A stretch of DNA of 64,000 bases from Clostridiales bacterium. GTDB taxonomy: Bacteria > Bacillota > Clostridia > Caldicoprobacterales > UBA3941. This document shows positions 1-64,000 of this stretch, one piece after another. The notes under the pieces were generated by a model. The model did not search any database and had not been told where the DNA came from. It saw only the letters and a list, made by a program, of their open reading frames with translations. Positions within the stretch are counted from its first letter, which is position 1. Each line of letters opens with the position of its first letter. The DNA is taken from the NCBI GenBank assembly GCA_012735575.1, contig JAAYGY010000054.1, forward strand, positions 3,109 through 67,108, read 5' to 3'. The position numbers and the translations under genes are program-made.

Positions 1-285
1 TATTTTTACAGTAGAACCAATACTAACGCGGTCGGTAGTAATATCTTCATCGTCAATAACCCTGACATTCTTAAGCATATTCTCCAATGTAACTATTCGT
101 CCTTCAATAAAAGCTTGTTCATTCTTTGCTTCATCATATTCTGAATTCTCGCTTAGATCACCGAACGCAATAGCTTGTTTAATCCTTTGAGCAATCTCTC
201 TTCGTCTTACTGTTTTTAGATAGTTTAGTTCAGCTTCAAGTTTTGTTACACCTTCTGGAGTTAGAATAATTTCCTTGTTTAGCAT
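1..285 (-). CDS. greA: Transcription elongation factor GreA (N-terminal part; gene runs off the left edge)
   Basis: My own minus-strand translation from the ATG at 285-283 gives [64 protein letters not shown]..., a typical GreA coiled-coil N-terminus. A GGGGAG RBS lies at 291-300. It is absent from the ORF track because there is no stop in the window. Confidence 0.85.
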
Positions 286-536
286 GTTCAAGTCTCCCCT
301 TTATATAACCTATTATTATATCTTTTATTTATTAATCTTTTACGCATATCATCTAAGATTAAATAGATCTCTAGGATAATTGTAAAAGATATGATGATAA
401 TATATGTCGTTATTTATCTTTTATTCCAAAGGTTTTTTGAAAATGATTGGCATATTAATATAATAAGCACTGAATGCAGCATAAAGCGGCCACAGTGCTT
501 TACCACTCTAAAATTATTGAATATATTATAGAGCAC

Positions 537-1619
537 CTATATTCTATTGTCAAGACAATTCCTAAAATAAACCTTTCGAAAACCATCATATGTTAGAATT
601 TTATTATTCGATACAATTGCCTTGCAATTTATACCATGGGTTCTTAGTATTTCTTTTATCTTTTTAATACTCATTTTATTCAGAGGATAGTTCATTAAGA
701 CATCCTGGTATGATTTATCCTTAATGAATAAGTTTGCTTCCAATATACCTATTTTATCCCATGGTTTTAATGTATTTGAGCTATTTAAAACCTGGTTTAA
801 GGAAGGCCAGCCCGATTCAATCAGTATACCTGAAAAAGCTTTTTCTTGAATGGTTTCTTGGATAATAAAATATTCATGGGATAAACTACATGAAAATATT
901 ATTATCCTGTTTCCATTAAAATTATACCACCCATCTGGGGTAGAACTTAATATAATCATATGCTTATTAGCAAGACATGGATCAGGATCTGTGGTTATCT
1001 GGCAGGACAGACCAGTTTCATAGAGAATTTTATTGCTTAATCTTTCCAAAGCTTTTATATCATTTCCTCCAATTACTAGATAGTTTAGAAAAGGCGCTAA
1101 AACCTCAGCCCACAGCTGTCCTATGCTATTATCTGCACCCCATATTCCAATTTCCATTTGCACTAGCTTGCTCTTAAGTATTCCTAACAGCCTTTCTACT
1201 ACATCCACTAAGGAAACCAGCCTAATCCAGGAACCATCTAATAGGACAATAGAATTATCTTCTAAATAGCTTTTTTCCTCCGGAGATATAAATTTTCTCC
1301 ATAAAGGAAACACAAGTGTTTGTATGTGATTTTTTTCTAATACATGGACTAAGTTGATCATTATTCTGCGCTGATCCAAATCTATTAGTTTGTCCCCATG
1401 AATAAAAAAACCGGGTACGTCTATTATGTATCCCAGTTCTTTTTCATTATTATCATATATAGTATCAGTAATTCTGACTTTGGTCTTAGCTATCATATTT
1501 TCAGCCCATTTTATAGGCAGCAACCTCAATATGGAATGACTTTTTATATATCTATGACCCCTGTCATAGTCTCCTATTATTGCAAACCGCTTCACTTTCT
1601 TACTCCCTTCTTCAAGCAA
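537..1619 (-). CDS. Conserved hypothetical protein, possibly an NAD(P)-binding oxidoreductase-like protein
   Basis: 360-aa ORF. It starts 4 nt after the stop of the upstream gene, so the two are coupled. A glycine-rich IGIWGADNSIG segment resembles a Rossmann dinucleotide loop. I recognise no specific family. Confidence 0.55.
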   Translation of the reverse strand: MLEEGSKKVKRFAIIGDYDRGHRYIKSHSILRLLPIKWAENMIAKTKVRITDTIYDNNEKELGYIIDVPGFFIHGDKLIDLDQRRIMINLVHVLEKNHIQTLVFPLWRKFISPEEKSYLEDNSIVLLDGSWIRLVSLVDVVERLLGILKSKLVQMEIGIWGADNSIGQLWAEVLAPFLNYLVIGGNDIKALERLSNKILYETGLSCQITTDPDPCLANKHMIILSSTPDGWYNFNGNRIIIFSCSLSHEYFIIQETIQEKAFSGILIESGWPSLNQVLNSSNTLKPWDKIGILEANLFIKDKSYQDVLMNYPLNKMSIKKIKEILRTHGINCKAIVSNNKILTYDGFRKVYFRNCLDNRI

Positions 1620-1623
1620 AAGG

Positions 1624-2526
1624 TTAGTTTAATATTTCAACACGATGTCTAAACCCACTTTTTACAATTAAATCTTCATATATATGTGGAGAAATTTCGT
1701 CCGGCCTTTTATTTATCAGACTAAGAAGTACTGCTTCCATTACATTGGTTCCAAAGGATCTGCCATTTAATTCAGGAGTAGAGGTTATCAGCATCTTAAC
1801 TCCCCGCTCCCTTAAAAAATCTATATCTTCTAAGGTTACTGTATTTGTTAGAATTATTTTTCCCTCCATTTGCTCTGGAATGTGCTTTTTTATATATATG
1901 AAATCTCCTGCAATAATATCCGCATTATAATAGTGGTTATGGTATTTAGGTATATTTGAGTTTTGATTTTTTCCGGTAGGATACAGCATCCTAAAGGGCA
2001 ACCAACTAGCAACAGGCATAAAAACAGTTGCAACATTATGGAGCGCAGCCAGGCTCTTTATTGGGATTTTTATACCTAAAGCAAACATTAAATCACCATA
2101 AGTGACCTTTCCGCCTAATGACTCAAGTGCCTCTGCCATACCAAATCTATCTAAACCACAAACCAGCAATATATTCTTGTCTTTTAGATTAATACCACAC
2201 TCATCGTTAAGGTATTTAACCACCCTTCTTTCCAGGGTGTTTTTTAGACCAGAACCATCTACTATGGGAGTTTTAACGGCAGCCTTAAGAATAGGCAGTG
2301 CAGACCTTAATATATATCTTTTCTTCTTGCTATAAAGATAGATATCAATCCCACCCATGCCAAAGGCATCCACCTTGCCATCCAGATCTTTTATTATTTC
2401 AATAGTTTTCTTGATATCTCCATCTGTGCCAATTCGCTCAATTAAGAATTCTTGACCTAGAATCTGAGCCTCTACCCTATGATCCCTGGATGAGGATCCA
2501 ATACTAATGCTTACAATTCTTTTCAT
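1624..2526 (-). CDS. Conserved protein of unknown function (family often auto-annotated as quinate/shikimate 5-dehydrogenase-like)
   Basis: The ORF runs 1624..2550. I prefer the ATG at 2526 (MKRIVSISIGSSSRDH...) because a GGAGGAG RBS sits just upstream. The GTG at 2550 lies upstream of that RBS. Confidence 0.6.
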   Translation of the reverse strand: MKRIVSISIGSSSRDHRVEAQILGQEFLIERIGTDGDIKKTIEIIKDLDGKVDAFGMGGIDIYLYSKKKRYILRSALPILKAAVKTPIVDGSGLKNTLERRVVKYLNDECGINLKDKNILLVCGLDRFGMAEALESLGGKVTYGDLMFALGIKIPIKSLAALHNVATVFMPVASWLPFRMLYPTGKNQNSNIPKYHNHYYNADIIAGDFIYIKKHIPEQMEGKIILTNTVTLEDIDFLRERGVKMLITSTPELNGRSFGTNVMEAVLLSLINKRPDEISPHIYEDLIVKSGFRHRVEILN

Positions 2527-2567
2527 AAGCTCCTCCTGGCATATACCCACTAGATTTCCTATTTATA

Positions 2568-3551
2568 TTAATTATACTCTTTTTCTAGATAGTCTAAAAG
2601 GGTTATTTTGATTTCTTCTTTATTATCCATCTTGTTTATGGTGTTTTTTATTATATTAGCATTTCTCATGCCTTTTAGGTACCAACTTATATGCTTTCGC
2701 ATCTCCAGTACTCCCAATTTTTCACCTTTATATTCTACAGCCATTTCCAGCTGTCTTAGGGCTATCTCTACCCTTTCCCGTTCAGAAGGCTGCGGTAGTA
2801 TTTCTCCTGTCGTTAGATAGTGTATTATGTCCCTAAAAATCCAGGGCTTTCCCTGAGCACCCCTAGCAATCATTATTCCATCACAACCGGTATAATCAAA
2901 CATTTTAGCAGCTGCTTCAGGTGTAAATATATCACCATTTCCTATCACTGGTATATCTACAGCTTCTTTAACCTTTTTGATTATATTCCAGTCTGCACTG
3001 CCTGAATAAAACTGCTCTCTAGTTCTTCCATGAACTGTAATCGCAGTTGCACCTTCTTCCATGGCAGCTATTGCAACCTCAACTGCATTTATTTGAGAAT
3101 CATCCCAACCCTTTCGTATCTTTACGGTAACCGGCTTGGATGAGCGCTCTACCACGGCTCTCACTATCTTACGAACCCTGTCTATGTCTTTCATAAGAGC
3201 ACAGCCTTGTCCATTCTTTACAATCTTAGGAGCAGGGCAACCCATATTAATATCTATGAGTTCAATGTCTTGATTAGAAATTCTTTCTGCCATCAGAGCC
3301 ATAACTTCTGGTTCGGATCCAAATATCTGAACTCCTATAGGATGCTCTTTTGGGTGAATTCTTAACAAATCTTCAGTTTTCTGGCTTCCGAAGTATAGGC
3401 CTTTTGCACTTACCATTTCTGTATAAACCATACCACAACCATATTCTTTACAAATCAAACGAAAGGCAAGATCCGTTATTCCCGCCATAGGAGCTAATAA
3501 TACATTATTTAGTATTTTTACATTGCCTATGGTTAAAGTCTTTATTTTCAT
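2568..3551 (-). CDS. dusB: tRNA-dihydrouridine synthase B
   Basis: [51 protein letters not shown]... plus the catalytic region [20 protein letters not shown], typical of Dus enzymes. I chose the start at 3551 (GAGAGGAG RBS) rather than the track start at 3587. Confidence 0.9.
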
Positions 3552-3715
3552 CCTGTACTCCTCTCTATTTTCATTATATCTAACCATACTATTTCAACAA
3601 CTTCTATAATATGTGGTACAATGCCTAATTTTTGTCGTTTTAAATACCTTAAACAAAATCTACGTTATTATACCACAGTTATTAAAAGATAATAAATCAT
3701 CTGATAAAGATACTT

Positions 3716-3744
3716 TAAAATAAAAAAGCCGCATTTCTGCAGCC
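3716..3744 (-). terminator. Rho-independent terminator after the 3747..4385 gene
   Basis: On the minus strand: GCTGCA-GAAA-TGCGGC, a 6-bp stem with one G-U pair, followed by TTTTTTATTTT. It begins directly after the TAA stop. Confidence 0.55.
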
Positions 3745-3746
3745 TG

Positions 3747-4385
3747 TTATTCTTGTCCTTCCTCCTGCTGTTCTTCTTGGTTTTCTTCAAGTTGGCCTTC
3801 CTGTCCATCCTCCACTTGTTCTTCTTGATTACCCTCATTCTGACCTTCTGGTTCATCCTGGTCTTGTTCTACATTGTTCTCTATCTCCGGTTCTATTTCT
3901 ATGGGTCTTATAAGAATTACATTACTAATTCTCCACCTACCGTCCTTTTCCATGACCAGGATCTTTTCTCCATTTTCCCATGTGGGAACAGTTTTTTCAT
4001 CTGAGTCTTCATTCTTAGTACTCCCATCAATACCGGTTATAACTTCTTCTACAATCACCCTGGTTTCATTTTGCCACGGCCATACCCATAATTTCTTTAT
4101 TTTTATCCTGTGGTCATAATCGTTAATAATAAAGTTTTCGTAAGGATTTATTGATAACAATGGATCTCTATCCAAATACTCTTGTGTATAGAACTTGTTC
4201 AGTTCTGTAGGTTCTTGATCAGTAAGAACTACCTCTGCTCTCTCAGTCAAGCCTTCATTTACAATTACATTGATATTAGCCCAATCAAACCCAATAAAGG
4301 CAGCTAAAATAATAAGTATGATTATAACCGCTAGAGCAGTTAATCTAGTTAAAATATAGTATAATAATCGCAATAATGTATTCAA
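3747..4385 (-). CDS. N-terminally membrane-anchored protein with an E/Q/G-rich acidic C-terminal tail (unknown function)
   Basis: 212-aa ORF with a TTG start preceded by an AAGGGGGG RBS at 6-nt spacing. There is one hydrophobic helix (LTALAVIIILIILAAFIGF). The C-terminal ~50 aa are low-complexity: EQDQDEPEGQNEGNQEEQVEDGQEGQLEENQEEQQEEGQE. Confidence 0.6.
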   Translation of the reverse strand: MNTLLRLLYYILTRLTALAVIIILIILAAFIGFDWANINVIVNEGLTERAEVVLTDQEPTELNKFYTQEYLDRDPLLSINPYENFIINDYDHRIKIKKLWVWPWQNETRVIVEEVITGIDGSTKNEDSDEKTVPTWENGEKILVMEKDGRWRISNVILIRPIEIEPEIENNVEQDQDEPEGQNEGNQEEQVEDGQEGQLEENQEEQQEEGQE

Positions 4386-4394
4386 ATGGTACCC

Positions 4395-4469
4395 CCCTTA
4401 TTCTGTGCCATGGGTGTATGCACTAATAAATTTTACTTTAATATTTTCCATAATAACACAGAATAAGGG
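4395..4469 (-). promoter_or_regulatory. Long-range inverted repeat able to occlude the RBS of the 3747..4385 gene
   Basis: The 13-nt arms cccttattctgtg (4395-4407) and cacagaataaggg (4457-4469) are perfect reverse complements. On the minus-strand mRNA the downstream arm contains the AAGGG of the RBS. Confidence 0.35.
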
Positions 4470-4745
4470 TTTTGTAAATTTAACATTTTATCAAACATAT
4501 AACTCCAGAACTTTAACTACTTCCTTAGGCTCAACCCGGAAAGGCAAACCCTTTCCTTGATAAAATGCATGCTCCCGTATCATATGTATATTAAGTGTAG
4601 TCCATCTGGTTCACCATTGTCAAAGTATTGGAATGCCAACAAAAAATGTCTTTCTACTTAACAAAAACCAGTCTACTATTTACCCATAAAATATGATATA
4701 AAGAAGATTATAAGACATTTCAAGGCGTATAATTATTGTGATTAG

Positions 4746-5234
4746 ATTCTTTTAGAAGGGTCTGAACGGGATGATTATCGTGTACAGGATGTACAGAATC
4801 TTGACACTATTGAAAATGAATCCTTTGATCTAGCAATTTCTTATCTTAATCAATGTGACCTTCCTGATTTTGAGGCAAATAATAAAGAAGTGTTTCGAGT
4901 ATTAAAAAAGGGTGGCAAATTCATAGTTGCCAATCTACATCCAATGAGATCAGCTACAGGGAAATGGCATCGTAAGACTAATGGAAAAAAGCTACATGTT
5001 ATCTTGGACAACTACTTCGATGAGGGAGAACGCAATTGGGAGATGCTGGGGGTTCAGTTCACTAATTTCCATCGTTCACTATCCACTTACATAAATAATT
5101 TCATTAGAACTGGTTTTGTTATAAAAGAGATTATAGAGCCAACTGTTGCCGTGGAGCATTTAAAAGAATATCCAGATCTGGATGATGAACTCCGAGTGCC
5201 AAACTTCATTGTTTATGTATTGCAAAAGCCCTGA
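4746..5234 (+). pseudogene. 5-prime-truncated class I SAM-dependent methyltransferase remnant
   Basis: The frame of the 4890..5234 ORF stays open upstream to a TAG at 4743-4745. It reads ILLEGSERDDYRVQDVQNLDTIENESFDLAISYLNQCDLPDFEANNKEVFRVLKKGGKF... This covers post-motif-I methyltransferase motifs only. The SAM-binding GxGxG motif I and an upstream ATG with RBS are missing. Confidence 0.6.
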
Positions 5235-5258
5235 TATTTGATATTACTGATATTAAAT

Positions 5259-5298
5259 ATGCTCTTTTCTAGCCTAATTTGTGCCGAGAAAAGAGCAT
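5259..5298. terminator. Bidirectional hairpin between the convergent methyltransferase remnant and coaX
   Basis: The 12-bp arms atgctcttttct (5259-5270) and agaaaagagcat (5287-5298) flank a 16-nt loop. T-rich sequence follows on the plus strand. Confidence 0.5.
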
Positions 5299-5326
5299 TT
5301 GATTTTATAAAAAGCATATTTCTGGT

Positions 5327-6094
5327 TTATTGGTTTCTTTCATATATAATCCTTAATCCCTCTAATGTGAGAAATTCGTCAACTATGTCTACCGTTCCCG
5401 ACTCCTGTCCTATCAGGCTGGCATAGCCGCCTGTAGCAATTACTTTTGCCTCAGGAGCCCTAAGTTCTTTTTTCATACGACGAACAATATAGTCAACCTG
5501 TCCTACATATCCGTATATTATTCCTGCTTGCATGCTGACCACCGTGTTCTTGCCAATAATCTGAGGTGGTTTTACCAGTTCTATCCTTGGCAGTTTGGCT
5601 GCATGTTGGAATAAAGCATCGGTAGAAATTCTAATGCCAGGTGCAATACATCCACCCAAATATTCTCCATCGTGGGATATAGCACAAAATGTGGTTGCAG
5701 TACCAAAATCAATTACTACTAAAGGACCCCCATACTCTTCATACGCTGCAACAGCATTAACTATTCTATCTGCACCAACCTCTTTTGGATTATCATAGCG
5801 AATATTCATACCTGTCTTAATCCCTGGCCCCACCACCAATGGATCCAAACCAAAATATTTTCTACACATTTTCTCTAAGGCATCCATCATATTGGGAACA
5901 ACCGATGATAGTATAATCCCCTTAATATCCTTGCTGGAAACATTGCTATATCTAAAAAGATCCATAACCATAATACCTAGCTCATCAGCTGTTTTGTTCC
6001 TATCTGTTGCCAACCTCCAACTGGTCAATAATTTCTTATCTGCATAAACTCCCAAGACCATATTGGTATTACCTATGTCCATTACCATAATCAT
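5327..6094 (-). CDS. coaX: Type III pantothenate kinase
   Basis: [17 protein letters not shown]... has the DIGNTN phosphate-1 motif, and [10 protein letters not shown] has the phosphate-2 motif, as in CoaX/Bvg accessory factor family proteins. Length is 255 aa. Confidence 0.9.
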
Positions 6095-6184
6095 AAATAT
6101 TCACTCCTTTCCTTCTTAAGAAAATGAGCAGGGAAACCGCCCTGCCCACCATTTTTATATATTTCTAATCCATAAAAGCCTTGC

Positions 6185-6799
6185 TTACAAGTCTTGCTTA
6201 TAAAACTTTTGCAATGCACGAATTACGGCTGTAACCACCAGTACTGCTATAATAATCTCAGGAATACCATTTGGTATAGCAATACCATATAAAATGGTGT
6301 TACCTACAACAGCGGGGTCTATTCCCAGTTTTTCTGCATATAGCTCTGCATGTCTTATATAGATAGCACCCAGCACTCCTCCGGTATTGGTGATAGTTCC
6401 TAGTGCCGCTGCCAGCATAGCACCTATTGTTCTACCTTTTTTTTGATTATCCTGCCTAAAGACATTTTTTATTCCGCGGTAAGAATAGTGCGCCACCAAA
6501 GCAATCAAAAGCCTGGGTAGTACCGCTACCACAGGGTCCATAAATACTACCTGCACCGGACTGGTGGGCATGGTATAGGCTTGAAACATGCTAAATCCAC
6601 CAAAGATTAGCCCAATGAACAAACCTACCACAGGTCCCTCTACAATAGAACCAATAATAACCGGGATATGCATGATTGTGGCTTTAACTGGTCCTATGGG
6701 TATAAATCCCAAAGGTGTAACCCCCAGTATGATGGATATACCTCCCAACATACCGATAACAGCCAGTTTTCGTGTGTTTAGTTTCATTGTCCATAACAC
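6185..6799 (-). CDS. ECF-transporter substrate-specific (S) component, probably pantothenate-specific (PanT-like)
   Basis: ~200-aa protein with six hydrophobic segments, typical of ECF S-components. It lies immediately upstream of coaX on the same strand. The start could be 6799 or 6787. A short GC hairpin (6128-6145) sits between it and coaX. Confidence 0.65.
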   Translation of the reverse strand: MLWTMKLNTRKLAVIGMLGGISIILGVTPLGFIPIGPVKATIMHIPVIIGSIVEGPVVGLFIGLIFGGFSMFQAYTMPTSPVQVVFMDPVVAVLPRLLIALVAHYSYRGIKNVFRQDNQKKGRTIGAMLAAALGTITNTGGVLGAIYIRHAELYAEKLGIDPAVVGNTILYGIAIPNGIPEIIIAVLVVTAVIRALQKFYKQDL

Positions 6800-7246
6800 C
6801 TCCGTTCAAGTTCCTTAAGGGGATACCTGACAGTAATAATATAAAGGAATATTAGATTGTTTTGCTCTAAGGTCCAACTTCCATTAAGAATGTTGGCCTT
6901 AGATTTATGATATACCATCATAGCAGAATAGTAATTGAAACTCAAGTAAATTTTATGGATTTAGGAGTTTATTAAATTCAAGCTATGAGTGAGTTCATAA
7001 AGTTTTATATTTAATACCCTCTCAAACACTTTTAAAACCATCATTAACTTTTATTTCATCCTACAATACCAATTTATATTTTCCTTCCAAAATCTTGTTA
7101 TTTTAGTGCAATAAAGGATTATGGAAATTTTGGTTATAGGTTTTACCTATATATATAATTAGATAATATCATTTTATTATTAATACAACAAGTGATATAT
7201 TAGTGTAATGAGAGTTGTTAAATTTTATACAAAGAGGTGCAAACAT

Positions 7247-8872
7247 ATGAAAGTCCTTGTAATTGGAGGTGTGGCCGCTGGTACCAAGGTTGCTGCCAAG
7301 CTAAAACGTGAAAACCATGACTGTGAGGTCACCATTTTAACAAAAAGTAAAGATATTTCTTATGCTGGTTGTGGAATCCCCTACTATGTTGGTAGTATAA
7401 TTCCAAACCGTAACCAATTGATTGTCAATACACCAGAAAGTTTTTCAGAATTAACTGGCGTTTCAGTATTGACTCAGGTAGAGGTGACTAAAGTCAATCC
7501 TTCAGACAAAACAGTAGATGCCATTAATTTAAAGACAAACCAACCTCTTAAGTATGAATATGACAAGCTGGTTATCGCCTCGGGTGCACAAGCAATCAGT
7601 CCACCATTTGATGGAATCAATTTAAAAAATGTATTCCTTGTAAGGACTCCTGATGATGGAGAAGCCTTACGTACTGCTGTTGAAGCAGGTGATATAAAGC
7701 GGGCTGTTGTAGTGGGAGGTGGATACGTAGGTCTAGAGGTTGCAGAAAATTTATTTTCTCAAGGGGTTAGGGTTACTATTATTGATATGGCAAAACATAT
7801 TCTTCCTGGCTTTGATAAAGAAATATCTGAATATGTTGAAAACCATTTAGCTGATCAAGGCATCATTACCTTTACTGAAACAAAGCTTGAAGCTATTATT
7901 GGAGAGGAAAAGGTGGAAAAAATAAAAACCAGCAGTCGAGCTTTCAAAGCAGATGCGGTCATACTTTGTGTAGGAATCAAACCTAACACTGATTTTGTGG
8001 AAGACTCAGGCATTGAACTGATGCCCAACAAAACCATTAAAGTAAATGAGTTTTTGCAAACAAATATTAAAGACATCTATGCTGTGGGAGACTGTACTAC
8101 CGTAACCAATAGACTAACCAATGAACCTATCTGGTCTCCTATGGGTTCTACAGCTAATATTGCAGGACGTATTGCTGCAAAAAATATTGCCGGCAGTAAA
8201 ACAGCTTACCCAGGAGTTCTGGGAACAGCAGTTGTTAAACTTCCTGAACTAAACGTAGGAAGAACAGGGTTAACAGAAACAGATGCAAAGCAAGCTGGCT
8301 TTGATGCTGAAAGCGTTGTCGCTGTTGTAGATGACAAGGCCCACTACTATCCTGGAGCCTCCTTCTTTATCGTTAAGATGATAGCTCATAAGGAAACTAA
8401 AAAATTATTGGGTCTACAGGTGCTTGGAAAAGGTGCAGTAGACAAAATGGTTGATATTGCAGTTACAGCAATTACTATGGGAGCAACACTCTATGATATT
8501 CAAAATATGGATCTGGCATATGCTCCACCCTTTTCAACTGCAATTCACCCATTCACACATACCGTCAATATATTATTAAACAAAATTGAAGGTAGGTTTG
8601 AAACCATTACTCCTGCTGCTTATTTAAAGGGTCAAGCTAAAGACTACAAAGTAATCGATACTTCTGCTAGTCCAAGCATCGATGGAGCACATTATGTAGA
8701 TCTAACTAAAGTTCATAAGGAGCTTCCTGAACTTGCTAAGGATGAAAAACTGCTTTTAGTATGTACCAAGGGAAAAAGAGCTTATATGCTTCAAAACCGT
8801 TTAAAGCATTACGGTTATACAAAAACACTAGTACTTGAAGGTGGTACTACATTTAACGAGATAACTATATAA
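7247..8872 (+). CDS. CoA-disulfide reductase / NADH oxidase family flavoprotein with a C-terminal rhodanese domain
   Basis: MKVLVIGGVAAGTKVAAKLKR is the FAD-binding GxGxxG motif. SYAGCGIPYYVG is a CoADR-type redox Cys. A second Rossmann motif is VVGGGYVGLE. The C-terminal LLLVCTKGKRAYMLQ is a rhodanese CxxGxR loop. I chose the start at 7247 (AGAGGTG RBS). Confidence 0.85.
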   Translation: MKVLVIGGVAAGTKVAAKLKRENHDCEVTILTKSKDISYAGCGIPYYVGSIIPNRNQLIVNTPESFSELTGVSVLTQVEVTKVNPSDKTVDAINLKTNQPLKYEYDKLVIASGAQAISPPFDGINLKNVFLVRTPDDGEALRTAVEAGDIKRAVVVGGGYVGLEVAENLFSQGVRVTIIDMAKHILPGFDKEISEYVENHLADQGIITFTETKLEAIIGEEKVEKIKTSSRAFKADAVILCVGIKPNTDFVEDSGIELMPNKTIKVNEFLQTNIKDIYAVGDCTTVTNRLTNEPIWSPMGSTANIAGRIAAKNIAGSKTAYPGVLGTAVVKLPELNVGRTGLTETDAKQAGFDAESVVAVVDDKAHYYPGASFFIVKMIAHKETKKLLGLQVLGKGAVDKMVDIAVTAITMGATLYDIQNMDLAYAPPFSTAIHPFTHTVNILLNKIEGRFETITPAAYLKGQAKDYKVIDTSASPSIDGAHYVDLTKVHKELPELAKDEKLLLVCTKGKRAYMLQNRLKHYGYTKTLVLEGGTTFNEITI

Positions 8873-8897
8873 AATAATATTATTGGGGGTTTATATT

Positions 8898-9851
8898 ATG
8901 GCAAATTTAACTGTTAGCGCTGCTGACGAAAAAAGAGTAAAAGCTTTAGGCTTTTTAAGAAATAAAGGCACTGACAACTTCTCGGGAAGAATTATTACTG
9001 TAAACGGCAAAATTACAGCTGCTCAAAATAAATGTATTTCAGAAGCAGCTGAGCTTTTTGGCAATGGTATTGTGACTTTTACATCTAGATTAACAGTAGA
9101 GGTTCAAGGTATTCCCTATGATAAAATCGAAGACTTTAGAGCCTATATTGCTAAGGAAGGCCTTGTAACCGGCGGTACAGGTTCTAAAGTGCGTCCAGTT
9201 GTGTCCTGTAAAGGTACAACCTGTCAATATGGTTTAATAGATACCTTTGGAATATCAGAAGAAATTCATGAAAGATTCTACAATGGATATAACGATGTAA
9301 AGCTTCCTCATAAATTTAAAATCGGAGTAGGAGGATGTCCTAATAACTGTGTTAAACCTGATTTAAATGATTTAGGTGTAGTGGGACAAATGATCCCTAT
9401 TTTCGATGAGGATTACTGTAATGGATGTAAAAAATGTCCCGTAGAAGAAACTTGCCCAATCGATGCAGCAAAAGTTGTAGATGGTGTTCTTAATATTGAT
9501 AAAGACGAATGTAATAACTGCGGACGCTGCGTTGGAAAATGTCACTTCGATGCTATCGAAGATGGTAAGGTAGGATATAAAATTTATATTGGTGGACGAT
9601 GGGGAAAACGTGTTGGTCGTGGTATACCTCTTAGTAAAGTATTAACTAGCAAAGATGAGGTTATGGAAGTAATAGAAAAAGCAATACTATTATATAGAGA
9701 ACAAGGGAAAACTGGTGAACGTTTCGCTGAAACCATTGAAAGACTTGGCTTTGAAAATGTAGAAACACAATTGTTATCAAATGATATTTTAGATAGAAAG
9801 CAGGAAATTTTGGAAGCAAATCTTCATGTCACAGGTGGAGCAACCTGCTAA
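8898..9851 (+). CDS. Small nitrite/sulfite-reductase-like hemoprotein with an inserted 2x[4Fe-4S] ferredoxin module
   Basis: VSCKGTTCQYG and GVGGCPNNCVKPDLNDLG are NIR_SIR-type cluster/siroheme cysteines. CNGCKKCPVEETCP and CNNCGRCVGKCHFDA are two CxxCxxCxxxC ferredoxin motifs. It begins 25 nt after the upstream gene. Start chosen at MANLTV (GGGGG RBS). Confidence 0.75.
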   Translation: MANLTVSAADEKRVKALGFLRNKGTDNFSGRIITVNGKITAAQNKCISEAAELFGNGIVTFTSRLTVEVQGIPYDKIEDFRAYIAKEGLVTGGTGSKVRPVVSCKGTTCQYGLIDTFGISEEIHERFYNGYNDVKLPHKFKIGVGGCPNNCVKPDLNDLGVVGQMIPIFDEDYCNGCKKCPVEETCPIDAAKVVDGVLNIDKDECNNCGRCVGKCHFDAIEDGKVGYKIYIGGRWGKRVGRGIPLSKVLTSKDEVMEVIEKAILLYREQGKTGERFAETIERLGFENVETQLLSNDILDRKQEILEANLHVTGGATC

Positions 9852-9857
9852 TAACAA

Positions 9858-9884
9858 CAATCGCCAGCATCAAGCTGGCGATTG
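9858..9884. terminator. Bidirectional rho-independent terminator between convergent operons
   Basis: Perfect 11-bp stem caatcgccagc / gctggcgattg with a 5-nt loop. It sits between the stop at 9851 (+) and the stop at 9937 (-). Confidence 0.7.
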
Positions 9885-9936
9885 TTAGTCTTTAATTTGA
9901 TCCAGGTTTTATAAATTTCAGAATACGAAGAGGAAA

Positions 9937-11907
9937 CTATTTCACTATCCTGGAATATTGGCCTTTAGTTATAAAATAAAATATTCCATAGACCAAGGCA
10001 TAAACTCCATACATCACTCCTGAATAAGATAGAACAGTTAAATAGGAATTCTCAACAGGAATCATATAAGAAAATATCACTGTATCGGCTGCTTTCATAG
10101 CAAAAATACTATGGATAATACCAACCACAAGGGGGATTAAAAAGACTGGAAACAATCTTTTTACTATTACTTTTTTCTCTACCTGCATATCCATCCCTAT
10201 CTTCCTCAGCATCTTATACTGATGTCCCTCTTCTTCTGCTGCCATAATCTGTTTAAAATACAGAAGACTGGCTGTCATCAGTATAAATACAACACTCATA
10301 AAAAACCCAATAAAGCATACCAGGCCAAATGTCTCTAATGATTCACTATAATGATTATATGCTGTTCTATAACTTCCTGTTTTGCCCTCCAATATCTGCA
10401 CAAGCTTTACATTTAAATCTCTGAACTTTAAAGGGTTTTCGAACTTAAACACTGTTACCTTATCCAAGGGCTCACCATAAGGATCTATGACTACAATATC
10501 ACCGCTACGATAAAGGGCATCAAAGTCACTATCATTCAAAACCAGGGTATAAACAGCTCCAAAGGCTAAAATATTTTTTTGTGTAACAGCAGTGATTTTA
10601 AGGGTTTGGTTAGAAAATTTTAATAGTTTTCCATTGATTTTGCTTTCTAAACCTTTAATCATATTAGGATATCCAAACATTGCTTCACCAGGTTTTATAT
10701 GCACAGGTTTTAAATTAAGTCTTGCTACTGAATTCAACCTGTTATACTCTGACTCTGAATACACCCTAAAATAATTTTCCTGATCAAATGTAATCTCTCT
10801 TCCCTCAATAATAATGGGCTCCATATCAGGACTGCATTTATATCTCTGAGTAGTATACTCATCTAAAATTTTAATCTTATGCCTTTCAAAAGCCTTATAG
10901 ACATCATCTAATACTTCTTCCTGCCCGCCATAGAAATACATATCAAACCTAACAGTATCATAAACATTTTTTTCAATGCTCCTATAAAGGGTAAACCCAG
11001 TAGCAATGGCTGTTGTAGCTACTGCTGATAGAACTGCTATAGTGGCCATGGTTGATGCTATGGACTTTATCCTATGAGAAAACATAGATATAGAAATTAG
11101 ATTAATAGCCTTATAATGCCTTCCCTTATTCTTCTTGATAAGGTGCAGAACTTTTGAAAGGCCACCCCAAAAGAATAGATAGGTCCCACTTATCACTAAG
11201 ACTAAAATAGGTATTGATGCGCCAACCACTAAAAAAGAATCCTCCTGGATTGCTAGATAATAGCCAGCACCGATTAATAAGAGGGATAAAATAAGAGCGA
11301 TTATAGAACCCTCTGAATTGCTCTCTGCCATCTTGTCAGCTTTAAATAGATCTATAAGTTCAAATTTATTTATTACCCTTAAACCCGATAGGCCCATAAG
11401 GCAAAATATAGCAAGAAAAATAAGAGTTGTGATATATACTGCTTTATGGGCAATGTTAAACCTGATGTCACCAGTAAAGGAAACCAAAGAAATATCTAGT
11501 AAAATCATTGCAGTAAGCTTTGACAAAAATATGCCAACTCCTATACCTAGAGCCAAAGCAATAAGGCCTACTATCATAGTCTCTATAAAAAGTAGCTTGC
11601 CTATTTTTCTATTGGTCATTCCAAATAAAGAATAGGTAGAGATCTCCTTCTTTCTTGCTCTGATAAAACTATTGTTAGAGCTAATTAGAAAAAACATGAC
11701 AAAGACCATAATGATAATGCCAAAGACCAGCAATAAAGCTCTGTACCTATCATCATAGATGAATGCATTTGATACTTGCTCATTTTCCAATAAAGCTAAA
11801 AAGGAGTATGCGGTAAATACGCTAAAGCTTAAAGAAAAGAAATACATTACATATCTTTTGAAGTTTCGCTTTATATTTCGAATAGCCAAAGTGGAAAGCT
11901 TTATCAT
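9937..11907 (-). CDS. BceB-type ABC transporter permease (FtsX-domain, 10-TM, large extracellular domain)
   Basis: 656 aa. The N-terminus LAIRNIKRNFKRYVMYFFSLSFSV is typical of BceB/VraG-type permeases. There is a long hydrophilic insert between TM7 and TM8. It overlaps the upstream ATPase gene by 4 nt. Confidence 0.85.
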   Translation of the reverse strand: MIKLSTLAIRNIKRNFKRYVMYFFSLSFSVFTAYSFLALLENEQVSNAFIYDDRYRALLLVFGIIIMVFVMFFLISSNNSFIRARKKEISTYSLFGMTNRKIGKLLFIETMIVGLIALALGIGVGIFLSKLTAMILLDISLVSFTGDIRFNIAHKAVYITTLIFLAIFCLMGLSGLRVINKFELIDLFKADKMAESNSEGSIIALILSLLLIGAGYYLAIQEDSFLVVGASIPILVLVISGTYLFFWGGLSKVLHLIKKNKGRHYKAINLISISMFSHRIKSIASTMATIAVLSAVATTAIATGFTLYRSIEKNVYDTVRFDMYFYGGQEEVLDDVYKAFERHKIKILDEYTTQRYKCSPDMEPIIIEGREITFDQENYFRVYSESEYNRLNSVARLNLKPVHIKPGEAMFGYPNMIKGLESKINGKLLKFSNQTLKITAVTQKNILAFGAVYTLVLNDSDFDALYRSGDIVVIDPYGEPLDKVTVFKFENPLKFRDLNVKLVQILEGKTGSYRTAYNHYSESLETFGLVCFIGFFMSVVFILMTASLLYFKQIMAAEEEGHQYKMLRKIGMDMQVEKKVIVKRLFPVFLIPLVVGIIHSIFAMKAADTVIFSYMIPVENSYLTVLSYSGVMYGVYALVYGIFYFITKGQYSRIVK

Positions 11908-12662
11908 ATTGCCTCACCCCCAAGCACACTCATAACGTCTATTATAGAGTCAAAGAACTGCTTTTTATCATCCCCTGCATAGAGCTCATTGTATATCTCT
12001 CCATCTCGAATAAACATTATTTTTTGACAATAGCTAGCAGCAAATACATCGTGGGTAACCATTAAAATTGTTGCCCTGTATTCACTGTTTATAAAGGTTA
12101 GCAGTTCTAGCAGATCCTTACCCGATTTGGAATCTAGATTTCCAGTGGGCTCATCTGCAAGTATTAGCTTTGGATTGGTAATCAAAGCACGGCAGGCAGC
12201 AGCACGTTGCTGTTCTCCTCCTGAAACCTCATAAGGATATTTATCCAGTATTCTCATTATACCTAAATCTTTTGCAAAAGTATGTAGCTTGCTCTCCATA
12301 ACTTGAGCCTTATATCCGGCTATTGCTAAAGGTAGGATGATATTTTCCTTTAATGTCATAGTCTCTAATAAATTGTAGTCTTGAAAAATAAAGCCTATCT
12401 TTTTAACCCTATGAATGGCCAACTGATCTTTACTTAATCCTGTGATGTCTCGGCCATCTACTATAAGCCTGCCCGTTGTTGGTTTATCAATGCTGCCTAA
12501 TATGTTAAGCAGTGTAGTTTTACCCGAACCTGAAGGACCCATTACACCAATAAATTCACCTTCATCTACTTCAAAGCTTATATTCCTTAATGCCATATAC
12601 TGTTTTGAACCTTTTTTTGAACCATATACTTTGCTTATATTTTCCGCTTTTAGTATCTGCAT
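11904..12662 (-). CDS. BceA-type ABC transporter ATP-binding protein
   Basis: Walker A GPSGSGKTT, signature VSGGEQQRAAACRA and Walker B LILADEPTGNLD. 252 aa. GGAGGG RBS. Confidence 0.9.
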   Translation of the reverse strand: MQILKAENISKVYGSKKGSKQYMALRNISFEVDEGEFIGVMGPSGSGKTTLLNILGSIDKPTTGRLIVDGRDITGLSKDQLAIHRVKKIGFIFQDYNLLETMTLKENIILPLAIAGYKAQVMESKLHTFAKDLGIMRILDKYPYEVSGGEQQRAAACRALITNPKLILADEPTGNLDSKSGKDLLELLTFINSEYRATILMVTHDVFAASYCQKIMFIRDGEIYNELYAGDDKKQFFDSIIDVMSVLGGEAI

Positions 12663-12696
12663 TTATTTACCCTCCAATAATCTTCTTTATGAGATG

Positions 12697-12771
12697 ATTA
12701 TATCTCATAAAAAGATTAGGTAAAATCAAATTACCTTACACTTTTAAGTACAATCTTACAATTTTGTCACA
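12697..12771 (-). promoter_or_regulatory. Predicted response-regulator-dependent promoter of the BceAB-like transporter genes
   Basis: On the minus strand: TGTGACAAAATTGTAAGATTGTACTTAAAAGTGTAAGG (12771-12731), then a poor -35 (TTTTAC), a 17-nt spacer and a perfect TATAAT (12702-12697). TGACA-AAAT-TGTAA fits my recollection of the Bce-type regulator box TNACA-N4-TGTAA. The TATAAT sits at the centre of a 9-bp inverted repeat TTATGAGAT/ATCTCATAA (12687-12710). Confidence 0.5.
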
Positions 12772-12806
12772 AAGAAATATCTCCTAAAGAATATATGGCA
12801 TATCCC

Positions 12807-13835
12807 TTAGGAGACAATCTTATTGTATATTGTTGGATTTTCAATGAAGGTTAATTTAAAAATAGCATATTGCCCATGCTTAGATTCCACTTCTAACCTG
12901 TGCCCCAATTTATCGCTAAGCTTTTTAGAAAGATATAGGCCGTAACCCGTAGCCTTCATACCGCTCCTGTTCTCAGAAGAGGTGTAGCCTTTATTGAAAA
13001 TCTGACCAATATCTTTTTTTAATATTCCCTTTCCAGTATTTTTAATAGATATGGTTACCTCATTTTCCACCTTGTCAGTGCCAATTATAATATCTCCGCC
13101 GTCAGGCGTATATTTCACAGCGTTAGATATAATTTGAGATAATATATAGCCACTCCATTTCTCATCGGTCAACACATCATATGAAGGACCTAAAATAGAT
13201 ATATTTAGTTTCTTATAACTGAAAAAGTTAGAGTAGGCTTTTAAAGTCTGTGCAATCAGCTTTTTGGTACTGACCCATTGGATTTTATAATCATCATGAA
13301 GCTGATTGCTTTTTAGTTCATAAAAAACTCTTTGTACCGATTCCTCTACAGAAAATAACTCTTTATCTATGTACTGATAAAGGCTGCTGGGAATGTCCTG
13401 TTCACGGTTTTCTAATATTAATCTTATTGCTGATATGGGCACCTTAACATCGTGAATCCATTTTGTGATAAAATCCAGCTGTTCTGAAAATCTAGTATTT
13501 ACATCGGCCTTATATTTTTCGTAACTAACTGCCATGTCATGAAACAGCTTAGCATATTCCCTATCTACAGGATAAGAAAACTCGTCCACGTCTTGAGATG
13601 AAGCATTTAAGCTACAATATTTCTTAAATTTGTTCACACGGGCATATAAAATTCCATAATCTATTGCTATAAAGAGGAGAAATAATATGACCCAGCCAGT
13701 TATAATATAATTTGCATTGGACTTGGTAATATTAAAGCTGGTATCTAGCTTATATACCGCAGCAGAAAAACTGATATTTAATAGAATAAAAATATATGTA
13801 ACCCATCTTTCCTTTAAATACTCTATAAAACTCAT
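12807..13835 (-). CDS. BceS-type intramembrane-sensing histidine kinase
   Basis: Two N-terminal TM helices are joined by a very short loop, with no extracellular sensor domain. The H-box region is KWIHDVKVPISAI. The HATPase motifs are NAVKYTPDGG and GYGLYLSKKL. It overlaps the regulator gene by 4 nt. Confidence 0.85.
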   Translation of the reverse strand: MSFIEYLKERWVTYIFILLNISFSAAVYKLDTSFNITKSNANYIITGWVILFLLFIAIDYGILYARVNKFKKYCSLNASSQDVDEFSYPVDREYAKLFHDMAVSYEKYKADVNTRFSEQLDFITKWIHDVKVPISAIRLILENREQDIPSSLYQYIDKELFSVEESVQRVFYELKSNQLHDDYKIQWVSTKKLIAQTLKAYSNFFSYKKLNISILGPSYDVLTDEKWSGYILSQIISNAVKYTPDGGDIIIGTDKVENEVTISIKNTGKGILKKDIGQIFNKGYTSSENRSGMKATGYGLYLSKKLSDKLGHRLEVESKHGQYAIFKLTFIENPTIYNKIVS

Positions 13836-14506
13836 ATTAACTTGTATCCCTCACCTTTACTGGTTTCTATATACCCTTCTAGTCCAATAGTCTTTAATTT
13901 ACGGCGCAAGCGATTTACGTTTACTGTAAGGGTATTGTCATCTACAAAGCTCTCATCATCCCACAATGCTCTCATTAAACGAGTACGGGAAACGATCTTT
14001 CCTTGATTTCGAATAAGCATGGCCAGGATTTTCCCTTCGTTAGGCGTCAGTTCAATAGCCTGTTCCCCACAGATAACCCTTAAACGTTCTACATCAAATA
14101 TCATCTCCTTATACTGCTGTATATTCAATGTCTGATCACTATAAGAATATGCTCTACGTAATGCTGCCTGAACTTTGGCTACTAGCAGATCCATGGAGAA
14201 AGGCTTTTCTATATAGTCATCTCCACCTTGTGATATTGCTCTGATTTTATCTCCATCAGTATCCCTGGATGAGATAAATATAATAGGGATATTGGAAAGC
14301 TGTCTAATCTTTGCACACCAATAAAAGCCATCATAATATGGCAGGTTAATATCCATTAACACAAGGTGGGGTTTAAAGGATGTAAATTCTATTAATATAT
14401 CTTTAAAGTCTTTTACCCTGTGAGTTACATATCCCCACTTGTTTAATTTTTCCTCTATAATAACGGATATAGTCCTGTCATCCTCCACTATTAAAATTTT
14501 GTACAC
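13832..14506 (-). CDS. OmpR-family response regulator (BceR-like)
   Basis: The receiver domain is MYKILIVEDD...LVLMDINLP. The winged-helix C-terminus is LTPNEGKILAMLIRNQGKIVSRTRLMRALWD...TLTVNVNRLRRKL. Confidence 0.9.
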   Translation of the reverse strand: MYKILIVEDDRTISVIIEEKLNKWGYVTHRVKDFKDILIEFTSFKPHLVLMDINLPYYDGFYWCAKIRQLSNIPIIFISSRDTDGDKIRAISQGGDDYIEKPFSMDLLVAKVQAALRRAYSYSDQTLNIQQYKEMIFDVERLRVICGEQAIELTPNEGKILAMLIRNQGKIVSRTRLMRALWDDESFVDDNTLTVNVNRLRRKLKTIGLEGYIETSKGEGYKLI

Positions 14507-14533
14507 GCCATATCACCCCGAAAGAAATTTAGG

Positions 14534-15841
14534 TTATTCAAACTCAGCTGTACTATCCCTTTCCAATCTAATCTCGGTTTTATCCAGCCTATTTAAGACT
14601 TCCACTAAAAACAAGGAAATAATAAATACAAGGCTCATTAATGCAAAGGGAAGTTCCTCTGATATGGAGGACAGAACCCCTCCTATATATCCAAAGGGTG
14701 CGGTTATGCCGTAAAGAACAACATATAAAATAGACATAGTCTTGGCCCTCTCATTGTCATCAATAGAGTTTGCTAGCATAGATTCAACAAAAGGAAAGGA
14801 TACGGCTGTGCCGTAAGCAGTAAGGGCTGTTGATAAAATAATCATAAATAAACTCTGTTTGGGTGAAATAACAAGCAGGAAGTTGCTAAACACCATAGCA
14901 ATAAAGGCACTCATCAGAGGCAATTTAAAATGCCGCTTCCCCAGGGTAGGCATTACAAAAAGATATACCAACAAGGCTATTAACGACTGTACAACAGGAA
15001 AGAAGGACAGGCTTTGTTGGCTAAACTCTAACTTTTGAGTCAATACAATAGCAAAGAAATTCATTCTTATGATATTGTTGATATTGGTAAATATAGATAA
15101 TAAGAAGGTTACCATAGTAAATGGAGTAGATATCAGTTTCTTTGAAGCACTTTTGTAGTCTTTTATGCTGCCAAAAAAACTTTCATTTTTAGTTTCCTTC
15201 ATTCTCTTTAGCCCCTGTTGGGTTTCATTAACAAAATGGTTCCTTAGCAAAAACATTGTAGTCATAGAAATAAAAGCAAAAAAATAGAGCCCTCTCACCG
15301 TTGGTACTAACTCAAATCTTTTGACCAGCAACCCGCTAAAAGGTGCGATAAAACCTGCCATAATACCTGCAATCTGTATCCAGGTAAAAACATGAACCCT
15401 GTCTTCAGGTGGCGTATCTTCAACAATAAGGCAGGACCATGAGGTGTGAACAATCCTTACTAAGCTATTAATAATTGATGCCACAAGAAAATAATAAAAA
15501 TTCTGTGCAATAGCCCAAATAAAAGTAGGGATACTCCAGCTAATTACATCAAAAATCAAACTGGTACGCTTTCTGCCCAGTTTGTCTGTTACATACCCAC
15601 CGATTAATGAGAAAAACATTTGAAATACAAGAGAAATTGATGCTATTAGTCCGATTTGTTTGTCAGTACACCCCAAGGCTACCATATATACAGAAGTATA
15701 GGTAATAAACAAATTGTAGGGAATAATCCATAAAGGCTCAACCATAACACATACTCTGGCATTTCCTTTAAGGCCTGTTAAGGAACCTCCGGCTTCCCGC
15801 AGCTGATCTTTTAGCCTTCTCATCTCTTTATCAACCCCCAA
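14534..15841 (-). CDS. MFS transporter
   Basis: 435 aa with ~12 hydrophobic segments. The GYVTDKLGRKRT motif between TM2 and TM3 is the MFS signature. The start is uncertain: TTG at 15841 or ATG at 15823. Confidence 0.8.
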   Translation of the reverse strand: MGVDKEMRRLKDQLREAGGSLTGLKGNARVCVMVEPLWIIPYNLFITYTSVYMVALGCTDKQIGLIASISLVFQMFFSLIGGYVTDKLGRKRTSLIFDVISWSIPTFIWAIAQNFYYFLVASIINSLVRIVHTSWSCLIVEDTPPEDRVHVFTWIQIAGIMAGFIAPFSGLLVKRFELVPTVRGLYFFAFISMTTMFLLRNHFVNETQQGLKRMKETKNESFFGSIKDYKSASKKLISTPFTMVTFLLSIFTNINNIIRMNFFAIVLTQKLEFSQQSLSFFPVVQSLIALLVYLFVMPTLGKRHFKLPLMSAFIAMVFSNFLLVISPKQSLFMIILSTALTAYGTAVSFPFVESMLANSIDDNERAKTMSILYVVLYGITAPFGYIGGVLSSISEELPFALMSLVFIISLFLVEVLNRLDKTEIRLERDSTAEFE

Positions 15842-15912
15842 GTTATATTGAAAAAGTATGCCTTACCACATGTATTATAACACAGAGGGCTGACCTTTAC
15901 GAGATATAAAAG

Positions 15913-17211
15913 TTATGCCTTAATAGCATCCAAAGGACTCATCTTTGTTGCCCTATTGGCCGGAAGAATTCCAGCTATAATACCCACAATTATAGATACT
16001 CCTATAGCAGTCAAATCCAACCATATTGGTATAATCATCTTAATACCTGCACTAAAGTACATCCCCAGAAAAATAGTTTCTTCAGCTTTGGTGCTTAATA
16101 TATATGCAAATAAATGAGAAAACAGCATCCCTGCCATCCCTCCTAAGAAGCCAATCATGGCTGCTTCCACTAAAAATAAAAAACGTATCTTTTCAAGAGA
16201 AAAACCTATGACTTTCATAATACCAATTTCCCTACGCCTTTCTAATACTCCGGTCATCATTGTATTGGCAATACCTATAGCCGATACTACCAAAGATATT
16301 AATCCAATAGCCGCCAATTGTCCCTGCTGGCTTCTTTGCTGCTTAAGCAGCCCCTCTATCCATTCGGTCTGGCTATATGCCTCAAAACCATAATCCTTTA
16401 TTAGCTCTATTAAATCCCTAACCTTATCCATTGTACTGGCATAGACATAAACCAATTCATACGTATTAATCTGCTGATTTAATGCCTTTGCCAACTTATA
16501 ATTATTCTGCAATATGTTTTTGCCCTTATCCAGGTCCATATAGATAGCATAACTAGGGTTTTTATCATCCTCATCCTTAATAATTCCCACAACTCTTGCT
16601 TTGTATCTTCGTGAACTGGGTACATCTGAATTGTCTAAAATATCCTTATCACCATAATACAGATCAATAGTGCTATTTAACCAATCAATAGATGGCCCTT
16701 GGTATTCTCTGTCTTGATAATCACTCTCATCCTGTATAAATTGCCTGGCTACACCCATACCTATTATTACCTCTGGCATAGAACTATTCTCTGAAGGATA
16801 GCGGCCTTCTTTCAGCTCAACCATATAGGGAAGTTCACCTGCAGGAACCGCCATCACGTTCAAATAGTTTGCATAATAGTTGCCTATCTCCCCATACATT
16901 AATAGATTCTTTGTTGGCACCACCTTGTTCACGTGATCTAAATTACCTAAAGCCTTAATCGCAGCATCATCCAATTTTATACTGCTTCTACCCTCTGAGC
17001 CGTAGTTTGGTCCCACTACTTGAATCTGGGTAAACTCAGCACTCTCTAGCATTTTATCAAACTGGGCAAGATTAGTTAAACCTATAGATACCATGAGAAT
17101 AATACTACAAGTTCCAATCACTACCCCCACAACGGTCAACAATGACCTTACCCATCGTCTATATAGATTAAGAGCTGCCAGATATACAGTATCATATATC
17201 TTCATTGCCAT
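15913..17211 (-). CDS. FtsX/MacB-type ABC transporter permease
   Basis: The N-terminal TM helix is followed by a ~260-aa periplasmic-type domain and a C-terminal FtsX 3-TM bundle (IGIMKVIGFSLEKIRFLFLVEAAMIG...PANRATKMSPLDAIKA). It overlaps the upstream gene by 20 nt. Confidence 0.8.
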   Translation of the reverse strand: MAMKIYDTVYLAALNLYRRWVRSLLTVVGVVIGTCSIILMVSIGLTNLAQFDKMLESAEFTQIQVVGPNYGSEGRSSIKLDDAAIKALGNLDHVNKVVPTKNLLMYGEIGNYYANYLNVMAVPAGELPYMVELKEGRYPSENSSMPEVIIGMGVARQFIQDESDYQDREYQGPSIDWLNSTIDLYYGDKDILDNSDVPSSRRYKARVVGIIKDEDDKNPSYAIYMDLDKGKNILQNNYKLAKALNQQINTYELVYVYASTMDKVRDLIELIKDYGFEAYSQTEWIEGLLKQQRSQQGQLAAIGLISLVVSAIGIANTMMTGVLERRREIGIMKVIGFSLEKIRFLFLVEAAMIGFLGGMAGMLFSHLFAYILSTKAEETIFLGMYFSAGIKMIIPIWLDLTAIGVSIIVGIIAGILPANRATKMSPLDAIKA

Positions 17212-18739
17212 ACTCCATCTCTAGTTTTTTAACCTTTCTCTTGTAGGATATGGTAGTAGATAATATCATTATTACTCCTGTAGCTAAAGCTATGGACACC
17301 CACCATTGGGAGGCTCTTTCAGGTTTTTGTTTATCTTCTTCCTGTTCTTCCCTAATATCACCAATAATAGGTTTTTCTATATTTGTTGCCAACTCTACTG
17401 TTTTTGTGTATACTTCTCCATACTCATCCTCATAAGTAATAGTCATAATCCCTTCAGATCTTCCATATTTACCTGCATCATCACCTGATACTTCGGCCTT
17501 TGAATATTCATCTTTTCCCATATCTAACGTCCCAAAGAAGGCATAAATTTCTGTACTATTTGATGTACCAGGCTCCATGTTTCCAAGGTAGGCACTGCCA
17601 TCAGGAATTACTCCCGGCATCTCAAGGGTACATCGTACATTATATAGAGTACTTTTTCCCATATTAAAAATATTCATGGTAATTGGCAGACTTTCTCCTG
17701 CATTAACACTAGATGGAATATTGACTTCATCTACCTCCAGTCTAAGAGGCTGTCTTACCTCCACCAATATCTCCTCGTTCATGGTATAGGCAGTGCGTGC
17801 ACTATCTTCATATTCTATGGTTAGTAGGATTTTATGGGGGCGGGGCTCTGCATCTAATCGAGTTCTCATCTTTAAGTTAAGCTCATGAGTCTTATTATTT
17901 GATATCTCATCTATATAAAATGTATTAGTCTTGTCATTAGGAAGAATATCATGAGTCTCGCCTTTATATGTTACCTTTATATTGTATGTGCTCCAGTCTT
18001 CCTCTGTATTTTTAAGCCTTACCATTACATCAAAACTATCCCCCGCCATGACCATCTGAGGACTAACCTTATATTCATCCATGATAATTTTAGGCTGGGG
18101 TCTTGGCTCAGGTTCTTCTTCAGGCTCCTGTTCAGATTCAGATGATTGGGGATCTCTTCCATCAGTAATAGTCACATACACAGTAAAAGTCTGCTCTACC
18201 TGTTCTATAATATCCTTAACTTGTTCCTGTTCCTTTGGACTAGATTCATCAGTTATTTCCTCTGGATCTTTGGATTGCTCCGTAACATTTGGTTTTTCTT
18301 TTCCCTCTGATTGGACTAAGAAACTAGTATTTATTATTACAGGATAAGTTCCATTTATCCGGTTTGCTGATAAGGGCAGTTCAAGACGAACCAGAAAACT
18401 TGGTACTTTGGCCTTCCCACCATTTACAACATTATCAGCTAAAGAAACGGTCATCTGATAGTTGGAAAAGGAAAAAGGTGAATCCAAGGGGTCCCCCAGG
18501 TCAGGTGTAACAGTTATCTTCTCATCAACTATTTTATTGGCTCCTTCATATATTAAGGGTAGTATAACTATTGCTTTTCCATCCTTGACATCAGGTCTGT
18601 AACCCTGTGAATATGAATTTATCATGCCCTCATATACATTCTTGTTATCGATTGCCAGTTTATCTCCTGCAGCGTATGTAACTGGAATATAGGCTGTCAG
18701 AATAATAACAGTTAATATAATAGTAGCCACTTTTTTCAT
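17192..18739 (-). CDS. Secreted, C-terminally membrane-anchored beta-rich protein with acidic linkers (unknown function; CARDB/COG1361-like by appearance)
   Basis: Signal peptide MKKVATIILTVIILTAYIPVTYAAG. Repeated Ig-like-looking modules are separated by E/Q/P-rich linkers (SESEQEPEEEPEPRPQP). C-terminal TM WWVSIALATGVIMILSTTI followed by KRKVKK. It is sandwiched between the ATPase and the FtsX permease, overlapping both. Confidence 0.7.
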   Translation of the reverse strand: MKKVATIILTVIILTAYIPVTYAAGDKLAIDNKNVYEGMINSYSQGYRPDVKDGKAIVILPLIYEGANKIVDEKITVTPDLGDPLDSPFSFSNYQMTVSLADNVVNGGKAKVPSFLVRLELPLSANRINGTYPVIINTSFLVQSEGKEKPNVTEQSKDPEEITDESSPKEQEQVKDIIEQVEQTFTVYVTITDGRDPQSSESEQEPEEEPEPRPQPKIIMDEYKVSPQMVMAGDSFDVMVRLKNTEEDWSTYNIKVTYKGETHDILPNDKTNTFYIDEISNNKTHELNLKMRTRLDAEPRPHKILLTIEYEDSARTAYTMNEEILVEVRQPLRLEVDEVNIPSSVNAGESLPITMNIFNMGKSTLYNVRCTLEMPGVIPDGSAYLGNMEPGTSNSTEIYAFFGTLDMGKDEYSKAEVSGDDAGKYGRSEGIMTITYEDEYGEVYTKTVELATNIEKPIIGDIREEQEEDKQKPERASQWWVSIALATGVIMILSTTISYKRKVKKLEMEYGNEDI

Positions 18740-19443
18740 AATCCTTTTTCCTCCCTGTCTACTATTCGTCCATCTTCAATACAAATAATGCGATCTGCCT
18801 TTGCTGCCTTTTCCATATCATGGGTTACCATTAGAATTGTAGTTCCATTTTTTATCGATATATCCCTTAATATATCCGTTATCTGATCTGCATTTTTTGA
18901 ATCAAGGTTTCCCGTAGGTTCATCCGCAAAAAGTATATCAGGATTACCTATTATAGCACGTGCGATAGAAACTCTTTGCTGCTGCCCTCCTGATAATTCC
19001 CTGGGTTTGTGATGCAAATGCTTTTCAAGGCCGAATAAGGTTAGGAGCTGCTTTGCTCTTTCCATCCTTTCCTGTCTTCCTACGCCCTGTGCCATTAAGG
19101 GTAAAGCTACATTTTCTTGTGCTGTCAGCATGTCAAAAAGATTAAAGGATTGAAATACAAAACCAATATGCTTAAGCCTGAAACCAACCAGCTGTTTTTC
19201 ACTCATCCTATGAATACTCCTACCCTTTATAATAATACGCCCGGTACTGGGAGGCTCAAGACCTGCTAGAAGTGAAAGCAAAGTAGACTTTCCGCTGCCT
19301 GATGTGCCAACTATGGCAACAAACTCACCAGGCATAATATCTAAATCCACTGATGTCAACGCCTTTAGTGGGATTTTTCTAGTCCTGTATATTTTGGTTA
19401 AGTTCCGTACGACTATTATGGGTTCTAATTTTTTGCTATCCAC
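18736..19443 (-). CDS. MacB/LolD-type ABC transporter ATP-binding protein
   Basis: Walker A GTSGSGKST, signature LSGGQQQRVSIARA and Walker B ILFADEPTGNLD. The GTG start overlaps the upstream stop (TAGTG). Confidence 0.9.
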   Translation of the reverse strand: MDSKKLEPIIVVRNLTKIYRTRKIPLKALTSVDLDIMPGEFVAIVGTSGSGKSTLLSLLAGLEPPSTGRIIIKGRSIHRMSEKQLVGFRLKHIGFVFQSFNLFDMLTAQENVALPLMAQGVGRQERMERAKQLLTLFGLEKHLHHKPRELSGGQQQRVSIARAIIGNPDILFADEPTGNLDSKNADQITDILRDISIKNGTTILMVTHDMEKAAKADRIICIEDGRIVDREEKGL

Positions 19444-20099
19444 TATCTCACCACCGTCAATCTTCCTCTGTCCATCTCACAAACGCTATCGCATAGCTCT
19501 TCAATATCAGCCGGGTTATGGCTTGCAAGCAATATGGTTTTACCCTGATCTTTAAGCTCTTTTATAAGCTGTCGCATCTGGAACACTCCATGTTTATCCA
19601 GACCATTAAAAGGCTCATCCAAAATTAATATTCTAGGATCTTCCATTATTGCCTGAGCAATGCCTAAACGCTGGCGCATGCCTAGAGAATATTTGGCTAC
19701 AGGCTTTTTCATATGGGGATCAAGTCCCACCCGTCGTATAGCATCAGTAATTTCCTTACTGGTTATTTTCCGCTTAAGAGAGGCCAGAATTTGAAGATTC
19801 TTCATACCTGTGGCATAGGGCAAAAAACCAGGGGTTTCAATGATTATTCCCATATCTTCAGGAAAATCCACATCCTTGCCCACCTGCTGATAATCTACCA
19901 GTATCCTTCCCTTTGTAGGACGGAGAAAGCCACATATGCATTTGAATAGCACCGTCTTTCCACTGCCATTGTTACCCACTATGCCATGGATTTTTCCCTC
20001 TTCAAAATTATGATTGACATCATGTAATACTTCCTCATCTCCAAAGGATTTATATACATGCTGCAGACTAATGGCTATATCTCTCTTATTTTTATCCAT
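19443..20099 (-). CDS. ABC-2-type ABC transporter ATP-binding protein
   Basis: Walker A GNNGSGKTV, signature YSLGMRQRLGIAQA and Walker B ILILDEPFNGLD. The start overlaps the upstream stop (TAATG). Confidence 0.9.
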   Translation of the reverse strand: MDKNKRDIAISLQHVYKSFGDEEVLHDVNHNFEEGKIHGIVGNNGSGKTVLFKCICGFLRPTKGRILVDYQQVGKDVDFPEDMGIIIETPGFLPYATGMKNLQILASLKRKITSKEITDAIRRVGLDPHMKKPVAKYSLGMRQRLGIAQAIMEDPRILILDEPFNGLDKHGVFQMRQLIKELKDQGKTILLASHNPADIEELCDSVCEMDRGRLTVVR

Positions 20100-20995
20100 T
20101 AGTTTAGTCCCCCTGAAAAGTTAAAATTGTATTTTCTTATGGACAATAAGGCTAATAAAAGACACATGGATATTAATACAACATATATAAAATAAGTTTG
20201 CCATAATTTAGGTAATAGATCATAACCAAAATTATGCATATGATATGTTGCATGCTGAAGGGGTGACGCCCATCCCGTGACTACATTGGCTATATATAAT
20301 TGATCTTGGCTAAGTTTTAGTATCTCCTTAAACAACTGGGGATTTAATAGAAAACCATATAAGTTAAAAATAAAAACGCTTAATATCCCCCAAAAATGGC
20401 CTTTTCTTAGATTCATGACAAACATTATAAGCACACATAATAGAGTATATAATAGCATCAATAAAAAAATGGTAACCATACATTCATATGGGGTGGACAT
20501 CTCCATAGTCTTTACGGAACTAGGAAGAGCTACAACCTGTCCGGCTCCTGAATAACCTAGTATAGCAGCCGTTTCTGACCACATATTACCCACATAGGCA
20601 TTTTTAGCACATATTACAATGGTTGATACTAATATAAAAACCATGTATATAAAAACTGCTAGACATATATAAAGAATCTGTCCCATCAGCCATTTTAATC
20701 TACTGGTACGCATAAGAAAATAAGGGACTCCGGCATCCAGGAATGGCATATCAGAGAATAGGAGAATAAGTAACAATGAAGCTAGAAGTATGGAGTTGCT
20801 GTCACCGAATGTCCATACAAAGGGTTCTATAACCTGTATAATGGTATTATATTCGTAGCTAAACCGGATAGCATTATCCGTCAAAAGAAAGCATAATACA
20901 AAGGCTAGACCAAAGGTGATTATTATACGAGGATTTTTTCTCCATCTTCGAAAGTTGTACCAGCATATCTCCCAAATCTGATATAGTCCCAGCAT
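20099..20995 (-). CDS. Polytopic membrane protein, putative ABC-2 permease subunit
   Basis: 298 aa with ~6-7 hydrophobic segments. It is translationally coupled on both sides (TAATG overlaps). I recognise no motif. Confidence 0.65.
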   Translation of the reverse strand: MLGLYQIWEICWYNFRRWRKNPRIIITFGLAFVLCFLLTDNAIRFSYEYNTIIQVIEPFVWTFGDSNSILLASLLLILLFSDMPFLDAGVPYFLMRTSRLKWLMGQILYICLAVFIYMVFILVSTIVICAKNAYVGNMWSETAAILGYSGAGQVVALPSSVKTMEMSTPYECMVTIFLLMLLYTLLCVLIMFVMNLRKGHFWGILSVFIFNLYGFLLNPQLFKEILKLSQDQLYIANVVTGWASPLQHATYHMHNFGYDLLPKLWQTYFIYVVLISMCLLLALLSIRKYNFNFSGGLN

Positions 20996-21744
20996 TAGCC
21001 ATCAATCCTTCCCTCTATTATGACATCGTTTATCAGCATTACTATTATGTTAAGTAGAATAAGCAGCAGTATAATCCCCCAATCTCCACCAATCCAAAAT
21101 TCCTTAGGTGCTAACCATTCCTTGGGATTGATAACATATATACCGTGGAAATAGCGTTCTGACAGGAAAACCAGCACATAATAAATAACAAAAGGAGCCG
21201 CATAAGCCATATATTTGCTCAAAGTTACATTGGCAAGGAGAGAGCCTAGGGAAGCCCATAAAGACCCGCACAAAAAATACACTAGGGTTTTCCTTACTAG
21301 AACATTTAAGGGAGATATAGCCGTGGGATCAGCAACTTCCAAGGGACTGTACACCAGATATGCAATAAAGTATGATAGCAATACGCCTGTTGCCAGGGAT
21401 AGGCCTCCCGATATACCAGCACCAAGAACTTTACCCTTTATATAAGCCCTTTTGTCACACTTTATAAGATAAGGCATTATAAACCCGCTACTGTATTCTT
21501 CCAGGAAGGCCACTGTATAGGGCAATGTACAAAGGATGGGAACAACCATAAGGACAATGTCTGATGACAGGGCCTTAAATATTAGCTGACCATGATAATA
21601 GGAGCTTAAACCAATATCAATATCCCCGGGAAAAATCAGCTCTCTCCCTGCACCTATAGCTATTACTATAACCATAGCAGTACAAGTTAAAAAAAAGGGT
21701 AAGTTATATATGGCTCTTTTTAAATCCACTTTTATTTCATTCAC
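20995..21744 (-). CDS. Polytopic membrane protein, putative ABC-2 permease subunit
   Basis: 249 aa with ~6 hydrophobic segments. It is the first gene after the BlaR1-like gene, with a 100-nt gap in which I see no obvious terminator. Confidence 0.65.
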   Translation of the reverse strand: MNEIKVDLKRAIYNLPFFLTCTAMVIVIAIGAGRELIFPGDIDIGLSSYYHGQLIFKALSSDIVLMVVPILCTLPYTVAFLEEYSSGFIMPYLIKCDKRAYIKGKVLGAGISGGLSLATGVLLSYFIAYLVYSPLEVADPTAISPLNVLVRKTLVYFLCGSLWASLGSLLANVTLSKYMAYAAPFVIYYVLVFLSERYFHGIYVINPKEWLAPKEFWIGGDWGIILLLILLNIIVMLINDVIIEGRIDG

Positions 21745-21844
21745 TATACTTTTAGTCCTTTCACGTCCATATAAGTTTCCCTATAATCTCGCCTATATCT
21801 CGCCAGTTCAACAAGCTAGTTCTATTAAGTATCAAATCTTTTCA

Positions 21845-24505
21845 TTAATACCCCTTAGATATATCAATAATGCTGCCGTCAATGGCGTTAATAACCACAT
21901 AAGGGTATAGACTATCTGGAGCGGTCACCTGTGAATTACCATCATTATCTTTATAATTAAGATTTTCATAGCCTAAAAAAGTCCATGCAGGCACCATACG
22001 GTAAGCTCCAGGCCGATCCTTGATTCGTATACGCATCAGCCCAAGACATATATCGGTAATATTTATCTCCCCTGAGTCTATATCATCAGAGCTACCGAGC
22101 AATTTGCTTATTGTATATTCCATCTTTACCTGCTTTTTGAATATTTCTATCGCCTCTTCTAAAGTAATTACAGGTACATTGCTGTTTTCCACCTGTACTT
22201 GTTCCATGGGAGAATCCCAGTACAGACTAGTTATTACATCATTTTGCACAGTTACCCTCAGTTGTTCATAGGGGTAAGTATGCGCATACTGATCACTGGC
22301 GCTACTATCTAAACTGCTAAATGGAGCTACATCATGGGCTGCAATTCCTTCATATGAAGGAACAAAAGTCATTCTATACCCATAGACTTCATCTTCATTT
22401 TTATCAATGAAATTTTTATCTAGATTCCCTTCTATATCTACAACTTCATTAATTCCATCTTCTTTTAGTATATCTGATGATGCACTACTAAAATCAGATA
22501 TCATCATACCTGGTAAGGGCTTACCTAAAGTATAACAGTCTGATAGCACCATATTGGTTATACCCATTTGAGCTAGAGTGTCCTGAACCATATCAATGGT
22601 CTCCTCTAGGGTCAATTTTGCAGGTCTGGAATCAAGAGAATCCCAGGTAGGTATACTTCCCTCATTGCCTATAAAACTGGATCCCATAGAAAAATGAGCA
22701 TAGTGGTAGATGTTTTTTGTGGTATCCTGATTAAATACGGTAATCCTTGCATTATAATCAAGCACTTTTGAATCAAGAATTATCATATCTGAATCATAAT
22801 AGTATTTTTGTAACTCCCTTGACTCTTCATCATCCTCATTAAATTCATTTCCCAATATGGCCATATTTTCATAATATGCTCTAGGTCTAAATGTCCAATC
22901 GGTTTCTTTTACCTCAATTGTATTTGGAGCATCCTGATATATATTTTCAAATTCTTCAATGCGCTTTTCAAATTCTGCCTTAACCATCTCAGCGATAGCC
23001 TGGTCTCCACCATAGTATTCCAGTATAGCCTGCTCGTTGCTAATAAACTGCTTGTGCTTTATAATCTCCTCCTCTAGATCTGCCTTACTAAAGCCTACTT
23101 TAGGTTCATAGGCAATGCTGCCTTGAAACAATACTTCTGCCATAGCTTTAACCTGATCCATGTCAATATAGCGAGGCTTAACCTCTACTACAGGCATATT
23201 ACCGGTGGGTAGTGTAACCTCTGCATTAATATTAATAGTTACTCTTTCATCTGCACCTTGGAAAGATTCACTATACTCTGAAAAATCAACCTGCCTGTTT
23301 TGATTAGCGTTGCTTCCCTCAGAATCTGCTTTTGATTGAATAATTTTCTCCAACTTGCCATCGCTCTTGCCTATGACAACAGGTCCTTCCGGTGTAGGCT
23401 GACAGGCTGTGGTAAAGCATACAATACCTATTATCCCTACTAGTAAAAGGGATATGGTCTTTACTGACATTCTGGTTTTATTGGGCTTAAACAAACCCCT
23501 AATTCGTTTTTCCGCCGCAATACGCCCTTTGCCAGCTCCCATAGCTAATCCGCTAAATGCAAAGGGATTATTAGTATTAAATAGACTAATTAAAGTTTGA
23601 GCATAGGCTCTTCGACTTTCAACACCAATTTTTTCAATTACCTCTGCATCGCAAGCTGTTTCCATATCATCAATTATCAAAGAGTTTGCAATGTGAACAA
23701 TAGGGTTAAACCAATATACAACTTTTAATATGGTTAGCAAAAATCTGACAAGATGATCTCTTCGTTTGTAGTGGCTTAACTCATGTAAAAAAATAAATTC
23801 CAGTTCCTTGTCAGTACGGTCTTTTATTAGTCTTGTTGGCAGCAGTATAAGAGGACGAAACCAAGCCGTAAGTGCAGGAGTCTTTATTATATCCTGAAAT
23901 ACCAGGGGGATATCCTTTTTTATTCCAAGCCTTTCTTTGCATTGGGATAATATGTTATAAGCCCTACTATCCCAAAGGCCTTCACTTTTCTTTCTAATAG
24001 AGTAAATACCTCCATAACCCCTTATTACACGACTTAAAGCGACTAATACTCCCAACACCCATATCCTAAGTAGAATAGTCTTTACATTTATCTTAATAAT
24101 TTTTTCTCTTGGTTTAGAGTCAAAATTCCTCTCATTATTTCCCAATTCCTTCACATCAAGCCTGGTTTCTTTTATGGGATAACTTAATTTTGTCTTGTTT
24201 AAATCTGTAAATATACCATTATCATAGGCACTAGCCCTTGTACCATTAGATATATGGTCTTTAGATTCAATATGTTCTACTGTTTTGTTAAATGCTTCAT
24301 GAGATAGAGGGAGAATATTAAAAAATGAATACCCTATTTTAATGTTTACTGGTATCAACAGGCGTATAATCAGCAGAAACCATATAGCATACTGAAATCT
24401 GGCAGACATTCGTGAACCTAAAGCTCTTTTGATTAGAAGAATCACTGCAAAAACCAAACTAGCTGATATATTTGCCCAAATTAGATCTACTATAAAAGTA
24501 TTCAT
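21845..24505 (-). CDS. BlaR1/MecR1-like M56 sensor metalloprotease with an unrecognised ~515-aa extracellular C-terminal domain (paralog A)
   Basis: N-terminal TM helices. The zinc motif FLHELSHYKRRDH (HExxH, aa 241-245) is followed by WFNP, as in peptidase M56. A TM helix at aa 347-366 ends in FTTAC. Then comes a large hydrophilic domain ending ...GAYRMVPAWTFLG...VINAIDGSIIDISKGY. The gene overlaps blaI-like A by 4 nt. Confidence 0.85.
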   Translation of the reverse strand: MNTFIVDLIWANISASLVFAVILLIKRALGSRMSARFQYAIWFLLIIRLLIPVNIKIGYSFFNILPLSHEAFNKTVEHIESKDHISNGTRASAYDNGIFTDLNKTKLSYPIKETRLDVKELGNNERNFDSKPREKIIKINVKTILLRIWVLGVLVALSRVIRGYGGIYSIRKKSEGLWDSRAYNILSQCKERLGIKKDIPLVFQDIIKTPALTAWFRPLILLPTRLIKDRTDKELEFIFLHELSHYKRRDHLVRFLLTILKVVYWFNPIVHIANSLIIDDMETACDAEVIEKIGVESRRAYAQTLISLFNTNNPFAFSGLAMGAGKGRIAAEKRIRGLFKPNKTRMSVKTISLLLVGIIGIVCFTTACQPTPEGPVVIGKSDGKLEKIIQSKADSEGSNANQNRQVDFSEYSESFQGADERVTININAEVTLPTGNMPVVEVKPRYIDMDQVKAMAEVLFQGSIAYEPKVGFSKADLEEEIIKHKQFISNEQAILEYYGGDQAIAEMVKAEFEKRIEEFENIYQDAPNTIEVKETDWTFRPRAYYENMAILGNEFNEDDEESRELQKYYYDSDMIILDSKVLDYNARITVFNQDTTKNIYHYAHFSMGSSFIGNEGSIPTWDSLDSRPAKLTLEETIDMVQDTLAQMGITNMVLSDCYTLGKPLPGMMISDFSSASSDILKEDGINEVVDIEGNLDKNFIDKNEDEVYGYRMTFVPSYEGIAAHDVAPFSSLDSSASDQYAHTYPYEQLRVTVQNDVITSLYWDSPMEQVQVENSNVPVITLEEAIEIFKKQVKMEYTISKLLGSSDDIDSGEINITDICLGLMRIRIKDRPGAYRMVPAWTFLGYENLNYKDNDGNSQVTAPDSLYPYVVINAIDGSIIDISKGY

Positions 24506-24882
24506 TTTTCATTCTCCTTATCAGCAAGCTCATCAAAGAGTTCTTTTAGTTCCTGCATATCTTCTGAGGATAAGCTGCTTTCCTTAATCATGCATACTAA
24601 TAGATCTTTTAAGCCTGATCCGGATATTCGATCTAGTATGCTTTCACTTTCTGCACGTATGCATTTATTTCGATCAATAGCTGGATAATAGAATTTATCC
24701 CGGCCCAGCATTTCATAACGGGCAACGCCCTTATCACATAGTCGTTTTAAGTAAGTAGAATAGGTAGTATATTTCCAGTCCAGCTGATCTCCAACGGCCT
24801 CTATAACACCTGACAAGGTAAGGGGAGATTTCTCCCATAGAGTATTCATCAATATCCACTCAGGCTTTGTTAAGGTTATCAT
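24502..24882 (-). CDS. BlaI/MecI/CopY-family winged-helix repressor (paralog A)
   Basis: 126 aa. LTKPEWILMNTLWEKSPLTLSGVIEAV...WKYTTYSTYLKRLCDKGVARYEMLGRDKFYYP is typical of the Penicillinase_R family. GAAGGAGGAAG RBS. Confidence 0.85.
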   Translation of the reverse strand: MITLTKPEWILMNTLWEKSPLTLSGVIEAVGDQLDWKYTTYSTYLKRLCDKGVARYEMLGRDKFYYPAIDRNKCIRAESESILDRISGSGLKDLLVCMIKESSLSSEDMQELKELFDELADKENEK

Positions 24883-24907
24883 TGTCTTCCTCCTTCTTGA
24901 TTAAAGA

Positions 24908-24944
24908 GTTGTAAAAGCTATGACTTAGTCATAGCTTTTACAAC
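24908..24944. promoter_or_regulatory. Perfect 17-bp-arm palindrome upstream of blaI-like A (candidate operator and/or inter-module terminator)
   Basis: GTTGTAAAAGCTATGAC-TTA-GTCATAGCTTTTACAAC, 25 nt upstream of the blaI-A start and 62 nt downstream of the blaR-B stop. It contains outward TGTAA/TTACA elements. A TTGACA -35-like hexamer on the minus strand lies at 24997-24992. Confidence 0.55.
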
Positions 24945-25005
24945 TGACTATTAAGTCTTGTTACTTATGTTGTAGTATCTGCCCTCAACCTTGTCAAGCA
25001 CTTTT

Positions 25006-27657
25006 TTAGTAACCTTTATTTCCATCTATAATACTTCCATCTATAGCATTAATTATGGCATAAGTATTGATAGACTTATCTCCCCCAGGACCTGGTACTG
25101 GTGATAGATAACCTTTGTTCAATATGTCCAGATTCTCACCGACCAGCTTTTCAGTTCCTTCAAATATCCATACTGGTACCATACGATAAGCACCAGGTCG
25201 GTCCTTGATAAGCAAACGCATCAGACATAGGCGTATATTTGTTATATTGATTTCACCTGATTGGATGTTCTTAATGACTTCATTGTAATCATTATGCTTG
25301 GGGTCATACCGGGACAGCTTACCAATGTTATACTCTAGCTGCATCTGTTTTTTGAATATGGCTACCGCTTCTTCAAGATCAATGACGTCTACATTATCAC
25401 TTTCAACATCCACAATCTCCATAGGTGAACTCCAGCTAAAGTAGGTAATCATGTGGTTATTGACATTCACATTCAGGCTTTCATGAGGATAGATATGGAT
25501 AAACTGATCATCATGGCTGCCTAGAGTAAATCTTTCCATATTATAAATAGCAACTCCTCCATATGTGGGAACAAAGGTTAAGGAATAGGTGTATACATCC
25601 TCCCCTTCGGCAGGTTCTGGTATATTTGGCCTCTTTCCTCCTCCGGCAGCCATGCTAAGAGCTGCTTTGGAATTTTCAGGAATAGGTGTGTAATAATCCT
25701 TGTAATGACCGTAAGCTCTAATGCTATCCAATCTCATGTTCCTTATTCCCATCTCTATAAGGGCATTTTCTACCATATCAATGACCTGGTCTTTTGTCAT
25801 CTTCATGGGGCGTGAATCAGCAGGGTCCCAGGTTGCAAAATTTACATCATGCATTCTAGATCCCATATCAAAGGCTACTCCATGAGAATGGTAGTTACCT
25901 TTTTCATGATTATAGGCCTGTATCATAGCATGATAATCGTCAATCCTAGTTACGGCAATAAAGGTTTCTGCATCATATAACTGCTCAGCTGTAATATCCT
26001 CTTCTGGGCGTACACTGGCATCAGCCTCCACCTTATCCATATAATATAACTGTGGATGAAAATTCCAATCTGTTTCTTTAAGAGTCACTTTCTCAGGCGC
26101 GATAGAATACATTTCCTCATACCTTGCAATACGTTGCTGGTAATCAGCTTTTATTTCCTCCACAGCCTCATTATTCCCCCCATATCCTTCCAGTAAGGCT
26201 GCCTCATTGCTCATTTCTTTTTTAAGCTTTATAATCTTATCTTCCAACTGGGATTTGGTCATAGCTATTTGAGGTTCATAGGCAACATTTCCACGAAACA
26301 ATACCTTAGTAATATCTTTAATCTGATCCATAGGTATGTTGTATGGTTTAACCTCAACTACCGGTACATCTCCTTCAGGCACAATTACTTCTGCATCTAT
26401 GTTAACAGTAACCTTCTTATCTGCGCCAGCAAAAGAGTCTGTATACCTTTCTACCAAAGAAGTCTTGTCTTTTCTTTCTTTACCTTCTTTACTGGATCTT
26501 ATTGCTTCCTCCAGTTTACTGCCGTCCTTGCCGATAACTATAGGACTGTCGGGAGTTTTCTGACAAGCGGTAGTAAACCCCATAACTAACATCAAAGTTG
26601 CTAGAAATATGGATATACAAGTCAAAGTTTTGGAATTTTTTTCGAGCTTTACGATCCGTACAATCCTCTTCTTCAGTCTGGACTTATTCCTATACAGGGA
26701 GGTAGTAATAGATGGAATGGGTATGCTTGTATTTTTTGAAATGCGAACAGCCTCTATCAGTGACTGGCCGTATATTAATGGATCACATTTACTTAGATGT
26801 TTTACCACCATTTGATCACAGTAAAGTTCAACATCTTCCTGATACAGGCTATATGCTATCCATACCAATGGATTAAACCAGTGAATAGCCTTTGCCAGTA
26901 ACCAGATATAGTTAATAAGTATATCGTGCCTCTTTATATGATAAACCTCGTGAAATAGAATACTGTTTAAAATGTCCCTGTTCATGTTTTCAATAAAAGA
27001 TGCTGGTAAAAGAATGTTTGGTTTAAAATATCCAAATACAACAGGTGTCTTTACAAAATCACACTCTATTAGTGGAATATACTTTTTTATTCCAACACTT
27101 GCCATATGGTCTTCTTTCATCTGTATTATATTTTTATGGGTAATTGGTTTACAAAACCTAAGCCTGCGCCTAAACGATATTGCTTTCCTTATAGTAGCTA
27201 ATAAAATAGATATGGTACCTGTAATCCATATAAATGAAACAATCATCCATAGGGAAAAATTGTCTTTTTTTGCTCCTTGATTGACTTCTTTCAATAAAGG
27301 TTTCCCTTCATGTGAAGAAGGCAAAAGGTTTTTATGGTTATCAGTTTGACTGACCTGTCTATAAACCGATATATTCCTATTAATCATATTGGTAGAATCT
27401 AAATATAATTCATTAGTATTAGCCAGATCAGTTGCTGACGGTTCCAAAGTAGATGTCCCAGGTAATAATTCATATATTTGTACAGGGCTATATACGGTGA
27501 AAGGCAGACATAGGCGCAATAATACCATTCCCCAAAGAATTAGCATAATTGCTGGGCTAATTCTCTTTGCCATGCTCCTTCTAATTATTATGGCTACAAC
27601 TATCATCAAAGATGCCATAAGGGAAATATGAAATAATACTTTTAATAGGGCAGGCAT
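25006..27657 (-). CDS. BlaR1/MecR1-like M56 sensor metalloprotease with the same unrecognised extracellular domain (paralog B)
   Basis: Zinc motif LFHEVYHIKRHD (HExxH, aa 236-240) followed by WFNP. A TM helix at aa 343-363 ends in FTTAC. The C-terminal domain is colinear with paralog A, for example VTVNIDAEVIVPEGDVPVVEVKP, LKETDWNFHP and GEINITNIRLCLMRLLIKDRPGAYRMVPVW. Confidence 0.85.
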   Translation of the reverse strand: MPALLKVLFHISLMASLMIVVAIIIRRSMAKRISPAIMLILWGMVLLRLCLPFTVYSPVQIYELLPGTSTLEPSATDLANTNELYLDSTNMINRNISVYRQVSQTDNHKNLLPSSHEGKPLLKEVNQGAKKDNFSLWMIVSFIWITGTISILLATIRKAISFRRRLRFCKPITHKNIIQMKEDHMASVGIKKYIPLIECDFVKTPVVFGYFKPNILLPASFIENMNRDILNSILFHEVYHIKRHDILINYIWLLAKAIHWFNPLVWIAYSLYQEDVELYCDQMVVKHLSKCDPLIYGQSLIEAVRISKNTSIPIPSITTSLYRNKSRLKKRIVRIVKLEKNSKTLTCISIFLATLMLVMGFTTACQKTPDSPIVIGKDGSKLEEAIRSSKEGKERKDKTSLVERYTDSFAGADKKVTVNIDAEVIVPEGDVPVVEVKPYNIPMDQIKDITKVLFRGNVAYEPQIAMTKSQLEDKIIKLKKEMSNEAALLEGYGGNNEAVEEIKADYQQRIARYEEMYSIAPEKVTLKETDWNFHPQLYYMDKVEADASVRPEEDITAEQLYDAETFIAVTRIDDYHAMIQAYNHEKGNYHSHGVAFDMGSRMHDVNFATWDPADSRPMKMTKDQVIDMVENALIEMGIRNMRLDSIRAYGHYKDYYTPIPENSKAALSMAAGGGKRPNIPEPAEGEDVYTYSLTFVPTYGGVAIYNMERFTLGSHDDQFIHIYPHESLNVNVNNHMITYFSWSSPMEIVDVESDNVDVIDLEEAVAIFKKQMQLEYNIGKLSRYDPKHNDYNEVIKNIQSGEINITNIRLCLMRLLIKDRPGAYRMVPVWIFEGTEKLVGENLDILNKGYLSPVPGPGGDKSINTYAIINAIDGSIIDGNKGY

Positions 27658-27658
27658 T

Positions 27659-28045
27659 TTACTCGCCCCCCTTACCTTTCAAATCCTGAATCAGCCTTTC
27701 CAGTTCATCAAGGTCGTCATCAGTAATTTTTTCGGCTTCTACAAATCTAGCAATCATATGAGGTAAATTTCCGTAATACTTGCTAATTACACTGTTGGCC
27801 TTATCAGCAGCATATTCTTCCCTTGAAACAATAGGGTAGTAACTGTATGATCTCCTGTTTCCTTCTTTGACTCCTACCAGGCCTTTTTCCATAAGCCTAT
27901 TTAGGTATGTATTTACGGTTTGACGTGACCAGTTAAGTATATCCTTAACTTCCTTTTGAATTTTCATGCTGGTGGATACACCATCCCGCCATAGGATTTC
28001 CATGATAATGCTATCTGCCTCAGTTAAATCAGGATATTTACTCAT
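27659..28045 (-). CDS. BlaI/MecI/CopY-family winged-helix repressor (paralog B)
   Basis: 128 aa. LTEADSIIMEILWRDGVSTSMKIQKEV...WSRQTVNTYLNRLMEKGLVGVKEGNRRSYSYYP. The stop lies 1 nt before the blaR-B start. GGGGGG RBS. Confidence 0.85.
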   Translation of the reverse strand: MSKYPDLTEADSIIMEILWRDGVSTSMKIQKEVKDILNWSRQTVNTYLNRLMEKGLVGVKEGNRRSYSYYPIVSREEYAADKANSVISKYYGNLPHMIARFVEAEKITDDDLDELERLIQDLKGKGGE

Positions 28046-28068
28046 ATTAGTTGGCCCCCCTAAAAAAC

Positions 28069-28125
28069 TTTCGACGTAACACTTACGTCTATAATAAGAC
28101 TACAATATTACGTCGAAAATGTCAA
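28069..28125 (-). promoter_or_regulatory. Candidate promoter/operator region of the blaI-B/blaR-B pair
   Basis: Dyad GACGTAA-CAC-TTACGTC at 28073-28089. A third copy, TTACGTCGAAA (28108-28118), is the inverted repeat of TTTCGACGTAA (28069-28079). On the minus strand there is TTGACA (28125-28120), a 17-nt spacer containing the distal half-site, then a weak -10 TAGTCT. Confidence 0.5.
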
Positions 28126-28129
28126 GGGG

Positions 28130-29128
28130 TTATTTCTTTGGAAATAAGGATTTTCTCACAATCACCATGGTTTCCATATTAACGTTTTGCACCTTATCCC
28201 CTTTTATCTTTTTTAAAAGGAGTTCCATAACTTTTTTACCTAATTCATAATGGGGTACATGGACAGTGGTTAAAGGGGGTGTCAGATAACGGCTAAGATT
28301 TAGATTGTCAAATCCCACTACTGAAACATCATAAGGTATTTTCAGCATTAGATCATTGATAGCAGAATAAACAGCAGGGGCTAGGTAGTCATTGCCAGTA
28401 AAGATGGCAGTCGGCCGTTTATAGCGGGTTAGCATTTCTATGACGCTTGAATAGGCATAATCCGGAGTATCACCATCTATGTAGACAATATCCGGGTCAA
28501 ATTCAATACCATGATCTGATAATACCTTACGGTAGGCTTGTAATCTATAGTCTGGTTCCTTTGAAGACCTTAATCTTCTTGCAGTCAAAAAACCTATTCT
28601 TCGGTGACCGCTATTAACAACATATTCCAATAGCTTGACTGCTCCTGCATAAAGGTCCAGGTTCACCAATATAATTTCAGGATCAAACCCCTTATATCCT
28701 TCATTACCAACAAACACTGTTGGTATTCTATACCTTGTAAACCTATTAACATCCTCTATTGCTAGCTTATCTGTAGACATAACAATACCATCGAACTGAC
28801 GCTTGATAAGTTCATCAATATACTCTTTATCCTCCCGGGCATTTAAAATGGAGATAATGTAACCATTTTTAAAGGCCTCTTCCTCCATCCCTAAAGCCAG
28901 TTCTGCAAAATATGGGTTGGAAATACCGTTGGTAACCAGGGCTATCTGATTAGTTTCACGGGTCTTTAGACTTCTTGCCACTAAATTAGGTTTATACCCT
29001 AATTCATCGATAGCCTTCCAAACCAATTCTCTAACTTCCTTACTAACCCCTGGCTTGTTATTAATAACATTTGATACTGTTGCTACTGAAACATGTGCCC
29101 TTTTAGCCACGTCTTCTCTAGTTACCAT
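28130..29128 (-). CDS. LacI-family transcriptional regulator
   Basis: The N-terminal HTH is VTREDVAKRAHVSVATVSNVINNKPGVSKEVRELVWKAIDELGYKPNLVARSL. It is followed by a periplasmic-binding-protein-like effector domain. Confidence 0.9.
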   Translation of the reverse strand: MVTREDVAKRAHVSVATVSNVINNKPGVSKEVRELVWKAIDELGYKPNLVARSLKTRETNQIALVTNGISNPYFAELALGMEEEAFKNGYIISILNAREDKEYIDELIKRQFDGIVMSTDKLAIEDVNRFTRYRIPTVFVGNEGYKGFDPEIILVNLDLYAGAVKLLEYVVNSGHRRIGFLTARRLRSSKEPDYRLQAYRKVLSDHGIEFDPDIVYIDGDTPDYAYSSVIEMLTRYKRPTAIFTGNDYLAPAVYSAINDLMLKIPYDVSVVGFDNLNLSRYLTPPLTTVHVPHYELGKKVMELLLKKIKGDKVQNVNMETMVIVRKSLFPKK

Positions 29129-29221
29129 ATGCCCTCCTGTACTTTAAATATTTCCAATTAATTATATATCACAAGTTTTTGTCTTTCAAGGAATGCCTGA
29201 TAGATATAATCCGGCAAATAG

Positions 29222-29250
29222 AAATAAAAAAATCCGAGCTAAACTCGGAT
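29222..29250 (-). terminator. Rho-independent terminator ending the feo-linked operon
   Basis: On the minus strand: ATCCGAG-TTTAG-CTCGGAT followed by TTTTTTTATTT. It begins 3 nt after the stop at 29253. Confidence 0.7.
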
Positions 29251-29252
29251 AA

Positions 29253-29834
29253 TTATAAATGTTTCAAATAAGTCTTTTTAACTTTAAAACTACTTATCAT
29301 TAGAAGGGATAACAAAACTATAATAAAGGTATTCTCTAAATTTATGGTGCTTTGACTTACTAATTTCAATCTATACACCGTATCCAGTAAATGTTTTCCT
29401 CCCATGACCATCCCTGCTACAGTTATGGGGAGGCCTATTATATATCTTTCATCCGTTGAAATATTGTACCTTGCCAGCCTAAATATACCTCCACCTATAA
29501 ACAATAATGATACTGTAATTTCCCTTATTCCCAATAACCCGTTATTTATGTTCCACCACAATACAATGGGAGCCATTCCAAAGGATACCAGATCACTTAA
29601 AGAATCAAGTTCCCTACCGAATTTGCTAGTAATCCTCAGCTTTCTAGCCACATAACCATCCAGTTTGTCAGTAATCCCCGCTATTACAACTAATAAAGCA
29701 GCAATTTTAATATTAACAGGGGTATTGTTTGTACTTATAAAAATAGCTATTGCCCCTAAGGACATATTTACGTAGGTGATTGCACTGGGTAGTATATGCA
29801 GTTTTGACAATCTATCACATTCTAACCTCAACAT
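29253..29834 (-). CDS. CDP-alcohol phosphatidyltransferase, phosphatidylserine-synthase-like (PssA-like)
   Basis: Exact CDP-alcohol motif DKLDGYVARKLRITSKFGRELDSLSDLVSFGMAP (D-x2-DG-x2-AR-x8-G-x3-D-x3-D). The GRELDS..DLVSFG.AP context resembles Bacillus-type PssA rather than PgsA. I chose the start at 29834 (AAGGTGA RBS), which overlaps the upstream gene by 20 nt. Confidence 0.8.
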   Translation of the reverse strand: MLRLECDRLSKLHILPSAITYVNMSLGAIAIFISTNNTPVNIKIAALLVVIAGITDKLDGYVARKLRITSKFGRELDSLSDLVSFGMAPIVLWWNINNGLLGIREITVSLLFIGGGIFRLARYNISTDERYIIGLPITVAGMVMGGKHLLDTVYRLKLVSQSTINLENTFIIVLLSLLMISSFKVKKTYLKHL

Positions 29835-30834
29835 TATTATCACCTTTCCTGTCTCTTGCTAAAGCAAAGACATTATCCAGCATCAAAATAAAACCGCTTA
29901 TTACAAATTCAAACCAGAAAGTTACAAATCTAAAAATAAAAGCTACAGTTAACCCCATCTCCATAGATATTCCCCTAATAATTAGGAGAATCAACATGGA
30001 ACCTTCAAAACTACCTACACTACCCGGAAGCATAGGGACCATTCCCATTATATAAGTAAGAAAGGTTATAGCCCCTATGGATATATAGTCCATCTTTATA
30101 GCTAGCCCCCTCAAAACCAACAACAGCTTAAAAGCATAAAAAATCCAAATAAAAAGGGCAAGAAACATTTGAAAAGAGAATTTCCTCTTATCCCTTAAAA
30201 AATCTCTTATTATGCTACTGTAGTCTATAAGGGTTTTATCTATTTTGTCCATCAATCTGGTTTTACCTAAAAACTTTCTAAGTAGCTTATTAACCAAAGC
30301 GGGTTTAAAGGAAAACAAGATTATAATTCCTAAAAAAACAACAAACATAACTAAAACCAGAGAAAAGACATATAAATAATGCCTATATTTTATACTCATT
30401 GTAAAGCTAAACCAAATTAGGCTTAGCAGAGTCAAAAAAATAAAGCTAAGAAGACTTAGAGTTTTCTGTAGACCGATAATAATTATGGCTTTTCCAAAAT
30501 CTATCCTTAACCTTTTTTTCAGTTCATAGACCCTTGCCAACTCTCCACCGGCCTTTACCCCCGGGGTAATAGCATCTACCACGTTTCCTTTTGCATTCAT
30601 CATGAGCATGTCCAAAAAAGACACATTTTGTTTAACCCGTAGAGCCATCGACCTCCATTGCAGGGCTAAAAGAAGCTTTGTAATGCATTGCGCCAGCAGC
30701 AATAAGGCTATTGTTTTGGGGGATAGGGACCTGATATGGTCAGCTACCTCTTTCCAATCGGTTTTTATTATAATAAGTACTACTGCTATAGCACCCAGGG
30801 CATAAAGGAAACCCTTAAAATGTTTTTCTTTCAT
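29815..30834 (-). CDS. Flippase-like polytopic membrane protein (UPF0104 / lysyl-PG-synthase TM-region-like)
   Basis: ~8 TM segments. The N-terminus KGFLYALGAIAVVLIIIKTDWKEVADHIRSLSPKTIALLLLAQCITKLLLALQWR has the layout I associate with the MprF flippase-domain family. I chose the start at ATG 30834 (AGGTGA RBS); the GTG at 30843 is an alternative. Confidence 0.65.
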   Translation of the reverse strand: MKEKHFKGFLYALGAIAVVLIIIKTDWKEVADHIRSLSPKTIALLLLAQCITKLLLALQWRSMALRVKQNVSFLDMLMMNAKGNVVDAITPGVKAGGELARVYELKKRLRIDFGKAIIIIGLQKTLSLLSFIFLTLLSLIWFSFTMSIKYRHYLYVFSLVLVMFVVFLGIIILFSFKPALVNKLLRKFLGKTRLMDKIDKTLIDYSSIIRDFLRDKRKFSFQMFLALFIWIFYAFKLLLVLRGLAIKMDYISIGAITFLTYIMGMVPMLPGSVGSFEGSMLILLIIRGISMEMGLTVAFIFRFVTFWFEFVISGFILMLDNVFALARDRKGDNNVEVRM

Positions 30835-30844
30835 ATTAGTCACC

Positions 30845-31411
30845 TTAGATTTTTACCATAAGCAGAATTTCATCCATAGTTTTACCCCTGCTTTCTAATG
30901 AAAAACTACTAATTTCTATAGCTTTATCACTTATAAAGTCATCGCTTATGTTAGAATAAAGAGGTTTTAATATCTTTCTTGGCACCCTCACTATTATTCT
31001 ATTTCCTTCCCTTGACTTCTCCCATATATTTTCCAGTACCTCTTCTTTTGGACTTACCTGCTGGGCTATATGAATTACATCGTAAGGTTCTATGTCTATA
31101 TCCTGTCCTCTTGCATTAAATACAGTTATTTTTTCCTGTAAATTCAGTCTGGATACCACATTCCTGGCGGATTTTACAGCTTTGCTATCTATATCCACCA
31201 CATGAACCTGAGCCTTTGTTTGTTTCGCGATCTCTATAGCCGTTGAGGGAATAGATCCTCCCCCAATACATAATACCCTATCCCAGTTTCTTATATTGGC
31301 CAGGGCTATTTCATTTTTAACTATGCCCCTGTAGTAGAGGCAGTACAGTTCTACTAAGACATCATATTTTGAACAAATTTTTTCTATCCATTTTGTGCAT
31401 GTTCTTATCAT
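30845..31411 (-). CDS. Small Rossmann-fold SAM-binding protein, nicotianamine-synthase-like by motif pattern
   Basis: VLCIGGGSIPSTAIEIA (compare the NAS G-S-G-P-L-P-L-T loop), VHVVDIDSKAV, ITVFNARGQD, YDVIHIAQQV and RIIVRVPRKILKPLYSNISDD (compare the NAS ...R....G.R..LYP.V ending). 188 aa. It starts 6 nt after the feoB stop. Confidence 0.55.
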   Translation of the reverse strand: MIRTCTKWIEKICSKYDVLVELYCLYYRGIVKNEIALANIRNWDRVLCIGGGSIPSTAIEIAKQTKAQVHVVDIDSKAVKSARNVVSRLNLQEKITVFNARGQDIDIEPYDVIHIAQQVSPKEEVLENIWEKSREGNRIIVRVPRKILKPLYSNISDDFISDKAIEISSFSLESRGKTMDEILLMVKI

Positions 31412-31417
31412 TGTATC

Positions 31418-33178
31418 CTACCCCATCAATCCTAATATAAGGCGGCCAACTTGGTTAAATAATCCTCCGAATAAGAAGGCAGAAACGATGGTAATTAATG
31501 CAATAAACAGAGCTGTTTTTAAGGAGAACTCTTTCGTAAGCACGCCAAAAACCGATAAACAGGGTAAATAGAATAGGGCTACAATAGCTCCCACAGTTAG
31601 TTGTAATGTATTTAAATTCATTTCCAACATGGGAAGTACTGCCAGTTCCCTTCTAATTATCCCCAGCAATAGGGAAAGACTAGCTTCTTTTGGCAGCCCC
31701 AGCCATCCCTCGACAAAGGGACCTAGTAACTTACTGAATTCATTAAGTATGCCGGTTTCTGCAATAATTGCTGCCACAATTATACCGATAAACATAGCGC
31801 CTTCAGCATCCATCATGAAATGCTTCATTCTAAGTTTCAGTTTTTTCTTGTAGGCATCCTTATCCGGTAACAATAAATTAGGTACCTCTAATAGCATAGG
31901 CTGACTTTTACCTGGTATTATCCTGTCTAATATAACTCCTACTGCCAGCATTGCTAGTATGGATAAGAGGTAAACAAATATCAAAGCAAAAATAGATTTA
32001 TCTCCTAAAAGAGCAAAAAAGGCTCCGCTTTGAGAAGCACATGGAACAGCAAAGGAAACTAAAGCAGCTACCATTATCCTTTCTTTATTAGTATTTGCAG
32101 CTCTAGTACCTAAAATGGCAGGAACAGCACAGCCATAACCCAGCATCATGGGTATGATATTACCTCCCTGAATACCTATACGCCTAAGCACTCCATCTGC
32201 TAAAACGCCGATTCTGGGTAGGTACCCACTATCTTCTAAGAAAGAAAAGACAACATAGAATAAAAAGACATAAGGAAGGATAAGTGCAAAAGGCCATTCT
32301 ATACCAATGACCAAAATACCAAACTCTCCTACTAAAACATTTCTAAATATGCCTGCAGGTATTACCAAGGATATTATCTTAGTAAGAAAGGGCACAATAA
32401 CCTGCTTGACCAAGGGTAAAAGGACTACAGCTCTTAAAGCTTTCCCGCCCCCTACTACTACTCCCAAAGAAGCAATGAGCACCAATATTGCAATAGGTAT
32501 TCCAGGCCAGGGTTGTATAGTCCAGTCTTCTAATTTTTCAATAAAGGTAAGCTCCTTATCAACCTGGGCTTGAACTTTACTGACTATCTCCTTTATCCTG
32601 TTCCATTTTTCTTCCTCATCTAATTTTGGCTCAGAATCTTTTCTCTCTTTTGACAGCTTAACAGCCGTCTGCATTAGCTCCCGCAGACCCTGATTTTTAA
32701 TGGCTACAGTTGGAATTACGGGACTGCCCAGTTCCTCAGCCAACTTTTCTGCATCAATCTTAATACCTTGTCTTTCAGCAACATCCATTAGGTTTAGGCA
32801 GTATATTATAGGAATAGGATATTCCTTTAATTCAAATGCCAAGCCTAGATTTCGTTCTAAATGGGTAGCATCCAGTACACAAATGACAACATCTGCGCCT
32901 TCTTCCAGTAAAGCAACAGCAACTTTCTCTGCTTCCGATGTAGCCTCCAGGGAATATGTACCGGGCACATCTATCATTACACCCTGTTGCTTACCAAAAT
33001 TAATATCGCCTATGGTGTAATCCACTGTAGTTCCTGTATAATTTGAACTATCTACATGAACACCTGTGAGTTTTGAGAATACTACACTCTTACCCACGTT
33101 GGGATTTCCCATAAGCAATATTTTCATTTTATTATTACCGGGTTTCACCTGAGCAGCAGCGTCTCCATGACAATTCAA
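31418..33178 (-). CDS. feoB: Ferrous iron transporter FeoB
   Basis: The G-domain is MKILLMGNPNVGKSVVFSKLTG...DVPGTYSL...LNLMD. It is followed by a polytopic membrane domain. The TTG start at 33178 overlaps the feoA stop, with a GAGGAGG RBS inside the feoA 3-prime end. The ATG at 33127 is the alternative start. Confidence 0.9.
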   Translation of the reverse strand: MNCHGDAAAQVKPGNNKMKILLMGNPNVGKSVVFSKLTGVHVDSSNYTGTTVDYTIGDINFGKQQGVMIDVPGTYSLEATSEAEKVAVALLEEGADVVICVLDATHLERNLGLAFELKEYPIPIIYCLNLMDVAERQGIKIDAEKLAEELGSPVIPTVAIKNQGLRELMQTAVKLSKERKDSEPKLDEEEKWNRIKEIVSKVQAQVDKELTFIEKLEDWTIQPWPGIPIAILVLIASLGVVVGGGKALRAVVLLPLVKQVIVPFLTKIISLVIPAGIFRNVLVGEFGILVIGIEWPFALILPYVFLFYVVFSFLEDSGYLPRIGVLADGVLRRIGIQGGNIIPMMLGYGCAVPAILGTRAANTNKERIMVAALVSFAVPCASQSGAFFALLGDKSIFALIFVYLLSILAMLAVGVILDRIIPGKSQPMLLEVPNLLLPDKDAYKKKLKLRMKHFMMDAEGAMFIGIIVAAIIAETGILNEFSKLLGPFVEGWLGLPKEASLSLLLGIIRRELAVLPMLEMNLNTLQLTVGAIVALFYLPCLSVFGVLTKEFSLKTALFIALITIVSAFLFGGLFNQVGRLILGLMG

Positions 33179-33396
33179 TTTTGTACAACCTCCTCAACCA
33201 GAATCTCATTTGCAATATCATAATCAATGGCTATGCTTCTATTACCAACCTTGACTACTATAGGCCCCTTAAAAGGTTGTTTACTTTGAATTGTAAACTG
33301 TGTCCCCTTTCTGAAACCCAGAACTTTTAATAAATGTGAACTAGGTAATGCTTGAATTCTATAGGTGGATAATTTTTCTCCATGTGCTAAAGGCAT
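33175..33396 (-). CDS. feoA: FeoA family protein
   Basis: 73-aa SH3-like protein. RIQALPSSHLLKVLGFRKGTQFTIQSKQPFKGPIVVKVGNRSIAIDYDIANEILV. GAGGAGGA RBS. Confidence 0.85.
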   Translation of the reverse strand: MPLAHGEKLSTYRIQALPSSHLLKVLGFRKGTQFTIQSKQPFKGPIVVKVGNRSIAIDYDIANEILVEEVVQN

Positions 33397-33423
33397 TATG
33401 ATCCTCCTCTTGTATAATCAATA

Positions 33424-33440
33424 TTGATAATCATTATCAA
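33424..33440. promoter_or_regulatory. Fur box upstream of feoA
   Basis: TTGATAATCATTATCAA is a perfect palindrome that contains the 7-1-7 Fur consensus TGATAAT-N-ATTATCA exactly. It lies 28 nt upstream of the feoA ATG. The -10 candidates TATACT and TATTAT abut it on the minus strand. Confidence 0.75.
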
Positions 33441-33650
33441 CTATAATATAGTATAGCATAGATTTTTATATTTCTCCATAGCTTTGTGAAAATTTTATTT
33501 AAAATACACAATTTAACCTGTTCCGCCAGTTCGGCCTTTAAATCTTTATTCATATAATGGCTGTTGACAAGTGATCGCCTTCGCTGATTTGGCTTTAGAA
33601 AACTTGGCTTATGGAATGCAAAAAAACCGTAGCCTAGGCAGGATACCAAA

Positions 33651-33680
33651 GGGAAAATGGCTTAACTGATCCATTTTCCC
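33651..33680 (-). terminator. Rho-independent terminator after the heterodimeric ABC exporter genes
   Basis: The 10-bp arms gggaaaatgg / ccattttccc flank a 10-nt loop. On the minus strand the hairpin is followed by TTTGG. It lies 70 nt downstream of the stop at 33751. Confidence 0.55.
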
Positions 33681-33750
33681 CTTACTCAATCCCTAATCAC
33701 ACTTATTGCATTTTTGTTCACTATTTTTATAATTACAAGTATATCAAGTA

Positions 33751-35535
33751 TTACACAGCATTTAGATATTTATACTGTGCTTTATATAAGTCATAGTAAG
33801 CACCTTTTTGAGCCAGTAATTCTTCATGGCTGCCTGCTTCTATTATAGTTCCCTGATCAACTACCATAATACGATCTGCATTTCGTATGGTTGACAGTCT
33901 ATGGGCAATAACAAAGGATGTTCTACCTTTTAGTAATCGTTCAAGTCCCTTTTGTACTAAAATCTCGGTTTGGGTATCTATACTTGAGGTAGCCTCATCC
34001 AGGATTAAGATTCTTGGATCGGCCAGCAGTGCTCTAGCGAAGGAGATTAACTGCTTTTGTCCTTGAGATAATTTAGAACCCCGCTCATTTACCTCGGTAT
34101 AATAGCCCTTTTCCATTTGAGAGATGAATTCATGGGCATGTACAGCGCGTGCTGCATTCATTACTTCCTCATCAGTAGCATCCAGTTTACCATACCTTAT
34201 ATTATCCATGATAGTTCCCGAGAATATGAAACTATCCTGCAGCATTACTCCCATCTGCTTTCTAAGAGAATCCAAGGTAACTTTTTTTATATCATGCCCG
34301 TCGATTAATACTTTTCCTTTAACGGGATCATAAAAACGGCTAATTAGATTTACTATAGTACTCTTCCCGGCACCTGTAGGTCCAACCAAGGCAATAGTTT
34401 CTCCGGGTTTAACAGTAAAATCCACATACTCTAATACTGGTTTTTCAGGGTCATAGTAAAATTGTAAATTATCAAACCTTACCTCGCCTTTTATTTCAGG
34501 CAGCTCATAGGCATCAGGATCGTCCTTGATATCTGGCTTGGTATCCAATAATTCAAAAATTCTTTCAGTAGATGCCATAGCTACCAACAGGGAATTATAA
34601 AAGTTGGCCAGGTTGTTAATGGGCTGCCATATTCTCCATACATAGCCGGTAAAAGCAACCAGTACACCCACGGTGACGGTACCAGCATCCAAAAACCTCA
34701 TACCAAATACATAAACCAATACTACTCCTAATACTCCTATCAACTCTATACCAGGCCAGAATAAATTATTAACCCTAATGGCATGCATCCATGTAGTAAA
34801 TATATCTCCACTTAGCTCATTATATAAATCCCTTGTCTCCTTCTGTCTTACAAAGGCCTGGGTAACTCTCATACCAGCCAGGTTTTCATGAAGATAGGCA
34901 TTCATATTGGAGCTTTTCTTTCTTACTTCCTGCCATCTTCTACGTATACGTCTTTTCAATAATCCGACTAATATCATTAATAGAGGTACCGTGCAAAGGG
35001 TAACCAATGTTAACCTGGCATCAATGTAAGCCATTATTACTATGGCTATTATAAGTGTGAATACGTCAGTTAAAACATTTATTATACCATTGGTTAACAG
35101 GTCTCCCAAAGAGTTAACATCATTAATTATGCGCACTAAAATTTTTCCGGCAGGCCGACTATCATAAAATGTAAAGGATAGGGTCTGTATATGTTCAAAT
35201 AGGTCCTGCCGTATCCTGTACAGGATTTTCTGTCCTACTGATGACATTATATATACTCTCTGTCTCATACATACCATATTTACCAGGTTAGTTGCCAGAT
35301 ATAGCATGGTAATTATGGTTAATCCCCTGTAATCAGCAACTTCTATATAATCATCAATGGCTATTTGTAGAAAATATGGTCCCAACAAACCGCACACAGC
35401 AGCCACCATCATCAATATAAGGGTTATGACAATCTGTTTACGATAGGGTTTCATATATCTGACTAGTCTCTTAAACTGGTCCATATCAAAAGGCTTTTCC
35501 AGTTCTTCATCATCTATGAGTCTATTTTTTAACAC
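33751..35535 (-). CDS. ABC exporter, fused TMD-NBD half-transporter (subunit with consensus Walker B, degenerate signature)
   Basis: 594 aa. Walker A GPTGAGKST, signature LSQGQKQLISFARA (degenerate) and Walker B ILILDEATSSID. Confidence 0.9.
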   Translation of the reverse strand: MLKNRLIDDEELEKPFDMDQFKRLVRYMKPYRKQIVITLILMMVAAVCGLLGPYFLQIAIDDYIEVADYRGLTIITMLYLATNLVNMVCMRQRVYIMSSVGQKILYRIRQDLFEHIQTLSFTFYDSRPAGKILVRIINDVNSLGDLLTNGIINVLTDVFTLIIAIVIMAYIDARLTLVTLCTVPLLMILVGLLKRRIRRRWQEVRKKSSNMNAYLHENLAGMRVTQAFVRQKETRDLYNELSGDIFTTWMHAIRVNNLFWPGIELIGVLGVVLVYVFGMRFLDAGTVTVGVLVAFTGYVWRIWQPINNLANFYNSLLVAMASTERIFELLDTKPDIKDDPDAYELPEIKGEVRFDNLQFYYDPEKPVLEYVDFTVKPGETIALVGPTGAGKSTIVNLISRFYDPVKGKVLIDGHDIKKVTLDSLRKQMGVMLQDSFIFSGTIMDNIRYGKLDATDEEVMNAARAVHAHEFISQMEKGYYTEVNERGSKLSQGQKQLISFARALLADPRILILDEATSSIDTQTEILVQKGLERLLKGRTSFVIAHRLSTIRNADRIMVVDQGTIIEAGSHEELLAQKGAYYDLYKAQYKYLNAV

Positions 35536-35536
35536 C

Positions 35537-37288
35537 TTACATCACCTGCCTATCTTCTGTAAATTCCTCGAAATCCTTATACTGCTGAGAGTATATCTCA
35601 AAATACTTTCCTCGCTGTTTGACCAGTTGATCATGGGTACCTCTTTCAACAATTTGCCCGTCATCTAAAACTATGATCTCATCAGCATCTTTAACCGAAG
35701 ATATTCTATGGGCGATAATGAATGTAGTCCTTCCTTCCATAATATCCTTAAGTGCCTGCTGAATTGCATACTCCGTTTCCATATCCACAGCTGAAGTACA
35801 GTCGTCCATAATAAGTATCTTAGGATTCTTAATTATTGCCCTGGCAATAGCAATTCTCTGCTTTTGTCCTCCAGATAGTCCCATACCACGTTCTCCAACA
35901 ATGGTGTCATATCCTTGAGGCATTTCCATTATAAAATCATGGGCAGCAGCAATTTTTGCAGCCTTTATTACATCCTCTCTGGTAGCATCAGGTTTACCAT
36001 ACATTATATTTTCCTCAATTGTAGCAGAAAAGAGGAAAACATCCTGCATAACAATTCCTATATTCTCTCTTAAAGTATTAGTCTTCCAATCCCTTACATC
36101 CACTCCATCAACCAAAACCCTGCCTCTGGATACATCATAGAAGCGATTGAGAGCGTTGATAATAGAGGTTTTTCCAGCTCCAGTAGCCCCCATAATTGCA
36201 ACGGTTTTTCCTGCAGGGGCATCTATGTCTATATTCTTTAAGGCTTGGTGATCACCGTAATGCAAGGCTACACCTTCAAATCTAACATGACCTTGTACCT
36301 CTTGTGGATCATATGGGTTTTCCTTATCTACTACAATAGATCCAGTATCCAGCACATTAAAAACTCTTTCACCGGAAGATACTGCCTGCTCCATAACATT
36401 GATTACCCATCCCAACATTCTCATTGGGTTTATTAGCATCCATAAATAATTATTAAAAGCAACCAATGTTCCTAGTGAAATCTCTCCCCCAGCTACCATC
36501 CGACCTCCAAACCATAAAACAGAGACTGCACATAGACCTGATATAAAGTCCATTAGGGGAAAGAATTTAGCCCATATCCTGGCAGAATTAACGTTTTTCT
36601 CTAAGTTAAGTCTATTTTCCTTTTCGAATTTTTGGATTTCAAACGCTTCCCTGGCAAAGGCCTTTACTACTCTTACCCCGGCAATATTTTCCTGAGTTGT
36701 AGTGTTCAGGGCAGCCTGCTGCTCCCTGATGGCACTAAATGCCGGACGAATACGGGTATCAAATCTCATGGCCAACCAGGCTACGAAGGGCAAAACCGCC
36801 AAACTGACCAAGGCCAACTTGACATTCATAGCTAAAAGAATAATAGAGGTTCCTACAAAATAGATAAAGTTTTCAATAAATATGGTTATTCCACCGGCAA
36901 TGAAAGCCCTTATACCTTCAAGGTCTCCGGTCATCCTTGACATCAGTTCACCTATGCGGTTGTTATCAAAGTATGTAAAGGATTGACCTTGTAAATGGGT
37001 AAACATTTCATTTCTAAGATCATACATACAACTTTGAGAAACCTTCTCAAAGAAATATCCACGAAAATATAGGGATAATCCTTTTACAGCTGATATTATT
37101 ACCATGGCAAATAGAAGCACAGGTAATAGCTTACGATTTCCACCATGTATAACATCGTCAATTATACTCTTAGAAATAAGTGGAGTAATCATATTGAGAA
37201 AAATGACAAAAATTAAAAGGGTCACGGCTGCAATAGCCTTTCCCCTGTACCTTCCAATATAACCCAATATTCGTTTGATAATAAACAA
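35537..37288 (-). CDS. ABC exporter, fused TMD-NBD half-transporter (subunit with Asp replacing the catalytic Glu)
   Basis: 583 aa. Walker A GATGAGKTS, signature LSGGQKQRIAIARA and Walker B ILIMDDCTSAVD (D instead of E). TTG start with a GAGGGGG RBS. The stop lies 1 nt before the partner gene. Confidence 0.9.
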   Translation of the reverse strand: MFIIKRILGYIGRYRGKAIAAVTLLIFVIFLNMITPLISKSIIDDVIHGGNRKLLPVLLFAMVIISAVKGLSLYFRGYFFEKVSQSCMYDLRNEMFTHLQGQSFTYFDNNRIGELMSRMTGDLEGIRAFIAGGITIFIENFIYFVGTSIILLAMNVKLALVSLAVLPFVAWLAMRFDTRIRPAFSAIREQQAALNTTTQENIAGVRVVKAFAREAFEIQKFEKENRLNLEKNVNSARIWAKFFPLMDFISGLCAVSVLWFGGRMVAGGEISLGTLVAFNNYLWMLINPMRMLGWVINVMEQAVSSGERVFNVLDTGSIVVDKENPYDPQEVQGHVRFEGVALHYGDHQALKNIDIDAPAGKTVAIMGATGAGKTSIINALNRFYDVSRGRVLVDGVDVRDWKTNTLRENIGIVMQDVFLFSATIEENIMYGKPDATREDVIKAAKIAAAHDFIMEMPQGYDTIVGERGMGLSGGQKQRIAIARAIIKNPKILIMDDCTSAVDMETEYAIQQALKDIMEGRTTFIIAHRISSVKDADEIIVLDDGQIVERGTHDQLVKQRGKYFEIYSQQYKDFEEFTEDRQVM

Positions 37289-37574
37289 AAAATAAAACCC
37301 CCTCTAACCATATTTGTTTGATTTAACTCCATATTATTTTACTTTTCAGTATTGGTCAATCAACAAATATGGGAGATATCATTTAAATTTTACCTTAAAT
37401 TCCATCAAAGCCAAACAGTTACCTCACATCTTCAAAGTTTAGCAAATTAATAGAAATACCTGCTGATTTTAACTTATCATTTACTTTGATAAAACAAATA
37501 AAATATATAACACTATATATTACAAGGTTTTTTAATATGTAAACAAATTTAATGTTGAAAATATAAATTATAAT

Positions 37575-38504
37575 TTATTTATTTGCATATTTTACTGCAT
37601 TAATTACGGCTCTTGCAGTTACCTCTACAGCAGCACAGGCTATAGCTACCATATCTCCCTCCACTTGGCCTGTAGACAGGGCAAACATTGTATCCCCGTC
37701 AACCATGGTATGTACTGGACGAATAGTTAAAGCCAGTCCATCATGGGAAGCTGAAGCCAATCTATTAGCCTGTTCCTTGGTTAACTTAGCGTTGGTTGCC
37801 ACTACTCCTATGGTTGTATTACCTGAGAAGTTGGTTTCATGTTTGTTGATAGACATAAGATAATGGGAGGTATTTATAAATCTTCCGCTTTGTGGATCCC
37901 TTGCTCCTGCTATAATACCCCCTTTATTAAAATCTACCACATCACCAAAAGCATTAACAGCTACTATGGCACCAACTACTATGCCTCCTGGCAATCTAAT
38001 GCTGGCTGTCCCAATACCGCTTTTCATAGCTGAATCCATTCCTAATACCTTGCCAACTGTAGCCCCAGTTCCTGCACCGATACTTCCCTGCTCTACCATT
38101 TGGGTAATAGCGTTTATACATGCCTGGTATCCCATTGATGCATCTGGCCTAATTTTTGAATCCTTGTATGCCAGATCAAATAATACTGCACCACCAACTA
38201 TGGGTACTTTAGCAACCCCTGTATCAAATCCTACTCCTTCCTTTTCCAAAAATTCCATCACACCATCTGCTGCTGCCAAGCCAAAAGCGCTGCCCCCTGA
38301 AAGAACAATGGCATGCACTCTATCTACAAGATTGCCCGGTCTCATCAAATCTGTTTCCCGTGTACCGGGAGCACATCCTCTAACATCCACACCGGCTATT
38401 GCACCCTGCCGGCATATAAGGACAGTACATCCAGTACCAGCTTCTATATTTTGTGCATGTCCTACCTCTATACCTTTAACATCCGTAATCTTACCATTAT
38501 ACAT
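37575..38504 (-). CDS. P1/S58-family peptidase (DmpA/BapA-like aminopeptidase)
   Basis: ITDVKGIEVGHAQNIEAGTGCTVLI...GVDVRGCAPGTRETDL...AIVLSGGSAFGLAAADGVMEFL...GNTTIGVVATNAKL is typical of the self-processing DmpA family. It overlaps birA by 8 nt. Confidence 0.8.
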   Translation of the reverse strand: MYNGKITDVKGIEVGHAQNIEAGTGCTVLICRQGAIAGVDVRGCAPGTRETDLMRPGNLVDRVHAIVLSGGSAFGLAAADGVMEFLEKEGVGFDTGVAKVPIVGGAVLFDLAYKDSKIRPDASMGYQACINAITQMVEQGSIGAGTGATVGKVLGMDSAMKSGIGTASIRLPGGIVVGAIVAVNAFGDVVDFNKGGIIAGARDPQSGRFINTSHYLMSINKHETNFSGNTTIGVVATNAKLTKEQANRLASASHDGLALTIRPVHTMVDGDTMFALSTGQVEGDMVAIACAAVEVTARAVINAVKYANK

Positions 38505-39486
38505 ACCCCTGATCCCCCCTTACTGAAACATCTCCTGACATAACTTTAGTAATTTCTCCATCTTTCTTTTTTACCAGTAAAGAACCATCCTCATCAAAAT
38601 CCAGAGCATATCCTTCAAAAGCCTTATCTCTGCCTATTACCTTTACAGGTCTGTTTAAAGTGACAGAATGCTGTCTGCATTGATCCAAAATTTGTTGGAA
38701 ATCCCTATTTATAAGATACTTAAAATAGATATCTTCTACTTCATCCATTACCAGTGCTATTATCTGCCTTCTATCCACACTACTGTTTAGAGCTATCCTT
38801 AAAGAAGCAGCAGTGGATGAAATCTCAGTGGGGAAATCCTTTTGAGTCATATTTGCATTGATACCTATCCCTACTACTACATAGTAGATTCTATCTATAT
38901 CAGCATGCATTTCCGTAAGTATGCCACATACCTTTTTACCATCTATTATTATATCATTGGGCCACTTTATGCCAGTTTCCAGACCAGTGGCCTTATTTAA
39001 TGCATTTCTAACTGCCACGGCTATAATGGCAGTTATTCGAGGGGCTTGATCTGGAGGAAGGTCAGGTCTGAGTATTAAGGACATCCATATACCTTTTCCC
39101 CTGGGCGATATCCAGCTCCTTCCCATTCTACCCCTTCCCTTGGCTTGGGCTTCAGCAATAACCAGGGTACCTTCATCAGCACCCTCCAGGGCTAATTCCC
39201 GTGCTCTGTTGTTGGTAGAGTCTATTACTTGATGTATTTCTATATTCTTACCTATTATCCGGGTATTCATGGTTTCAACCAGGGTTACCTGATCCAGCTC
39301 CTCTGGGAGTGCTATAAGCCGGTATCCAAGACCTGACCGACTTTCTATTTCAAAACCATCCTGCTGAAGGGATTTTATATGTTTCCATACCGCTGATCTG
39401 GTAATGCCCAAAGATGAGCTAATGGCTTGACCAGACAAAAATTTGTCATTATTCTCAATAAGCACCTTTAAAATTCTATCCCGCAT
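38497..39486 (-). CDS. birA: Bifunctional biotin-[acetyl-CoA-carboxylase] ligase / biotin operon repressor
   Basis: The N-terminal HTH is FLSGQAISSSLGITRSAVWKHIKSLQQDGFEIESRSGLGYRL. The catalytic GRGRMGRSW loop and KWPNDI are present. There is a C-terminal SH3-like tail. Confidence 0.9.
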   Translation of the reverse strand: MRDRILKVLIENNDKFLSGQAISSSLGITRSAVWKHIKSLQQDGFEIESRSGLGYRLIALPEELDQVTLVETMNTRIIGKNIEIHQVIDSTNNRARELALEGADEGTLVIAEAQAKGRGRMGRSWISPRGKGIWMSLILRPDLPPDQAPRITAIIAVAVRNALNKATGLETGIKWPNDIIIDGKKVCGILTEMHADIDRIYYVVVGIGINANMTQKDFPTEISSTAASLRIALNSSVDRRQIIALVMDEVEDIYFKYLINRDFQQILDQCRQHSVTLNRPVKVIGRDKAFEGYALDFDEDGSLLVKKKDGEITKVMSGDVSVRGDQGYV

Positions 39487-39620
39487 ATTATCTTCTCCCT
39501 AATAGTTTACTGATTCAAGGCATATTTTATATCTGTGTAAAGCTACCTGCAATTATAAATATATATTGTCAACTATAATTATATATACTGTTAACCCTAA
39601 TGTACAGGCAAAGAAAATTA

Positions 39621-39651
39621 AGGCTTATGGCCTTAAAAGAGCCATAAGCCT
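39621..39651 (-). terminator. Rho-independent terminator after the GH31 gene
   Basis: Perfect 11-bp arms aggcttatggc / gccataagcct with a 9-nt loop. On the minus strand it is followed by TAATTTTCTTT. Confidence 0.7.
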
Positions 39652-39661
39652 GTTAGGAGAA

Positions 39662-41983
39662 TTATAACCTTATTTCTATCGTACTACTTCCCGGGTCAGC
39701 CTTGACATAGATTCCTTTCTCCTTCTTACTTACCTGTCCGCCTTTTGCTTCCTCTACGGAATCTATATTCCTTAGTAATACATTCCAAGGCTGCTGTGAA
39801 TTATCAACCTGGATTGTGATTATATTATCTTTCCTCTGTGCTGTCACCTTCATTCCATCTGTTCCATCCAGATTAGGAACTGTAGTTCTTATAGTATTCC
39901 CTTCTTGGATTTCGAATAGGTGGAAAGTTACATTCTGGCAATAATTGTAGTCGGGTCTTCCATCGTTGGATCCTACAGCGATAATGGAATTTGGTTTTAC
40001 CCATAGAGGAAGGCTCATATAGTCATACTTTTCTTCAATCCATCTGCCGCCTTCCATGATTCTGTTATCTATAAAATGAGTCCATCTGCCCTCAGGTAGA
40101 TAATAGCTAGCCTCTCCTCTATCATTAAATATAGGTGCGACTAACAGAGAATCTCCCAGCATATACTGAAGATCTAGATAATCGCATATGGGATCATAAG
40201 GAAATTCAATATGCATACTTCTCATCATGGGAATGCCTTTTCCAGCAGCCAGACATGCTGCATTATACAGGTAAGGCATTAAAGAGCATTTAAGTTTGGT
40301 AAAATGCCTTAATACATCCACAGCTTCCTCATCAAAGAGCCAGGGCACCCTGTAACTGGAACTTCCATGTAATCTACTATGGGATGATAACAATCCAAAA
40401 GCACACCATCTTTTATATACATCTGCTGTTGCAGTATGTTCAAAGCCACCAATATCATGGCTCCAAAATCCAAAGCCTGACATGCAAAGAGATAAACCAC
40501 CCCTTAAGGATTCTGCCATGGACTCATAGGTAGCAGTGCAATCTCCACCCCAGTGTACTGGGAATTGCTGATTGCCTGCAGTAGCTGAACGAGCAAAGAG
40601 ACAAGCCTGTCCCTTTCCTAGTTTTTCTTCCAGTACTTCATACACAGCTTTATTGTATAGGAACGTATAGTAGTTATGCATTTTTTCGGGATCTGAACCA
40701 TCATAGTAAGCTACATCGGTAGGTATCCTCTCACCAAAATCCGTCTTAAAGGTATCCACACCCATATCTATAAGCCGTCTTAGATGGGACTTGTACCATT
40801 CATAAGCGTCAGGATTTGTAAAGTCTACAAGGCCCATTCCTGCCTGCCACATATCCCATTGCCAAACATCGCCATTTGGCCTTTTAAGTAAATATCCCTT
40901 TTCCATGCCTTCGTCAAATAACTTAGAGCGCTGAGCAATATAGGGATTGATCCATACACATATCTTCAAACCCTTTGCCTTTAACCGTCTTAACATTCCT
41001 TCCGGATCTGGGAACACTCTCTCGTCCCACTCAAAATTGCACCAGTGAAATTCCTTCATCCAGAAGCAATCAAAATGGAATACGCTTAGAGGAATATCCC
41101 TTTCAATCATACCATCAACAAAACTGTTTACGGTCTCCTCATCATAATTGGTAGTAAAGGAAGTACTTAGCCATAATCCAAAAGACCAAGGGGGAGGAAG
41201 TCCGGGACGTCCTGTTAGTTTAGTATACTTATCTAATACTTCTTTAGGATCAGGTCCATATATAATGAAATACTCTAAGTGCTGACCCGGAACACTAAAC
41301 TGTACACGACTAACTTTCTCCGAGGCCACCTCAAAGGAAACTTTTTCAGGATGGTTGACAAATATGCCATATCCCTTATTGGTCATATAAAAGGGAATGT
41401 TTTTGTAAGCTATCTCACTACTGGTTCCCCCGTCTTCATTCCATATATCTACAGTTTGCCCATTTTTTATAAAGGGAGTAAACCTTTCACCAAGTCCATA
41501 TACATTCTCCCTAACGCCCAGGGATAATTGCTCATGAACATAGGTCTCGCCTTCATGAGTCTCAATGTATCCTACTCCCCTCCATTCACTTCTGGTGACA
41601 ATCCTGTCATCAGCAATATAGTCAATACCCCAGTCTCCCTTTTTATTAACTCTTGCACTAAGCTTTCCAGAAGTCAGTGAAATATAATTCTCATTATCCT
41701 CAATTTGTACTTTTACATTCTCGTCTTCATAAATTTCAAACTCAGGCGTTTTGGGTTTAACTCCCTTGTGGTTATAAATTCTCACCCGTATTACATCCTC
41801 CATGGGAGATGAAAATCTTACGCTTATGAGTTTGCAGTTCAAAGTATCCCCACGATGCCGGATTGGCCTTGGAGGTGCAAAGACTGTAAAAAAATTATGA
41901 TCCTTTTCTACGTCATGGACATGGGCAGGAAAATAAGCATCTATCCCTTCCCTCATTAACCAATAACCATTTGTGAATTTCAT
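39662..41983 (-). CDS. Glycoside hydrolase family 31 (alpha-xylosidase/alpha-glucosidase, YicI-like)
   Basis: 773 aa. MKFTNGYWLMREGI is a typical YicI-type N-terminus. KTDFGE and WGGDC are GH31 catalytic-region motifs. There is no signal peptide. Confidence 0.85.
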   Translation of the reverse strand: MKFTNGYWLMREGIDAYFPAHVHDVEKDHNFFTVFAPPRPIRHRGDTLNCKLISVRFSSPMEDVIRVRIYNHKGVKPKTPEFEIYEDENVKVQIEDNENYISLTSGKLSARVNKKGDWGIDYIADDRIVTRSEWRGVGYIETHEGETYVHEQLSLGVRENVYGLGERFTPFIKNGQTVDIWNEDGGTSSEIAYKNIPFYMTNKGYGIFVNHPEKVSFEVASEKVSRVQFSVPGQHLEYFIIYGPDPKEVLDKYTKLTGRPGLPPPWSFGLWLSTSFTTNYDEETVNSFVDGMIERDIPLSVFHFDCFWMKEFHWCNFEWDERVFPDPEGMLRRLKAKGLKICVWINPYIAQRSKLFDEGMEKGYLLKRPNGDVWQWDMWQAGMGLVDFTNPDAYEWYKSHLRRLIDMGVDTFKTDFGERIPTDVAYYDGSDPEKMHNYYTFLYNKAVYEVLEEKLGKGQACLFARSATAGNQQFPVHWGGDCTATYESMAESLRGGLSLCMSGFGFWSHDIGGFEHTATADVYKRWCAFGLLSSHSRLHGSSSYRVPWLFDEEAVDVLRHFTKLKCSLMPYLYNAACLAAGKGIPMMRSMHIEFPYDPICDYLDLQYMLGDSLLVAPIFNDRGEASYYLPEGRWTHFIDNRIMEGGRWIEEKYDYMSLPLWVKPNSIIAVGSNDGRPDYNYCQNVTFHLFEIQEGNTIRTTVPNLDGTDGMKVTAQRKDNIITIQVDNSQQPWNVLLRNIDSVEEAKGGQVSKKEKGIYVKADPGSSTIEIRL

Positions 41984-42062
41984 TGAATCAGTCCTTTCTT
42001 TAGTTTTGTATATCGTTAACTATACAAAAATTATTGGACAACATTCTTTCACAAGACTCAAA

Positions 42063-42869
42063 TTAATTCCCTTTAGCCTGCACTCGGTCCAAAAACTCCT
42101 TTTGCAGACGTGGTGCCTCAGTATCTTCCTTGACTATTTTAATAACACGGGCCAAGGCTTTCACATAAATATCCAGAGCAGCTTTGCCTTTTTCTTCTGA
42201 TGCATAACTGGCATTGCCAATTACATTTTCAGGATAATCCGCATACCACCATAGAGCATTGTTTATACCATTATCTCTGAGGTGTTTGAAACGGTTTAGT
42301 GGTTCTATTGATTGCTTAGGTGCATATTCCAATTTTGTTTTTCCAGGACAGCAAGCCATAAAAAGAGAGGTTTCCATTTCACAGGCATGACCTAATAGGT
42401 CTGTTTCCCAGATAGAAGCTAATTTTTCACGTTCTTCCTTTGTCAAACAGGCACCATACATGGTATGGTAGAAAATATAGTCAGTGGGTTCGTCTAATCT
42501 ACTCATTGCAAAATACTCTAACATGTGAGAATTGCCACCATGGCCATTAACCACTAAAATCTTTTTAAATCCATTGGCTGCAATAGATTTTAATAGTAAT
42601 CCAAAAGCTTCTATAGCAAAGGCTGCAGGGTAATTTACCGTTCCAGAATAGCAAGCTGCTTCGTGGACCTGCATCATGAAATAAGGTGGAAAAACCACTG
42701 CTGGCTCTATTTCTGCCGCCTTGCAGGCTATGGTATGAGAGATTATGGCATCGCATCCCAAGGGCAAATGTTCTCCATGACGTTCTAATGATCCTGTAGG
42801 TACAATGCAAAGCTCAGTTTCTTTGACCATTTTCTTAAAATCTTTTGGTACTAAATGCTCCCAACGCAT
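42063..42869 (-). CDS. Creatininase-family amidohydrolase
   Basis: IVPTGSLERHGEHLPLGCDAI and VNGHGGN are metal-binding motifs of the creatinine amidohydrolase family. Confidence 0.8.
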   Translation of the reverse strand: MRWEHLVPKDFKKMVKETELCIVPTGSLERHGEHLPLGCDAIISHTIACKAAEIEPAVVFPPYFMMQVHEAACYSGTVNYPAAFAIEAFGLLLKSIAANGFKKILVVNGHGGNSHMLEYFAMSRLDEPTDYIFYHTMYGACLTKEEREKLASIWETDLLGHACEMETSLFMACCPGKTKLEYAPKQSIEPLNRFKHLRDNGINNALWWYADYPENVIGNASYASEEKGKAALDIYVKALARVIKIVKEDTEAPRLQKEFLDRVQAKGN

Positions 42870-43083
42870 TATATCTCCTCCATTTTATTCCTAGTTTAAA
42901 AAACCAATTAACTTAATTATACACTAATTCTTAGAAAAAAAAAGAATAATAGGATTATTGTTTACACTGTGTTGATATAGTCAGTTTGTGTTTATATATC
43001 ATTTATGATAGCCAGTTTAGTGCCTTTTTATATTATAATATATATAACCACACCATCTAACTGAGAAAGTAGGTGTAAAGGGT

Positions 43084-44037
43084 TTGAATGATGTGAAACT
43101 TATTATTAATTCCCTGGAAGAAAATATAGAAAAAGTTATAGTAGGCAAAAAGGACTCCATAAGATTGATAATCATAGCTTTGCTATGCCAGGGCCATGTT
43201 TTAATTGAAGATATACCCGGTGTCGGAAAGACCACCCTGGTATCAGCTTTAGCCAAATCCCTTGATCTGACCTTTCGTAGAATACAGTTTACTCCCGATG
43301 TTTTGCCATCGGATATTACTGGATTTTCAATGTACAATTTTAAGACTGGAGAGCTAGAATATCATCCAGGCATGGTAATGGGACAGGTAATATTGGCTGA
43401 TGAGATTAATCGAACATCCCCTAAAACCCAGTCCAGTTTATTAGAGGTTATGGAGGAAGGCCAAGTAACAGTGGACGGAAAGACCTATCCACTGCCCCAG
43501 CCCTTTATTGTTTTAGCCACGCAAAACCCTGTAGAATATATAGGGACATTTCCCCTTCCCGAAGCCCAGCTGGATAGGTTCTTCCTTAAGGTTACCATAG
43601 GATATCCCTCAAAGCGGGAAGAAATGCATATTTTATCCAGATTTCAATACGGAAGTCCCTTGAACTCCTTACAGTCTGTAGCAAGTAAGGACCAAATATT
43701 AAAGCTGCAAAAGTTAACCAGGGAAGTAAAAGTCGCTGATTCAATCCGGGACTATATTACCTCCTTGGTAGGAATGACTAGAGATCACCCTGATTTGACC
43801 CTGGGCGCAAGTCCTCGAGGCTCTCTGTTTCTAATGAAGGCATCCCAGGCACATGCCCTGCTTGATGGACGAAACTATGTAATTCCAGACGATGTCCAAC
43901 GGATGGTAATTCCCGTTCTTGCACACAGGCTTATTCTAAAGCCTGAAATACGCCTAAAGGAGATGACCCCTGAAAGAATATTAAGGTCTATTATTAATTC
44001 TGTTCATGTTCCTATAGGAGATTTTCACTATGGCTAA
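43084..44037 (+). CDS. MoxR-family AAA+ ATPase
   Basis: Walker A EDIPGVGKTTLV, Walker B ILADEINR and FIVLATQNPVEYIGTFPLPEAQLDRF (AAA_3). Start at TTG 43084, with GTG 43093 as the alternative. Confidence 0.9.
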   Translation: MNDVKLIINSLEENIEKVIVGKKDSIRLIIIALLCQGHVLIEDIPGVGKTTLVSALAKSLDLTFRRIQFTPDVLPSDITGFSMYNFKTGELEYHPGMVMGQVILADEINRTSPKTQSSLLEVMEEGQVTVDGKTYPLPQPFIVLATQNPVEYIGTFPLPEAQLDRFFLKVTIGYPSKREEMHILSRFQYGSPLNSLQSVASKDQILKLQKLTREVKVADSIRDYITSLVGMTRDHPDLTLGASPRGSLFLMKASQAHALLDGRNYVIPDDVQRMVIPVLAHRLILKPEIRLKEMTPERILRSIINSVHVPIGDFHYG

Positions 44038-45244
44038 AAATCTAAAATATATTATTTCAATCTCTTTTGTTCTCTTATTAGCTGGGCTTTACACAGGAGA
44101 ACGAATATTTTTTATTGGATTAGGCTTTTGTGTATCACTTTTATTATTCTCCCTTGCAACTGCACTGTGGGTGGTGCTGGATTTTAATTACACTCAAAGT
44201 ATAGAGCCAAGGCAGGTTACCAAGGGAAGTAAAGCTATACTACTAATGGAAATCCATAACGATAAATTTTTTATATATCCTTTTATTAAGGTTTATTACC
44301 AAACACCTGAATCTTGGATTACAGGTTCACTTAAAGAATCCAGTTGTAGCATTTTGCCTGGTCAGCAACATATTATCAGGGAGGAAATAGATTGTAATAT
44401 TCGTGGTAGATTCCCAATAGGGATTAAAAAAATAGAAATAAGTGATCTTTTCGGTTTTTTTAACTTTACTCTTGATCTTGCCAACCAATCCTATTATCGA
44501 TCCTTATATTTAGATGTTTGGCCAAGGATCCTATATTTAGGTTCTCTACCTATTCCACAGATAGATCATGAGGGTGGGCTAAAGCTTAATATGATGAGTA
44601 CTCAAGAGTTTTCAAATATATCCGATATTAGACAATACCGTTTTGGTGATCCCCTAAAGAAAATCCATTGGAAACTCTCTTCCAAGTTTCAAGACTTGTT
44701 GGTAAAAAACTATGAAACTGACACACAGCCAGAAATCCTCTTCTTTATTGAAACATCCTACAGCGAAGATAAAGATATAATAAATTATCACATAGAAGAC
44801 CAGATAATTGAATGTGCTACCGCCGTTATTTATTATCTCTTATCTAATTGGATATCAGTTGAACTCATAACCTACTCGGGTTCCCGTCAAGGACTAACAG
44901 GAAGGAACTTACAGGATTTTGATAGAATTTATGGTTTTTTAGCCCGGCTCCCCTTTTCCAGCTCTTTTTCCATAACTGATATCCTAAAAATGGAACAACA
45001 TGCTTTAAGAAGCGGAACAGGTGTCTTTCTCATAGTAAAGAATCTATCAACTCAACTTTTTAATACCTTGTTTCTAATAAAGGACAGTAATATATCTATT
45101 CTATTATTCTATATACGCAATCCTCTAAAATCTACAAGGGAGGATGACCAAATTATTCAGGAGCTTGAGGAAAAAGAAATAACTACTATAGTTGTCGACA
45201 TTGATAAGCGCTTAGATAAAATATTGGAGGTCTTTTATACATGA
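44030..45244 (+). CDS. DUF58-domain protein (MoxR partner)
   Basis: Two N-terminal TM helices. The motif IRQYRFGDPLKKIHWKLSSK matches the DUF58 R-x-Y-x2-GD-x4-I-x-WK pattern. It overlaps moxR by 8 nt. Confidence 0.75.
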   Translation: MAKNLKYIISISFVLLLAGLYTGERIFFIGLGFCVSLLLFSLATALWVVLDFNYTQSIEPRQVTKGSKAILLMEIHNDKFFIYPFIKVYYQTPESWITGSLKESSCSILPGQQHIIREEIDCNIRGRFPIGIKKIEISDLFGFFNFTLDLANQSYYRSLYLDVWPRILYLGSLPIPQIDHEGGLKLNMMSTQEFSNISDIRQYRFGDPLKKIHWKLSSKFQDLLVKNYETDTQPEILFFIETSYSEDKDIINYHIEDQIIECATAVIYYLLSNWISVELITYSGSRQGLTGRNLQDFDRIYGFLARLPFSSSFSITDILKMEQHALRSGTGVFLIVKNLSTQLFNTLFLIKDSNISILLFYIRNPLKSTREDDQIIQELEEKEITTIVVDIDKRLDKILEVFYT

Positions 45245-47538
45245 AAAGGTTTGGACTGTTAGAATGGGTAGCAGATGGTTTCACCTTTTTACTACTAACA
45301 GGCAGCCTAGCCCATACCTTGTTTATATCCTTATATATGTCAATTCCTTTCTACAAAACCTTGGCTGTATCTTTATTGTTTTTTCTAGTCTTATCCTTTA
45401 TTTTTATGTGGCCTATTATTTTTTTCTTAGCCGCTGGAACGGTTCCTTTAGCTTTATGGCTTTTTAAAATACCTTTACCCGTTGATTGGTTTTCTACAGT
45501 TGTTGAGTTCTTGCAATGGGCTATTTTCTATCCTCTAGGGCTAGCTCCCTTTGATGAAGTTTATGTTAAGCCCTTTGTTTTCCTAGCAATTGGTCTTTTT
45601 TCTATAATACTTTACATTTTTACTATCCGTCTTAGATCACTGCTTTTACCTCTGATTTTTGGAGTTGTTCTTATAGGGACAGAATGGTATCTGGGACATA
45701 CCTATATAACTTCATATGTGTGGATTTTTGCCTTTTCCATTATTCTTGTCATGGCAAACAAACGCTACATTAAATTATCTAAAACTACTCAACTACCTGG
45801 TCAGGGGCTTTGGATTATGTGGACAATACCCCTTGCCATAATTACTGTAATTAGTGCTACCATACTAACTCCTACAGATACTGCTGACTTAAAATGGGAG
45901 GCTTTGGAGAATTTAGTAGAGGATTTTCGTGAAAATAGGATTGGAGATTCTTCCTTTACCCGGCCCCGGCAACCTTTTCGTCTATCCTCCACAGGTTTTA
46001 CCGGTCCCGATGGTGAGCTAGGTGGACCAGTGCAACTTAATAGAGATATAGTTTTAGAAATAAAGGCCCCCTTTCCTACTTATCTTCGAGGTAGTATATT
46101 AAATTATTATACTGGTTCATCATGGAAAGATACTATCCAAGACTATAGATACCAGTTTTCCAATAAAAGATGGTCAGAGTATAGAACTAGAGCCTTTGAT
46201 TGGGACGAAGCTCTGTGGCAAAATACAGATAATCTTGATGCCTACATAAAGGAGGGATTATTGACCCCCTATGAAATAACCATCAAACATGTAGGTATAA
46301 AAACCAGTGTCTTGTTTAATGTCCAGTTTACAGAGAATATTAACCCCCAAAAAAGAAACTCCTTTAAACCTTATTTCAACACAAAAAGTGAAACCTTTAC
46401 ATCCAGAAATTTAAATGCACAGGACTTATATATCATAGAAGGAATAGTAGCTAAAACTTATGACCCCGAATTTGCCAATCTAATAGATCAACACAGCAAG
46501 ATCAAGGAAAATTCTCCTAAGGAAGAGTATATAAAGGAAAATTATACGCAACTACCTGACTCCCTGCCTAATCGAGTTGTAGATTTGGCTTTTTCCATTG
46601 TGGAAGATGCACACTCTCCCTATGATATGGTTATTAGGATACAAGATTATCTAAGAGAAAACTATTCCTATACTTTAAATACTCCTCACACCCCTCCTGA
46701 CAGAGATTTTGTGGATTATTTTCTATTTGATCTTGAAGAAGGATATTGTACCTATTTTGCCTCCGCAATGGCAGTAATGTTACGATCAGTGGGAGTTCCT
46801 GCAAGATACATAGAGGGATTCTCCATGTCAAGTCATTCCTACGGCCATAGTAGTTATATATATAATGTGAGAAATAGTGATGCTCATGCATGGGTTGAGG
46901 TTTATTTCCCTAACATAGGGTGGTTAACCTTCGATCCAACTCCAGGCTCTCAGCAATCCACTACAAACCAGGAGTTAAACAGGAGTTCAAATTATGAGGA
47001 TTATATAAACGATTACCTAATGGATTATCCTCCCTATTATGAATTGCCCCAGCTAAATGATATATACTTACCTAACCAGGATCTTTCCCACAAGGATAAC
47101 GACAATAAAATATTAGTTATCATCATTATTATAGTCTGTCTGATAGGTTTAATTATTTTTATTCTTGGTCTACTGGTTTTTCTTTGGTATCGCTCAACCA
47201 GAATTAAACCTAAAAATTATACAAATGGTGAAAAGGTTATGTTTTATTATAGCCAAATCCTTTGGCTGCTCCGGTTATATGGTTTTCCTCCTCTTCCCGG
47301 GGAAACACCCTATGCCTATGCAAAAAGGGTAGATTCATGGTTAATTAACAAGGATACAGATATGACAAGTGTAACAAAGGTATTAGTAGAGTATCAATAT
47401 GCCTCCATTGAACCAAAGGAAGATCAGATAAAAGTTATAGAAAAACTGTATAGGGATATGGAAATGGATATTATTGATATATTAGGAATACATCTTTTTA
47501 TGTTTGAATATGTAAAAAAAGTCCTCTCACCTTTCTAG
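45241..47538 (+). CDS. Transglutaminase-like membrane protein
   Basis: ~6 N-terminal TM helices. The transglutaminase core is EEGYCTYFASAMAVMLRSVGVPARYIEGF...DAHAWVEVYF...FDPTP (Cys-His-Asp). There is a late TM helix (ILVIIIIIVCLIGLIIFILGLLVFLW). The ATGA overlaps the DUF58 gene. Confidence 0.8.
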   Translation: MKRFGLLEWVADGFTFLLLTGSLAHTLFISLYMSIPFYKTLAVSLLFFLVLSFIFMWPIIFFLAAGTVPLALWLFKIPLPVDWFSTVVEFLQWAIFYPLGLAPFDEVYVKPFVFLAIGLFSIILYIFTIRLRSLLLPLIFGVVLIGTEWYLGHTYITSYVWIFAFSIILVMANKRYIKLSKTTQLPGQGLWIMWTIPLAIITVISATILTPTDTADLKWEALENLVEDFRENRIGDSSFTRPRQPFRLSSTGFTGPDGELGGPVQLNRDIVLEIKAPFPTYLRGSILNYYTGSSWKDTIQDYRYQFSNKRWSEYRTRAFDWDEALWQNTDNLDAYIKEGLLTPYEITIKHVGIKTSVLFNVQFTENINPQKRNSFKPYFNTKSETFTSRNLNAQDLYIIEGIVAKTYDPEFANLIDQHSKIKENSPKEEYIKENYTQLPDSLPNRVVDLAFSIVEDAHSPYDMVIRIQDYLRENYSYTLNTPHTPPDRDFVDYFLFDLEEGYCTYFASAMAVMLRSVGVPARYIEGFSMSSHSYGHSSYIYNVRNSDAHAWVEVYFPNIGWLTFDPTPGSQQSTTNQELNRSSNYEDYINDYLMDYPPYYELPQLNDIYLPNQDLSHKDNDNKILVIIIIIVCLIGLIIFILGLLVFLWYRSTRIKPKNYTNGEKVMFYYSQILWLLRLYGFPPLPGETPYAYAKRVDSWLINKDTDMTSVTKVLVEYQYASIEPKEDQIKVIEKLYRDMEMDIIDILGIHLFMFEYVKKVLSPF

Positions 47539-47549
47539 AGTGAGAGGAC
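47521..47549. terminator. Bidirectional hairpin overlapping the 3-prime end of the transglutaminase gene
   Basis: gtcctctcac (47521-47530) pairs with gtgagaggac (47540-47549). The TAG stop (47536-47538) lies in the loop, and the hairpin is followed by TTTTC. It sits between convergent genes. Confidence 0.6.
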
Positions 47550-47553
47550 TTTT

Positions 47554-48501
47554 CTATCTGTAAAAATCATGATTTCCTATTGTGGTTATATATTGTCTGT
47601 TTTTAACAATCCAAGTTCCAGCAGCTTTTTTAGGATTAAAGAAATATAATGCATCTCCAACGGGTTTGCTGCCAAAATAAGCTTCTTCTGCTGCTTTTAA
47701 GGATTCTGATCCAGGATTGTTGTAAATGGTACCATCCTGTACAGGACTAAACTGAGGTATTCCCTGATAATATTCAAAAATTACACTATAGATGGTGTTA
47801 GGGAATTGACTGGAATTTACCCTATTTATAACAACATTGCCCACGGCTACTTTTCCCTTATAAGGTTCTCCTGCGGCTTCTGCATGAATGATTCTTGCCA
47901 GCCAAAAGATGTCATCTCTTTGTTTAGCTGTTAGACTACTTCTGCTTGTAGCAGCCTTAGTAGCAGGTTTGCTGTTGAACAGGGCATTTTGAGTTTCCGA
48001 TCCTGCTATCCCGTCAATCCTAAGTCCATGATCTGTCTGAAAAGCAATAACTGCTTTTTCCGTAACATGTCCATAGTATCCGGTAGCAGTTCCTTTAAAA
48101 TATCCCCTTGCTTTGAGAGCATTTTGAAGATCCCTAACCCTTTCATTACGCATTCCAAAGTACAACAGACCAGTATATCCACCTGTGCTGCTCTCATAGA
48201 GTGCTTTCTGGGTCTGCTGACCTGCTATTCCGTCTACAGCCAGGCCATAATCCTTTTGAAATCTTATGACTGCATCTTTTGTTATAGTTCCATAGTAACC
48301 TGTAATATTGGGATAGGTAAAATATCCTTTGTTTTTTAGAGCCTGCTGTAGTCGGGATACTGCCTGCCCTCTGCTGCCAATCTTAAGTAATGGGTAAGAT
48401 GCAGCTTCAACCTCCATAGTAGGTTCTACCATAAAACCTATAACTAATAATATAGTAACTACCATGGTAAGTATAGTAGTTACCCTCCTCTTTTGACCCA
48501 C
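47554..48501 (-). CDS. SleB-type cell-wall (spore cortex) hydrolase with two peptidoglycan-binding domains
   Basis: Signal/TM VTTILTMVVTILLVIGFMV. There are two PG_binding_1 repeats (GSRGQAVSRLQQALKNKGYF...VDGIAGQQT; NERVRDLQNALKARGYF...IDGIAGSET). The C-terminal hydrolase is IFWLARIIHAEAAGEPYKGKVAVGNVVINRVNSSQFPNTIYSVI. Confidence 0.8.
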   Translation of the reverse strand: MGQKRRVTTILTMVVTILLVIGFMVEPTMEVEAASYPLLKIGSRGQAVSRLQQALKNKGYFTYPNITGYYGTITKDAVIRFQKDYGLAVDGIAGQQTQKALYESSTGGYTGLLYFGMRNERVRDLQNALKARGYFKGTATGYYGHVTEKAVIAFQTDHGLRIDGIAGSETQNALFNSKPATKAATSRSSLTAKQRDDIFWLARIIHAEAAGEPYKGKVAVGNVVINRVNSSQFPNTIYSVIFEYYQGIPQFSPVQDGTIYNNPGSESLKAAEEAYFGSKPVGDALYFFNPKKAAGTWIVKNRQYITTIGNHDFYR

Positions 48502-48648
48502 AAAAATCCCCCTTTATATGTATTATGTTAAGTTGACGTAATACATTATATGGGGGAACTATCTCTTGGTCAAATCGGTTAAGCTGTGAACCTGTCTTTT
48601 ATTACAAAAATATGACACAATTGTTAAGTCAACTTAATAGAATTCAAA

Positions 48649-49629
48649 CTATTTCATACCTATACCATATTTGTCCATAAATGCTTTTACTGCGCCTACC
48701 ATTCCCGCATCATTACCAAGCTGAGCTGCCATAATCTCAAGTTCTGAAACAAATGCTGGCATAGATCTCTTAAATACTTCCTTTTTTATAGGCTCTACTA
48801 TCTTATCCTTTTGCATTGAAACCCCTCCACCTATAACTACAGCTTCAGGATTTAATATATGAAGTAGGGAAACAATACCTATGGCATTATATTTAACAAA
48901 TCTCTCTATACATTCTTTTGCCAATTGATCGCCCATTTCTGCTGCTTCGAAGATTACTTTACCGTTAATTCTATCCAAATTTCCATCTATAATATTACAA
49001 ATCACACTGACATTTCTACTTTCTTTTAATTTCATTTTTACACTTCGTACTAAGGCTGTCATTGAAGCATACTGCTCCCAGCATCCTTTGCTTCCACAAG
49101 TACAATCTATGCCATTTGCTTCTACTATCATATGTCCTATCTCGCCGCCTATTCCCTGGCTTCCTGTCAGCAGCCTTCCATCTTTTATTATGCCTCCGCC
49201 TATACCTGTTCCAATTGTATATGCAAAAAAGTCGTTAAACTTTTGTCCAGCTCCTATCCATTTCTCAGCTAAGGCTGCACAGTTTGCATCGTTCTCAACA
49301 TGGGTTTCTAGTCTAAACTTCTCCTCAAATTCCCTTTTAATATTAACTCCTATCCAATTAGGTATATTGCCACAGGCACCTATTACTTCTCCTTTTTTAC
49401 TATTTATCTGTCCGGCTGCTGAGATGCCAATGCCTTTTACATTCCATCCCTGTGACCTTGCATATTCATAAGCAACAGATGCTGCATCCTTTGCCACCTC
49501 AATAAGGGGACTTTGATAATCATTTATATTAGATGGAGTTTCTTGTTTATATAAAACTTTTCCTACTGTATCCACAATTCCTGTCTTTATAGCGGTTCCA
49601 CCTATATCAACTGATAGTAGCATTCCCAT
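48649..49629 (-). CDS. ROK-family sugar kinase (N-acetylmannosamine/glucose kinase-like)
   Basis: LSVDIGGTAIKTG is the ATP motif. GIGGEIGH and the zinc motif CTCGSKGCWEQY are the ROK signature. I chose the start at ATG 49629 (GGGAG RBS). Confidence 0.85.
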   Translation of the reverse strand: MGMLLSVDIGGTAIKTGIVDTVGKVLYKQETPSNINDYQSPLIEVAKDAASVAYEYARSQGWNVKGIGISAAGQINSKKGEVIGACGNIPNWIGVNIKREFEEKFRLETHVENDANCAALAEKWIGAGQKFNDFFAYTIGTGIGGGIIKDGRLLTGSQGIGGEIGHMIVEANGIDCTCGSKGCWEQYASMTALVRSVKMKLKESRNVSVICNIIDGNLDRINGKVIFEAAEMGDQLAKECIERFVKYNAIGIVSLLHILNPEAVVIGGGVSMQKDKIVEPIKKEVFKRSMPAFVSELEIMAAQLGNDAGMVGAVKAFMDKYGIGMK

Positions 49630-49719
49630 TGCTACCACTCCCTTTTATTAATTTCTCCATTTAAAATTGGGAGTCAACTAACCAAGTTTTAGCTGATTCC
49701 CAACCAAATATAGTTTGCT

Positions 49720-50835
49720 CTATAGGATTTTTTGCACTGTTTGATCCAACTCTGATAAGTTTAATCTAACCGTCATTATATAGGGATTATCAAACTTTTC
49801 ATCCCAATATCCATAGGAAGTCAGAACAAATGTACCGTCAGATAACACTACATTACCTGCATATCCACAATCTCCTTTATGAAACTCTTGCATTAGCCTT
49901 ATATAGTACTGACCTGGTTTATTATTTTTTAAGTCATCATAGGTCCCTACCCAGGCACACCAATCTCCTGCTACCCATTCATCATCTATCATACTTCTTT
50001 TTTTCCTGACTATTTCCCTAAAGCAGATAAGTAATCTGCCTGATACAGGACAATACTGGGCTTTATGCCTTTCACCCATTAAAAAGCCAGGCATCTCCCT
50101 TGGTGGAGTCCAGGTATTTCCCTCATCTTGAGAAAAGGCGATCATGGCGTTAGTCCGCTTATGTTGGGCTCTGGCCAGCAAAGCTATTTCCTTCCCATCA
50201 GGAGATCTTACTAGCTCTATTTCACATAAGCCTGCATGTTTTTCAATCTCATCGTGTTCTTCCAACAGTCGTACTGGCTCACTCCATTGTTCATTCCCAT
50301 TTTCATCGAAAGTCAAATAAATTTTCCAATTATTATATTCACTATCATGGAAAACTGCCATCCATTTATCCTGCCAGCTTCCATTCTCATCTTTTAACCT
50401 TATTAAACTAGCATGAGCAACAATAGTTTTAAATCCAGGGAAGTAATGTTTAAATTCCGTCCATGTTTGTCCATTATCTTCTGAATAAGATGTTTTAAAT
50501 CCTCCTGGATCCCGTGGAAGCCCGCTTATTAGTTCTAATCTCTTCGTGCCGTCAGATTTTTCTATTAAATATATAGTAGGGGTTTCCTGACTGGTCTCCC
50601 AACTCTCTGGTGTATGTAGTCTGTCACTCCATGTCTTGCCTCCATCGGTACTTTTCTTCATTATAATGGGGCCTTTTCCATGTCCTTTGGGATAAAAAGT
50701 ATATATAGTACCATCTTCTAAAAGAACGGAGTCGGGATGCCCCAAATATTGGCCTTCTTCCCTGTCCACTAAATACTGGATATCTTTATCTGCAGATAGA
50801 TCCACACATTTTATAGCAGTTAATTTATAACTCAT
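49720..50835 (-). CDS. Signal-less BNR/Asp-box (sialidase-fold) protein lacking the RIP motif
   Basis: Asp-boxes STDGGKTWS, SEDNGQTWT and SQDEGNTWT. There is no N-terminal signal peptide. There is no (F/Y)RIP motif near the N-terminus. Confidence 0.75.
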   Translation of the reverse strand: MSYKLTAIKCVDLSADKDIQYLVDREEGQYLGHPDSVLLEDGTIYTFYPKGHGKGPIIMKKSTDGGKTWSDRLHTPESWETSQETPTIYLIEKSDGTKRLELISGLPRDPGGFKTSYSEDNGQTWTEFKHYFPGFKTIVAHASLIRLKDENGSWQDKWMAVFHDSEYNNWKIYLTFDENGNEQWSEPVRLLEEHDEIEKHAGLCEIELVRSPDGKEIALLARAQHKRTNAMIAFSQDEGNTWTPPREMPGFLMGERHKAQYCPVSGRLLICFREIVRKKRSMIDDEWVAGDWCAWVGTYDDLKNNKPGQYYIRLMQEFHKGDCGYAGNVVLSDGTFVLTSYGYWDEKFDNPYIMTVRLNLSELDQTVQKIL

Positions 50836-51017
50836 CTTTTCACCTCAATAATCTAAGCCTTGTACTAGTTAAACAGTTATCACCAACTGCACTTAATGGC
50901 TATTGAAGGTTGGTTTCATCACTGATTTGGAGAAAGCCAAATCAATAAAGGCACTCACTTATCAATAGCCATTATATCTTCATAGTGGTAGTAGTTGAGT
51001 TAACACTATCAGTTAAT

Positions 51018-51953
51018 TTAAGATAAAGTTTCTAGCAACTTTACATTCAGAGGATTCTTACTTTGTTTTAGATTTAATAAGTCCTTTCTCAAGGCTTCCT
51101 TCTCCTCTGTTGTAAAGCTCTTAAAGGGCCTTCTGTTTCTTCCGCAATCTACACCTAGCCATTTCATTGCCTGCTTTAGTGATACATGATAGGTATATCG
51201 GGCAAAGATTTCGATAATATCGTTGGCAATAATCTGATGTTCCTTAGCTACATTAATATCTCCCTCTTCTATAGCACTGAGCATTTGGATAAATACTTCT
51301 GGAATGCAATTATAGCTGCTGCCTATGATACCGTCTGCTCCCATTAACATTCCTGAAAGGGCCATTTCGTCGGCACCAGAATATACCGCAAAATTACCAC
51401 CTAGTCTCTCCTTTATTCTCTGCATCTCAAAATGATTCATGGATGTATATTTGATGCCCTTTACATTGTCTATCTCCGCTAGTTTTACTATTGCATCTAT
51501 TCCCATGTCTACTCCAGTTGTAGCGGGAATACTATAAATTATCAATGGAAGGGGTGTTGCATCTGATATATCCTTGTAATAGTTGTAGATTTCGTCAAAG
51601 CTAAATTTATAATAGAAAGGAGGTACAGAAGATACAGCTGCTGCACCAGCTTCATATGCATGCTTTGCCAGTTCTACACTTATCTTGGTAGATATGGCTC
51701 CTACATGAACTATCACTGGCACCCTATCTTTTACCTGATCAATTACAACTTCAACTACCTTTTTTCTCTCTGTTTCATCCATTAAGAATCCTTCCCCGGT
51801 GCTACCGGTAAGATAAAAACCATCTACTCCTATGTCCAAAAGATACTCAACAAGATTCCTGGTTTTTTCTTCGTCCACTGACTCATCTTCTTTAAATGGA
51901 GTTACCAGTGCAGGTATAACTCCTTGTATTTGCTTCATTTCCCACTTTTTCAT
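51018..51953 (-). CDS. nanA: N-acetylneuraminate lyase
   Basis: DHDPS/NAL family. GVIPALVTPF...GFYLTGSTGEGFLM...GIKYTSMN, with the Schiff-base Lys in the K-Y-T-S context. I chose the start at ATG 51953 (AAAGGGGA RBS). Confidence 0.9.
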   Translation of the reverse strand: MKKWEMKQIQGVIPALVTPFKEDESVDEEKTRNLVEYLLDIGVDGFYLTGSTGEGFLMDETERKKVVEVVIDQVKDRVPVIVHVGAISTKISVELAKHAYEAGAAAVSSVPPFYYKFSFDEIYNYYKDISDATPLPLIIYSIPATTGVDMGIDAIVKLAEIDNVKGIKYTSMNHFEMQRIKERLGGNFAVYSGADEMALSGMLMGADGIIGSSYNCIPEVFIQMLSAIEEGDINVAKEHQIIANDIIEIFARYTYHVSLKQAMKWLGVDCGRNRRPFKSFTTEEKEALRKDLLNLKQSKNPLNVKLLETLS

Positions 51954-51967
51954 TTTTTTATCCCCTT

Positions 51968-53009
51968 TCAATAGAACCACTCTTTATCAATAATTCTAAG
52001 CTTTAAGGATGTGCCTTCGAAGTCTTTTTTAGTTGCAAGGTTATACCACTCATAGTAGGTAAGATATACCTTTTGCCCTATAAATGTTATGCTGGTATAG
52101 GCATGGCATATCTCAGGTGACATTTCAAGATATTTTATGGATTTCCATGTTTCTCCTTCATCTTCTGAGATAGCACTGCATAAAGGCCATCTATCTGACC
52201 ATTTTGCATATTTACCATAGACACTGGGATTCCAAATTATTAACAATTTATTTGTATCCGGTATTCTTTTGATTGTAGCTGGTGAGCAACAGGAAACTAA
52301 AGGCATGGGTTCAGGAGTCGTCCAAGTGTCACCATTGTCATAGGATTTTGCTTTATATATACCCTTTATCAGACCTTATAATCATCATCAAACTGCCATC
52401 TCTTAATTCTACAAGTCCAGGTTCTTGAACCCCAGTTCGGGAATCATCTAATACTAGGCTTTCTTTACTCCTTTGCCAAGTGGCTCCATCATCATCGGAA
52501 TAATAACATATTCCTACTGCAGAATTATTGTTGGATGAAGGCTGAGAACAAGCAGCAGGCACTATTATTCTGCCACATTTTGTTCTTATTACTCTTGCAT
52601 TGTTCACAACATTATAGCCATCAACCGTACTGACCTTTATTGGATCACTCCAGGATTTGCAGCAGTCAGAACTTCTTTTCATATAGCAATGTAAATCATG
52701 ATTGACCCCATCTTTTTTTAGATAAAACAACAATATGTCATTCCCTGATGATAGCAAGGATACGGACATTACATTGAATTTACCAGTATTCTCCTGAATT
52801 ATAAAAGGTTGGGACCATGTATACCCGCCATCTGAAGAAGCCTTGGCTGCAATATAACCATAACTATGATCAGCAAATCCACCTTCAAAGCAGCTCCATG
52901 CCAATAAAAGGCGGCCGTCGGGTAGCTGGATTAAATCGCCCTCGGAATTTCTTGGATTATTTTCACTGTGGGGGCATACTATTTGCTTAAAGTCCCTAAG
53001 ATTATCCAT
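51968..53009 (-). pseudogene. Frameshifted BNR/sialidase-fold gene (two ORF-track fragments, 52353..53009 and 51968..52306)
   Basis: The upstream frame ends ...RSDKGYI-TAA at 52355-52353 inside a TATATATA run. The +1 frame is open from 52375 and reads ...YKAKSYDNGDTWTTPEPMPLVSCC..., which restores an Asp-box (SYDNGDTW) colinear with SQDEGNTWTPPREMP of the 49720..50835 paralog. Confidence 0.7.
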
Positions 53010-53048
53010 CCTGTTTTCCTCCGTTTATAACCTACTTTTAGCGAATTA

Positions 53049-54356
53049 TTATTCTAAGCCCTTTATCCAATCAATAGTGAATTTAGTAAATAGAATTATA
53101 CCTGGTTCATCATCGGGTTCATATAAAAGTCCTATCTTGCCATCTGACAATGGTACCAGACAGGAATAGCCAAACCCGCCCTCCCTTACTACACGGGAAT
53201 AAGGGAAAGTTTGTCCTTCATCTTCACTCAATCTAATGGTTCCATTTACACGCTTTTCAGGATGTGCCGGATTTGACCATATTGTATATGATCTGTTATC
53301 ATCTAAATCAATTTTAATTACAGAAGATTGACATATGGGGTCAACTAATTCTTTATGAAACTCAACATCTCCCCAGGTTTCTCCCCCATCCTTGCTTATA
53401 GATACAGCAGTATAGGGCTCAGCAGAGTGGTTTCTCATAAATATTTTTAGATCCCCGTTACTTAATTCTATTACCTGACATTCTGTTAGTTCAGCTTCAG
53501 AGAAATCTAAGGATTTTGAATCTATTATTTTATCTCCCCACTTTCTACCATCATTAGGAGACTGACCACGTTTCCATGTCTTACCATTATCGTCGCTATA
53601 AATTACACAGCAAGACATTCGTCCTCTCTCCCTATTGTTGTAGTATATGGGAAATACTAATCTGCCTGCATATTTTCCTCGGGTTAACTGTATACCTATT
53701 CCAGGGCCAGCACCAATGAAGCCCATCCATTCTTCTTTAACTTGAAAGTTTAAATCTATTGGCTTGGACCATGTTAATCCATCATCGTCGCTTTTTACAG
53801 CTTGAAGAAAAGAAGTTCTAGCCTCCAATAAAGGACCTTCTTTTAAATATATATTACCAATAACACTATTAGCTTTTGTAACATCTCCAGCTTCATCTAC
53901 CAGGTAATCTGTCTCTTGTCCATTAGAATCAAAAACTTTTCCATTTTCCCTCAGGGTATACTCATTACCCTCAGGATCAAAGAGGAGTCTGTATCCGTCC
54001 TTATCAAATCCAACTCCCGGCCTGGAGTTCCATAGACCAATACCTGCTGGAGTATGATTGAAAATCATCCATATAGTACCTGTTTCTTTATCCTGAAGCA
54101 TGGCAGGATCACAAGCAGCTGAACCCTCATCACCCCTGCCTGGATAGTCTACTAACACCTGTATAGGCTCCCAGGTTTGTCCATTATCCACACTTCTTCT
54201 TATATACTTATCAATATTATTGGGATTATCACCTGCCCTATCCACCCTTGCATCAATAGCTGCTATCAGAGTACCTTTATCAGTGGAGATAATTGAAGGT
54301 ATTCTGTAGTTTTCACAATTATTCAACCCTGGATAAAATAGTTTTATATGCTCCAT
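53049..54356 (-). CDS. Exo-alpha-sialidase (GH33), no signal peptide
   Basis: YRIPSI (RIP motif) near the N-terminus. Asp-boxes SVDNGQTW, SDDDGLTW, SDDNGKTW, SKDGGETW and SEDEGQTF. 435 aa, starting MEHIKLFYPG with no hydrophobic leader. Confidence 0.85.
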   Translation of the reverse strand: MEHIKLFYPGLNNCENYRIPSIISTDKGTLIAAIDARVDRAGDNPNNIDKYIRRSVDNGQTWEPIQVLVDYPGRGDEGSAACDPAMLQDKETGTIWMIFNHTPAGIGLWNSRPGVGFDKDGYRLLFDPEGNEYTLRENGKVFDSNGQETDYLVDEAGDVTKANSVIGNIYLKEGPLLEARTSFLQAVKSDDDGLTWSKPIDLNFQVKEEWMGFIGAGPGIGIQLTRGKYAGRLVFPIYYNNRERGRMSCCVIYSDDNGKTWKRGQSPNDGRKWGDKIIDSKSLDFSEAELTECQVIELSNGDLKIFMRNHSAEPYTAVSISKDGGETWGDVEFHKELVDPICQSSVIKIDLDDNRSYTIWSNPAHPEKRVNGTIRLSEDEGQTFPYSRVVREGGFGYSCLVPLSDGKIGLLYEPDDEPGIILFTKFTIDWIKGLE

Positions 54357-54418
54357 TGTAGATACTATCCTCCATATCTTATTAATAATCTAAAATCATC
54401 AAGGCTTCTCTTTTATCT

Positions 54419-55285
54419 TTAATATAACTTTTCTGATACAGCACGGGCAGCCTTTTCTCTACTCAAGGCAGCCTTTTCAGGATTTCTTCTACAGTACTCG
54501 GTATACAAAATATCTATTACAAACATCTGAGCGATTTTTGTTGTAAGTGCACCACCCTGTAGTGGACCTTCTTTGTGACCTGACAAGAGTATAATATCAG
54601 CATATTTTGTAATAGGTGATTTAGAATAATGAGTAATACAAATAGTTTTGGCACCACTCTCTTTGGCAATTCGTAAAGTTTCAATAGTATCTTTAGAGCT
54701 ACCTGAATGAGATATGGCTATCGCCAGATCTTCAGGCGTCAATAATGCAGCAGACATAGCCTGCATATGAGGATCATTTAGGGCATTGACCGATAACCCT
54801 ACTCGCAAAAAAGTATTTCTTGCATCTGCGGCAGTATGCCCTGATATCCCTGAACCATAGAAATATATAGATCTGCTCTGTTCTATAAGAGAAACAGCCG
54901 CTTCAATATCTTTAGTATTTAACAAAGCTGCAGTATCTTTCAATGCCTTCATATTTGTGTTTATAATTTTTTGTATAATAGTATCAATATCATCATCTTT
55001 TTCTAGTTTGGTGCTCAGTATATTTAAATCATCACCATTACCAGCTGATAATTCCCCAGCTAAAAACATTTTAAAATCCTGATATCCCTTAAAACCTACC
55101 TTCCTACAAAAGCGAACAACTGTAGTATCTCCCACCCCTGCTTTTTCTGCAAGATCTGTTATTGAGCTATATAATACCTCTTCAGGATTATCAAGGACTG
55201 CCTCAACCACTTTTTTCTCAGATCTTGTAAAATCTTTTTCTAAACTGTGTAGCCTGGGAAATAAACTACCTGCCTCAAAATTCAT
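54419..55285 (-). CDS. RpiR/MurR-family transcriptional regulator (HTH + SIS domain), likely nan-cluster regulator
   Basis: HTH ITDLAEKAGVGDTTVVRFCRKVGFKGYQDFK. SIS domain IYFYGSGISGHTAADA...AISHSGSSKDT. I chose the start at ATG 55285 (GGGGGGAG RBS). Confidence 0.85.
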   Translation of the reverse strand: MNFEAGSLFPRLHSLEKDFTRSEKKVVEAVLDNPEEVLYSSITDLAEKAGVGDTTVVRFCRKVGFKGYQDFKMFLAGELSAGNGDDLNILSTKLEKDDDIDTIIQKIINTNMKALKDTAALLNTKDIEAAVSLIEQSRSIYFYGSGISGHTAADARNTFLRVGLSVNALNDPHMQAMSAALLTPEDLAIAISHSGSSKDTIETLRIAKESGAKTICITHYSKSPITKYADIILLSGHKEGPLQGGALTTKIAQMFVIDILYTEYCRRNPEKAALSREKAARAVSEKLY

Positions 55286-55329
55286 TTGTACTCCCCCCAA
55301 ATAGCTATTAACTTATTATATATGATTTT

Positions 55330-56037
55330 TTATACACGAACACTAACACGAGCTTGTGCTATGGTATCTACAAATCTTTTGGTAATGTTCATTGGCCTTG
55401 TAATGGCAGTTCCTACTACTATAGCATAGGCTCCAAGCTCCAAGGCTTTAACTGCCTCTTCGGGCTCCCAAATTCTACCTTCCCCTATTACAGGCACCTT
55501 TAAGTCCCTAGCTAAATCCTGAATAAGCTGAAAATCCGGTCCATCCAATTTTGGACTATAGGGCGTATAGCCAGACATAGTAGTAGATATTAAATCTGCA
55601 CCAGCATCTTGTGCTCTTATAGCTTCCTCGTATGTGGAAATGTCTGCCATTACCATTATATCAAATTTATTTTTGATTTCATATATAAACTGTGAGGCTG
55701 TCTTATTTCCTGGTCTTGACATATCCGTTGCATCAATGGCAACAATATTGGCACCTGCAGATACTACCTCTTCTACTTCTTTTAGGGTAGGAGTAATATA
55801 GACTTCATAGTCAGGATATTCTCTCTTTACAAGCCCAATTATGGGGAGATCCACTGCTTCCCTTATGGCTTTGATATCGGTAGCATAATTTGCTCTTATT
55901 CCAACAGCACCACCCTTTTCTGCAGCAATAGCCATTTTGGCCATTATTTCACTGCCATAAAGGGGTTCATTCTTTAGCGCTTGACATGAAACTATCAAGC
56001 CTTTATATATTTTTTTTAATACTTGGTCTTTTGTCAT
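55330..56037 (-). CDS. nanE: N-acetylmannosamine-6-phosphate 2-epimerase
   Basis: GLIVSCQALKNEPLYGSEIMAKMAIAAEKGGAVGIRAN...MADIST.EEA...GADLISTTMSGYT is typical of NanE. Confidence 0.9.
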   Translation of the reverse strand: MTKDQVLKKIYKGLIVSCQALKNEPLYGSEIMAKMAIAAEKGGAVGIRANYATDIKAIREAVDLPIIGLVKREYPDYEVYITPTLKEVEEVVSAGANIVAIDATDMSRPGNKTASQFIYEIKNKFDIMVMADISTYEEAIRAQDAGADLISTTMSGYTPYSPKLDGPDFQLIQDLARDLKVPVIGEGRIWEPEEAVKALELGAYAIVVGTAITRPMNITKRFVDTIAQARVSVRV

Positions 56038-56071
56038 GATTGTTGCCCCCTATAACCTTTTGTTTATTATA

Positions 56072-56959
56072 TCATCCTTTTACAGATCCTACCATAATTC
56101 CTTTTACAAAGTATTTCTGCACAAAAGGATATATAAATAGTATTGGTAGAGTACTAATAACAATAACTGTAGATCTAATGGTAACACTAGGAGGCTTTGC
56201 ACCTAAACCAGTACTCTCTTCCAATTCCAGCTCATAAGCAGTCATATTTAGTACAAAATTCCTTAATATTACCTGTACTGGGTATTTCTCAGGTTCATTT
56301 ATATATATAACTGCGTCAAACCATGCATTCCAATGGCCTACCGCATAAAATAGTCCTATGGTAGCTAGTGATGGCAAACTCAAGGGAAGTATTATCCTGG
56401 TAAGAACAATAAATGGAGTTGCACCATCAATAAAGGCTGATTCTTCCAAGCTAGGAGGAATAGTATAAAAGAAGTTTCTAAGAATTAACATATTCCAAAC
56501 ACTCATCATGCTTGGTATTATCAAAGCCCAAAAACTATTAATTAGATTCAAGGATTTTACTACCATGTAAGTAGGAATAAGTCCTCCCCCAATTAACATG
56601 GTAATAAAAACCATAGTGATAAAAAAGTTTCTCCCTGGCAAATCCTTTTTAGCCATAGGATACGCGAACATTGCTGTTACAAATAAATTAATTACAGATC
56701 CTAAAACCACTCGCAACACCGTTACTTTGTATGCATCCACAAGTACAGAGCCTTTTCTTAAAAATAGCTTGTATGAAGTTAAATCAAAATCCCGAGGTAT
56801 TAGAACAAAACCTCTCTCAATCAATTCCTTTTCACTTATAAAGGAAGTGGCTATAACATTAAGAAAAGGAACTATGAAAGTAATGGTCAAAAATGCTAAT
56901 AGTGTATAGTTTATAACATTAAATACTTTCTCACCAAAAGTAGGTTTACCTAAATACAT
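56072..56959 (-). CDS. Carbohydrate ABC transporter permease (BPD_transp_1, LplC/AraQ-like)
   Basis: 6 TM segments. The EAA-loop region is LEESAFIDGATPFIVLTRIILPLSLPSL. Confidence 0.85.
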   Translation of the reverse strand: MYLGKPTFGEKVFNVINYTLLAFLTITFIVPFLNVIATSFISEKELIERGFVLIPRDFDLTSYKLFLRKGSVLVDAYKVTVLRVVLGSVINLFVTAMFAYPMAKKDLPGRNFFITMVFITMLIGGGLIPTYMVVKSLNLINSFWALIIPSMMSVWNMLILRNFFYTIPPSLEESAFIDGATPFIVLTRIILPLSLPSLATIGLFYAVGHWNAWFDAVIYINEPEKYPVQVILRNFVLNMTAYELELEESTGLGAKPPSVTIRSTVIVISTLPILFIYPFVQKYFVKGIMVGSVKG

Positions 56960-56972
56960 GCCTGAACACCTC

Positions 56973-57947
56973 CTACCATATACCCTCTTGATCTAGTCTC
57001 TTGGCTATAAAATTGGTTAGCAATAACAAAAACATAGAAACAAGGGATTTGAATAATCCTACCGCTGTAGCATAGGAATAATTATTTGATTGAAGTCCTT
57101 CTCTATATACGAATGTGTCTATTATATCCGCTACACTATATACAGAAGGTGAATAGAGTAGAAATATCTGTTCAAAACCAGCATTTAACAAACCACCTAC
57201 GTTAAATATAAGCATTATTACCACTATATTGCTTATACTGGGCAATGTTATATGCCAGATTCGTCTCCACCTATTGGCACCATCAATATAGGCTGCTTCA
57301 TACATTTCCTGATCTACTCCACTGATAGCGGCCAGATAAACTATACTACCCCAACCTATACCCTTCCATATATCTGAAACAACTAAAACCTGTCTAAAAT
57401 ATCTGGGATCTCCCAAAAACATAATAGACTCTCTGCCCATGGCTTCTCTGATTATATTAATCAAACCATTATCCGTAGATAATAGGGTTACTAAAAGCCC
57501 GGACACAACCACCCAAGATAAGAAATGTGGAAGGTATGAAATAGTTTGAACTGTTTTCATAAACTTCTTATTTCTTACTTCATTTAGCAGTAAGGCAAAA
57601 ACAATGGGAGCTGGAAACCCAAAGATAAACTTCAATAAACTTATTGTCAATGTGTTCCCTAGTATATCCCAGAAATAATAAGAGTTAAAGAACTTTTGAA
57701 AGTGCTTAAATCCTACCCATTGACTGGTAAATATACCCTTAACGCCCATAAAGGGTTGATAATCTTTAAAGGAAATAATTATACCAAACATAGGTATATA
57801 ATGGAATATAATTAGATATAGAAGGCCTGGGATTAATAAAAAGTAGTACATCTTATATTTCTTAAAAGTATCTAAGAAACTTCTTTTTTTGGGCACCATG
57901 ATATTGTTTCCAGGCTTTGCTATATCTGATCTTACTCTTTTGCCCAT
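56973..57947 (-). CDS. Carbohydrate ABC transporter permease (LplB-like)
   Basis: 6 TM segments. The EAA-loop region is MYEAAYIDGANRWRRIWHITLPSI. GGGGGGA RBS. Confidence 0.85.
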   Translation of the reverse strand: MGKRVRSDIAKPGNNIMVPKKRSFLDTFKKYKMYYFLLIPGLLYLIIFHYIPMFGIIISFKDYQPFMGVKGIFTSQWVGFKHFQKFFNSYYFWDILGNTLTISLLKFIFGFPAPIVFALLLNEVRNKKFMKTVQTISYLPHFLSWVVVSGLLVTLLSTDNGLINIIREAMGRESIMFLGDPRYFRQVLVVSDIWKGIGWGSIVYLAAISGVDQEMYEAAYIDGANRWRRIWHITLPSISNIVVIMLIFNVGGLLNAGFEQIFLLYSPSVYSVADIIDTFVYREGLQSNNYSYATAVGLFKSLVSMFLLLLTNFIAKRLDQEGIW

Positions 57948-58035
57948 GTATCTATCCCCCCGAATTTATTATCTAATCCATGCTTATTTAATTAGAATCA
58001 CTGGAAGGTTTATCTTCCAGTGATTCTGTAGACAT

Positions 58036-59601
58036 TTATTTTACTGATTTCTCATATATTTGAGTATAAGCGTCATTTAGTTCATCCATACCAATCTTGT
58101 GGAGCTGGTCAATAAAGTCTTCCCACTCGGACATAGGTCTCATGTTGGTTAAGAACTTAACCAGTTCTTCCTCAATCATCCTGTCAATATCCGCTCTGTT
58201 AGGTGCTAATTCATCAAGGTCAGTAGCAGGATAGCTTACCAGGAAGTCAAAGGGTTCCTTAACATCATCATATCTGTATTGATAATCCATCAGGAATTGA
58301 GTCATCTTATTGGGTATTCCATCTTCACCAACAACACCATACTGTCTGAGAGAAACGTTATTTGGATAAATGTAGAAGTCTCCATTGTACCTTTCGCTTA
58401 TTCTCTTAAACAGATTTTTCTCTTTATCGGTATACTCTCTATCAACACCATCCAAACCGTATAGTGGAGTTACAAAATTATCTGGTGACTCCATAACCCA
58501 ATCTAAAAATTTCATTGCAGCTTCTGGATTTTTAGCTTTCTTCAATATCATCATTCCAGCGGATCCTGGTTTGGTCTTAGTTTCTATAGATCCTTTAGGT
58601 CCTTTCAATCCTTCGGCAAAGGCATATTCTAATTCTGGAATATTTGCTTTGACTCTTTCTTCATTTGCTGCAACCAGGGAGTACCACATTATGGTGCTTC
58701 CTATCCTGTTAGAAGATAACAGCTGTTCCTGCTGTTCTCTGTTTATAACATAGCTTTCCTTGTAGATATAGCCTTCTTTATACCATTCTGCCATTTTTGC
58801 TACAGCGTCTTTAAAGCCAGGCTGTAGTATAGGGTGTTTTATCTTGCCATCGGTATCCTGCCAGTTGCCATAGCCATTCTCTGTAAATCCAGCTGAAAGA
58901 CCATTGTATAGTCCACCTAAATCAGTAAGAAGGGGTATAGTTTGTCCGTTTCCTGCCGGATCTTCTTCTTTAAAAGTCCTTAGGATGTTTTCCAGATCCT
59001 CGATGGTCTTTGGCATCTCTAGGCCGTACTTGTCTAACCAGTCCTTTCTCAACCAGGTGGGGTAAGAAGTAGTTGGCAGGGCTCTTGGTAAGGCCCAAAT
59101 AGTACCTTCCTCATCTGTAACTTTTTCCCACATATAATCATTCTCTTCCCAGGCCTTTTTGATATTTGCCCCATGCTCATCCAATAAGTCATTAAGAGGC
59201 ATCAACAATCCCATATCGGCATACTCTATCCAGTCGCCAGAGAAGAAAACATCTAATCTTTCATCATCTGAAGAAATAAGTAGATTTAATTTTTCGGTTT
59301 CAGAACCTCTGGGCAGAACTACTGGTACAGGAACAACTCCTGTTTGTTCAATTATATAGTTCTTAATCTCTTCATAAACGTCGTCTGAGGTTTTTCCATC
59401 AAATTCAGCTAATGGGAATGCTTGATAATATACTTCAGGTAGTTGATCTTCCTTGTCGGATGTCTCACCTTGGTTGGTACCTTGGTTGGCTCCTTGGTTG
59501 CCACCATTATTATCAGATGTACCTCCTGAACAAGCAGCAACAAGACCTACTATAACTACTAGTGCCAGTATTATAGAAAGTATTTTAGTTATATTTCTCA
59601 T
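58036..59601 (-). CDS. Large extracellular solute-binding lipoprotein (LplA-type, family 1 SBP)
   Basis: I chose the start at ATG 59601 (GGAGGAG RBS). The lipoprotein signal is MRNITKILSIILALVVIVGLVAAC-SGG, followed by a G/N/Q-rich linker. The mature protein is ~500 aa. Confidence 0.85.
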   Translation of the reverse strand: MRNITKILSIILALVVIVGLVAACSGGTSDNNGGNQGANQGTNQGETSDKEDQLPEVYYQAFPLAEFDGKTSDDVYEEIKNYIIEQTGVVPVPVVLPRGSETEKLNLLISSDDERLDVFFSGDWIEYADMGLLMPLNDLLDEHGANIKKAWEENDYMWEKVTDEEGTIWALPRALPTTSYPTWLRKDWLDKYGLEMPKTIEDLENILRTFKEEDPAGNGQTIPLLTDLGGLYNGLSAGFTENGYGNWQDTDGKIKHPILQPGFKDAVAKMAEWYKEGYIYKESYVINREQQEQLLSSNRIGSTIMWYSLVAANEERVKANIPELEYAFAEGLKGPKGSIETKTKPGSAGMMILKKAKNPEAAMKFLDWVMESPDNFVTPLYGLDGVDREYTDKEKNLFKRISERYNGDFYIYPNNVSLRQYGVVGEDGIPNKMTQFLMDYQYRYDDVKEPFDFLVSYPATDLDELAPNRADIDRMIEEELVKFLTNMRPMSEWEDFIDQLHKIGMDELNDAYTQIYEKSVK

Positions 59602-59834
59602 ACAACACTCCTCCATTTTTTTGTAGATTATGAATAAATACCCCTTTGTCTCCCCTCCTGATAAAGGCATCTGGCTAGATCCAGCCTCGAATAAAACAAC
59701 GTGGTTACATTATACTCTATATTGTGGATTTTTTCAACATCTATTTTAAAATTGGTGGATATTTTTTATCTTAATTGTGTTTCTGAATTATTGTTCCTCT
59801 CCTAAAGATTCAATATTCATAAATAGCCAAAAAT

Positions 59835-59867
59835 AAAGAAGTTACACATTATCTGTGTAACTTCTTT
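59835..59867 (-). terminator. Rho-independent terminator overlapping the stop codon of the PfkB kinase gene
   Basis: Perfect 14-bp arms aaagaagttacaca (59835-59848) and tgtgtaacttcttt (59854-59867). The TAA stop (59851-59849) lies in the 5-nt loop. On the minus strand the hairpin is followed by ATTTTTGG. Confidence 0.7.
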
Positions 59868-60784
59868 ACCTTAACTTTTGGCAAGATAGATTCAAAACCC
59901 TCCCTTGTACACATGAGGGTTCCTTCCCTCATCACTGAGGCAGTAGCTGCTGCTACTCCATACCTTAACATAGTCTCCAAATCTGATCCTTCTTTCATGG
60001 CTTGACAGAATCCTGCAATTATGGAATCACCGGCACCCGCTGTTCCTTTCACATCTATTTTAAGACCAGGGGCATAATATGCATGGCTTTCATTTAAAAT
60101 GATAGCACCCTCTTCACCCAGAGAAACTCCTATAATCTCCACTCCTTTGTCCAAAAAGAAATCTGCTGCTTTTAGAATCTCCCTGTGGGATGTAATCTTT
60201 ATATTTAAAGCACTTTCCAACTCAAAAAGATTAGGTTTTATAATATTGGGTTTTTCCTTTATACCCTCCAATAACAGACTGCCTTCAGCATCCAATATAG
60301 TCTTTACTGGCAAGTGAGACACTGCCTTTAACAGATCTTTGTATATGGTATCAGGAACTCCTTTGGGGATACTTCCACTTATCACCAGTATTTCACTGTT
60401 GCTACTATGAGTTATTACCTTTTCCTTTACCTTCTCCAATGCTAATGTATCTATAGGATATCCGCTTTCATTAAGCTCAGTCACCACTTGCTTTGATCTG
60501 TCATAAATCTTATGATTAATCCGTACCTCTCCATCTACATTAACAAAATCATGTTCTATACCTTTTCCATCTAAAAGCTCAACTATTAAGTTACCTCTTT
60601 CCCTATAATTAATTCCTGTACACAAAGCTCGGCCACCTAATTGTGTATATGCAATTGCTACATTTATACCTTTACCCGAAGCATCAATCCTGCTGTCTAA
60701 TATCCGATTCATTCCACCATAGGTAAAGCTTTCTATAGTTACCATTCTATCTATACATGGATTCATGGTTACAGTAGTAATCAT
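59849..60784 (-). CDS. PfkB-family hexose-phosphate kinase (1-phosphofructokinase / tagatose-6-phosphate kinase-like)
   Basis: MITTVTMNPCIDRMV...GGMNR....ASGKGINVA and the C-terminal GAGDSIIAGF motif are typical of FruK/LacC. Confidence 0.85.
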   Translation of the reverse strand: MITTVTMNPCIDRMVTIESFTYGGMNRILDSRIDASGKGINVAIAYTQLGGRALCTGINYRERGNLIVELLDGKGIEHDFVNVDGEVRINHKIYDRSKQVVTELNESGYPIDTLALEKVKEKVITHSSNSEILVISGSIPKGVPDTIYKDLLKAVSHLPVKTILDAEGSLLLEGIKEKPNIIKPNLFELESALNIKITSHREILKAADFFLDKGVEIIGVSLGEEGAIILNESHAYYAPGLKIDVKGTAGAGDSIIAGFCQAMKEGSDLETMLRYGVAAATASVMREGTLMCTREGFESILPKVKVKKLHR

Positions 60785-60821
60785 CTATATACCCCTTCCA
60801 TAATAACCTTTATTAAAATAT

Positions 60822-60853
60822 AGTAACCGGATATCCTATGATACCCGGTTACT
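60822..60853 (-). terminator. Possible terminator/attenuator after the EF-G paralog gene
   Basis: The 9-bp arms agtaaccgg / ccggttact flank a 14-nt loop. On the minus strand the hairpin is followed by ATATTTTAATAAA. It lies only ~37 nt upstream of the kinase start, so read-through is plausible. Confidence 0.45.
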
Positions 60854-60890
60854 GTATTTTCTGTATCTTATATTATTCAGCTAATTAATA

Positions 60891-62966
60891 TTATTCAGCT
60901 TCTTTTTTAGCCTGTTCTACTACCTTAGCACTGATATTGGCTGGAACTTCTTCATATCGTACAAAGGTTAGCTTGAAAGATCCCCGGGCCTGTGTCATAG
61001 ACCTAAGATCTGTAGCATACTTAAACATCTCAGCCTGAGGGACCTCTGCTTCTATGCACTGTAGTCCATTGCCTATGGGATTCATACCCAAAATTCTACC
61101 TCTTCTACGGTTGAGATCTCCGATTACGTCACCCATGTACTCATCATTGACTATTACTTCTGCTTTCATAATAGGTTCTAAGAGTACAGGATCAGCGTCC
61201 ACTAATTTCCTATATGCCAAATAGGCTGCCATCTTAAAGGCCATTTCTGAGGAGTCTACACTATGATATGATCCATCATATAATGTGGCCTTTATACCCA
61301 CCATAGGATAACCAGCCAATACACCTTTAGGTAAGGATTCCTGTAAGCCTTTTTCAACTGCAGGAATGTATTGTCTTGGTACAACACCACCTACTATCTT
61401 GTCTACGAACTCAAATTGCTTTTCCGTATCTCCAAGGGGTTCAAATTCAATCCATACATGTCCATACTGTCCATGTCCTCCGCTTTGTTTTTTGTGCCTA
61501 CCTTCGGCCTTGATAGGCTTGCGGATGGTTTCCCTATAAGCCACCTTAGGTTCTTTAAATAGCACTCCCACACCAAATTTACTCTTTAATCGGCTAGCAA
61601 CTACATCCAGCTGCATTTCACCTACACCGCTTATTAGGGTCTCATTGGTTTCTGTATTTGTGTCAATCCTAAAAGTAGGATCCTCTTCAGATAGTCTGTT
61701 AAGTCCGGCAAATACCTTATCTTCTTCCCCTTCTTTTTCTGCTAGAATGGCCATGGAAATAGCAGGCTCGGGGAATTCAATACCTTTATATACTATAGGT
61801 GATGAAGAGGCACATAGGGTATCACCGGTTTCAGTTTGTTGAAGCTTTGCAAAGGCACCAAAATCACCAGCAGTTAACTTGTTAACCTGAGTTTGCTTTT
61901 TGCCTTTTAAGGTATATAATACTGTGGTTTTTTCATTATAATCTTTATTAGCGTTGTAAACAGTGGTACCACTCTCTAGCTCGCCTGACATTACCTTAAA
62001 TAGAGAAAGTTTGCCTATAAATGGGTCAACGATAGTCTTGAATACCAGAGCTGAAAAAGGTTCTGAGACTTTCATCTCTCGTCTGATTGTTTCACCAGTT
62101 TTTGGATTTGTTCCCTTAAAGGATGGTCTATCACAAGGGGATGGTAAGTAGTTAACCACTTCATCCAGCAAGGTTTTAACTCCAACATTATTTACAGCTG
62201 AACCACACAGTATAGGAACGATGTCTCCTTCTAAAACACCATAACGAATTGCATTGGTTAGCTCTTCGTTGGTTATTTCCTCTCCCTCAAAATATTTTTC
62301 CATTAGCTCCTCACTGGTTTCTACAGCTGCTTCTATTAACATAGTACGGATGGGTTCTACTTCGTCTAAGACAGAATCGGGAATGGGTGCATCCTTGGTT
62401 TCCTTGCCATCAAATATTTTAGCCTGCATTTTTAGTACATCAACGATTCCTTTGAATTTTCCTCCCTCCATAATAGGTATCTGGAAGGGAGCAATAGATG
62501 TACCATACTTGTCCTTTAATTGATCCAAGACCTTGGAGAAGTTGGCATTTTCACGATCCATTTGATTGATAAAGATCATTCTGGGAATTACATGACTTTC
62601 GCAATAATCCCAGGCTTTTTCCGTGCCTACCATTAAACCAGAAACTGCTCCCACAACAAGAACAGCACTATCTACAACTCTTAAAGCTCCCAGCATCTCC
62701 CCAACAAAGTCAAAATAGCCTGGAACGTCCACTACATTTATTTTATGGTCTTTCCATACTATTGGGGCTATTGCGGAACTAATAGAGATTTGTCTTTTAA
62801 TTTCCTCGGGATCATAATCGGTAGTGGTGGTTCCATCTTCGACTCGGCCAAAGCGATCTGTACCACCTGAATTGAATAGCATGGCCTCGGTTAAGGTAGT
62901 TTTTCCTTCACCACCATGACCTACGATGGCAATGTTGCGGATTTTTTTAGTCTCAAAATTCTTCAT
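60891..62966 (-). CDS. Elongation factor G paralog (EF-G2-like translational GTPase)
   Basis: 691 aa. The G1 motif is VGHGGEGKTTLTEAMLFNSG, where canonical EF-G has AHIDAGKTT. RVEDGTTTTDYDPEE and DVPGYFDFVGE are arranged as in EF-G2-type paralogs. The full five-domain length is present. Confidence 0.85.
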   Translation of the reverse strand: MKNFETKKIRNIAIVGHGGEGKTTLTEAMLFNSGGTDRFGRVEDGTTTTDYDPEEIKRQISISSAIAPIVWKDHKINVVDVPGYFDFVGEMLGALRVVDSAVLVVGAVSGLMVGTEKAWDYCESHVIPRMIFINQMDRENANFSKVLDQLKDKYGTSIAPFQIPIMEGGKFKGIVDVLKMQAKIFDGKETKDAPIPDSVLDEVEPIRTMLIEAAVETSEELMEKYFEGEEITNEELTNAIRYGVLEGDIVPILCGSAVNNVGVKTLLDEVVNYLPSPCDRPSFKGTNPKTGETIRREMKVSEPFSALVFKTIVDPFIGKLSLFKVMSGELESGTTVYNANKDYNEKTTVLYTLKGKKQTQVNKLTAGDFGAFAKLQQTETGDTLCASSSPIVYKGIEFPEPAISMAILAEKEGEEDKVFAGLNRLSEEDPTFRIDTNTETNETLISGVGEMQLDVVASRLKSKFGVGVLFKEPKVAYRETIRKPIKAEGRHKKQSGGHGQYGHVWIEFEPLGDTEKQFEFVDKIVGGVVPRQYIPAVEKGLQESLPKGVLAGYPMVGIKATLYDGSYHSVDSSEMAFKMAAYLAYRKLVDADPVLLEPIMKAEVIVNDEYMGDVIGDLNRRRGRILGMNPIGNGLQCIEAEVPQAEMFKYATDLRSMTQARGSFKLTFVRYEEVPANISAKVVEQAKKEAE

Positions 62967-63311
62967 GCATAATCCCCCTCTTTATTGATATACAATATCG
63001 CTATTTAAAGAAAAGCAATAGTTCATATATGTCAGTTAACAATTAATAGATTTGTTAACAGATCAATCAAGGGTAAATCACTTTTGGGACTTAATTGTTA
63101 ATTATAAAAAATCAGAATTTATTTCTTCTATTGTACCATATATTTTTGCTTTACGCACTAATGTTTTTAATTTAATTTGCTAATTTTTATTGAGATTCCT
63201 GTTACTTCCATTTGACTATTATGTATCTTGACTTTTTAATTTATAGAGTATAAAATCAACTAAAAATAAAGTTTGACAAAATTCAAACTTTTAATAAGGA
63301 GATAAATATCC

Positions 63312-64000
63312 ATGGATCCAATAAGTATAAATTTAGATTTGCCCATCGATTCTTATTCTATAAATATTAGCCATGGCTGGCAGCATTTAGAATCTGCTAT
63401 AAAAAGCTATGTAGGTAATAAGGTCATGCTGGTTACAGATGAAAATGTAAAAGAATTGTTTGTCCATGACATTACAAGTATTATATCTTCCATGGGATGT
63501 GAAGTTTCCTTAGCAGTTGTACCGCCTGGTGAGGCCAGTAAGAGCCTTAAGATTGCAGAAGCCCTGTATACTCAGGCTCTAAATGCAATGCTTGACAGAT
63601 CTTCTTCCATTGTAGCACTAGGCGGTGGGGTAGTTGGTGACCTGGCTGGCTTTGTTGCTTCTACCTATATGCGAGGGATAAATTTTTTACAAATACCAAC
63701 CACCTTGTTAGCTCAGGTGGACAGTAGTGTAGGAGGAAAAGTAGCTGTAAACCATCCTCTGGCTAAAAATATCATAGGTAGCTTTTACCAACCTAAATCA
63801 GTTTACATCAACATCAATACCTTAGACAGCCTCCCCCAAAGGCAATTTTCTACGGGCATGGCTGAGCTAATAAAGTATGGCTTTATATGGGATAAGGATT
63901 TTTTAGGCTGGCTGGAAAACAACATAGACAGGCTGATAAAAAAAGAAAAAAATGCTCTAGCCTATGCCATTGATCGCTGTTGTAGAATAAAGGCTGAAAT
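63312..64000 (+). CDS. aroB: 3-dehydroquinate synthase (N-terminal part; runs off the right edge)
   Basis: My own translation from ATG 63312 (AAGGAGA RBS) gives MDPISINLDLP...VALGGGVVGDLAGFVASTYMRGINFLQIPTTLLAQVDSSVGGKVAVNHPLAKNIIGSFYQP, which carries the AroB signature. It is absent from the ORF track because there is no stop in the window. A TTGACT-17-TAAAAT promoter candidate lies at 63229-63257. Confidence 0.85.
   Translation, partial: MDPISINLDLPIDSYSINISHGWQHLESAIKSYVGNKVMLVTDENVKELFVHDITSIISSMGCEVSLAVVPPGEASKSLKIAEALYTQALNAMLDRSSSIVALGGGVVGDLAGFVASTYMRGINFLQIPTTLLAQVDSSVGGKVAVNHPLAKNIIGSFYQPKSVYININTLDSLPQRQFSTGMAELIKYGFIWDKDFLGWLENNIDRLIKKEKNALAYAIDRCCRIKAE

Follow-up and report, generated by a model that had tools for sequence, protein, structure and literature searches.

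Tandem BlaI/M56 protease gene pairs carrying a DUF6034 ectodomain, and their association with a six-gene ABC operon in Clostridia

Two tandem gene pairs, each encoding a BlaI-family repressor and an M56 membrane protease that ends in a DUF6034 domain, lie on the minus strand of a 64,000-nt stretch of DNA from a Clostridiales bacterium (the window), and the second pair is followed by a six-gene ABC operon. We think it reasonably likely that each pair signals by one-step proteolysis in the manner of BlaI/BlaR1, with R2–S2 derepressing the exporter operon and DUF6034 serving as the outer sensor. Because DUF6034 is tied genetically, across many Clostridia, to one conserved six-gene operon, we propose that the DUF6034 system probably switches the exporter on upon an envelope signal. 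The Pfam and NCBI names of the domain already existed; the lipobox-like start, the fold likeness, the layout of the family, and the tie to the operon are new here.

A preliminary description of the sequence had placed two co-oriented repressor/protease pairs here, and all four open reading frames were found where it put them (Table 1). Its pair A is the second-listed pair (24502..24882 plus 21845..24505). One nucleotide separates the end of R1 from S1, and the reading frames of R2 and S2 overlap by 4 nt. Full-length comparison of S1 with S2 gives 36% identity (E 9e-174). The M56 part is the least similar region (31%), the ectodomain is more so (46%), and the last 110 aa are the most similar (59%); R1 and R2 are 28% identical. 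The domain common to both paralogs, described as about 515 aa long, comprises 519 aa in each, and the by-eye estimate that half the positions in its blocks are identical was a fair one.

Table 1 Features of the two gene pairs and the adjoining operon
Feature	Position	Strand	Description	Basis
Candidate R1–S1 promoter and operators	28073..28125	−	TTGACA at 28120..28125; putative operator role	Sequence reading, pattern search
R1–S1 degenerate dyad	28098..28114	−	Candidate operator	
R1–S1 perfect dyad	28073..28089	−	GACGTAA-N3-TTACGTC; candidate operator	
R1	27659..28045	−	BlaI/MecI-family winged-helix repressor, 128 aa	Pfam Penicillinase_R, 102 bits
S1	25006..27657	−	883 aa; M56 zinc protease aa 8–333, last TM helix aa 342–365, DUF6034 aa 365–883	
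S1 ectodomain DNA	25009..26565	−	DUF6034, aa 365–883	
Candidate R2 promoter and palindrome	24907..24997	−	TTGACA at 24992..24997, −10 TACAAC; putative role	
R2 39-nt perfect palindrome	24907..24945	−	Candidate operator and/or RNA hairpin	Sequence reading
R2	24502..24882	−	BlaI/MecI-family repressor, 126 aa	Pfam Penicillinase_R, 91 bits
S2	21845..24505	−	886 aa; M56 zinc protease aa 9–315, last TM helix aa 344–368, DUF6034 aa 368–886	
S2 ectodomain DNA	21848..23404	−	DUF6034, aa 368–886	
memA	20995..21744	−	249-aa polytopic membrane protein; putative partner permease of memB	
memB	20099..20995	−	298-aa very highly conserved membrane protein; predicted type V (ABC-2) permease fold	
ABC ATPase, ABC-2 type	19443..20099	−	Closest to lantibiotic-protection, DrrA, and PmtC models	
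ABC ATPase, MacB/LolD/DevA type	18736..19443	−		
CARDB-like protein	17192..18739	−	515 aa, secreted, C-terminally anchored, CARDB-like beta-sandwich; accessory of MacB-type module	
MacB-type permease	15913..17211	−	MacB_PCD and FtsX	

S1 shares 50% identity with a protein at locus L016, and S2 shares 41% with its nearest relative in our sample, at locus L007. Because each paralog is thus nearer to another organism's protein than to its neighbor, both lineages appear to have been kept for a long time. This argues against one or both pairs being decaying duplicates without current function, as do the catalytic motifs kept by both proteins and the finding of S1 and S2 intact both in the window and on five further contigs from this species. 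One metagenome contig (L002), in which S2 is broken into pieces of 247 and 631 aa, is what decay would predict, but we regard that explanation as very improbable.

Searches with the Peptidase_M56 and Penicillinase_R models, which the preliminary description had suggested, bore out the family assignments: the repressor scores (Table 1) compare with a Pfam cutoff of 22.6 bits, and Peptidase_M56 matched S1 with E 3e-50 and S2 with E 4e-55. R1 aligns with residues 6–120 of MecI (1SD6/1OKR), and both repressors resemble MecI from end to end, the C-terminal helix with the scissile bond included. The MecI scissile pair N101-F102 aligns with R-F in R1 and, in a tentative reading by eye, with C-M in R2; R1 has no Cys-rich CopY tail. 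The large proteins have four hydrophobic segments in a BlaR1-like arrangement, and S2 could be aligned to residues 6–307 of the S. aureus BlaR1 cryo-EM chain (8EXP/8EXS). The zinc site noted earlier is intact in both, with HEVYH at S1 aa 236, HELSH at S2 aa 241, WFNP in each, and the third-ligand motif ExxxD kept as ELYCD in S1 and ETACD in S2. Of 48 M56-DUF6034 genes in other genomes, 46 have a BlaI gene immediately upstream. BlaI/BlaR1 logic, as proposed at the outset, is consistent with the sequence evidence as a whole and with the palindromes of relatives described below, although the altered scissile pair and the noncanonical dyads of the window speak against it.

The ectodomain had been called unrecognized. 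It is in fact Pfam PF19499 (DUF6034), which covers S1 aa 354–883 (E 2e-52) and S2 aa 355–886 (E 9e-53), and NCBI already names a protein identical to S1 "DUF6034 family protein [Caldicoprobacterales bacterium]". The literature searched made no mention of DUF6034 by name, and a search for a confident match to a characterized sensor family returned none. The last TM helix of both S1 and S2 carries a lipobox-like TTAC. A motif of this kind, [LT][TSA][AG]C-QPT, is present in 47 of 48 M56 fusions and 144 of 163 stand-alone proteins, and its Cys is 98% conserved across 200 members. Because this Cys opens DUF6034 in fusions and stand-alone proteins alike, the fusion looks like an M56 protease joined to a lipoprotein. 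The family, with 4152 clusters at 50% identity, is mostly stand-alone; its paralogs occur in tandem arrays of up to nine, and BlaI/M56-DUF6034 pairs in arrays of up to five. The best-conserved parts are the N-terminal tether (CQPTP..V..K) and C-terminal beta-motifs (P.W.F.G, NA.DGS), and the center is highly variable. The earlier view of the domain as purely a sensor is too narrow, since most of the family consists of free-standing lipoproteins whose genes neighbor this same exporter.

Membership in the M56 and Penicillinase_R families and a partial match to the NCBIfam model blaR1_generic could indicate an ordinary beta-lactam sensor-inducer of the BlaR1/MecR1 type whose penicillin-binding domain has diverged past recognition. 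That match, however, takes in only positions 101–323 of the 585-position model, and its 164 bits fall short of the cutoff of 400. The domain had been said to contain no SxxK, SxN, or KTG motif; K[ST]G is indeed absent from S1 and S2 and SxxK from the S1 ectodomain, but the S2 ectodomain has a single SxxK, at aa 381 within the N-terminal tether. Neither Pfam nor NCBIfam gave a transpeptidase or PBP family match for S1 or S2, and the flanking genes scanned (approximately 7.2–31.4 kb of the window) include no beta-lactamase or PBP gene. The predicted fold consists of alpha/beta repeats like those of 5COZ and YycI, and the top 50 PDB matches from Foldseek contain no PBP or class D beta-lactamase-like structure. 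We find a beta-lactam sensor scarcely credible.

The fold was examined with a confident AF2 model of the S2 ectodomain (pLDDT 83, pTM 0.83), whose predicted secondary structure contains units of a helix and three to four strands. Foldseek, the comparison proposed earlier, found similarity only to 5COZ and YycI. The top match was 5COZ, EUBREC_2869 of Eubacterium rectale (E 1.2e-9, TM 0.59 on the target), a 347-aa protein only 11% identical to the ectodomain and with no detectable sequence relationship to it; because it is an uncharacterized structural-genomics entry, the match adds no mechanism. YycI, the only functionally characterized match (probability 1.0, E about 1e-3), is modestly similar, with TM 0.40–0.44 over about half the domain.

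The ending of the domain had also given an impression of PepSY. Pfam PepSY did match at the helix before the last beta-sheet, but always below threshold (E 0.007–0.04), over 17 residues, and in 2 of 34 members, so this impression was not sustained. PepSY domains are known from the M4 propeptide and from YpeB-SleB, and Clostridia is a class that includes spore formers. DUF6034 could be a run of PepSY domains acting as inhibitor or chaperone of a secreted or cortex-lytic enzyme, with M56 processing this module and with no transcriptional signaling; the helix-and-strand units and the many clostridial hosts, supposing that these sporulate, would suit such a role. However, no PepSY or YpeB structure was among the top 50 PDB matches, and the surveyed loci showed no conserved tie to lytic enzymes, the sole case being one Amidase_3 gene (L008). 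The obligatory BlaI partner speaks for transcriptional signaling, and we judge the PepSY alternative quite unlikely.

The operon (15913..21744) begins 100 nt past S2. A six-gene ABC operon had been described here as a single system; the genes are present but form two. From sequence and predicted structure, our best reading is a type V ABC exporter (memA, memB, ATPase) together with a MacB-type module (ATPase, CARDB-like accessory, FtsX permease). MemA has no Pfam or NCBIfam match, and its gene adjoins memB in at least 30 DUF6034 loci. MemB has 1807 homologs, all "hypothetical" and none with a Pfam domain, and its mean column identity is 65–68%; its AF2 model (pLDDT 77) matched NosY, PmtD, and ABCG in Foldseek (probability 1.0, TM 0.5–0.73). 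The ABC-2-type ATPase matched TIGR03740 with E 3e-52, below that model's cutoff, and PmtC with E 4e-39.

The earlier proposal that this operon is the output of the adjacent pair gains more support from conserved synteny than the window alone could provide. The genome survey it had called for showed that DUF6034-M56 fusions recur in other genomes beside BlaI and often beside the six-gene operon. The same operon follows an M56-DUF6034 or stand-alone DUF6034 gene at L007, L011, L014, L018, L021, L023, L025, L035, L039, L052–L055, L060, L069, L073, L084, and L089, and S2's nearest sampled relative (L007) is likewise an operon-adjacent copy. In a sample made up of the best matches to the DUF6034 profile used, so that percentages are not unbiased, memA/memB were present in 25 of 48 loci having at least 3 kb downstream, and memA started within 200 nt in 22 of 26. 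Because about half of the loci with enough flank have no memA/memB nearby, and because the module at L012 is paired with a GH3 glycosidase instead, the exporter link is frequent but not obligatory.

The candidate control sites before R1 and R2 (Table 1) differ from each other, and the arm of the R2 palindrome occurs at a single site within the window. This palindrome comes after the putative −10, so it might act as a hairpin in the RNA instead of an operator. Canonical TACAnnTGTA was not seen among the window's dyads; relatives have dyads of this type approximately 50 nt upstream of their BlaI genes (L011, L012, L031, L061, L080). The S2–memA gap contains no terminator-like site.

In the proteolytic mechanism we favor, the small protein would be a dimeric winged-helix repressor bound to the palindrome before its own operon. 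The large one would be a four-TM M56 zinc protease with its catalytic loop toward the cytoplasm and DUF6034 on the outer face of the membrane, after a last TM helix that would correspond to a lipoprotein-type signal sequence. A change at DUF6034, either ligand binding or contact made with an exporter that is loaded or stalled, would be relayed through this helix, activating the protease and removing the cognate repressor. For R2–S2, the outcome would be derepression of R2–S2 and the six following genes, with no intervening terminator. R1–S1 may be an older paralog with a different operator, most likely providing autoregulation and a second input specificity. DUF6034 itself would be an extracellular lipoprotein partner of the exporter, free in most genomes and often in many diversified copies, and in the M56 fusions this module would be wired to the protease as a sensor. 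Our guess, by analogy, is that the cue is a membrane-active peptide or other exported envelope compound; the context also hints faintly at a peptide.

Alternatively, DUF6034 might bind no free ligand and instead dock on the outer face of the neighboring ABC exporter or on its CARDB-like accessory, reporting the exporter's working state to M56 as YycH/YycI modulate WalK or BceB informs BceS. In that case the stand-alone DUF6034 lipoproteins would serve the exporter as subunits, whether structural or regulatory. The YycI-like fold, the tight synteny with the very highly conserved memB, and the DUF6034 genes inside the operon at L014, L060, and L084 are consistent with docking, and the conserved tether and C-terminal beta-motifs could form the docking surface. 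However, many ligands explain up to nine diverged paralogs beside a single exporter operon more easily than one docking partner does, and the variable domain center and the exporter's absence from the neighborhood of about half of the loci also count against it. We consider such coupling possible but unlikely.

Comparison with known systems places the proposed proteolytic unit as follows. BlaI/BlaR1 and MecI/MecR1 of S. aureus and B. licheniformis (BlaR1, PDB 8EXP–8EXT; MecI, 1SD6/1OKR) are likewise repressor and membrane protease gene pairs. BlaR1 and S1/S2 have in common the M56 fold, HExxH plus ExxxD, and four TM segments ahead of a C-terminal domain outside the cell, and BlaI/MecI and R1/R2 the winged helix and C-terminal dimerization helix; the logic is presumably alike, an outside signal leading to repressor cleavage inside. 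In contrast, the BlaR1 ectodomain is an approximately 260-aa class D beta-lactamase-like penicillin-binding domain, whereas S1 and S2 carry the 519-aa DUF6034 lipoprotein-type module and close their last TM helix with a conserved lipobox-like Cys. N-F at the scissile site is not conserved, the candidate operators differ from TACAnnTGTA, the putative targets are ABC exporters rather than beta-lactamase or PBP2a, and the pairs occur in tandem arrays of two to five.

Type V ABC exporters, some with lipoprotein partners, include LanI with LanFEG, NosL with NosDFY, and PmtABCD. Like these, the present locus combines genes for a type V (ABC-2) exporter with neighboring ones for a lipoprotein anchored in the membrane; lantibiotic-protection and PmtC models come nearest to the ATPase, and MemB is predicted to fold like NosY and PmtD. 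However, DUF6034 resembles LanI or NosL in neither sequence nor fold, memA and memB fall outside the described permease families, and the exporter genes are always accompanied by a second, MacB-type module that includes a CARDB-like protein.

Atypical BlaI/BlaR systems without a sensor (M. tuberculosis Rv1845c/Rv1846c, M. abscessus, and P. aeruginosa PvmSR; bioRxiv 10.64898/2026.08.03.742534) also combine an M56 protease with a BlaI-family regulator and do not sense beta-lactams through a PBP-like domain, but they have no extracellular domain, whereas that of S1 and S2 is large, conserved, and well folded. YycI is an extracytoplasmic accessory regulator of the membrane sensor WalK (PDB 2O3O; PMC7355866). 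YycH/YycI resemble DUF6034 in being alpha/beta domains tethered to the outer side of the membrane and modulating a signaling enzyme within it, but without significant sequence similarity (Pfam YycI matched 1 of 34 DUF6034 members, E 0.11), and YycI, with its N-terminal TM anchor, acts on a histidine kinase rather than on a protease.

The four open reading frames of the two repressor–protease pairs lie on the minus strand exactly where the preliminary description had placed them. In each pair, the gene for a BlaI-family repressor (R1 or R2) is followed by that for its partner M56 protease (S1 or S2), with one base between R1 and S1 and a 4-nt overlap of R2 and S2. When the proteins were searched with profiles, Penicillinase_R (PF03965) matched both repressors well above its gathering cutoff of 22.6 bits, R1 with 102.1 and R2 with 91.1 bits. 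The R1 alignment covered residues 6–120 of the 123 in the MecI crystal-structure sequence, including the C-terminal cleavage-site helix, in which the N-F of the MecI cleavage site is replaced by R-F. The two repressors are 28% identical to each other, and neither reached the equivalog cutoffs for BlaI, MecI, or CopY. There is no CopY-type CxCx4CxC motif or Cys cluster in the C-terminus of either one. CopY-type copper sensing was rejected on the basis of the absent Cys motif and TIGR02698 scores of 65–68 bits against a cutoff of 122. As judged from their sequences, R1 and R2 are members of the BlaI family and not orthologs of any characterised repressor.

The same kind of search placed both partner proteins far above the Peptidase_M56 (PF05569) cutoff of 31 bits (S1, 171.7 bits, E = 3e-50; S2, 187.5 bits, E = 4e-55). 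Their four hydrophobic segments have BlaR1-like spacing, and residues 6–307 of the Staphylococcus aureus BlaR1 cryo-EM chain (8EXS) align with S2. The zinc site is intact in both, as previously claimed: HEVYH236 and ELYCD277 of S1, and HELSH241 and ETACD282 of S2, line up with HEYAH and EVEAD of BlaR1, and WFNP is present in each protein. The reported lack of PBP motifs also held, with no K[ST]G motif and no match to a PBP or transpeptidase family in S1 or S2. The NCBIfam model blaR1_generic, whose cutoff is 400 bits, gave a score of 164, and the match was confined to its N-terminal half. What marks the BlaR1/MecR1 orthologous group as sensors, a C-terminal penicillin-binding domain of the class D beta-lactamase type with SxxK, SxN, and K[ST]G, is missing from S1 and S2. 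Sensing of beta-lactams was rejected because the PBP domain and motif are both missing and the fold is different.

The large C-terminal ectodomains had been described as homologous to each other and otherwise unrecognised. They are indeed 46% identical between S1 and S2, compared with 31% for the protease part, 36% overall, and 59% for the last 110 residues. They are not unrecognised: Pfam DUF6034 (PF19499) matches them at full length, covering profile positions 8–481 of 481, at S1 residues 354–883 (178.9 bits, E = 2e-52) and S2 residues 355–886 (180.3 bits, E = 9e-53), with a gathering cutoff of 27. A protein identical to S1 carries the NCBI label "DUF6034 family protein [Caldicoprobacterales bacterium]". 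Because the domain is only catalogued in Pfam and NCBI, and our literature search found no mention of it, DUF6034 is functionally blank. The impression of a PepSY-like ending was not borne out. Of 34 members, 2 matched PepSY (PF03413), along a stretch of just 17 residues and with 14.8–17.1 bits where the cutoff is 24; with all scores below threshold, PepSY membership is unsupported at the sequence level, and no PepSY or YpeB structure was among the top 50 PDB fold matches of the ectodomain model.

That model, made with AlphaFold2 for the S2 ectodomain from a 34-sequence alignment, was confident (pLDDT 83, pTM 0.83). In order, it consists of a low-confidence N-terminal tether (residues 1–40), a beta-sheet with a helix, a long helical hairpin, a beta-sheet, and two units of a helix plus three to four strands separated by a disordered, indel-rich loop (residues 302–336); these sub-domain boundaries were taken from secondary structure and pLDDT alone. 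The fold was compared with the PDB and BFVD using Foldseek. The sole strong PDB match was 5COZ, the uncharacterised Eubacterium rectale structural-genomics protein EUBREC_2869 (E = 1.2e-9, TM 0.59 on the target), for which the literature search found nothing relevant. The second was YycI, which regulates WalK as an accessory protein outside the cytoplasm (TM 0.40–0.44, prob 1.0, E about 1e-3). There were no other credible PDB fold matches and no match in the viral structures of BFVD, and no sequence relationship of DUF6034 to any solved structure was found. The resemblance to YycI is at the level of the fold only, as the YycH and YycI profiles (PF09648 and PF07435) gave a YycI match in 1 of 34 members, with E = 0.11.

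The junction between protease and ectodomain suggests how the fusion arose. In all aligned homologs, DUF6034 starts with the Cys of (T/L)(T/S)(A/G)C-QPTP right behind the last TM helix, and this Cys was conserved in 98% of 200 members. In S1 and S2, FTTAC is preceded by K/R-rich and hydrophobic stretches and fits the broader PROSITE-style lipobox, with the signal being internal; its position −3 is T and not the L of a strict lipobox ([LVI][ASTVI][GAS]C). Among 78 non-redundant loci, a lipobox-like motif was present at the junction in 47 of 48 M56 fusions. It was also found in 144 of 163 stand-alone DUF6034 proteins, where it follows a hydrophobic stretch and falls among the first 90 residues. 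One such protein, P0014, begins with a plain lipoprotein signal peptide, MRKLQISIWIILCCAVLLTAC, followed by QATP. Because the stand-alone members have a lipoprotein signal peptide and the same Cys motif, the fusion has the appearance of an M56 protease with a lipoprotein attached, the signal peptide of the latter serving as the last TM helix.

The DUF6034 family is large, and its stand-alone form is the more common. When 50%-identity clusters with 1.84 billion representatives were searched with the ectodomain profile, 4152 clusters matched at E ≤ 1e-3 and 2951 at E ≤ 1e-10. The majority were proteins of 440–560 aa in which DUF6034 starts near residue 20. The M56 fusion accounted for about a quarter of the top 150 (775–913 aa, with DUF6034 starting near residue 350–420), and both architectures are also present in precomputed Pfam annotations. 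When each GTDB species was represented by a single genome, at least 511 stretches encoding the domain were detected. The main hosts are Christensenellaceae, Oscillospiraceae, Lachnospiraceae, and unclassified Bacillota MAGs; Ktedonobacter and Clostridium paridis were also found. The window's own locus recurs in GCA_049655845.1 and several metagenomes. S2 is intact in every copy except that of a JGI metagenome contig of the same species (L002, 10654..13314), where a frameshift or assembly error splits it into 247-aa and 631-aa ORFs, the latter being the origin of the 631-aa database protein P0001.

To place these genes in context, 89 loci were annotated with HMMs made from the window's proteins; they were the best matches to the ectodomain profile and are biased toward close relatives, and percentages from them are indicative only. 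A BlaI gene was immediately upstream of 46 of the 48 M56-DUF6034 genes. Such pairs often occur in tandem: two in the window, L011, L018, and L020, three in L019 and L031, four in L030, and five in L008 and L032. In L008 (1639..16631), as in L032, L030, L019, and L031, the pairs are arranged head to tail, and stand-alone DUF6034 genes sometimes precede them. The head-to-tail pairs may be a repertoire of orthogonal receptors. Stand-alone genes also form arrays, with up to nine copies per fetched locus (L029, L047, L065, L068, and L089). Six to nine copies were seen in these five and in L038, L066, and L072, in Christensenellaceae, Oscillospiraceae, and other Clostridia MAGs, and these arrays often end at an operon containing memA and memB, the first two genes of the exporter operon.

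Both kinds of array typically lie directly upstream of the same six-gene operon that is found behind S2. The memA and memB genes were present in 25 of 48 loci having at least 3 kb past the last DUF6034 gene, and memA started no more than 200 nt away in 22 of 26 cases. A DUF6034 gene was within the operon in L014, L060, and L084. Some loci have other neighbours, such as a GH3 glycosidase gene in L012. Because the DUF6034/memA-memB association is also found outside Bacillota, in Chloroflexota, it is kept across phyla. In Ktedonobacter racemifer and a Ktedonobacteria bacterium (L043 and L044), and in L045 and L059 (the latter from Clostridium paridis), the stand-alone DUF6034 gene is about 3–4 kb from a divergent memA-memB-ATPase cluster. 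In two Oscillospiraceae loci (L052, 16390.., and L073, 7982..), a candidate ORF of 107–135 aa between the CARDB-like and FtsX genes matched our BlaI HMM; it may be an overlapping-frame artefact.

Positions in the window of the two pairs, their candidate regulatory sites, and the neighbouring genes
Feature	Position	Strand	Description
R1	27659..28045	minus	128 aa, Penicillinase_R
S1	25006..27657	minus	883 aa, M56 + DUF6034
R2	24502..24882	minus	126 aa, Penicillinase_R
S2	21845..24505	minus	886 aa, M56 + DUF6034
Degenerate dyad upstream of R1	28098..28114	minus	Preceded by TTGACA; candidate operator
Perfect dyad upstream of R1	28073..28089	minus	GACGTAA-N3-TTACGTC; candidate operator
Palindrome upstream of R2	24907..24945	minus	39 nt, perfect; preceded by TTGACA-17-TACAAC, followed by a strong RBS
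Exporter operon	15913..21744		In order: memA (~250 aa), memB (~300 aa), ABC ATPase, ABC ATPase, CARDB-like, FtsX/MacB permease
Bce-like module	9937..14506	minus	Peptide-antibiotic type; next to MFS gene
Response regulator (Bce-like module)	13832..14506	minus	OmpR type
Histidine kinase (Bce-like module)	12807..13835	minus	342 aa; HATPase_c the only domain detected
ABC ATPase (Bce-like module)	11904..12662	minus	
Permease (Bce-like module)	9937..11907	minus	FtsX type, 656 aa
Genes upstream of R1	28130..31411	minus	LacI-family regulator, CDP-alcohol phosphatidyltransferase, LPG_synthase_TM protein, small NAS/methyltransferase-like protein
LPG_synthase_TM protein	29815..30843	minus	MprF type

The six-gene ABC operon that had been noted beside pair 2 (R2 and S2) does follow S2. 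Its first two products, MemA and MemB, are putative membrane proteins that had no Pfam or NCBIfam match even at permissive thresholds and no PDB sequence match; hhalign gave no signal of paralogy between them (probability 0.6%). MemA is the constant neighbour of MemB. MemB has 1807 homologs, of which those with names are all "hypothetical" and none has a Pfam domain; the top 120 of the 1807 share 63% identity or more with the protein of the window. Its mean column identity is 65–68%, and numerous polar residues are invariant, the motif SPLNHATYHMHNFGYDLLP among them. The AlphaFold2 model of MemB (pLDDT 77, pTM 0.79) matched the type V permeases NosY, PmtD, and the ABCG family (prob 1.0, TM 0.5–0.73), and on this model MemB is assigned, at the fold level only, to the type V (ABC-2) permeases. 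The models nearest to the first ATPase were those for lantibiotic protection (TIGR03740, 3e-52, below cutoff), DrrA, and PmtC; the second ATPase is of the MacB/LolD type, and the last gene encodes MacB_PCD and FtsX. Because of the MemB fold, the ATPase types, and the MacB_PCD and FtsX domains, we conclude that the operon encodes two systems, a type V exporter and a MacB-type module; the latter includes a CARDB-like protein that is secreted and anchored at its C-terminus. A PADLOC search for anti-phage defence returned generic ATPase and HTH noise only, and that possibility was rejected.

After the exporter operon comes an MFS gene (14534..15841), and then the Bce-like module. The genes directly upstream of R1 may be a membrane-lipid modification cluster; further upstream are FeoAB, as seen from locus L001. 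Nearly all genes of the window (1..64000) are on the minus strand, and the GC skew is consistently negative. Rfam (gathering threshold) and tRNA scans of the same 64,000 positions found nothing.

The DNA upstream of each repressor gene contains dyads, which are candidate operators. In the palindrome between the S1 stop and the R2 start, one base separates two arms of 19 bp; typical BlaI operators are far shorter, and the palindrome could also act as a hairpin that stabilises or attenuates the transcript. Nowhere in the window is there a canonical TACAnnTGTA, and no copies of the R1 or R2 dyads were found elsewhere in it, for example before memA. In relatives, GTCTACAnnTGTAGAC-like dyads of the BlaI/MecI/CopY type occur about 50 nt upstream of BlaI start codons; one example is GTCTACAATTGTAGAC in L031, and similar dyads are present in L011, L012, L061, and L080. 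Because canonical dyads lie upstream in these relatives, autoregulation by these repressors is supported as a family trait. The 100-nt spacer between S2 and memA has no terminator-like element and is thus compatible with their co-transcription.

Pairs 1 and 2 also differ in their relationships. The closest relative of S1 in the sample was a protein from another MAG (L016, 50% identity); that of S2 was a protein of L007 (41%), which is also an operon-adjacent copy. Both values exceed the 36% identity between S1 and S2. By these comparisons the pairs represent lineages of long standing that were kept separately, each with another repressor and another candidate operator, and they probably provide two inputs and not a redundancy of recent date.

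In the BlaR1 paradigm (structures 8EXP–8EXT), the cytoplasmic protease becomes active in response to an event at the ectodomain and removes the repressor. The parts of such a mechanism established from sequence are a BlaI-family repressor, an M56 domain with a complete zinc site, conserved synteny with the exporter operon, and a C-terminal ectodomain behind a signal-peptide-like TM helix. By analogy, an event at the DUF6034 ectodomain would switch on the cytoplasmic protease, which would remove its cognate repressor and derepress its operon; for pair 2, that operon would take in the six exporter genes. In most cases DUF6034 is a lipoprotein on its own, with its gene next to or within the operon for this exporter. 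We therefore regard it as the exporter's extracellular partner and the M56 fusion as the version of it that serves as a sensor. Conservation across 200 members bears on what such a partner might detect. Conservation is highest at the N-terminus, in CQPTP..V..K, and at the C-terminus, in P.W.F.G and NA.DGS..D...GY; the most variable part is the centre (residues 180–260 and 300–340). DUF6034 may bind a free ligand, as the variable centre and the many diverged paralogs suggest, or it may report the state of the exporter, to which the YycI-like fold and the conserved termini point. That the cue is a peptide or envelope compound is only an analogy, drawn from the LanI/LanFEG, PmtCD, and Bce systems, together with weak support from the neighbourhood, where the Bce-like module and the MprF-type LPG_synthase_TM protein are encoded.

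Taking DUF6034 as the exporter's partner, we also considered a wider joint reading, which as a whole we regard as unlikely. In it, Clostridia would have a widespread envelope system, so far undescribed, in which DUF6034 is the variable subunit for recognition and is held by a lipid anchor. The system would consist of arrays of diversified DUF6034 lipoproteins, the novel and very highly conserved type V exporter (memA/memB), and the MacB-type module that includes the CARDB-like protein. Copies fused to M56 would act as a set of orthogonal proteolytic receptors, with as many as five pairs in tandem, and every pair would have a repressor and an operator to itself. In addition, a "split BlaR1" would be produced: Lgt and Lsp would lipidate the ectodomain at the internal lipobox and cut it from the protease, yielding a free lipoprotein sensor. 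We know of no description of internal-lipobox processing in a polytopic signalling protease.

These genes combine a BlaR1-type chassis with a large, well-folded, unstudied ectodomain from a family with thousands of members in Clostridia of the gut and of anaerobic digesters. The unit made up of sensor, repressor, operator, and exporter offers a route to a new class of M56 signal and to a function for two large families, and the tandem diverged pairs are a natural set of possibly orthogonal membrane-to-DNA switches. The M56-DUF6034 architecture itself has a name already and is frequent in databases. What appears to be undescribed is its link to one particular novel exporter operon, its origin from a lipoprotein with the conserved internal lipobox, and the arrangement of the receptors in tandem arrays. 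For proteolytic transmembrane signalling in one step, BlaR1 and MecR1 are the textbook example, and to our knowledge the mechanism has been studied for the penicillin-sensing form only. Our literature search found one other kind of variant: "atypical" BlaIR systems that do not respond to beta-lactams are recognised, those we found described are sensor-less, and what they detect is an open question (bioRxiv 10.64898/2026.08.03.742534). Compared with BlaI/BlaR1, the pairs described here probably have the same working logic, but their ectodomain differs.

Follow-up and report, generated by a model that had tools for sequence, protein, structure and literature searches.

Two tandem BlaI-BlaR-like modules of a Clostridiales bacterium with family-specific candidate operators and a long palindrome that is probably not the primary one

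Introduction

The BlaI and MecI repressors of S. aureus and BlaI of B. licheniformis are winged-helix proteins of the PF03965 family that are encoded just upstream of the gene of an M56 sensor protease. The operators, often two dyads, overlap the promoter from which the repressor itself is expressed, and a single BlaI dimer binds the arrangement TACAnnTGTA (PMC1935004). [quoted passage not shown] CopY/CopR are members of the same fold family; the cop box TACANNTGTA has been refined to RNYKACANNYGTMRNY, two operators have been proposed over the -35 and -10 elements, and the same paper warns that a 10-bp palindrome alone is no predictor of binding (PMC7253601). Most of the proteins called BlaR are devoid of a beta-lactam domain, and C. 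difficile CenIR pairs a BlaI-like repressor with an M56 sensor that lacks the transpeptidase domain (PMC13492132).

Two further pairs of this kind, termed modules A and B, lie in tandem in the 64-kb window analysed here (64,000 nucleotides of contig JAAYGY010000054.1 from a Clostridiales bacterium). With their family-specific operators, they are an expected variant of the known regulatory system. The reading that we favour, with a probability of about 0.6, is that both modules are autoregulated, module A through a MecI-like box and module B through two dyads, and that a long perfect palindrome in front of blaI-A is not the primary operator.

Organization of the two modules

The features of the locus are collected in Table 1.

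Table 1. Genes and candidate regulatory elements of modules A and B (window coordinates)
Feature	Position	Strand	Description
LacI-family regulator gene	29128..28130		immediately upstream of module B
-35 hexamer TTGACA, blaI-B promoter	28120..28125	-	read directly; in 6/7 B-family loci
OP1, imperfect dyad GACGTAA-TAT-TGTAGTC	28098..28114	-	candidate; covers promoter spacer and -10 TAGTCT (28102..28097)
OP2, perfect dyad GACGTAA-GTG-TTACGTC	28073..28089	-	candidate; at about +1 to +17
blaI-B	27659..28045	-	128 aa, BlaI/MecI/CopY-family repressor; PF03965, E 3e-29
blaR-B	25006..27657	-	883 aa, M56 protease with HEVYH and C-terminal DUF6034; PF05569 and PF19499
-35 hexamer TTGACA, blaI-A promoter	24992..24997	-	starts 8 nt past blaR-B stop codon
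Candidate BlaI-A operator ACTACAACATAAGTAAC	24960..24976	-	contains -10 TACAAC (24974..24969)
Perfect palindrome, 39 nt	24907..24945	-	blaI-A leader, about +18 to +56
Shine-Dalgarno AAGGAGG, blaI-A	24889..24895	-	11 nt past the hairpin; unpaired in predicted fold
blaI-A	24502..24882	-	126 aa, BlaI/MecI/CopY-family repressor; PF03965, E 8e-26
blaR-A	21845..24505	-	886 aa, M56 protease with HELSH and DUF6034; PF05569 and PF19499
Four genes downstream of module A	18736..21744	-	249 aa, 298 aa and two ABC ATPases (ABC_tran domains)

The PF03965 (Penicillinase_R) match spans the full length of both repressors, and their closest solved structures are MecI (1okr) and BlaI (1sd4), with phmmer coverage of residues 4-117. 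For BlaI-B, 82 homologs were found. In contrast to CopY, the two repressors have no C-terminal CxC metal site and each of them is paired with a protease. S. aureus BlaI is cleaved between N101 and F102, whereas the Asn-Phe scissile bond is absent in both window repressors, the aligned residues being C97-M98 in BlaI-A and R-F in BlaI-B (G-F in the relatives of the latter), with the P1' Phe retained in BlaI-B only.

The protease domain is clearly recognisable in both sensors (PF05569, E 3e-50 in the blaR-B product and 4e-55 in the blaR-A product). Unlike the bla/mec sensors, they lack a penicillin-binding transpeptidase domain: the C-terminal 530 aa of both correspond to PF19499 (DUF6034; E 2e-52 and 9e-53), without a PF00905 match, and the NCBIfam BlaR1 models stay far under their cut-off (163 bits versus 400). 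Since DUF6034 takes the place of the transpeptidase domain, a beta-lactam is not the expected signal; a literature search for DUF6034 returned no mention of it. The pairs resemble CenIR in this respect, yet the C-terminus of CenR is short and unstructured, as opposed to the DUF6034 domain of about 530 aa found here.

The genes at 18736..21744 probably form the output of the cluster, and the same genes come after blaR-A in the related loci L003-L005. The 100-nt gap ahead of them (21745-21844), which the original prediction had singled out for a motif check, contains no A box, B box or terminator, nor were further copies of either motif found elsewhere in the 64-kb window; a 3-mismatch match at 48614 and TTGACGTAATAC at 48531 were set aside as parts of an unrelated leader hairpin. 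In part of the other assemblies available for the species, blaR-A is frameshifted or truncated.

The module B promoter

All sequence strings quoted in the original prediction were recovered where it had placed them. On the forward strand, the dyad GACGTAA-CAC-TTACGTC is found at 28073-28089, and the inverted 11-mers TTTCGACGTAA and TTACGTCGAAA lie at 28069-28079 and 28108-28118, the latter within the 17-nt spacer between TTGACA and TAGTCT of a minus-strand promoter candidate. What had been described as a third copy of the repeat is the left half of another dyad, OP1 (GACTACAATATTACGTC, 28098-28114), which departs from the 17-bp dyad pattern at 3 positions. The right half of OP1 (TTGTAGTCTTAT) equals the mecA half-operator ATGTAGTCTTAT, and TGTAGTCTTAT, which is invariant in the B family, is likewise the half-operator of S. 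aureus mecA (PMC1935004).

The proposal that the B repeats form an operator gained strength from a comparison of 7 independent BlaI-B loci (BlaI 62-84% identical), in which the repeats are kept in sequence and position, in contrast to variable flanks and dyad spacers. The conserved blocks comprise ACG.A in the promoter spacer, TGTAGTCT at the -10 element and GACGTAA-N3-(T/A)TACG(T/G)C just downstream. Among the loci fetched, the exact dyad is confined to B-type promoters, with 0 occurrences in about 90 unrelated loci. It is thus well supported by sequence conservation that the two dyads, OP1 and OP2, constitute the operator of BlaI-B. A plasmid collection, searched for nearer BlaI relatives, yielded only matches below 40% identity, which were of no use for footprinting.

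As in the bla and mec systems, two dyads, here candidate operators, overlap the predicted promoter of the repressor gene; the main half-site differs from theirs, being CGTAA/TTACG, and the centre is of 3 nt rather than 2 nt. The motif of one of the two C. thermocellum paralogs, GTCTAT-N5-ATAGAC, has the same 6-N5-6 layout as GACGTA-N5-TACGTC in the window (PMC8457756), whereas the half-site sequences are different, and the window modules are adjacent and co-directional.

The module A promoter

Close A-family orthologs, 79-83% identical to the BlaI-A of the window, were found in L001, L003-L006 and L008, and the arrangement CTTGACA-N17-ACTACA..AG shows no variation across 6 loci of the A family. 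More distant members of the family carry ACTACAATTGTAGT or ACTACAATAGTAGT at the position of the A box, with the full TACANNTGTA-type box present in L009-L011 and a perfect palindrome on the -10 element in L011 (TGCACTACAATTGTAGTGCA; compare OPmecA, ATAAGACTACATTTGTAGTATATT). The box that covers the -10 element in these distant relatives is the classical MecI/CopY box ACTACAnnTGTAGT, the core box of CopY/CopR, and the mecA operator GACTACATTTGTAGT is essentially the same. In the window the box is half canonical: its left half, ACTACA, falls on the -10 element, and its right half reads ATAAGT instead of TGTAGT; the whole box, ACTACAACATAAGTAAC, is unique within the 64 kb. Because the A family has conserved the box over the -10 element and not the palindrome, the A operator is likely to be located at 24976..24960. 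Common descent may account for part of the conservation of the box among the four close orthologs. An alternative dyad, TAAG-N8-CTTA, occurs in the window and in L003, is absent from L001 and L008, and was dropped. A consensus promoter scan called neither the A nor the B promoter, and both -10 hexamers (TACAAC and TAGTCT) are poor.

Taken with the 28% identity of BlaI-A and BlaI-B and with recognition helices that differ between the families and are kept within each (WKYTTYSTYLKRL in A, WSRQTV(N/R)TYL.RL in B), the separate conserved promoter boxes indicate that the two repressors have very probably diverged in DNA specificity, as originally proposed. The description of their operators as completely different went too far, given that an ACTACAA/TTGTAGT half-site is common to both window promoters. 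The suggested insulation of the two circuits was likewise overstated: the modules stand in tandem on one strand, a terminator scan called no canonical terminator between them, and the A promoter of L003-L006 is directly preceded by a complete promoter of the B type, both dyads included.

The 39-nt palindrome

The palindrome in the blaI-A leader had been reported with 17-bp arms at 24908-24944; it is indeed present, and it is longer than reported, with 19-nt arms (24907-24925 and 24927-24945) that are 100% complementary around a 1-nt centre. No perfect inverted repeat of the window is longer, and 40 first-order Markov simulations gave a longest perfect arm of 10 nt on average and 15 nt at most, as against the 19 nt observed. 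The 17-nt arm is single-copy in the window, with one further match (379-395) that has 3 mismatches.

Eight further assemblies of the species (L007 and L100-L106) have the palindrome unchanged, which rules out an assembly artefact as its source. Since this sample is nearly clonal (over 3.4 kb, L100-L106 share at least 99.8% identity with the window), the identity is uninformative on selection. Outside the species, the 17-mer arm gave 66 single matches in the GTDB representative genomes (596 Gb, in which the source species is evidently not represented with this stretch), which is about the chance level, all in unrelated taxa and with no partner arm, and the 19-mer arm gave 16 single matches in the JGI metagenomes, none of them palindromic and several representing one conserved stretch in related contigs. 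The multiple copies expected of a dispersed REP/MITE-like repeat were therefore not found in the collections searched. Rfam returned nothing over 24400-28400 except for a chance-level match inside blaI-A.

As RNA, the palindrome would form a very stable stem (about -24 to -30 kcal/mol), and the predicted blaI-A leader has a minimum free energy of -30.9 kcal/mol with a z-score of -5.9. The leaders of L001, L003 and L008 have no significant structure (z about 0, as against -6 to -7 in the window); as they fold no better than shuffled sequence, a leader hairpin conserved in A orthologs was rejected. A promoter within or downstream of the palindrome was also rejected, as there is no acceptable -35/-10 pair and only 25 nt remain to the ATG, including the Shine-Dalgarno sequence. 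The palindrome is probably transcribed, since the predicted A promoter is located upstream of it. The idea that it doubles as a terminator is possible but weak: the stem is very stable, the tail, CUUUAAUC, is poor (4 U in 8, below the criterion of the terminator scan), and the one plausible A promoter already precedes the hairpin. Gene ends elsewhere in the window carry comparable hairpins, long, perfect, AT-rich and with a poor U tail: one between convergent genes (9856-9886) and one between co-directional genes (57994-58027).

Possible roles of the palindrome

Most likely, the palindrome acts as an RNA hairpin between the modules, either as a weak terminator or as a 3'-end stabiliser, or it has no function. 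The latter version is tentative and holds that a small quasi-palindrome in the leader was extended and perfected by template switching during replication and persists in a near-clonal population. The perfect symmetry and the restriction to one species would fit such an origin, no selection can be read from assemblies that are at least 99.8% identical, and the independent inactivating mutations of blaR-A suggest relaxed constraint on module A. In addition, a weak 8-bp hairpin occupies the corresponding position in L003 (AGCTTATG...TATGAGCT) and has AAAGCT.ATGA in common with the core of the palindrome; this homology is no more than suggestive, however, and a hairpin of such stability in a 5' leader is unlikely to leave the transcript unaffected. 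A rather doubtful version of the RNA role is that of a recently evolved insulator, in which a leaky, U-tract-poor terminator downstream of the A promoter uncouples module A and the ABC exporter from module B read-through. Leakiness is a requirement of any terminator role, because efficient termination at this position would silence module A. In L003, one of the relatives without the palindrome, a B-type promoter is wired directly onto module A. If the insulator reading is true, the locus has been caught while its two paralogous signalling modules pass from a serial to a parallel wiring.

That the palindrome serves BlaI-A as an operator, or as an auxiliary roadblock operator with its TTGTAA/TTACAA ends as half-sites, is unlikely, even though the symmetry is far beyond chance, a protein bound between promoter and ATG would block elongation, the outer ends (TGTAAAA/TTTTACA) are similar to the TGTAAT half-sites of blaZ/blaP, and TACAAC occurs three times, once on the -10 element and once in each arm. 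The operator claim of the original prediction is not supported by the close orthologs (L001, L003-L006 and L008), which have no palindrome upstream despite an identical helix-turn-helix and wing. Furthermore, the TGTAA/TTACA half-sites point outward with about 25 bp between them and do not make up a TACAnnTGTA unit even when the flanks are included, while monomers of the BlaI N-terminal domain bind half-operators weakly (PMC1935004). There is also no second copy in the window, the region upstream of the ABC genes included. It is highly improbable that the palindrome is the site of another protein, such as a recombinase or the LacI-family regulator whose gene adjoins module B, or that it belongs to a family of dispersed palindromic elements. 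Perfect symmetry over such a length is a typical feature of dimeric-regulator sites and of REP-like elements, but no further palindromic copy was found in the window, the GTDB representative genomes or the JGI metagenomes, and the centre appears to lack the CG-centred half-sites that are typical of LacI operators.

Proposed working of the two modules

In the favoured reading, BlaI-B would repress its own promoter (TTGACA-17-TAGTCT) through OP1 (GACGTAA-N3-TGTAGTC), located on the spacer and the -10 element, and OP2 (GACGTAA-N3-TTACGTC), located on the predicted transcription start. BlaI-A would repress its own promoter (TTGACA-17-TACAAC), which begins 8 nt past the blaR-B stop codon, through the MecI-like box on the -10 element (ACTACAAC-ATAAGT), the right half of which appears to have drifted in this clade. 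By analogy with the known systems, an envelope signal would activate each M56 protease and thereby lead to the cleavage of its own repressor, with an extracellular DUF6034 domain presumably replacing the beta-lactam-binding domain in both sensors. The palindrome, probably a recent acquisition downstream of the A promoter, could form an RNA hairpin of 18-19 bp between the modules and, as a partial terminator or 3'-end stabiliser, may lessen read-through out of module B and lower the activity of module A.

To conclude, the most eye-catching palindrome of the locus is not the conserved element, which echoes the published warning on calling operators by symmetry alone (PMC7253601). The conserved B motif, together with its hybrid form over the -10 element, is a candidate operator for a widespread, uncharacterised BlaI-BlaR(DUF6034) family of Clostridia, and the MecI-like box is a candidate operator for a second, rarer BlaI family. 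Both motifs can be used for regulon prediction and for the design of binding tests.

The two BlaI-BlaR modules and their neighborhood

Both modules, the LacI-family gene ahead of them and the four genes that follow are encoded on the minus strand. Both sensors, BlaR-A and BlaR-B, carry DUF6034 in place of the penicillin-binding domain beside the M56 peptidase. Identity is 28% between BlaI-A and BlaI-B and 36% between BlaR-A and BlaR-B. The order from blaR-A to the 249-aa and roughly 300-aa genes and the two ABC ATPases is common to the window and the comparison loci L003-L005, which have an additional 217-aa gene in between that is absent from the window. Because this synteny is conserved, module A probably has these genes as its output (window 18736-21744; L003 9454-12381); neither the 249-aa nor the roughly 300-aa protein matches a Pfam family. 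Other assemblies of the same species contain inactivating changes in blaR-A, namely a 2-nt AT insertion at about window 23435 in L103 and L105, and a C-to-T change at window 23764 in L106 that creates a stop codon, a pattern suggesting that selection on sensor A is relaxed or diversifying.

Features of the two modules and hairpins elsewhere in the window
Feature	Position	Strand	Description
LacI-family gene	29128..28130	minus	most upstream of the set
OP1	28114..28098	minus	hybrid dyad GACGTAA-TAT-TGTAGTC
ACTACAA (B)	28099-28105	plus	MecI-type half-site
OP2	28089..28073		perfect dyad
blaI-B	28045..27659	minus	Penicillinase_R repressor
blaR-B	27657..25006	minus	M56 peptidase domain, DUF6034
Putative BlaI-A site	24976..24960		box over the -10
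ACTACAA (A)	24976..24970	minus	MecI-type half-site
Palindrome	24907-24945		19-nt arms around a single base
blaI-A	24882..24502	minus	Penicillinase_R repressor
blaR-A	24505..21845	minus	M56 peptidase domain, DUF6034
Four further genes	21744..18736	minus	249 aa, 298 aa, two ABC ATPases; downstream of blaR-A
Hairpin 1	9856-9886		between convergent genes, tail UCUUUAAUUU
Hairpin 2	57994-58027		between co-directional genes
Imperfect palindrome	48507-48557		25 nt, leader of gene 48501..47554

The probable module B operator

For BlaI-B homologs of 62-84% identity in L001, L003, L094, L097, L098 and L099, which come from independent metagenomes and genomes, the upstream regions align into three invariant blocks separated by variable bases: ACG.A within the promoter spacer of 17 nt, the -10 block TGTAGTCT, and GACGTAA-N3-(T/A)TACG(T/G)C a few bases downstream. 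In the window, OP1 contains the -10 hexamer TAGTCT, and OP2 covers the predicted transcription start of blaI-B. The repeats are present as the original prediction described, but the block conservation identifies its "third copy" as the left half of OP1. The invariant TGTAGTCTTAT of the B family equals the published mecA half-operator ATGTAGTCTTAT (PMC1935004), and among the 106 loci compared the exact GACGTAA-type dyad is confined to B-type promoters. DAP-seq and EMSA on two BlaI paralogs of C. thermocellum led to two dyads per target being reported as a strict requirement, and one of these paralogs binds GTCTAT-N5-ATAGAC, which has the same 6-N5-6 geometry as the module B dyad (PMC8457756). 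The dyads are well supported as the operator that BlaI-B would bind.

A 76% BlaI-B homolog in L094-L096 (gene 5001-5387 in L094) is an orphan repressor with no adjoining M56 gene; it has one mismatch in OP2 (TTACGGC), and a HEPN/nucleotidyltransferase pair on the opposite strand follows it. In L099 (9090-9243), a third BlaI paralog type adjoins a B-type module and is preceded by the different dyads ATGTCT-N10-AGACAT and ATCTTAT-N4-ATAAGAT, a sign that operators have diversified further in the BlaI-BlaR(DUF6034) modules.

The probable module A operator and the palindrome

BlaI-A relatives are few, and those with upstream DNA comprise orthologs at 83% (L001/L002), 79% (L003-L006) and 80% (L008) identity, and distant members at 56-61% (L009-L011). 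Common to all their upstream regions are CTTGACA, a 17-nt unconserved spacer, ACTACA and then ..AG. The sequence over the -10 is TGCACTACAATTGTAGTGCA in L011, a perfect 20-bp palindrome, ACTACAATAGTAGT in L010 and ...ACAATTGTAGT in L009, where the contig ends within the box; it is ACTACAACATAAGT in the window and L003, ACTACAATATAAGT in L001 and ACTACAGTGTAAGA in L008. The distant members thus have the classical BlaI/MecI/CopY box TACANNTGTA, positioned right over the -10 hexamer TACAAT; in the window's clade its left half is intact and its right half has drifted. On the simplest reading of these alignments, BlaI-A would bind this -10 box.

The palindrome had instead been proposed as the A operator. 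It is absent upstream of every BlaI-A relative compared (L001/L002, L003-L006, L008 and L009-L011), including orthologs whose recognition helix LDWKYTTYSTYLKRLCDKG and wing are identical to those of the window; the distant members differ at two recognition-helix positions. The TGTAA and TTACA motifs in it point outward, about 25 bp apart, and the flanking bases complete a TACAnnTGTA unit with neither of them, making a BlaI site implausible.

All strings quoted in the original prediction are present where it placed them, and the perfect palindrome exceeds the 17-bp arms ascribed to it. The window has no other perfect inverted repeat as long, and the 19-nt arms clearly exceed the longest perfect arm of each of 40 simulated sequences (mean 10 nt, maximum 15). 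It is unchanged in eight other assemblies of the species and therefore real. A weak 8-bp hairpin with a similar core (AAAGCT.ATGA) occupies the same place in L003, so the palindrome may have originated as a quasi-palindrome that later grew and became perfect. A dispersed repeat was rejected, as searching GTDB genomes and JGI metagenomes with the arms yielded isolated, non-palindromic matches only, at about chance level in the GTDB scan; Rfam had no match.

The palindrome starts about 18 nt past the predicted transcription start and ends 11 nt ahead of the Shine-Dalgarno sequence, which leaves no space for a promoter after it. It should therefore be part of transcripts from the A promoter, and also of any read-through out of module B. 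At the RNA level it folds into an 18-bp stem (leader MFE -30.9 kcal/mol, z -5.9), whereas the ortholog leaders fold no better than shuffled sequence. The suggestion that it doubles as a terminator agrees with this very stable stem, but is marginal given that 4 of the 8 nucleotides in the tail CUUUAAUC are U and that the terminator scan did not call it. However, the window has further long, AT-rich perfect hairpins at gene ends whose tails are poor: hairpins 1 and 2 have perfect 13-14-nt arms and no U-rich tail. In this organism, transcripts may commonly end without a U tract. The palindrome is most likely a leaky RNA-level terminator or a 3'-end stabiliser. A serious rival is that it has no function, and its identity across assemblies is uninformative on selection because seven of the eight (L100-L106) share at least 99.8% identity with the window across 3.4 kb.

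The imperfect palindrome at 48507-48557 takes in the GGGGGA ribosome-binding site of its gene and might work as a hairpin controlling translation or as an attenuator. Although the string TTGACGTAATAC occurs in it, it has no relation to the BlaI boxes.

Insulation of the two circuits

The proposal of distinct specificities and insulated circuits holds in part. The reading heads differ, each family has its own promoter box, and at the positions matching the N101-F102 scissile bond BlaI-A has C-M and BlaI-B has R/G-F. Strict insulation, however, is opposed by three observations. Both promoters contain ACTACAA, a 7-mer that alone is not rare (16 copies versus about 10 expected). The terminator scan found no canonical terminator between the co-directional modules B and A, nor ahead of the ABC genes. 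Finally, L003-L006 have a complete B-type promoter, including both dyads, immediately before the A promoter, and no B genes separate the two (L003 5820-5890). In such an arrangement module A would come under a B-type repressor; either these loci lost blaI-B and blaR-B by deletion or the window lineage gained them by insertion.

The specific module B motif and its association with DUF6034, a domain of which no mention was found in the literature searched, appear to be undescribed so far. Earlier work on Clostridia has already described BlaI paralogs that each have their own motif and a very small, autoregulatory regulon (PMC8457756), and most BlaR-like sensors are known to lack a beta-lactam domain (PMC13492132).

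What the first reader, a model, noticed from the sequence alone, without database searches (positions are those of the whole stretch)
29253..33440. Fur-box-controlled feoAB operon extended by a tightly coupled NAS-like / flippase-like / PssA-like trio
Seen directly:
- A perfect Fur box (TTGATAATCATTATCAA, 33424-33440) precedes feoA.
- feoA and feoB overlap.
- Three more genes follow with almost no spacing. There is a 6-nt gap to a 188-aa Rossmann protein. Its stop is followed within 1-10 nt by the start (GTG 30843 or ATG 30834) of a ~340-aa 8-TM protein. That protein overlaps the next gene, a ~194-aa CDP-alcohol phosphatidyltransferase, by 20 nt.
- The only convincing terminator (29222-29250) comes after the fifth gene.

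From established knowledge:
- Fur represses feo under iron sufficiency.
- The D-x2-DG-x2-AR-x8-G-x3-D-x3-D motif defines phospholipid head-group transferases.
- UPF0104/MprF-type membrane domains translocate modified lipids.
- NAS-like enzymes (nicotianamine synthase, CntL) use SAM as an aminocarboxypropyl donor to build metal chelators.

Inference (speculative): under iron limitation the cell co-expresses Fe(II) uptake with a module that synthesises a modified phospholipid head group. One possibility is a serine-type head group extended by aminocarboxypropyl units, which would amount to a membrane-anchored metallophore. The module would then flip it to the outer leaflet. I know of no characterised system with this composition.
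Basis: partly seen in the sequence, partly recalled or inferred. Interest (0 to 1): 0.8.

Follow-up and report, generated by a model that had tools for sequence, protein, structure and literature searches.

The report
Feo iron operon with lipid-modifying trio
A ferrous-iron uptake operon in anaerobic Firmicutes always carries a stripped-down nicotianamine-synthase-like enzyme and a lipid-flippase-like protein, and often a phosphatidylserine synthase, which suggests an undescribed iron-regulated membrane lipid that may chelate metal for the transporter.

Summary
A perfect Fur box and a sigma-A-like promoter precede five tightly coupled minus-strand genes: feoA, feoB, a 188-aa NAS-like protein, a 339-aa MprF-flippase-like protein (FLP) and a 193-aa PssA-like protein. 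One strong terminator follows.

- feoB lies immediately upstream of the NAS-like gene in 57 of 58 testable loci.
- The flippase-like gene follows in 56 of 59.
- The PssA-like gene follows in 34 of 58.
- A Fur-box-like site precedes feoA in 27 of 43, against 0.011 expected per window.
- No other gene recurs.

Natural fusions support the links: flippase::PssA in the same operon slot, and NAS-NAS-FeoA in one ORF.

The 188-aa protein belongs to the NAS/CntL aminocarboxypropyl-transferase family by sequence and fold and is not a methyltransferase. It lacks the N-terminal domain of those enzymes and every opine-metallophore partner gene.

No paper in the searched library describes this module.

The product is inferred, not shown. 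My best guess is a SAM-derived aminocarboxypropyl-modified aminophospholipid, flipped outward to serve Feo. A soluble chelator or a simple membrane-property change remain open.

The parts
33450..33478 (-). Sigma-A-type promoter-like site: TGGAGA, 17 nt, TATACT, with a TG extension
   Evidence: Consensus scan and sequence. It lies immediately upstream of the Fur box. Function not tested.
33424..33440 (.). Fur box, a perfect 8-1-8 palindrome TTGATAATGATTATCAA that contains the 7-1-7 consensus TGATAATNATTATCA
   Evidence: It is the only match with 2 or fewer mismatches in the window. Equivalent sites lie 32-90 nt upstream of feoA in 27 of 43 related loci, against 0.011 expected per window.
33175..33396 (-). 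feoA (73 aa)
   Evidence: Pfam FeoA E=2.4e-13. Conserved at this position in related loci.
31418..33178 (-). feoB (586 aa, TTG start overlapping the feoA stop by 4 nt). It has a G domain with GNPNVGKS, two Gate domains and FeoB_C.
   Evidence: Pfam FeoB_N E=5e-49. TIGR00437 scores 324.6 against cutoff 315.65. It lies immediately upstream of the NAS-like gene in 57 of 58 testable loci.
30845..31411 (-). Short NAS-like SAM-dependent enzyme (188 aa), a predicted aminocarboxypropyl transferase. It is soluble and basic (pI 8.6).
   Evidence: Pfam NAS scores 36.4 against GA 27.1. The family profile hits MtNAS at E=6e-20 and CntL at 6e-14, against about 1e-4 for methyltransferases. The AF2 model has pLDDT 88, and its top Foldseek hits are MtNAS and CntL at TM 0.78. 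Y27 aligns with catalytic Tyr107 of MtNAS. E10, Y26, Y27, E34, Q118 and R142 are invariant across the family.
29815..30834 (-). Flippase-like (PplT/UPF0104/LPG_synthase_TM) membrane protein, 339 aa from ATG 30834 (342 aa from GTG 30843), with 8 hydrophobic segments
   Evidence: Pfam PF03706 E=3.6e-42. TIGR00374 scores 115 against cutoff 43. TM count. The N-domain of the 42%-identical homologue P0180 matches MprF cryo-EM structures. It follows the NAS-like gene in 56 of 59 loci.
29253..29834 (-). PssA-like CDP-alcohol phosphatidyltransferase (193 aa from ATG 29834), overlapping the FLP stop by 20 nt
   Evidence: Pfam PF01066 E=2e-19. TIGR00473 pssA scores 111.6 against cutoff 107. Best PDB hit is M. 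jannaschii PS synthase at E=1.5e-15, with the Ser1-site residues conserved. Present in 34 of 58 loci. Fused to FLP in P0180 and P0182.
29222..29250 (-). Intrinsic terminator: ATCCGAGTTTAGCTCGGAT followed by TTTTTTATTT
   Evidence: Strongest terminator-like site in 28000-34500 (8-bp stem, 4 GC pairs) and the only convincing one in the cluster.

Best explanation
This is one Fur-repressed transcription unit in which the Feo ferrous-iron importer is co-expressed with a dedicated lipid head-group modification and translocation module.

Shown:
- The five genes are translationally coupled behind a Fur box and end at one terminator.
- The NAS-like and flippase-like genes are a near-obligate accessory of this feoAB type across Bacillota.
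- A PS-synthase-like gene is a frequent fifth member and is sometimes fused to the flippase-like domain.

Inferred mechanism, in four steps:
1. The PssA-like enzyme, or the housekeeping PS/PE pathway where it is absent, supplies an aminophospholipid at the cytoplasmic leaflet.
2. The soluble, basic, N-terminally truncated NAS-like enzyme uses SAM to transfer one or more 3-amino-3-carboxypropyl units onto the head-group amine. PS is chemically an alpha-amino acid with a lipid side chain, so it resembles the Glu or His acceptors of MtNAS and CntL.
3. [quoted passage not shown]
4. There the aminocarboxylate head group, which resembles nicotianamine, binds Fe(II) and raises its local availability for FeoB. 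This would help most at alkaline pH or in sulfidic, carbonate-rich anoxic habitats where free Fe(II) is scarce.
For: Operon anatomy.

Conservation across 62 non-redundant loci:
- feoB upstream in 57/58, FLP downstream in 56/59, PssA-like in 34/58.
- The median gap from the feoB stop to the NAS-like start is about 17 nt.
- No other gene is conserved in the flanks.
- Divergence of FeoB, NAS-like and FLP is rank-correlated (rho 0.80-0.91).
- Fur-box-like sites occur in 27/43 loci against 0.011 expected per window.

NAS-like enzyme:
- It is NAS/CntL-type, not a methyltransferase, by profile E-values, fold ranking and the conserved catalytic Tyr and other active-site residues.
- All 20 family members examined are basic, pI 8.1-9.5. 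This is weak evidence for binding to an anionic membrane surface.

Lipid link:
- FLP belongs to the MprF flippase family.
- FLP::PssA fusions occupy the same feoA-feoB-NAS context in Tepidimicrobium xylanilyticum.
- The PssA-like protein keeps the PS-synthase catalytic and Ser1-site residues.
- Characterised operons pair soluble head-group enzymes with a UPF0104 flippase: gpgSDF and hexSDF (PMC12713373). The PplT survey also covers this family (bioRxiv 10.1101/2022.03.11.483950).

Other points:
- No opine dehydrogenase, racemase, metallophore importer or exporter gene occurs in any locus.
- The NAS-NAS-FeoA single-ORF protein P0267 ties the enzyme physically to Feo.
- Named hosts are strongly enriched for alkaliphiles.
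Against: - No transcript, lipid or activity data exist.
- PssA is missing from about 41% of loci, so PS from a dedicated synthase cannot be essential.
- Two loci (L067, L073) have feoB-NAS with no flippase gene nearby, and in L066 it is convergent. NAS-like function may therefore not strictly need FLP.
- No NAS::FLP fusion was found among 150 NAS-like representatives or 46 FLP hits.
- The equivalence of invariant E10 to the catalytic Glu81/Glu84 of MtNAS/CntL could not be established.
- All characterised NAS-family enzymes act on soluble amino acids, not lipids.
- The PplT family's flippase function is demonstrated only for MprF.
- A lipid-bound chelator handing Fe(II) to FeoB has no precedent.
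Confidence: 0.4

Rival explanations
1. Soluble chelator model. The short NAS-like enzyme makes a small nicotianamine-like or xNA-like aminocarboxylate from SAM and a free amino acid. This ligand either buffers Fe(II) in the cytoplasm as it leaves FeoB, or is exported by the flippase-like protein acting as a small-molecule exporter to solubilise Fe(II) outside. PssA sits at the operon end for unrelated or supportive reasons.
For: - Every characterised NAS-family enzyme (plant NAS, MtNAS, CntL) acts on soluble amino acids (PMC10248798).
- The tightest linkage is feoB to the NAS-like gene (57/58), and it persists in L067 and L073 without FLP.
- P0267 fuses NAS-like domains to cytoplasmic FeoA.
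- PssA is dispensable in 41% of loci.
Against: - The flippase-like protein belongs to a family known or inferred to handle lipids only.
- It is fused to a phospholipid synthase in this very operon context.
- The PssA-like gene recurs in 34/58 loci with overlapping or near-abutting reading frames, which is hard to call incidental.
- No metallophore importer, exporter, opine dehydrogenase or racemase gene accompanies the enzyme in any locus.
- The enzyme lacks the N-terminal domain that NAS and CntL carry.
Confidence: 0.22
2. Membrane-property model. The module does modify and flip a phospholipid, but the product is not a chelator. It changes surface charge, packing or the local lipid environment so that FeoB works under iron limitation or at high pH, or it protects the membrane from Fe(II)-driven damage. 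This would be analogous to MprF, GpgSDF and HexSDF changing surface charge.
For: - All characterised systems that pair a synthase with a UPF0104 flippase (MprF, gpgSDF, hexSDF) act through surface charge (PMC12713373; 10.1101/2022.03.11.483950).
- Hosts are enriched for alkaliphiles, for which membrane composition is a known adaptation (plus general knowledge).
- The lipid-link evidence is the same as for the main model.
Against: - It does not explain the near-absolute coupling to feoAB and to Fur boxes.
- It does not explain why the enzyme recruited belongs to the one SAM-dependent family whose products are metal chelators.
- An aminocarboxypropyl addition to PS or PE changes net charge little compared with lysyl- or glucosaminyl-PG.
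Confidence: 0.2
3. Methyltransferase model. The 188-aa protein is an ordinary class I SAM methyltransferase, for example one that N-methylates PE or PS, and its resemblance to NAS is only the shared Rossmann fold.
For: Weak Pfam and NCBIfam hits to many methyltransferase families (E 1e-3 to 1e-5). One GenBank record names a family member 'class I SAM-dependent methyltransferase'. Methyltransferases fill the Foldseek list below rank 12.
Against: - NAS is the only Pfam family above its gathering cutoff (36.4 against 27.1).
- The family profile prefers MtNAS and CntL by 10 to 16 orders of magnitude over any methyltransferase.
- The top 12 structural hits are all MtNAS or CntL, aligned over nearly the full length including the two helices that precede the Rossmann core.
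- The catalytic Tyr and the E34, R142 and Y152 equivalents are conserved with MtNAS.
Confidence: 0.07
4. Protein- or complex-directed model. The NAS-like enzyme modifies or regulates FeoA/FeoB itself, for example by aminocarboxypropylation of a residue or by acting as a SAM-sensing subunit. The flippase-like and PssA genes would serve membrane insertion or the lipid environment of the complex.
For: The NAS-NAS-FeoA single-ORF protein P0267. Near-absolute feoB-NAS adjacency with apparent translational coupling. The acp-transferase TYW2 shows that the fold can act on macromolecules (rank 19).
Against: No precedent exists in the NAS family. P0267 may be an ORF-calling read-through in a high-GC contig, and I could not inspect its DNA. 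The model does not account for the FLP::PssA fusions.
Confidence: 0.06

Closest known systems
MprF (bifunctional aminoacyl-phosphatidylglycerol synthase/flippase)
   Same: An 8-TM PF03706 domain; the N-domain of the homologous fusion P0180 superposes on MprF cryo-EM structures. The logic is the same: a cytoplasmic head-group-modifying activity coupled to a translocator. In the FLP::PssA fusions the enzymatic domain is C-terminal, as in MprF.
   Different: There is no aminoacyl-tRNA-dependent synthase domain (NCBIfam bifunc_MprF 32 bits against cutoff 600). The partner enzyme is a separate SAM-dependent NAS-like protein. Regulation is by a Fur box with feoAB, not by antimicrobial-peptide sensing.
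gpgSDF (P. aeruginosa glucosaminyl-PG) and hexSDF (C. difficile aminohexosyl glycolipid) operons
   Same: Operons that encode soluble cytoplasmic head-group-modifying enzymes followed by a stand-alone UPF0104 flippase-like protein (PMC12713373).
   Different: Those enzymes are a GT4 glycosyltransferase and a deacetylase, and the product is a cationic glycolipid. Neither operon is linked to a metal transporter or a Fur box.
CntL / MtNAS / plant nicotianamine synthase (SAM aminobutyrate, i.e. aminocarboxypropyl, transferases)
   Same: Best sequence and fold matches. The GxGxxP SAM motif, the catalytic Tyr (Y27 = MtNAS Y107), and the E34, R142 and Y152 equivalents are conserved. The context is metal acquisition under a metalloregulator.
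   Different: It is about 80-100 aa shorter because the N-terminal helical domain is absent. It falls far below the CntL equivalog cutoff (54 against 350). No CntK, CntM, CntABCDF or CntE-type genes are present. It is linked to Feo, which transports free Fe(II) and not a metallophore complex, and to lipid genes.
BtaA (SAM:diacylglycerol 3-amino-3-carboxypropyl transferase of DGTS betaine-lipid synthesis)
   Same: It is the only precedent found for transfer of the SAM aminocarboxypropyl group onto a membrane lipid (PMC3972451).
   Different: It is an unrelated protein family (from general knowledge). The acceptor is the DAG hydroxyl, not an amine. It is induced by phosphate limitation, not iron, and involves no flippase or transporter.
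Canonical FeoABC / FeoAB ferrous iron transport systems under Fur
   Same: feoA-feoB with overlapping reading frames behind a Fur box. FeoB has the standard G-domain, Gate and FeoB_C architecture.
   Different: There is no FeoC. Instead, two or three enzymatic or membrane accessory genes of lipid and NAS type follow, which the literature searched does not describe for any Feo system.
Mycobactin and amphiphilic (lipid-tailed) siderophores
   Same: The concept of a chelator held at or in the cell envelope (from general knowledge).
   Different: Those are NRPS/PKS products specific for Fe(III), are not phospholipid head groups, and use dedicated importers. The resemblance is functional only and is hypothetical.

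Membership tests
Feo ferrous iron transporter (FeoA + FeoB) | FeoA SH3-like domain protein encoded next to feoB | tested here: met
   Pfam FeoA E=2.4e-13, 50 bits against GA 23. It overlaps the feoB start by 4 nt.
Feo ferrous iron transporter (FeoA + FeoB) | FeoB with an N-terminal G domain (G1 GxxxxGKS), Gate/nucleoside-recognition membrane domains, and an equivalog score above cutoff | tested here: met
   FeoB_N E=5e-49, Gate E=6e-24, FeoB_C E=2.5e-7. TIGR00437 scores 324.6 against 315.65. GNPNVGKS lies at residues 24-31.
Feo ferrous iron transporter (FeoA + FeoB) | Fe(II) transport activity | not testable with these tools
   Needs 55Fe uptake assays.
Fur regulon operator (Bacillus-type Fur box) | 7-1-7 inverted repeat TGATAATNATTATCA overlapping the promoter or transcription-start region | tested here: met
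   Zero mismatches at 33425-33439, 9 nt downstream of the -10. A site with 2 or fewer mismatches occurs at the equivalent position in 27/43 related loci, against 0.011 expected.
Fur regulon operator (Bacillus-type Fur box) | Fur binding and iron-dependent repression | not testable with these tools
   Needs EMSA or footprinting, and RNA-seq with and without chelator or in a fur mutant.
Nicotianamine synthase / CntL family (SAM aminobutyrate transferases) | Significant match to the family model above the curated cutoff | tested here: met
   Pfam PF03059 scores 36.4 bits against GA 27.1, though only over profile positions 120-239 of 276. The family profile hits MtNAS at E=6e-20 and CntL at 6e-14.
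Nicotianamine synthase / CntL family (SAM aminobutyrate transferases) | Fold closest to NAS/CntL rather than to methyltransferases | tested here: met
   AF2 pLDDT 88. Foldseek ranks 1-12 are all MtNAS or CntL, with TM (query-normalised) up to 0.78 over 185-203 columns.
Nicotianamine synthase / CntL family (SAM aminobutyrate transferases) | Catalytic Tyr (MtNAS Y107 / AtNAS1 Y106) | tested here: met
   Invariant Y27 aligns with the Y of MtNAS 'PRY' at residues 105-107. It is invariant in 37 diverse family members. Essentiality is reported in PMC10248798.
Nicotianamine synthase / CntL family (SAM aminobutyrate transferases) | Catalytic Glu (MtNAS E81 / CntL E84 / AtNAS1 E77) | tested here: inconclusive
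   E10 is invariant and lies in the preceding helix, but it is 17 residues before the Tyr, not 26. The N-terminal helices do not align by sequence, and no residue-level structural alignment was available.
Nicotianamine synthase / CntL family (SAM aminobutyrate transferases) | Full core-NAS architecture (about 255-280 aa, with an N-terminal helical domain preceding the Rossmann core) | tested here: not met
   The protein is 188 aa. The whole family (174 representatives at E<=1e-30) is 165-225 aa. Matches cover only MtNAS residues from about 104 and CntL residues from about 109 onward.
Staphylopine-type opine metallophore system (Cnt) | CntL equivalog score, plus a CntM opine dehydrogenase and dedicated importer/exporter genes in the cluster | tested here: not met
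   NF033601 scores 53.8 against cutoff 350. No other gene recurs in the flanks of 37 loci.
Nicotianamine synthase / CntL family (SAM aminobutyrate transferases) | SAM-dependent aminocarboxypropyl transfer with MTA release | not testable with these tools
   Needs an enzyme assay.
MprF-type flippase domain (PplT / UPF0104 / PF03706) | Match to PF03706/TIGR00374 above cutoff with about 8 TM segments | tested here: met
   PF03706 scores 145 bits against 33.4. TIGR00374 scores 115 against 43.2. There are 8 hydrophobic segments.
MprF-type flippase domain (PplT / UPF0104 / PF03706) | Structural similarity to the MprF flippase domain | tested here: met
   Tested on the homologous fusion P0180 (42% identical to the window FLP). 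MprF chains 9j8s, 7duw, 7f47 and 6lvf hit at E=6e-6 to 3e-4 and are the only non-PSS hits below 1e-3. The window protein itself was not modelled.
MprF (bifunctional) | C-terminal aminoacyl-PG synthase domain | tested here: not met
   Only PF03706 is present. NF033480 scores 32 against cutoff 600.
MprF-type flippase domain (PplT / UPF0104 / PF03706) | Lipid translocation activity | not testable with these tools
   Needs leaflet-specific labelling assays. Outside MprF, the activity is unproven for the family (10.1101/2022.03.11.483950; PMC12713373).
CDP-diacylglycerol--serine O-phosphatidyltransferase (PssA, CDP-alcohol phosphatidyltransferase type) | D-x2-DG-x2-AR-x8-G-x3-D-x3-D motif and an equivalog score above cutoff | tested here: met
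   The motif DKLDGYVARKLRITSKFGRELDSLSD is complete. TIGR00473 scores 111.6 against 107, which is marginal.
CDP-diacylglycerol--serine O-phosphatidyltransferase (PssA, CDP-alcohol phosphatidyltransferase type) | Residues of the catalytic serine (Ser1) site and the Arg101/Arg104 network of MjPSS | tested here: met
   D62, S63, D66, R101 and R104 are conserved as D79, S80, D83 and the two Arg of RLAR. F105 is Y and A59 is R (alignment; residue roles from PMC8633023). The fold of the fusion's C-domain is closest to MjPSS (E=8e-7), against 1.5e-2 for PgsA.
CDP-diacylglycerol--serine O-phosphatidyltransferase (PssA, CDP-alcohol phosphatidyltransferase type) | Serine as the actual alcohol substrate; whether this is a dedicated paralogue or the only PssA of the genome | not testable with these tools
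   Needs an enzyme assay and a whole-genome paralogue census.

The most novel reading that the evidence does not exclude
These bacteria make a previously unknown class of membrane lipid. It would be a phospholipid whose serine or ethanolamine head group is extended by SAM-derived aminocarboxypropyl units into a nicotianamine-like chelator, synthesised by a minimal NAS enzyme working at the membrane and flipped by a PplT protein. This lipid would act as a membrane-anchored Fe(II) metallophore that captures metal at the cell surface and hands it to FeoB. That would make it a third mode of iron acquisition alongside free-ion transport and secreted siderophores. It would also be the first assigned physiological partner for a stand-alone PplT flippase in metal homeostasis.
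Probability: 0.3. Interest if true: 0.92.

Novelty: new variant of a known kind. Interest (0 to 1): 0.82.

Why it matters
Feo is the most widespread bacterial Fe(II) importer, yet its accessory factors and the way Fe(II) reaches it are poorly understood.

This work defines a conserved, Fur-box-associated Feo variant that is hard-wired to two things:
- an enzyme from the nicotianamine/staphylopine chelator family;
- lipid-handling proteins, namely an MprF-type flippase homologue and often a PS synthase, sometimes fused to each other.

If the inferred product exists, it would be:
- a new phospholipid head-group chemistry;
- a new substrate class (lipids) for NAS-type enzymes;
- a concrete function for an orphan PplT flippase;
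- a new strategy for acquiring poorly soluble Fe(II) in alkaline, anoxic habitats.

Even if the product is soluble, the module identifies a large uncharacterised family of minimal NAS enzymes (at least 174 clusters at 50% identity) dedicated to Feo.

The hypothesis can be tested directly, because cultured hosts exist: Tissierella simiarum, Tepidimicrobium xylanilyticum, Alkaliphilus spp., Evansella spp. and Tepidanaerobacter.

Tried and rejected
1. Placing invariant E10 on the catalytic Glu81/Glu84 of MtNAS/CntL. Profile and N-terminal-fragment searches against the PDB align only from about residue 25 onward, and the fold-search tool gives no residue mapping. This is unresolved.

2. A metagenome scan with a broad 37-sequence alignment (A3) failed because no stretch was conserved enough. 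I repeated it with an 11-sequence remote clade (A4), which worked.

3. Looking for NAS::FLP fusions. None appeared among the 150 best NAS-like representatives or the 46 FLP hits. Only FLP::PssA and NAS-NAS-FeoA fusions were found.

4. Looking for additional conserved partners (opine dehydrogenase, racemase, ABC importer, exporter, psd) by clustering all flank ORFs. Nothing recurs beyond lineage-specific neighbours. These include an AraC-type regulator in 8 loci, and an amidase and an unknown 194-aa ORF in Alkaliphilus.

5. The upstream ABC exporter pair in the window (33751-37288) as a candidate metallophore exporter. Rejected as part of the module: it is shared by only 3 close relatives and is separated by a hairpin and the Fur-box promoter.

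6. The 70-aa ORF at 33437-33649, which overlaps the promoter region. It has no family hit and is probably not a gene.

7. Literature searches for any description of feoB with NAS-like, PplT or PssA genes, or of aminocarboxypropyl-modified PS/PE. None was found.

8. Whether the operon PssA is a second copy beside a housekeeping pssA.

A read-through artefact cannot be excluded.

Full report
**1. The observation**

I re-read 29100-33700 on the minus strand and listed the ORFs.
- A perfect 8-1-8 palindrome, TTGATAATGATTATCAA, lies at 33440-33424. It contains the Bacillus-type Fur consensus TGATAATNATTATCA with no mismatch, and it is the only match with 2 or fewer mismatches in the 64-kb window.
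- It lies 9 nt downstream of an extended -10 (TGcTATACT, with TGGAGA 17 nt upstream) and about 30 nt upstream of the feoA ATG, which has a GAGGAGG ribosome-binding site.
- feoA (33396-33175) and feoB (TTG 33178 to 31418) overlap by 4 nt.
- Six nucleotides separate feoB from a 188-aa ORF (31411-30845).
- The stop of that ORF is followed by GTG 30843 or, more likely, ATG 30834, which has AAGGTGA 5 nt upstream. This opens a protein of 339-342 aa with eight hydrophobic segments.
- The next ORF most likely starts at ATG 29834 and overlaps the previous stop by 20 nt.
- The only strong intrinsic terminator in the region (8-bp stem, T7 tail) is at 29250-29232, directly after the fifth gene.

**2. What the five proteins are**

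Pfam and NCBIfam give these assignments.
- FeoA: E=2e-13.
- FeoB: TIGR00437 scores 324.6 against a cutoff of 315.65.
- The 188-aa protein: NAS is the only Pfam family above its gathering score (36.4 against 27.1).
- The membrane protein: LPG_synthase_TM/TIGR00374 'flippase-like' (145 and 115 bits).
- The last protein: CDP-alcohol phosphatidyltransferase. It passes the PssA equivalog cutoff only just (111.6 against 107).

The 188-aa protein is not a CntL orthologue (54 against 350 bits).

A profile of 20 homologues hits thermonicotianamine synthase MtNAS at E=6e-20 and CntL at 6e-14. The best methyltransferases reach only about 1e-4.

An AlphaFold model (pLDDT 88) has MtNAS and CntL as its twelve best PDB matches, with TM 0.78 over nearly its whole length.

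The invariant Y27 aligns with catalytic Tyr107 of MtNAS. E34, R142 and Y152 also have MtNAS counterparts. Across 37 members at 28-44% identity, E10, Y26, Y27, E34, G50, G52, P55, A116, Q118 and R142 are invariant. The essential roles of the Glu and Tyr pair in NAS enzymes are reported in PMC10248798.

I could not establish whether E10 is the catalytic Glu, because the N-terminal helices do not align by sequence.

The protein, and its whole family, lacks the roughly 80-100-residue N-terminal domain of NAS/CntL. An exhaustive profile search finds 174 representatives (50% clusters) at E<=1e-30, nearly all 165-225 aa. The family is defined by YYxxxVxxE at about position 26 and LCIGGGxxP at about position 47.

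The protein has no hydrophobic segment. All 20 family members examined are basic, with pI 8.1-9.5.

**3. Is the neighbourhood conserved?**

Yes, strikingly so.

A scan of species-representative genomes found 36 loci. They come from Tissierellia, Tepidanaerobacter, Alkaliphilus, Alkalithermobacter, Desulfitispora, Heliorestis, Peptococcaceae, Evansella and Pelagirhabdus. A metagenome scan seeded with a remote clade (33-44% identity to the window protein) found 31 more.

Mapping the five window proteins onto all loci and removing duplicates gives 62 loci. The counts are:
- feoB immediately upstream of the NAS-like gene in 57 of 58 testable cases;
- the flippase-like gene downstream on the same strand in 56 of 59;
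- the PssA-like gene after it in 34 of 58.

The approximate gap from the feoB stop to the NAS-like start has a median of 17 nt.

Clustering every ORF in the flanks shows that nothing else recurs. There is no opine dehydrogenase, racemase, metallophore importer or exporter, and no psd.

Identities of FeoB, NAS-like and FLP to the window proteins are rank-correlated across loci (rho 0.80-0.91). This fits the module being inherited as a unit.

Fur-box-like sites with 2 or fewer mismatches lie within 150 nt upstream of feoA in 27 of 43 testable loci, against 0.011 expected per window. They usually sit 32-90 nt upstream.

The exceptions are informative:
- L022 has NAS-like + FLP without feoAB, convergent with a PlsC-type acyltransferase.
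- L066 has FLP adjacent but convergent.
- L067 and L073 have feoB-NAS with no FLP nearby.
- L021 carries a second, divergent NAS-like paralogue after FLP that keeps the key residues.

So the conserved accessory unit is a pair, and PssA is a frequent but optional fifth gene.

**4. Fusions**

Searching FLP homologues revealed two proteins, P0180 from Tepidimicrobium xylanilyticum (517 aa) and P0182 (529 aa). In both, the flippase-like domain is fused to the CDP-alcohol phosphatidyltransferase domain (Pfam confirmation). P0180 sits in the slot feoA-feoB-NAS-[FLP::PssA].

An AlphaFold model of the fusion has pLDDT 90 with a disordered linker at 330-337. Its only PDB matches below E=1e-3 are M. jannaschii PS synthase for the C-domain (E=8e-7, 31% identity; PgsA reaches only 1.5e-2) and MprF for the N-domain (6e-6 to 3e-4).

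The window PssA-like protein keeps the MjPSS catalytic aspartates, the Ser1-site residues and the Arg101/Arg104 network, with F105 replaced by Y and A59 by R (alignment; residue roles from PMC8633023).

A 30%-identical FLP (P0189) still sits in a full five-gene module. The next-most-distant relative (P0194) lies outside any feo context.

Separately, representative P0267 (592 aa, high GC) contains two short NAS-like domains and a C-terminal FeoA domain in one ORF. I could not inspect its DNA, so a read-through artefact is possible.

**5. How it most likely works**

Shown: the operon architecture with its regulatory signals, and a near-obligate genomic coupling of this feoAB type with a NAS-type SAM enzyme and a PplT/MprF-type membrane protein, often with a PS synthase that can be fused to the latter.

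Inferred:
- An aminophospholipid is made or available at the inner leaflet. PS comes from the PssA-like enzyme. Where that gene is absent, housekeeping PS or PE would serve.
- The truncated NAS-like enzyme alkylates the head-group amine with one or more aminocarboxypropyl units from SAM.
- FLP moves the product outward.
- The product's aminocarboxylate head group binds Fe(II) for FeoB.

PS is an attractive acceptor because it is an alpha-amino acid whose side chain is the lipid, which parallels the Glu and His starters of MtNAS and CntL (PMC10248798). MjPSS excludes even threonine (PMC8633023). This makes 'PS first, then alkylation' more plausible than PssA accepting a pre-made bulky alcohol.

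The systems-level precedent is MprF and the gpgSDF and hexSDF operons, which pair soluble head-group enzymes with a UPF0104 flippase (PMC12713373). The PplT survey adds that this domain is typically fused or adjacent to lipid enzymes (10.1101/2022.03.11.483950).

The only lipid precedent I found for aminocarboxypropyl transfer is BtaA in DGTS synthesis (PMC3972451).

Named carriers are conspicuously alkaliphilic or alkalitolerant, or come from high-ammonia digesters and alkaline sites. In such places free Fe(II) is scarce. This fits a chelating function but does not prove one.

I put 0.4 on the full mechanism. I put about 0.6-0.65 on the weaker statement that the module modifies and translocates a lipid, and above 0.9 on a functional link to Feo.

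**6. Rivals**

- Soluble nicotianamine-like ligand, either a cytoplasmic Fe(II) buffer or exported by FLP (0.22). It is favoured by the family's known soluble substrates, the primacy of the feoB-NAS link and the FeoA fusion. It is disfavoured by the lipid-only record of the PplT family, the FLP::PssA fusions and the absence of any metallophore transport genes.
- Lipid modification that tunes membrane properties without chelating metal (0.20).
- Ordinary methyltransferase (0.07). The profile, the fold and the conserved residues argue against it.
- Modification or regulation of Feo proteins themselves (0.06).

**7. Known or new**

Full-text searches combining feoB with nicotianamine synthase, flippase, PssA, Fur regulon, the host genera, or aminocarboxypropyl with PS/PE returned nothing that describes this module.
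- The opine-zincophore survey used CntM as its handle and so would not have seen it (PMC7438024).
- The PplT survey mentions rare SAM-methyltransferase fusions but not iron, Feo or NAS.
- A UPF0104 protein is induced 11.6-fold by iron starvation in Haloferax (PMC11349517). This is a possibly related hint.

All components belong to known families, so I file it as a new variant of a known kind: a Feo system with an MprF/GpgSDF-style synthase-plus-flippase accessory module that uses a minimal NAS enzyme. If the predicted lipid exists, it would be categorically new chemistry and a new mode of metal capture.

**8. Verdict**

Conservation, regulation signals and family assignments are now on firm ground. 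The trio should be restated as an obligate pair plus an optional PssA. The membrane-anchored-metallophore idea remains the best but unproven reading. Interest is high (0.82), because the module is widespread, sharply defined, unreported in the literature searched, and directly testable in cultured organisms.

Noticed in passing
L001-L036 record titles: Named carriers of the module are heavily skewed to alkaliphilic or alkalitolerant taxa: four Alkaliphilus, two Alkalithermobacter, Desulfitispora alkaliphila, Heliorestis acidaminivorans, two Evansella and Pelagirhabdus alkalitolerans. Anaerobic-digester MAGs are also common. This suggests a link to Fe(II) scarcity at high pH.
   Followed up: partly
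L021:1857-2444 (+): A second, divergent NAS-like paralogue (195 aa, Pfam NAS 43 bits) directly follows the flippase-like gene. It keeps E10, Y27, E34, R142 and Y152 but has IGSGPFP, which is closer to canonical NAS/CntL. Two enzymes could mean two successive alkylation steps.
   Followed up: partly
P0267 (protein from the representative library; no DNA available): A 592-aa high-GC protein has two short NAS-like domains and a C-terminal FeoA domain in one ORF. It is either a real fusion or a read-through of adjacent genes. Either way, it shows NAS-like genes next to feoA outside low-GC Firmicutes, in a different gene order.
   Followed up: partly
L022:7995-10401: A stand-alone NAS-like + flippase-like pair without feoAB, convergent with a PlsC-type 1-acylglycerol-3-phosphate acyltransferase (PF01553) and followed by mgtE.
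   Followed up: partly
L066, L067, L073: Variant architectures. In L066 FLP is convergent with and overlaps the NAS-like gene end. L067 (58% GC) and L073 have feoB-NAS with no flippase gene in the next 2.8-7 kb. In L073 a MacB-type ABC pair lies convergent downstream.
   Followed up: partly
L006:10131-10799 (-) and 7 other loci; L041:8842-9222 (-): An AraC-family regulator lies convergent just downstream of the PssA-like gene in 8 Tissierellia/Tepidanaerobacter-type loci. A DtxR-family iron-dependent repressor lies 1.3 kb downstream in L041.
   Followed up: no
window 21845-28045 (-): Two paralogous 883-886-aa proteins combine a BlaR1 M56 peptidase domain with DUF6034 (21845-24505 and 25006-27657). 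The second is preceded by a BlaI/MecI-type penicillinase repressor (27659-28045). This is a duplicated signal-sensing pair of unknown ligand.
   Followed up: no
window 33650-37288 (-): A heterodimeric ABC exporter pair (35537-37288 and 33751-35535) lies on the same strand just upstream of the Fur-box promoter. It is followed by a hairpin (GGGAAAATGG...CCATTTTCCC, about 33650-33690). Only 3 close relatives share it, so it is not part of the module.
   Followed up: partly
window 33437-33649 (-): A 70-aa TTG ORF overlaps the feoA promoter and Fur-box region. It has no family match and is probably not a gene.
   Followed up: partly
literature (PMC11349517): In Haloferax volcanii a UPF0104 family protein (HVO_1859) is 11.6-fold up-regulated under iron starvation. 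This may be an independent hint that PplT-type proteins are tied to iron limitation.
   Followed up: no
L062:2341-4122: An additional, divergent feoB-like gene (28-35% identity, found as fragments) lies upstream of the feoA-feoB-NAS-FLP-PssA module.
   Followed up: no
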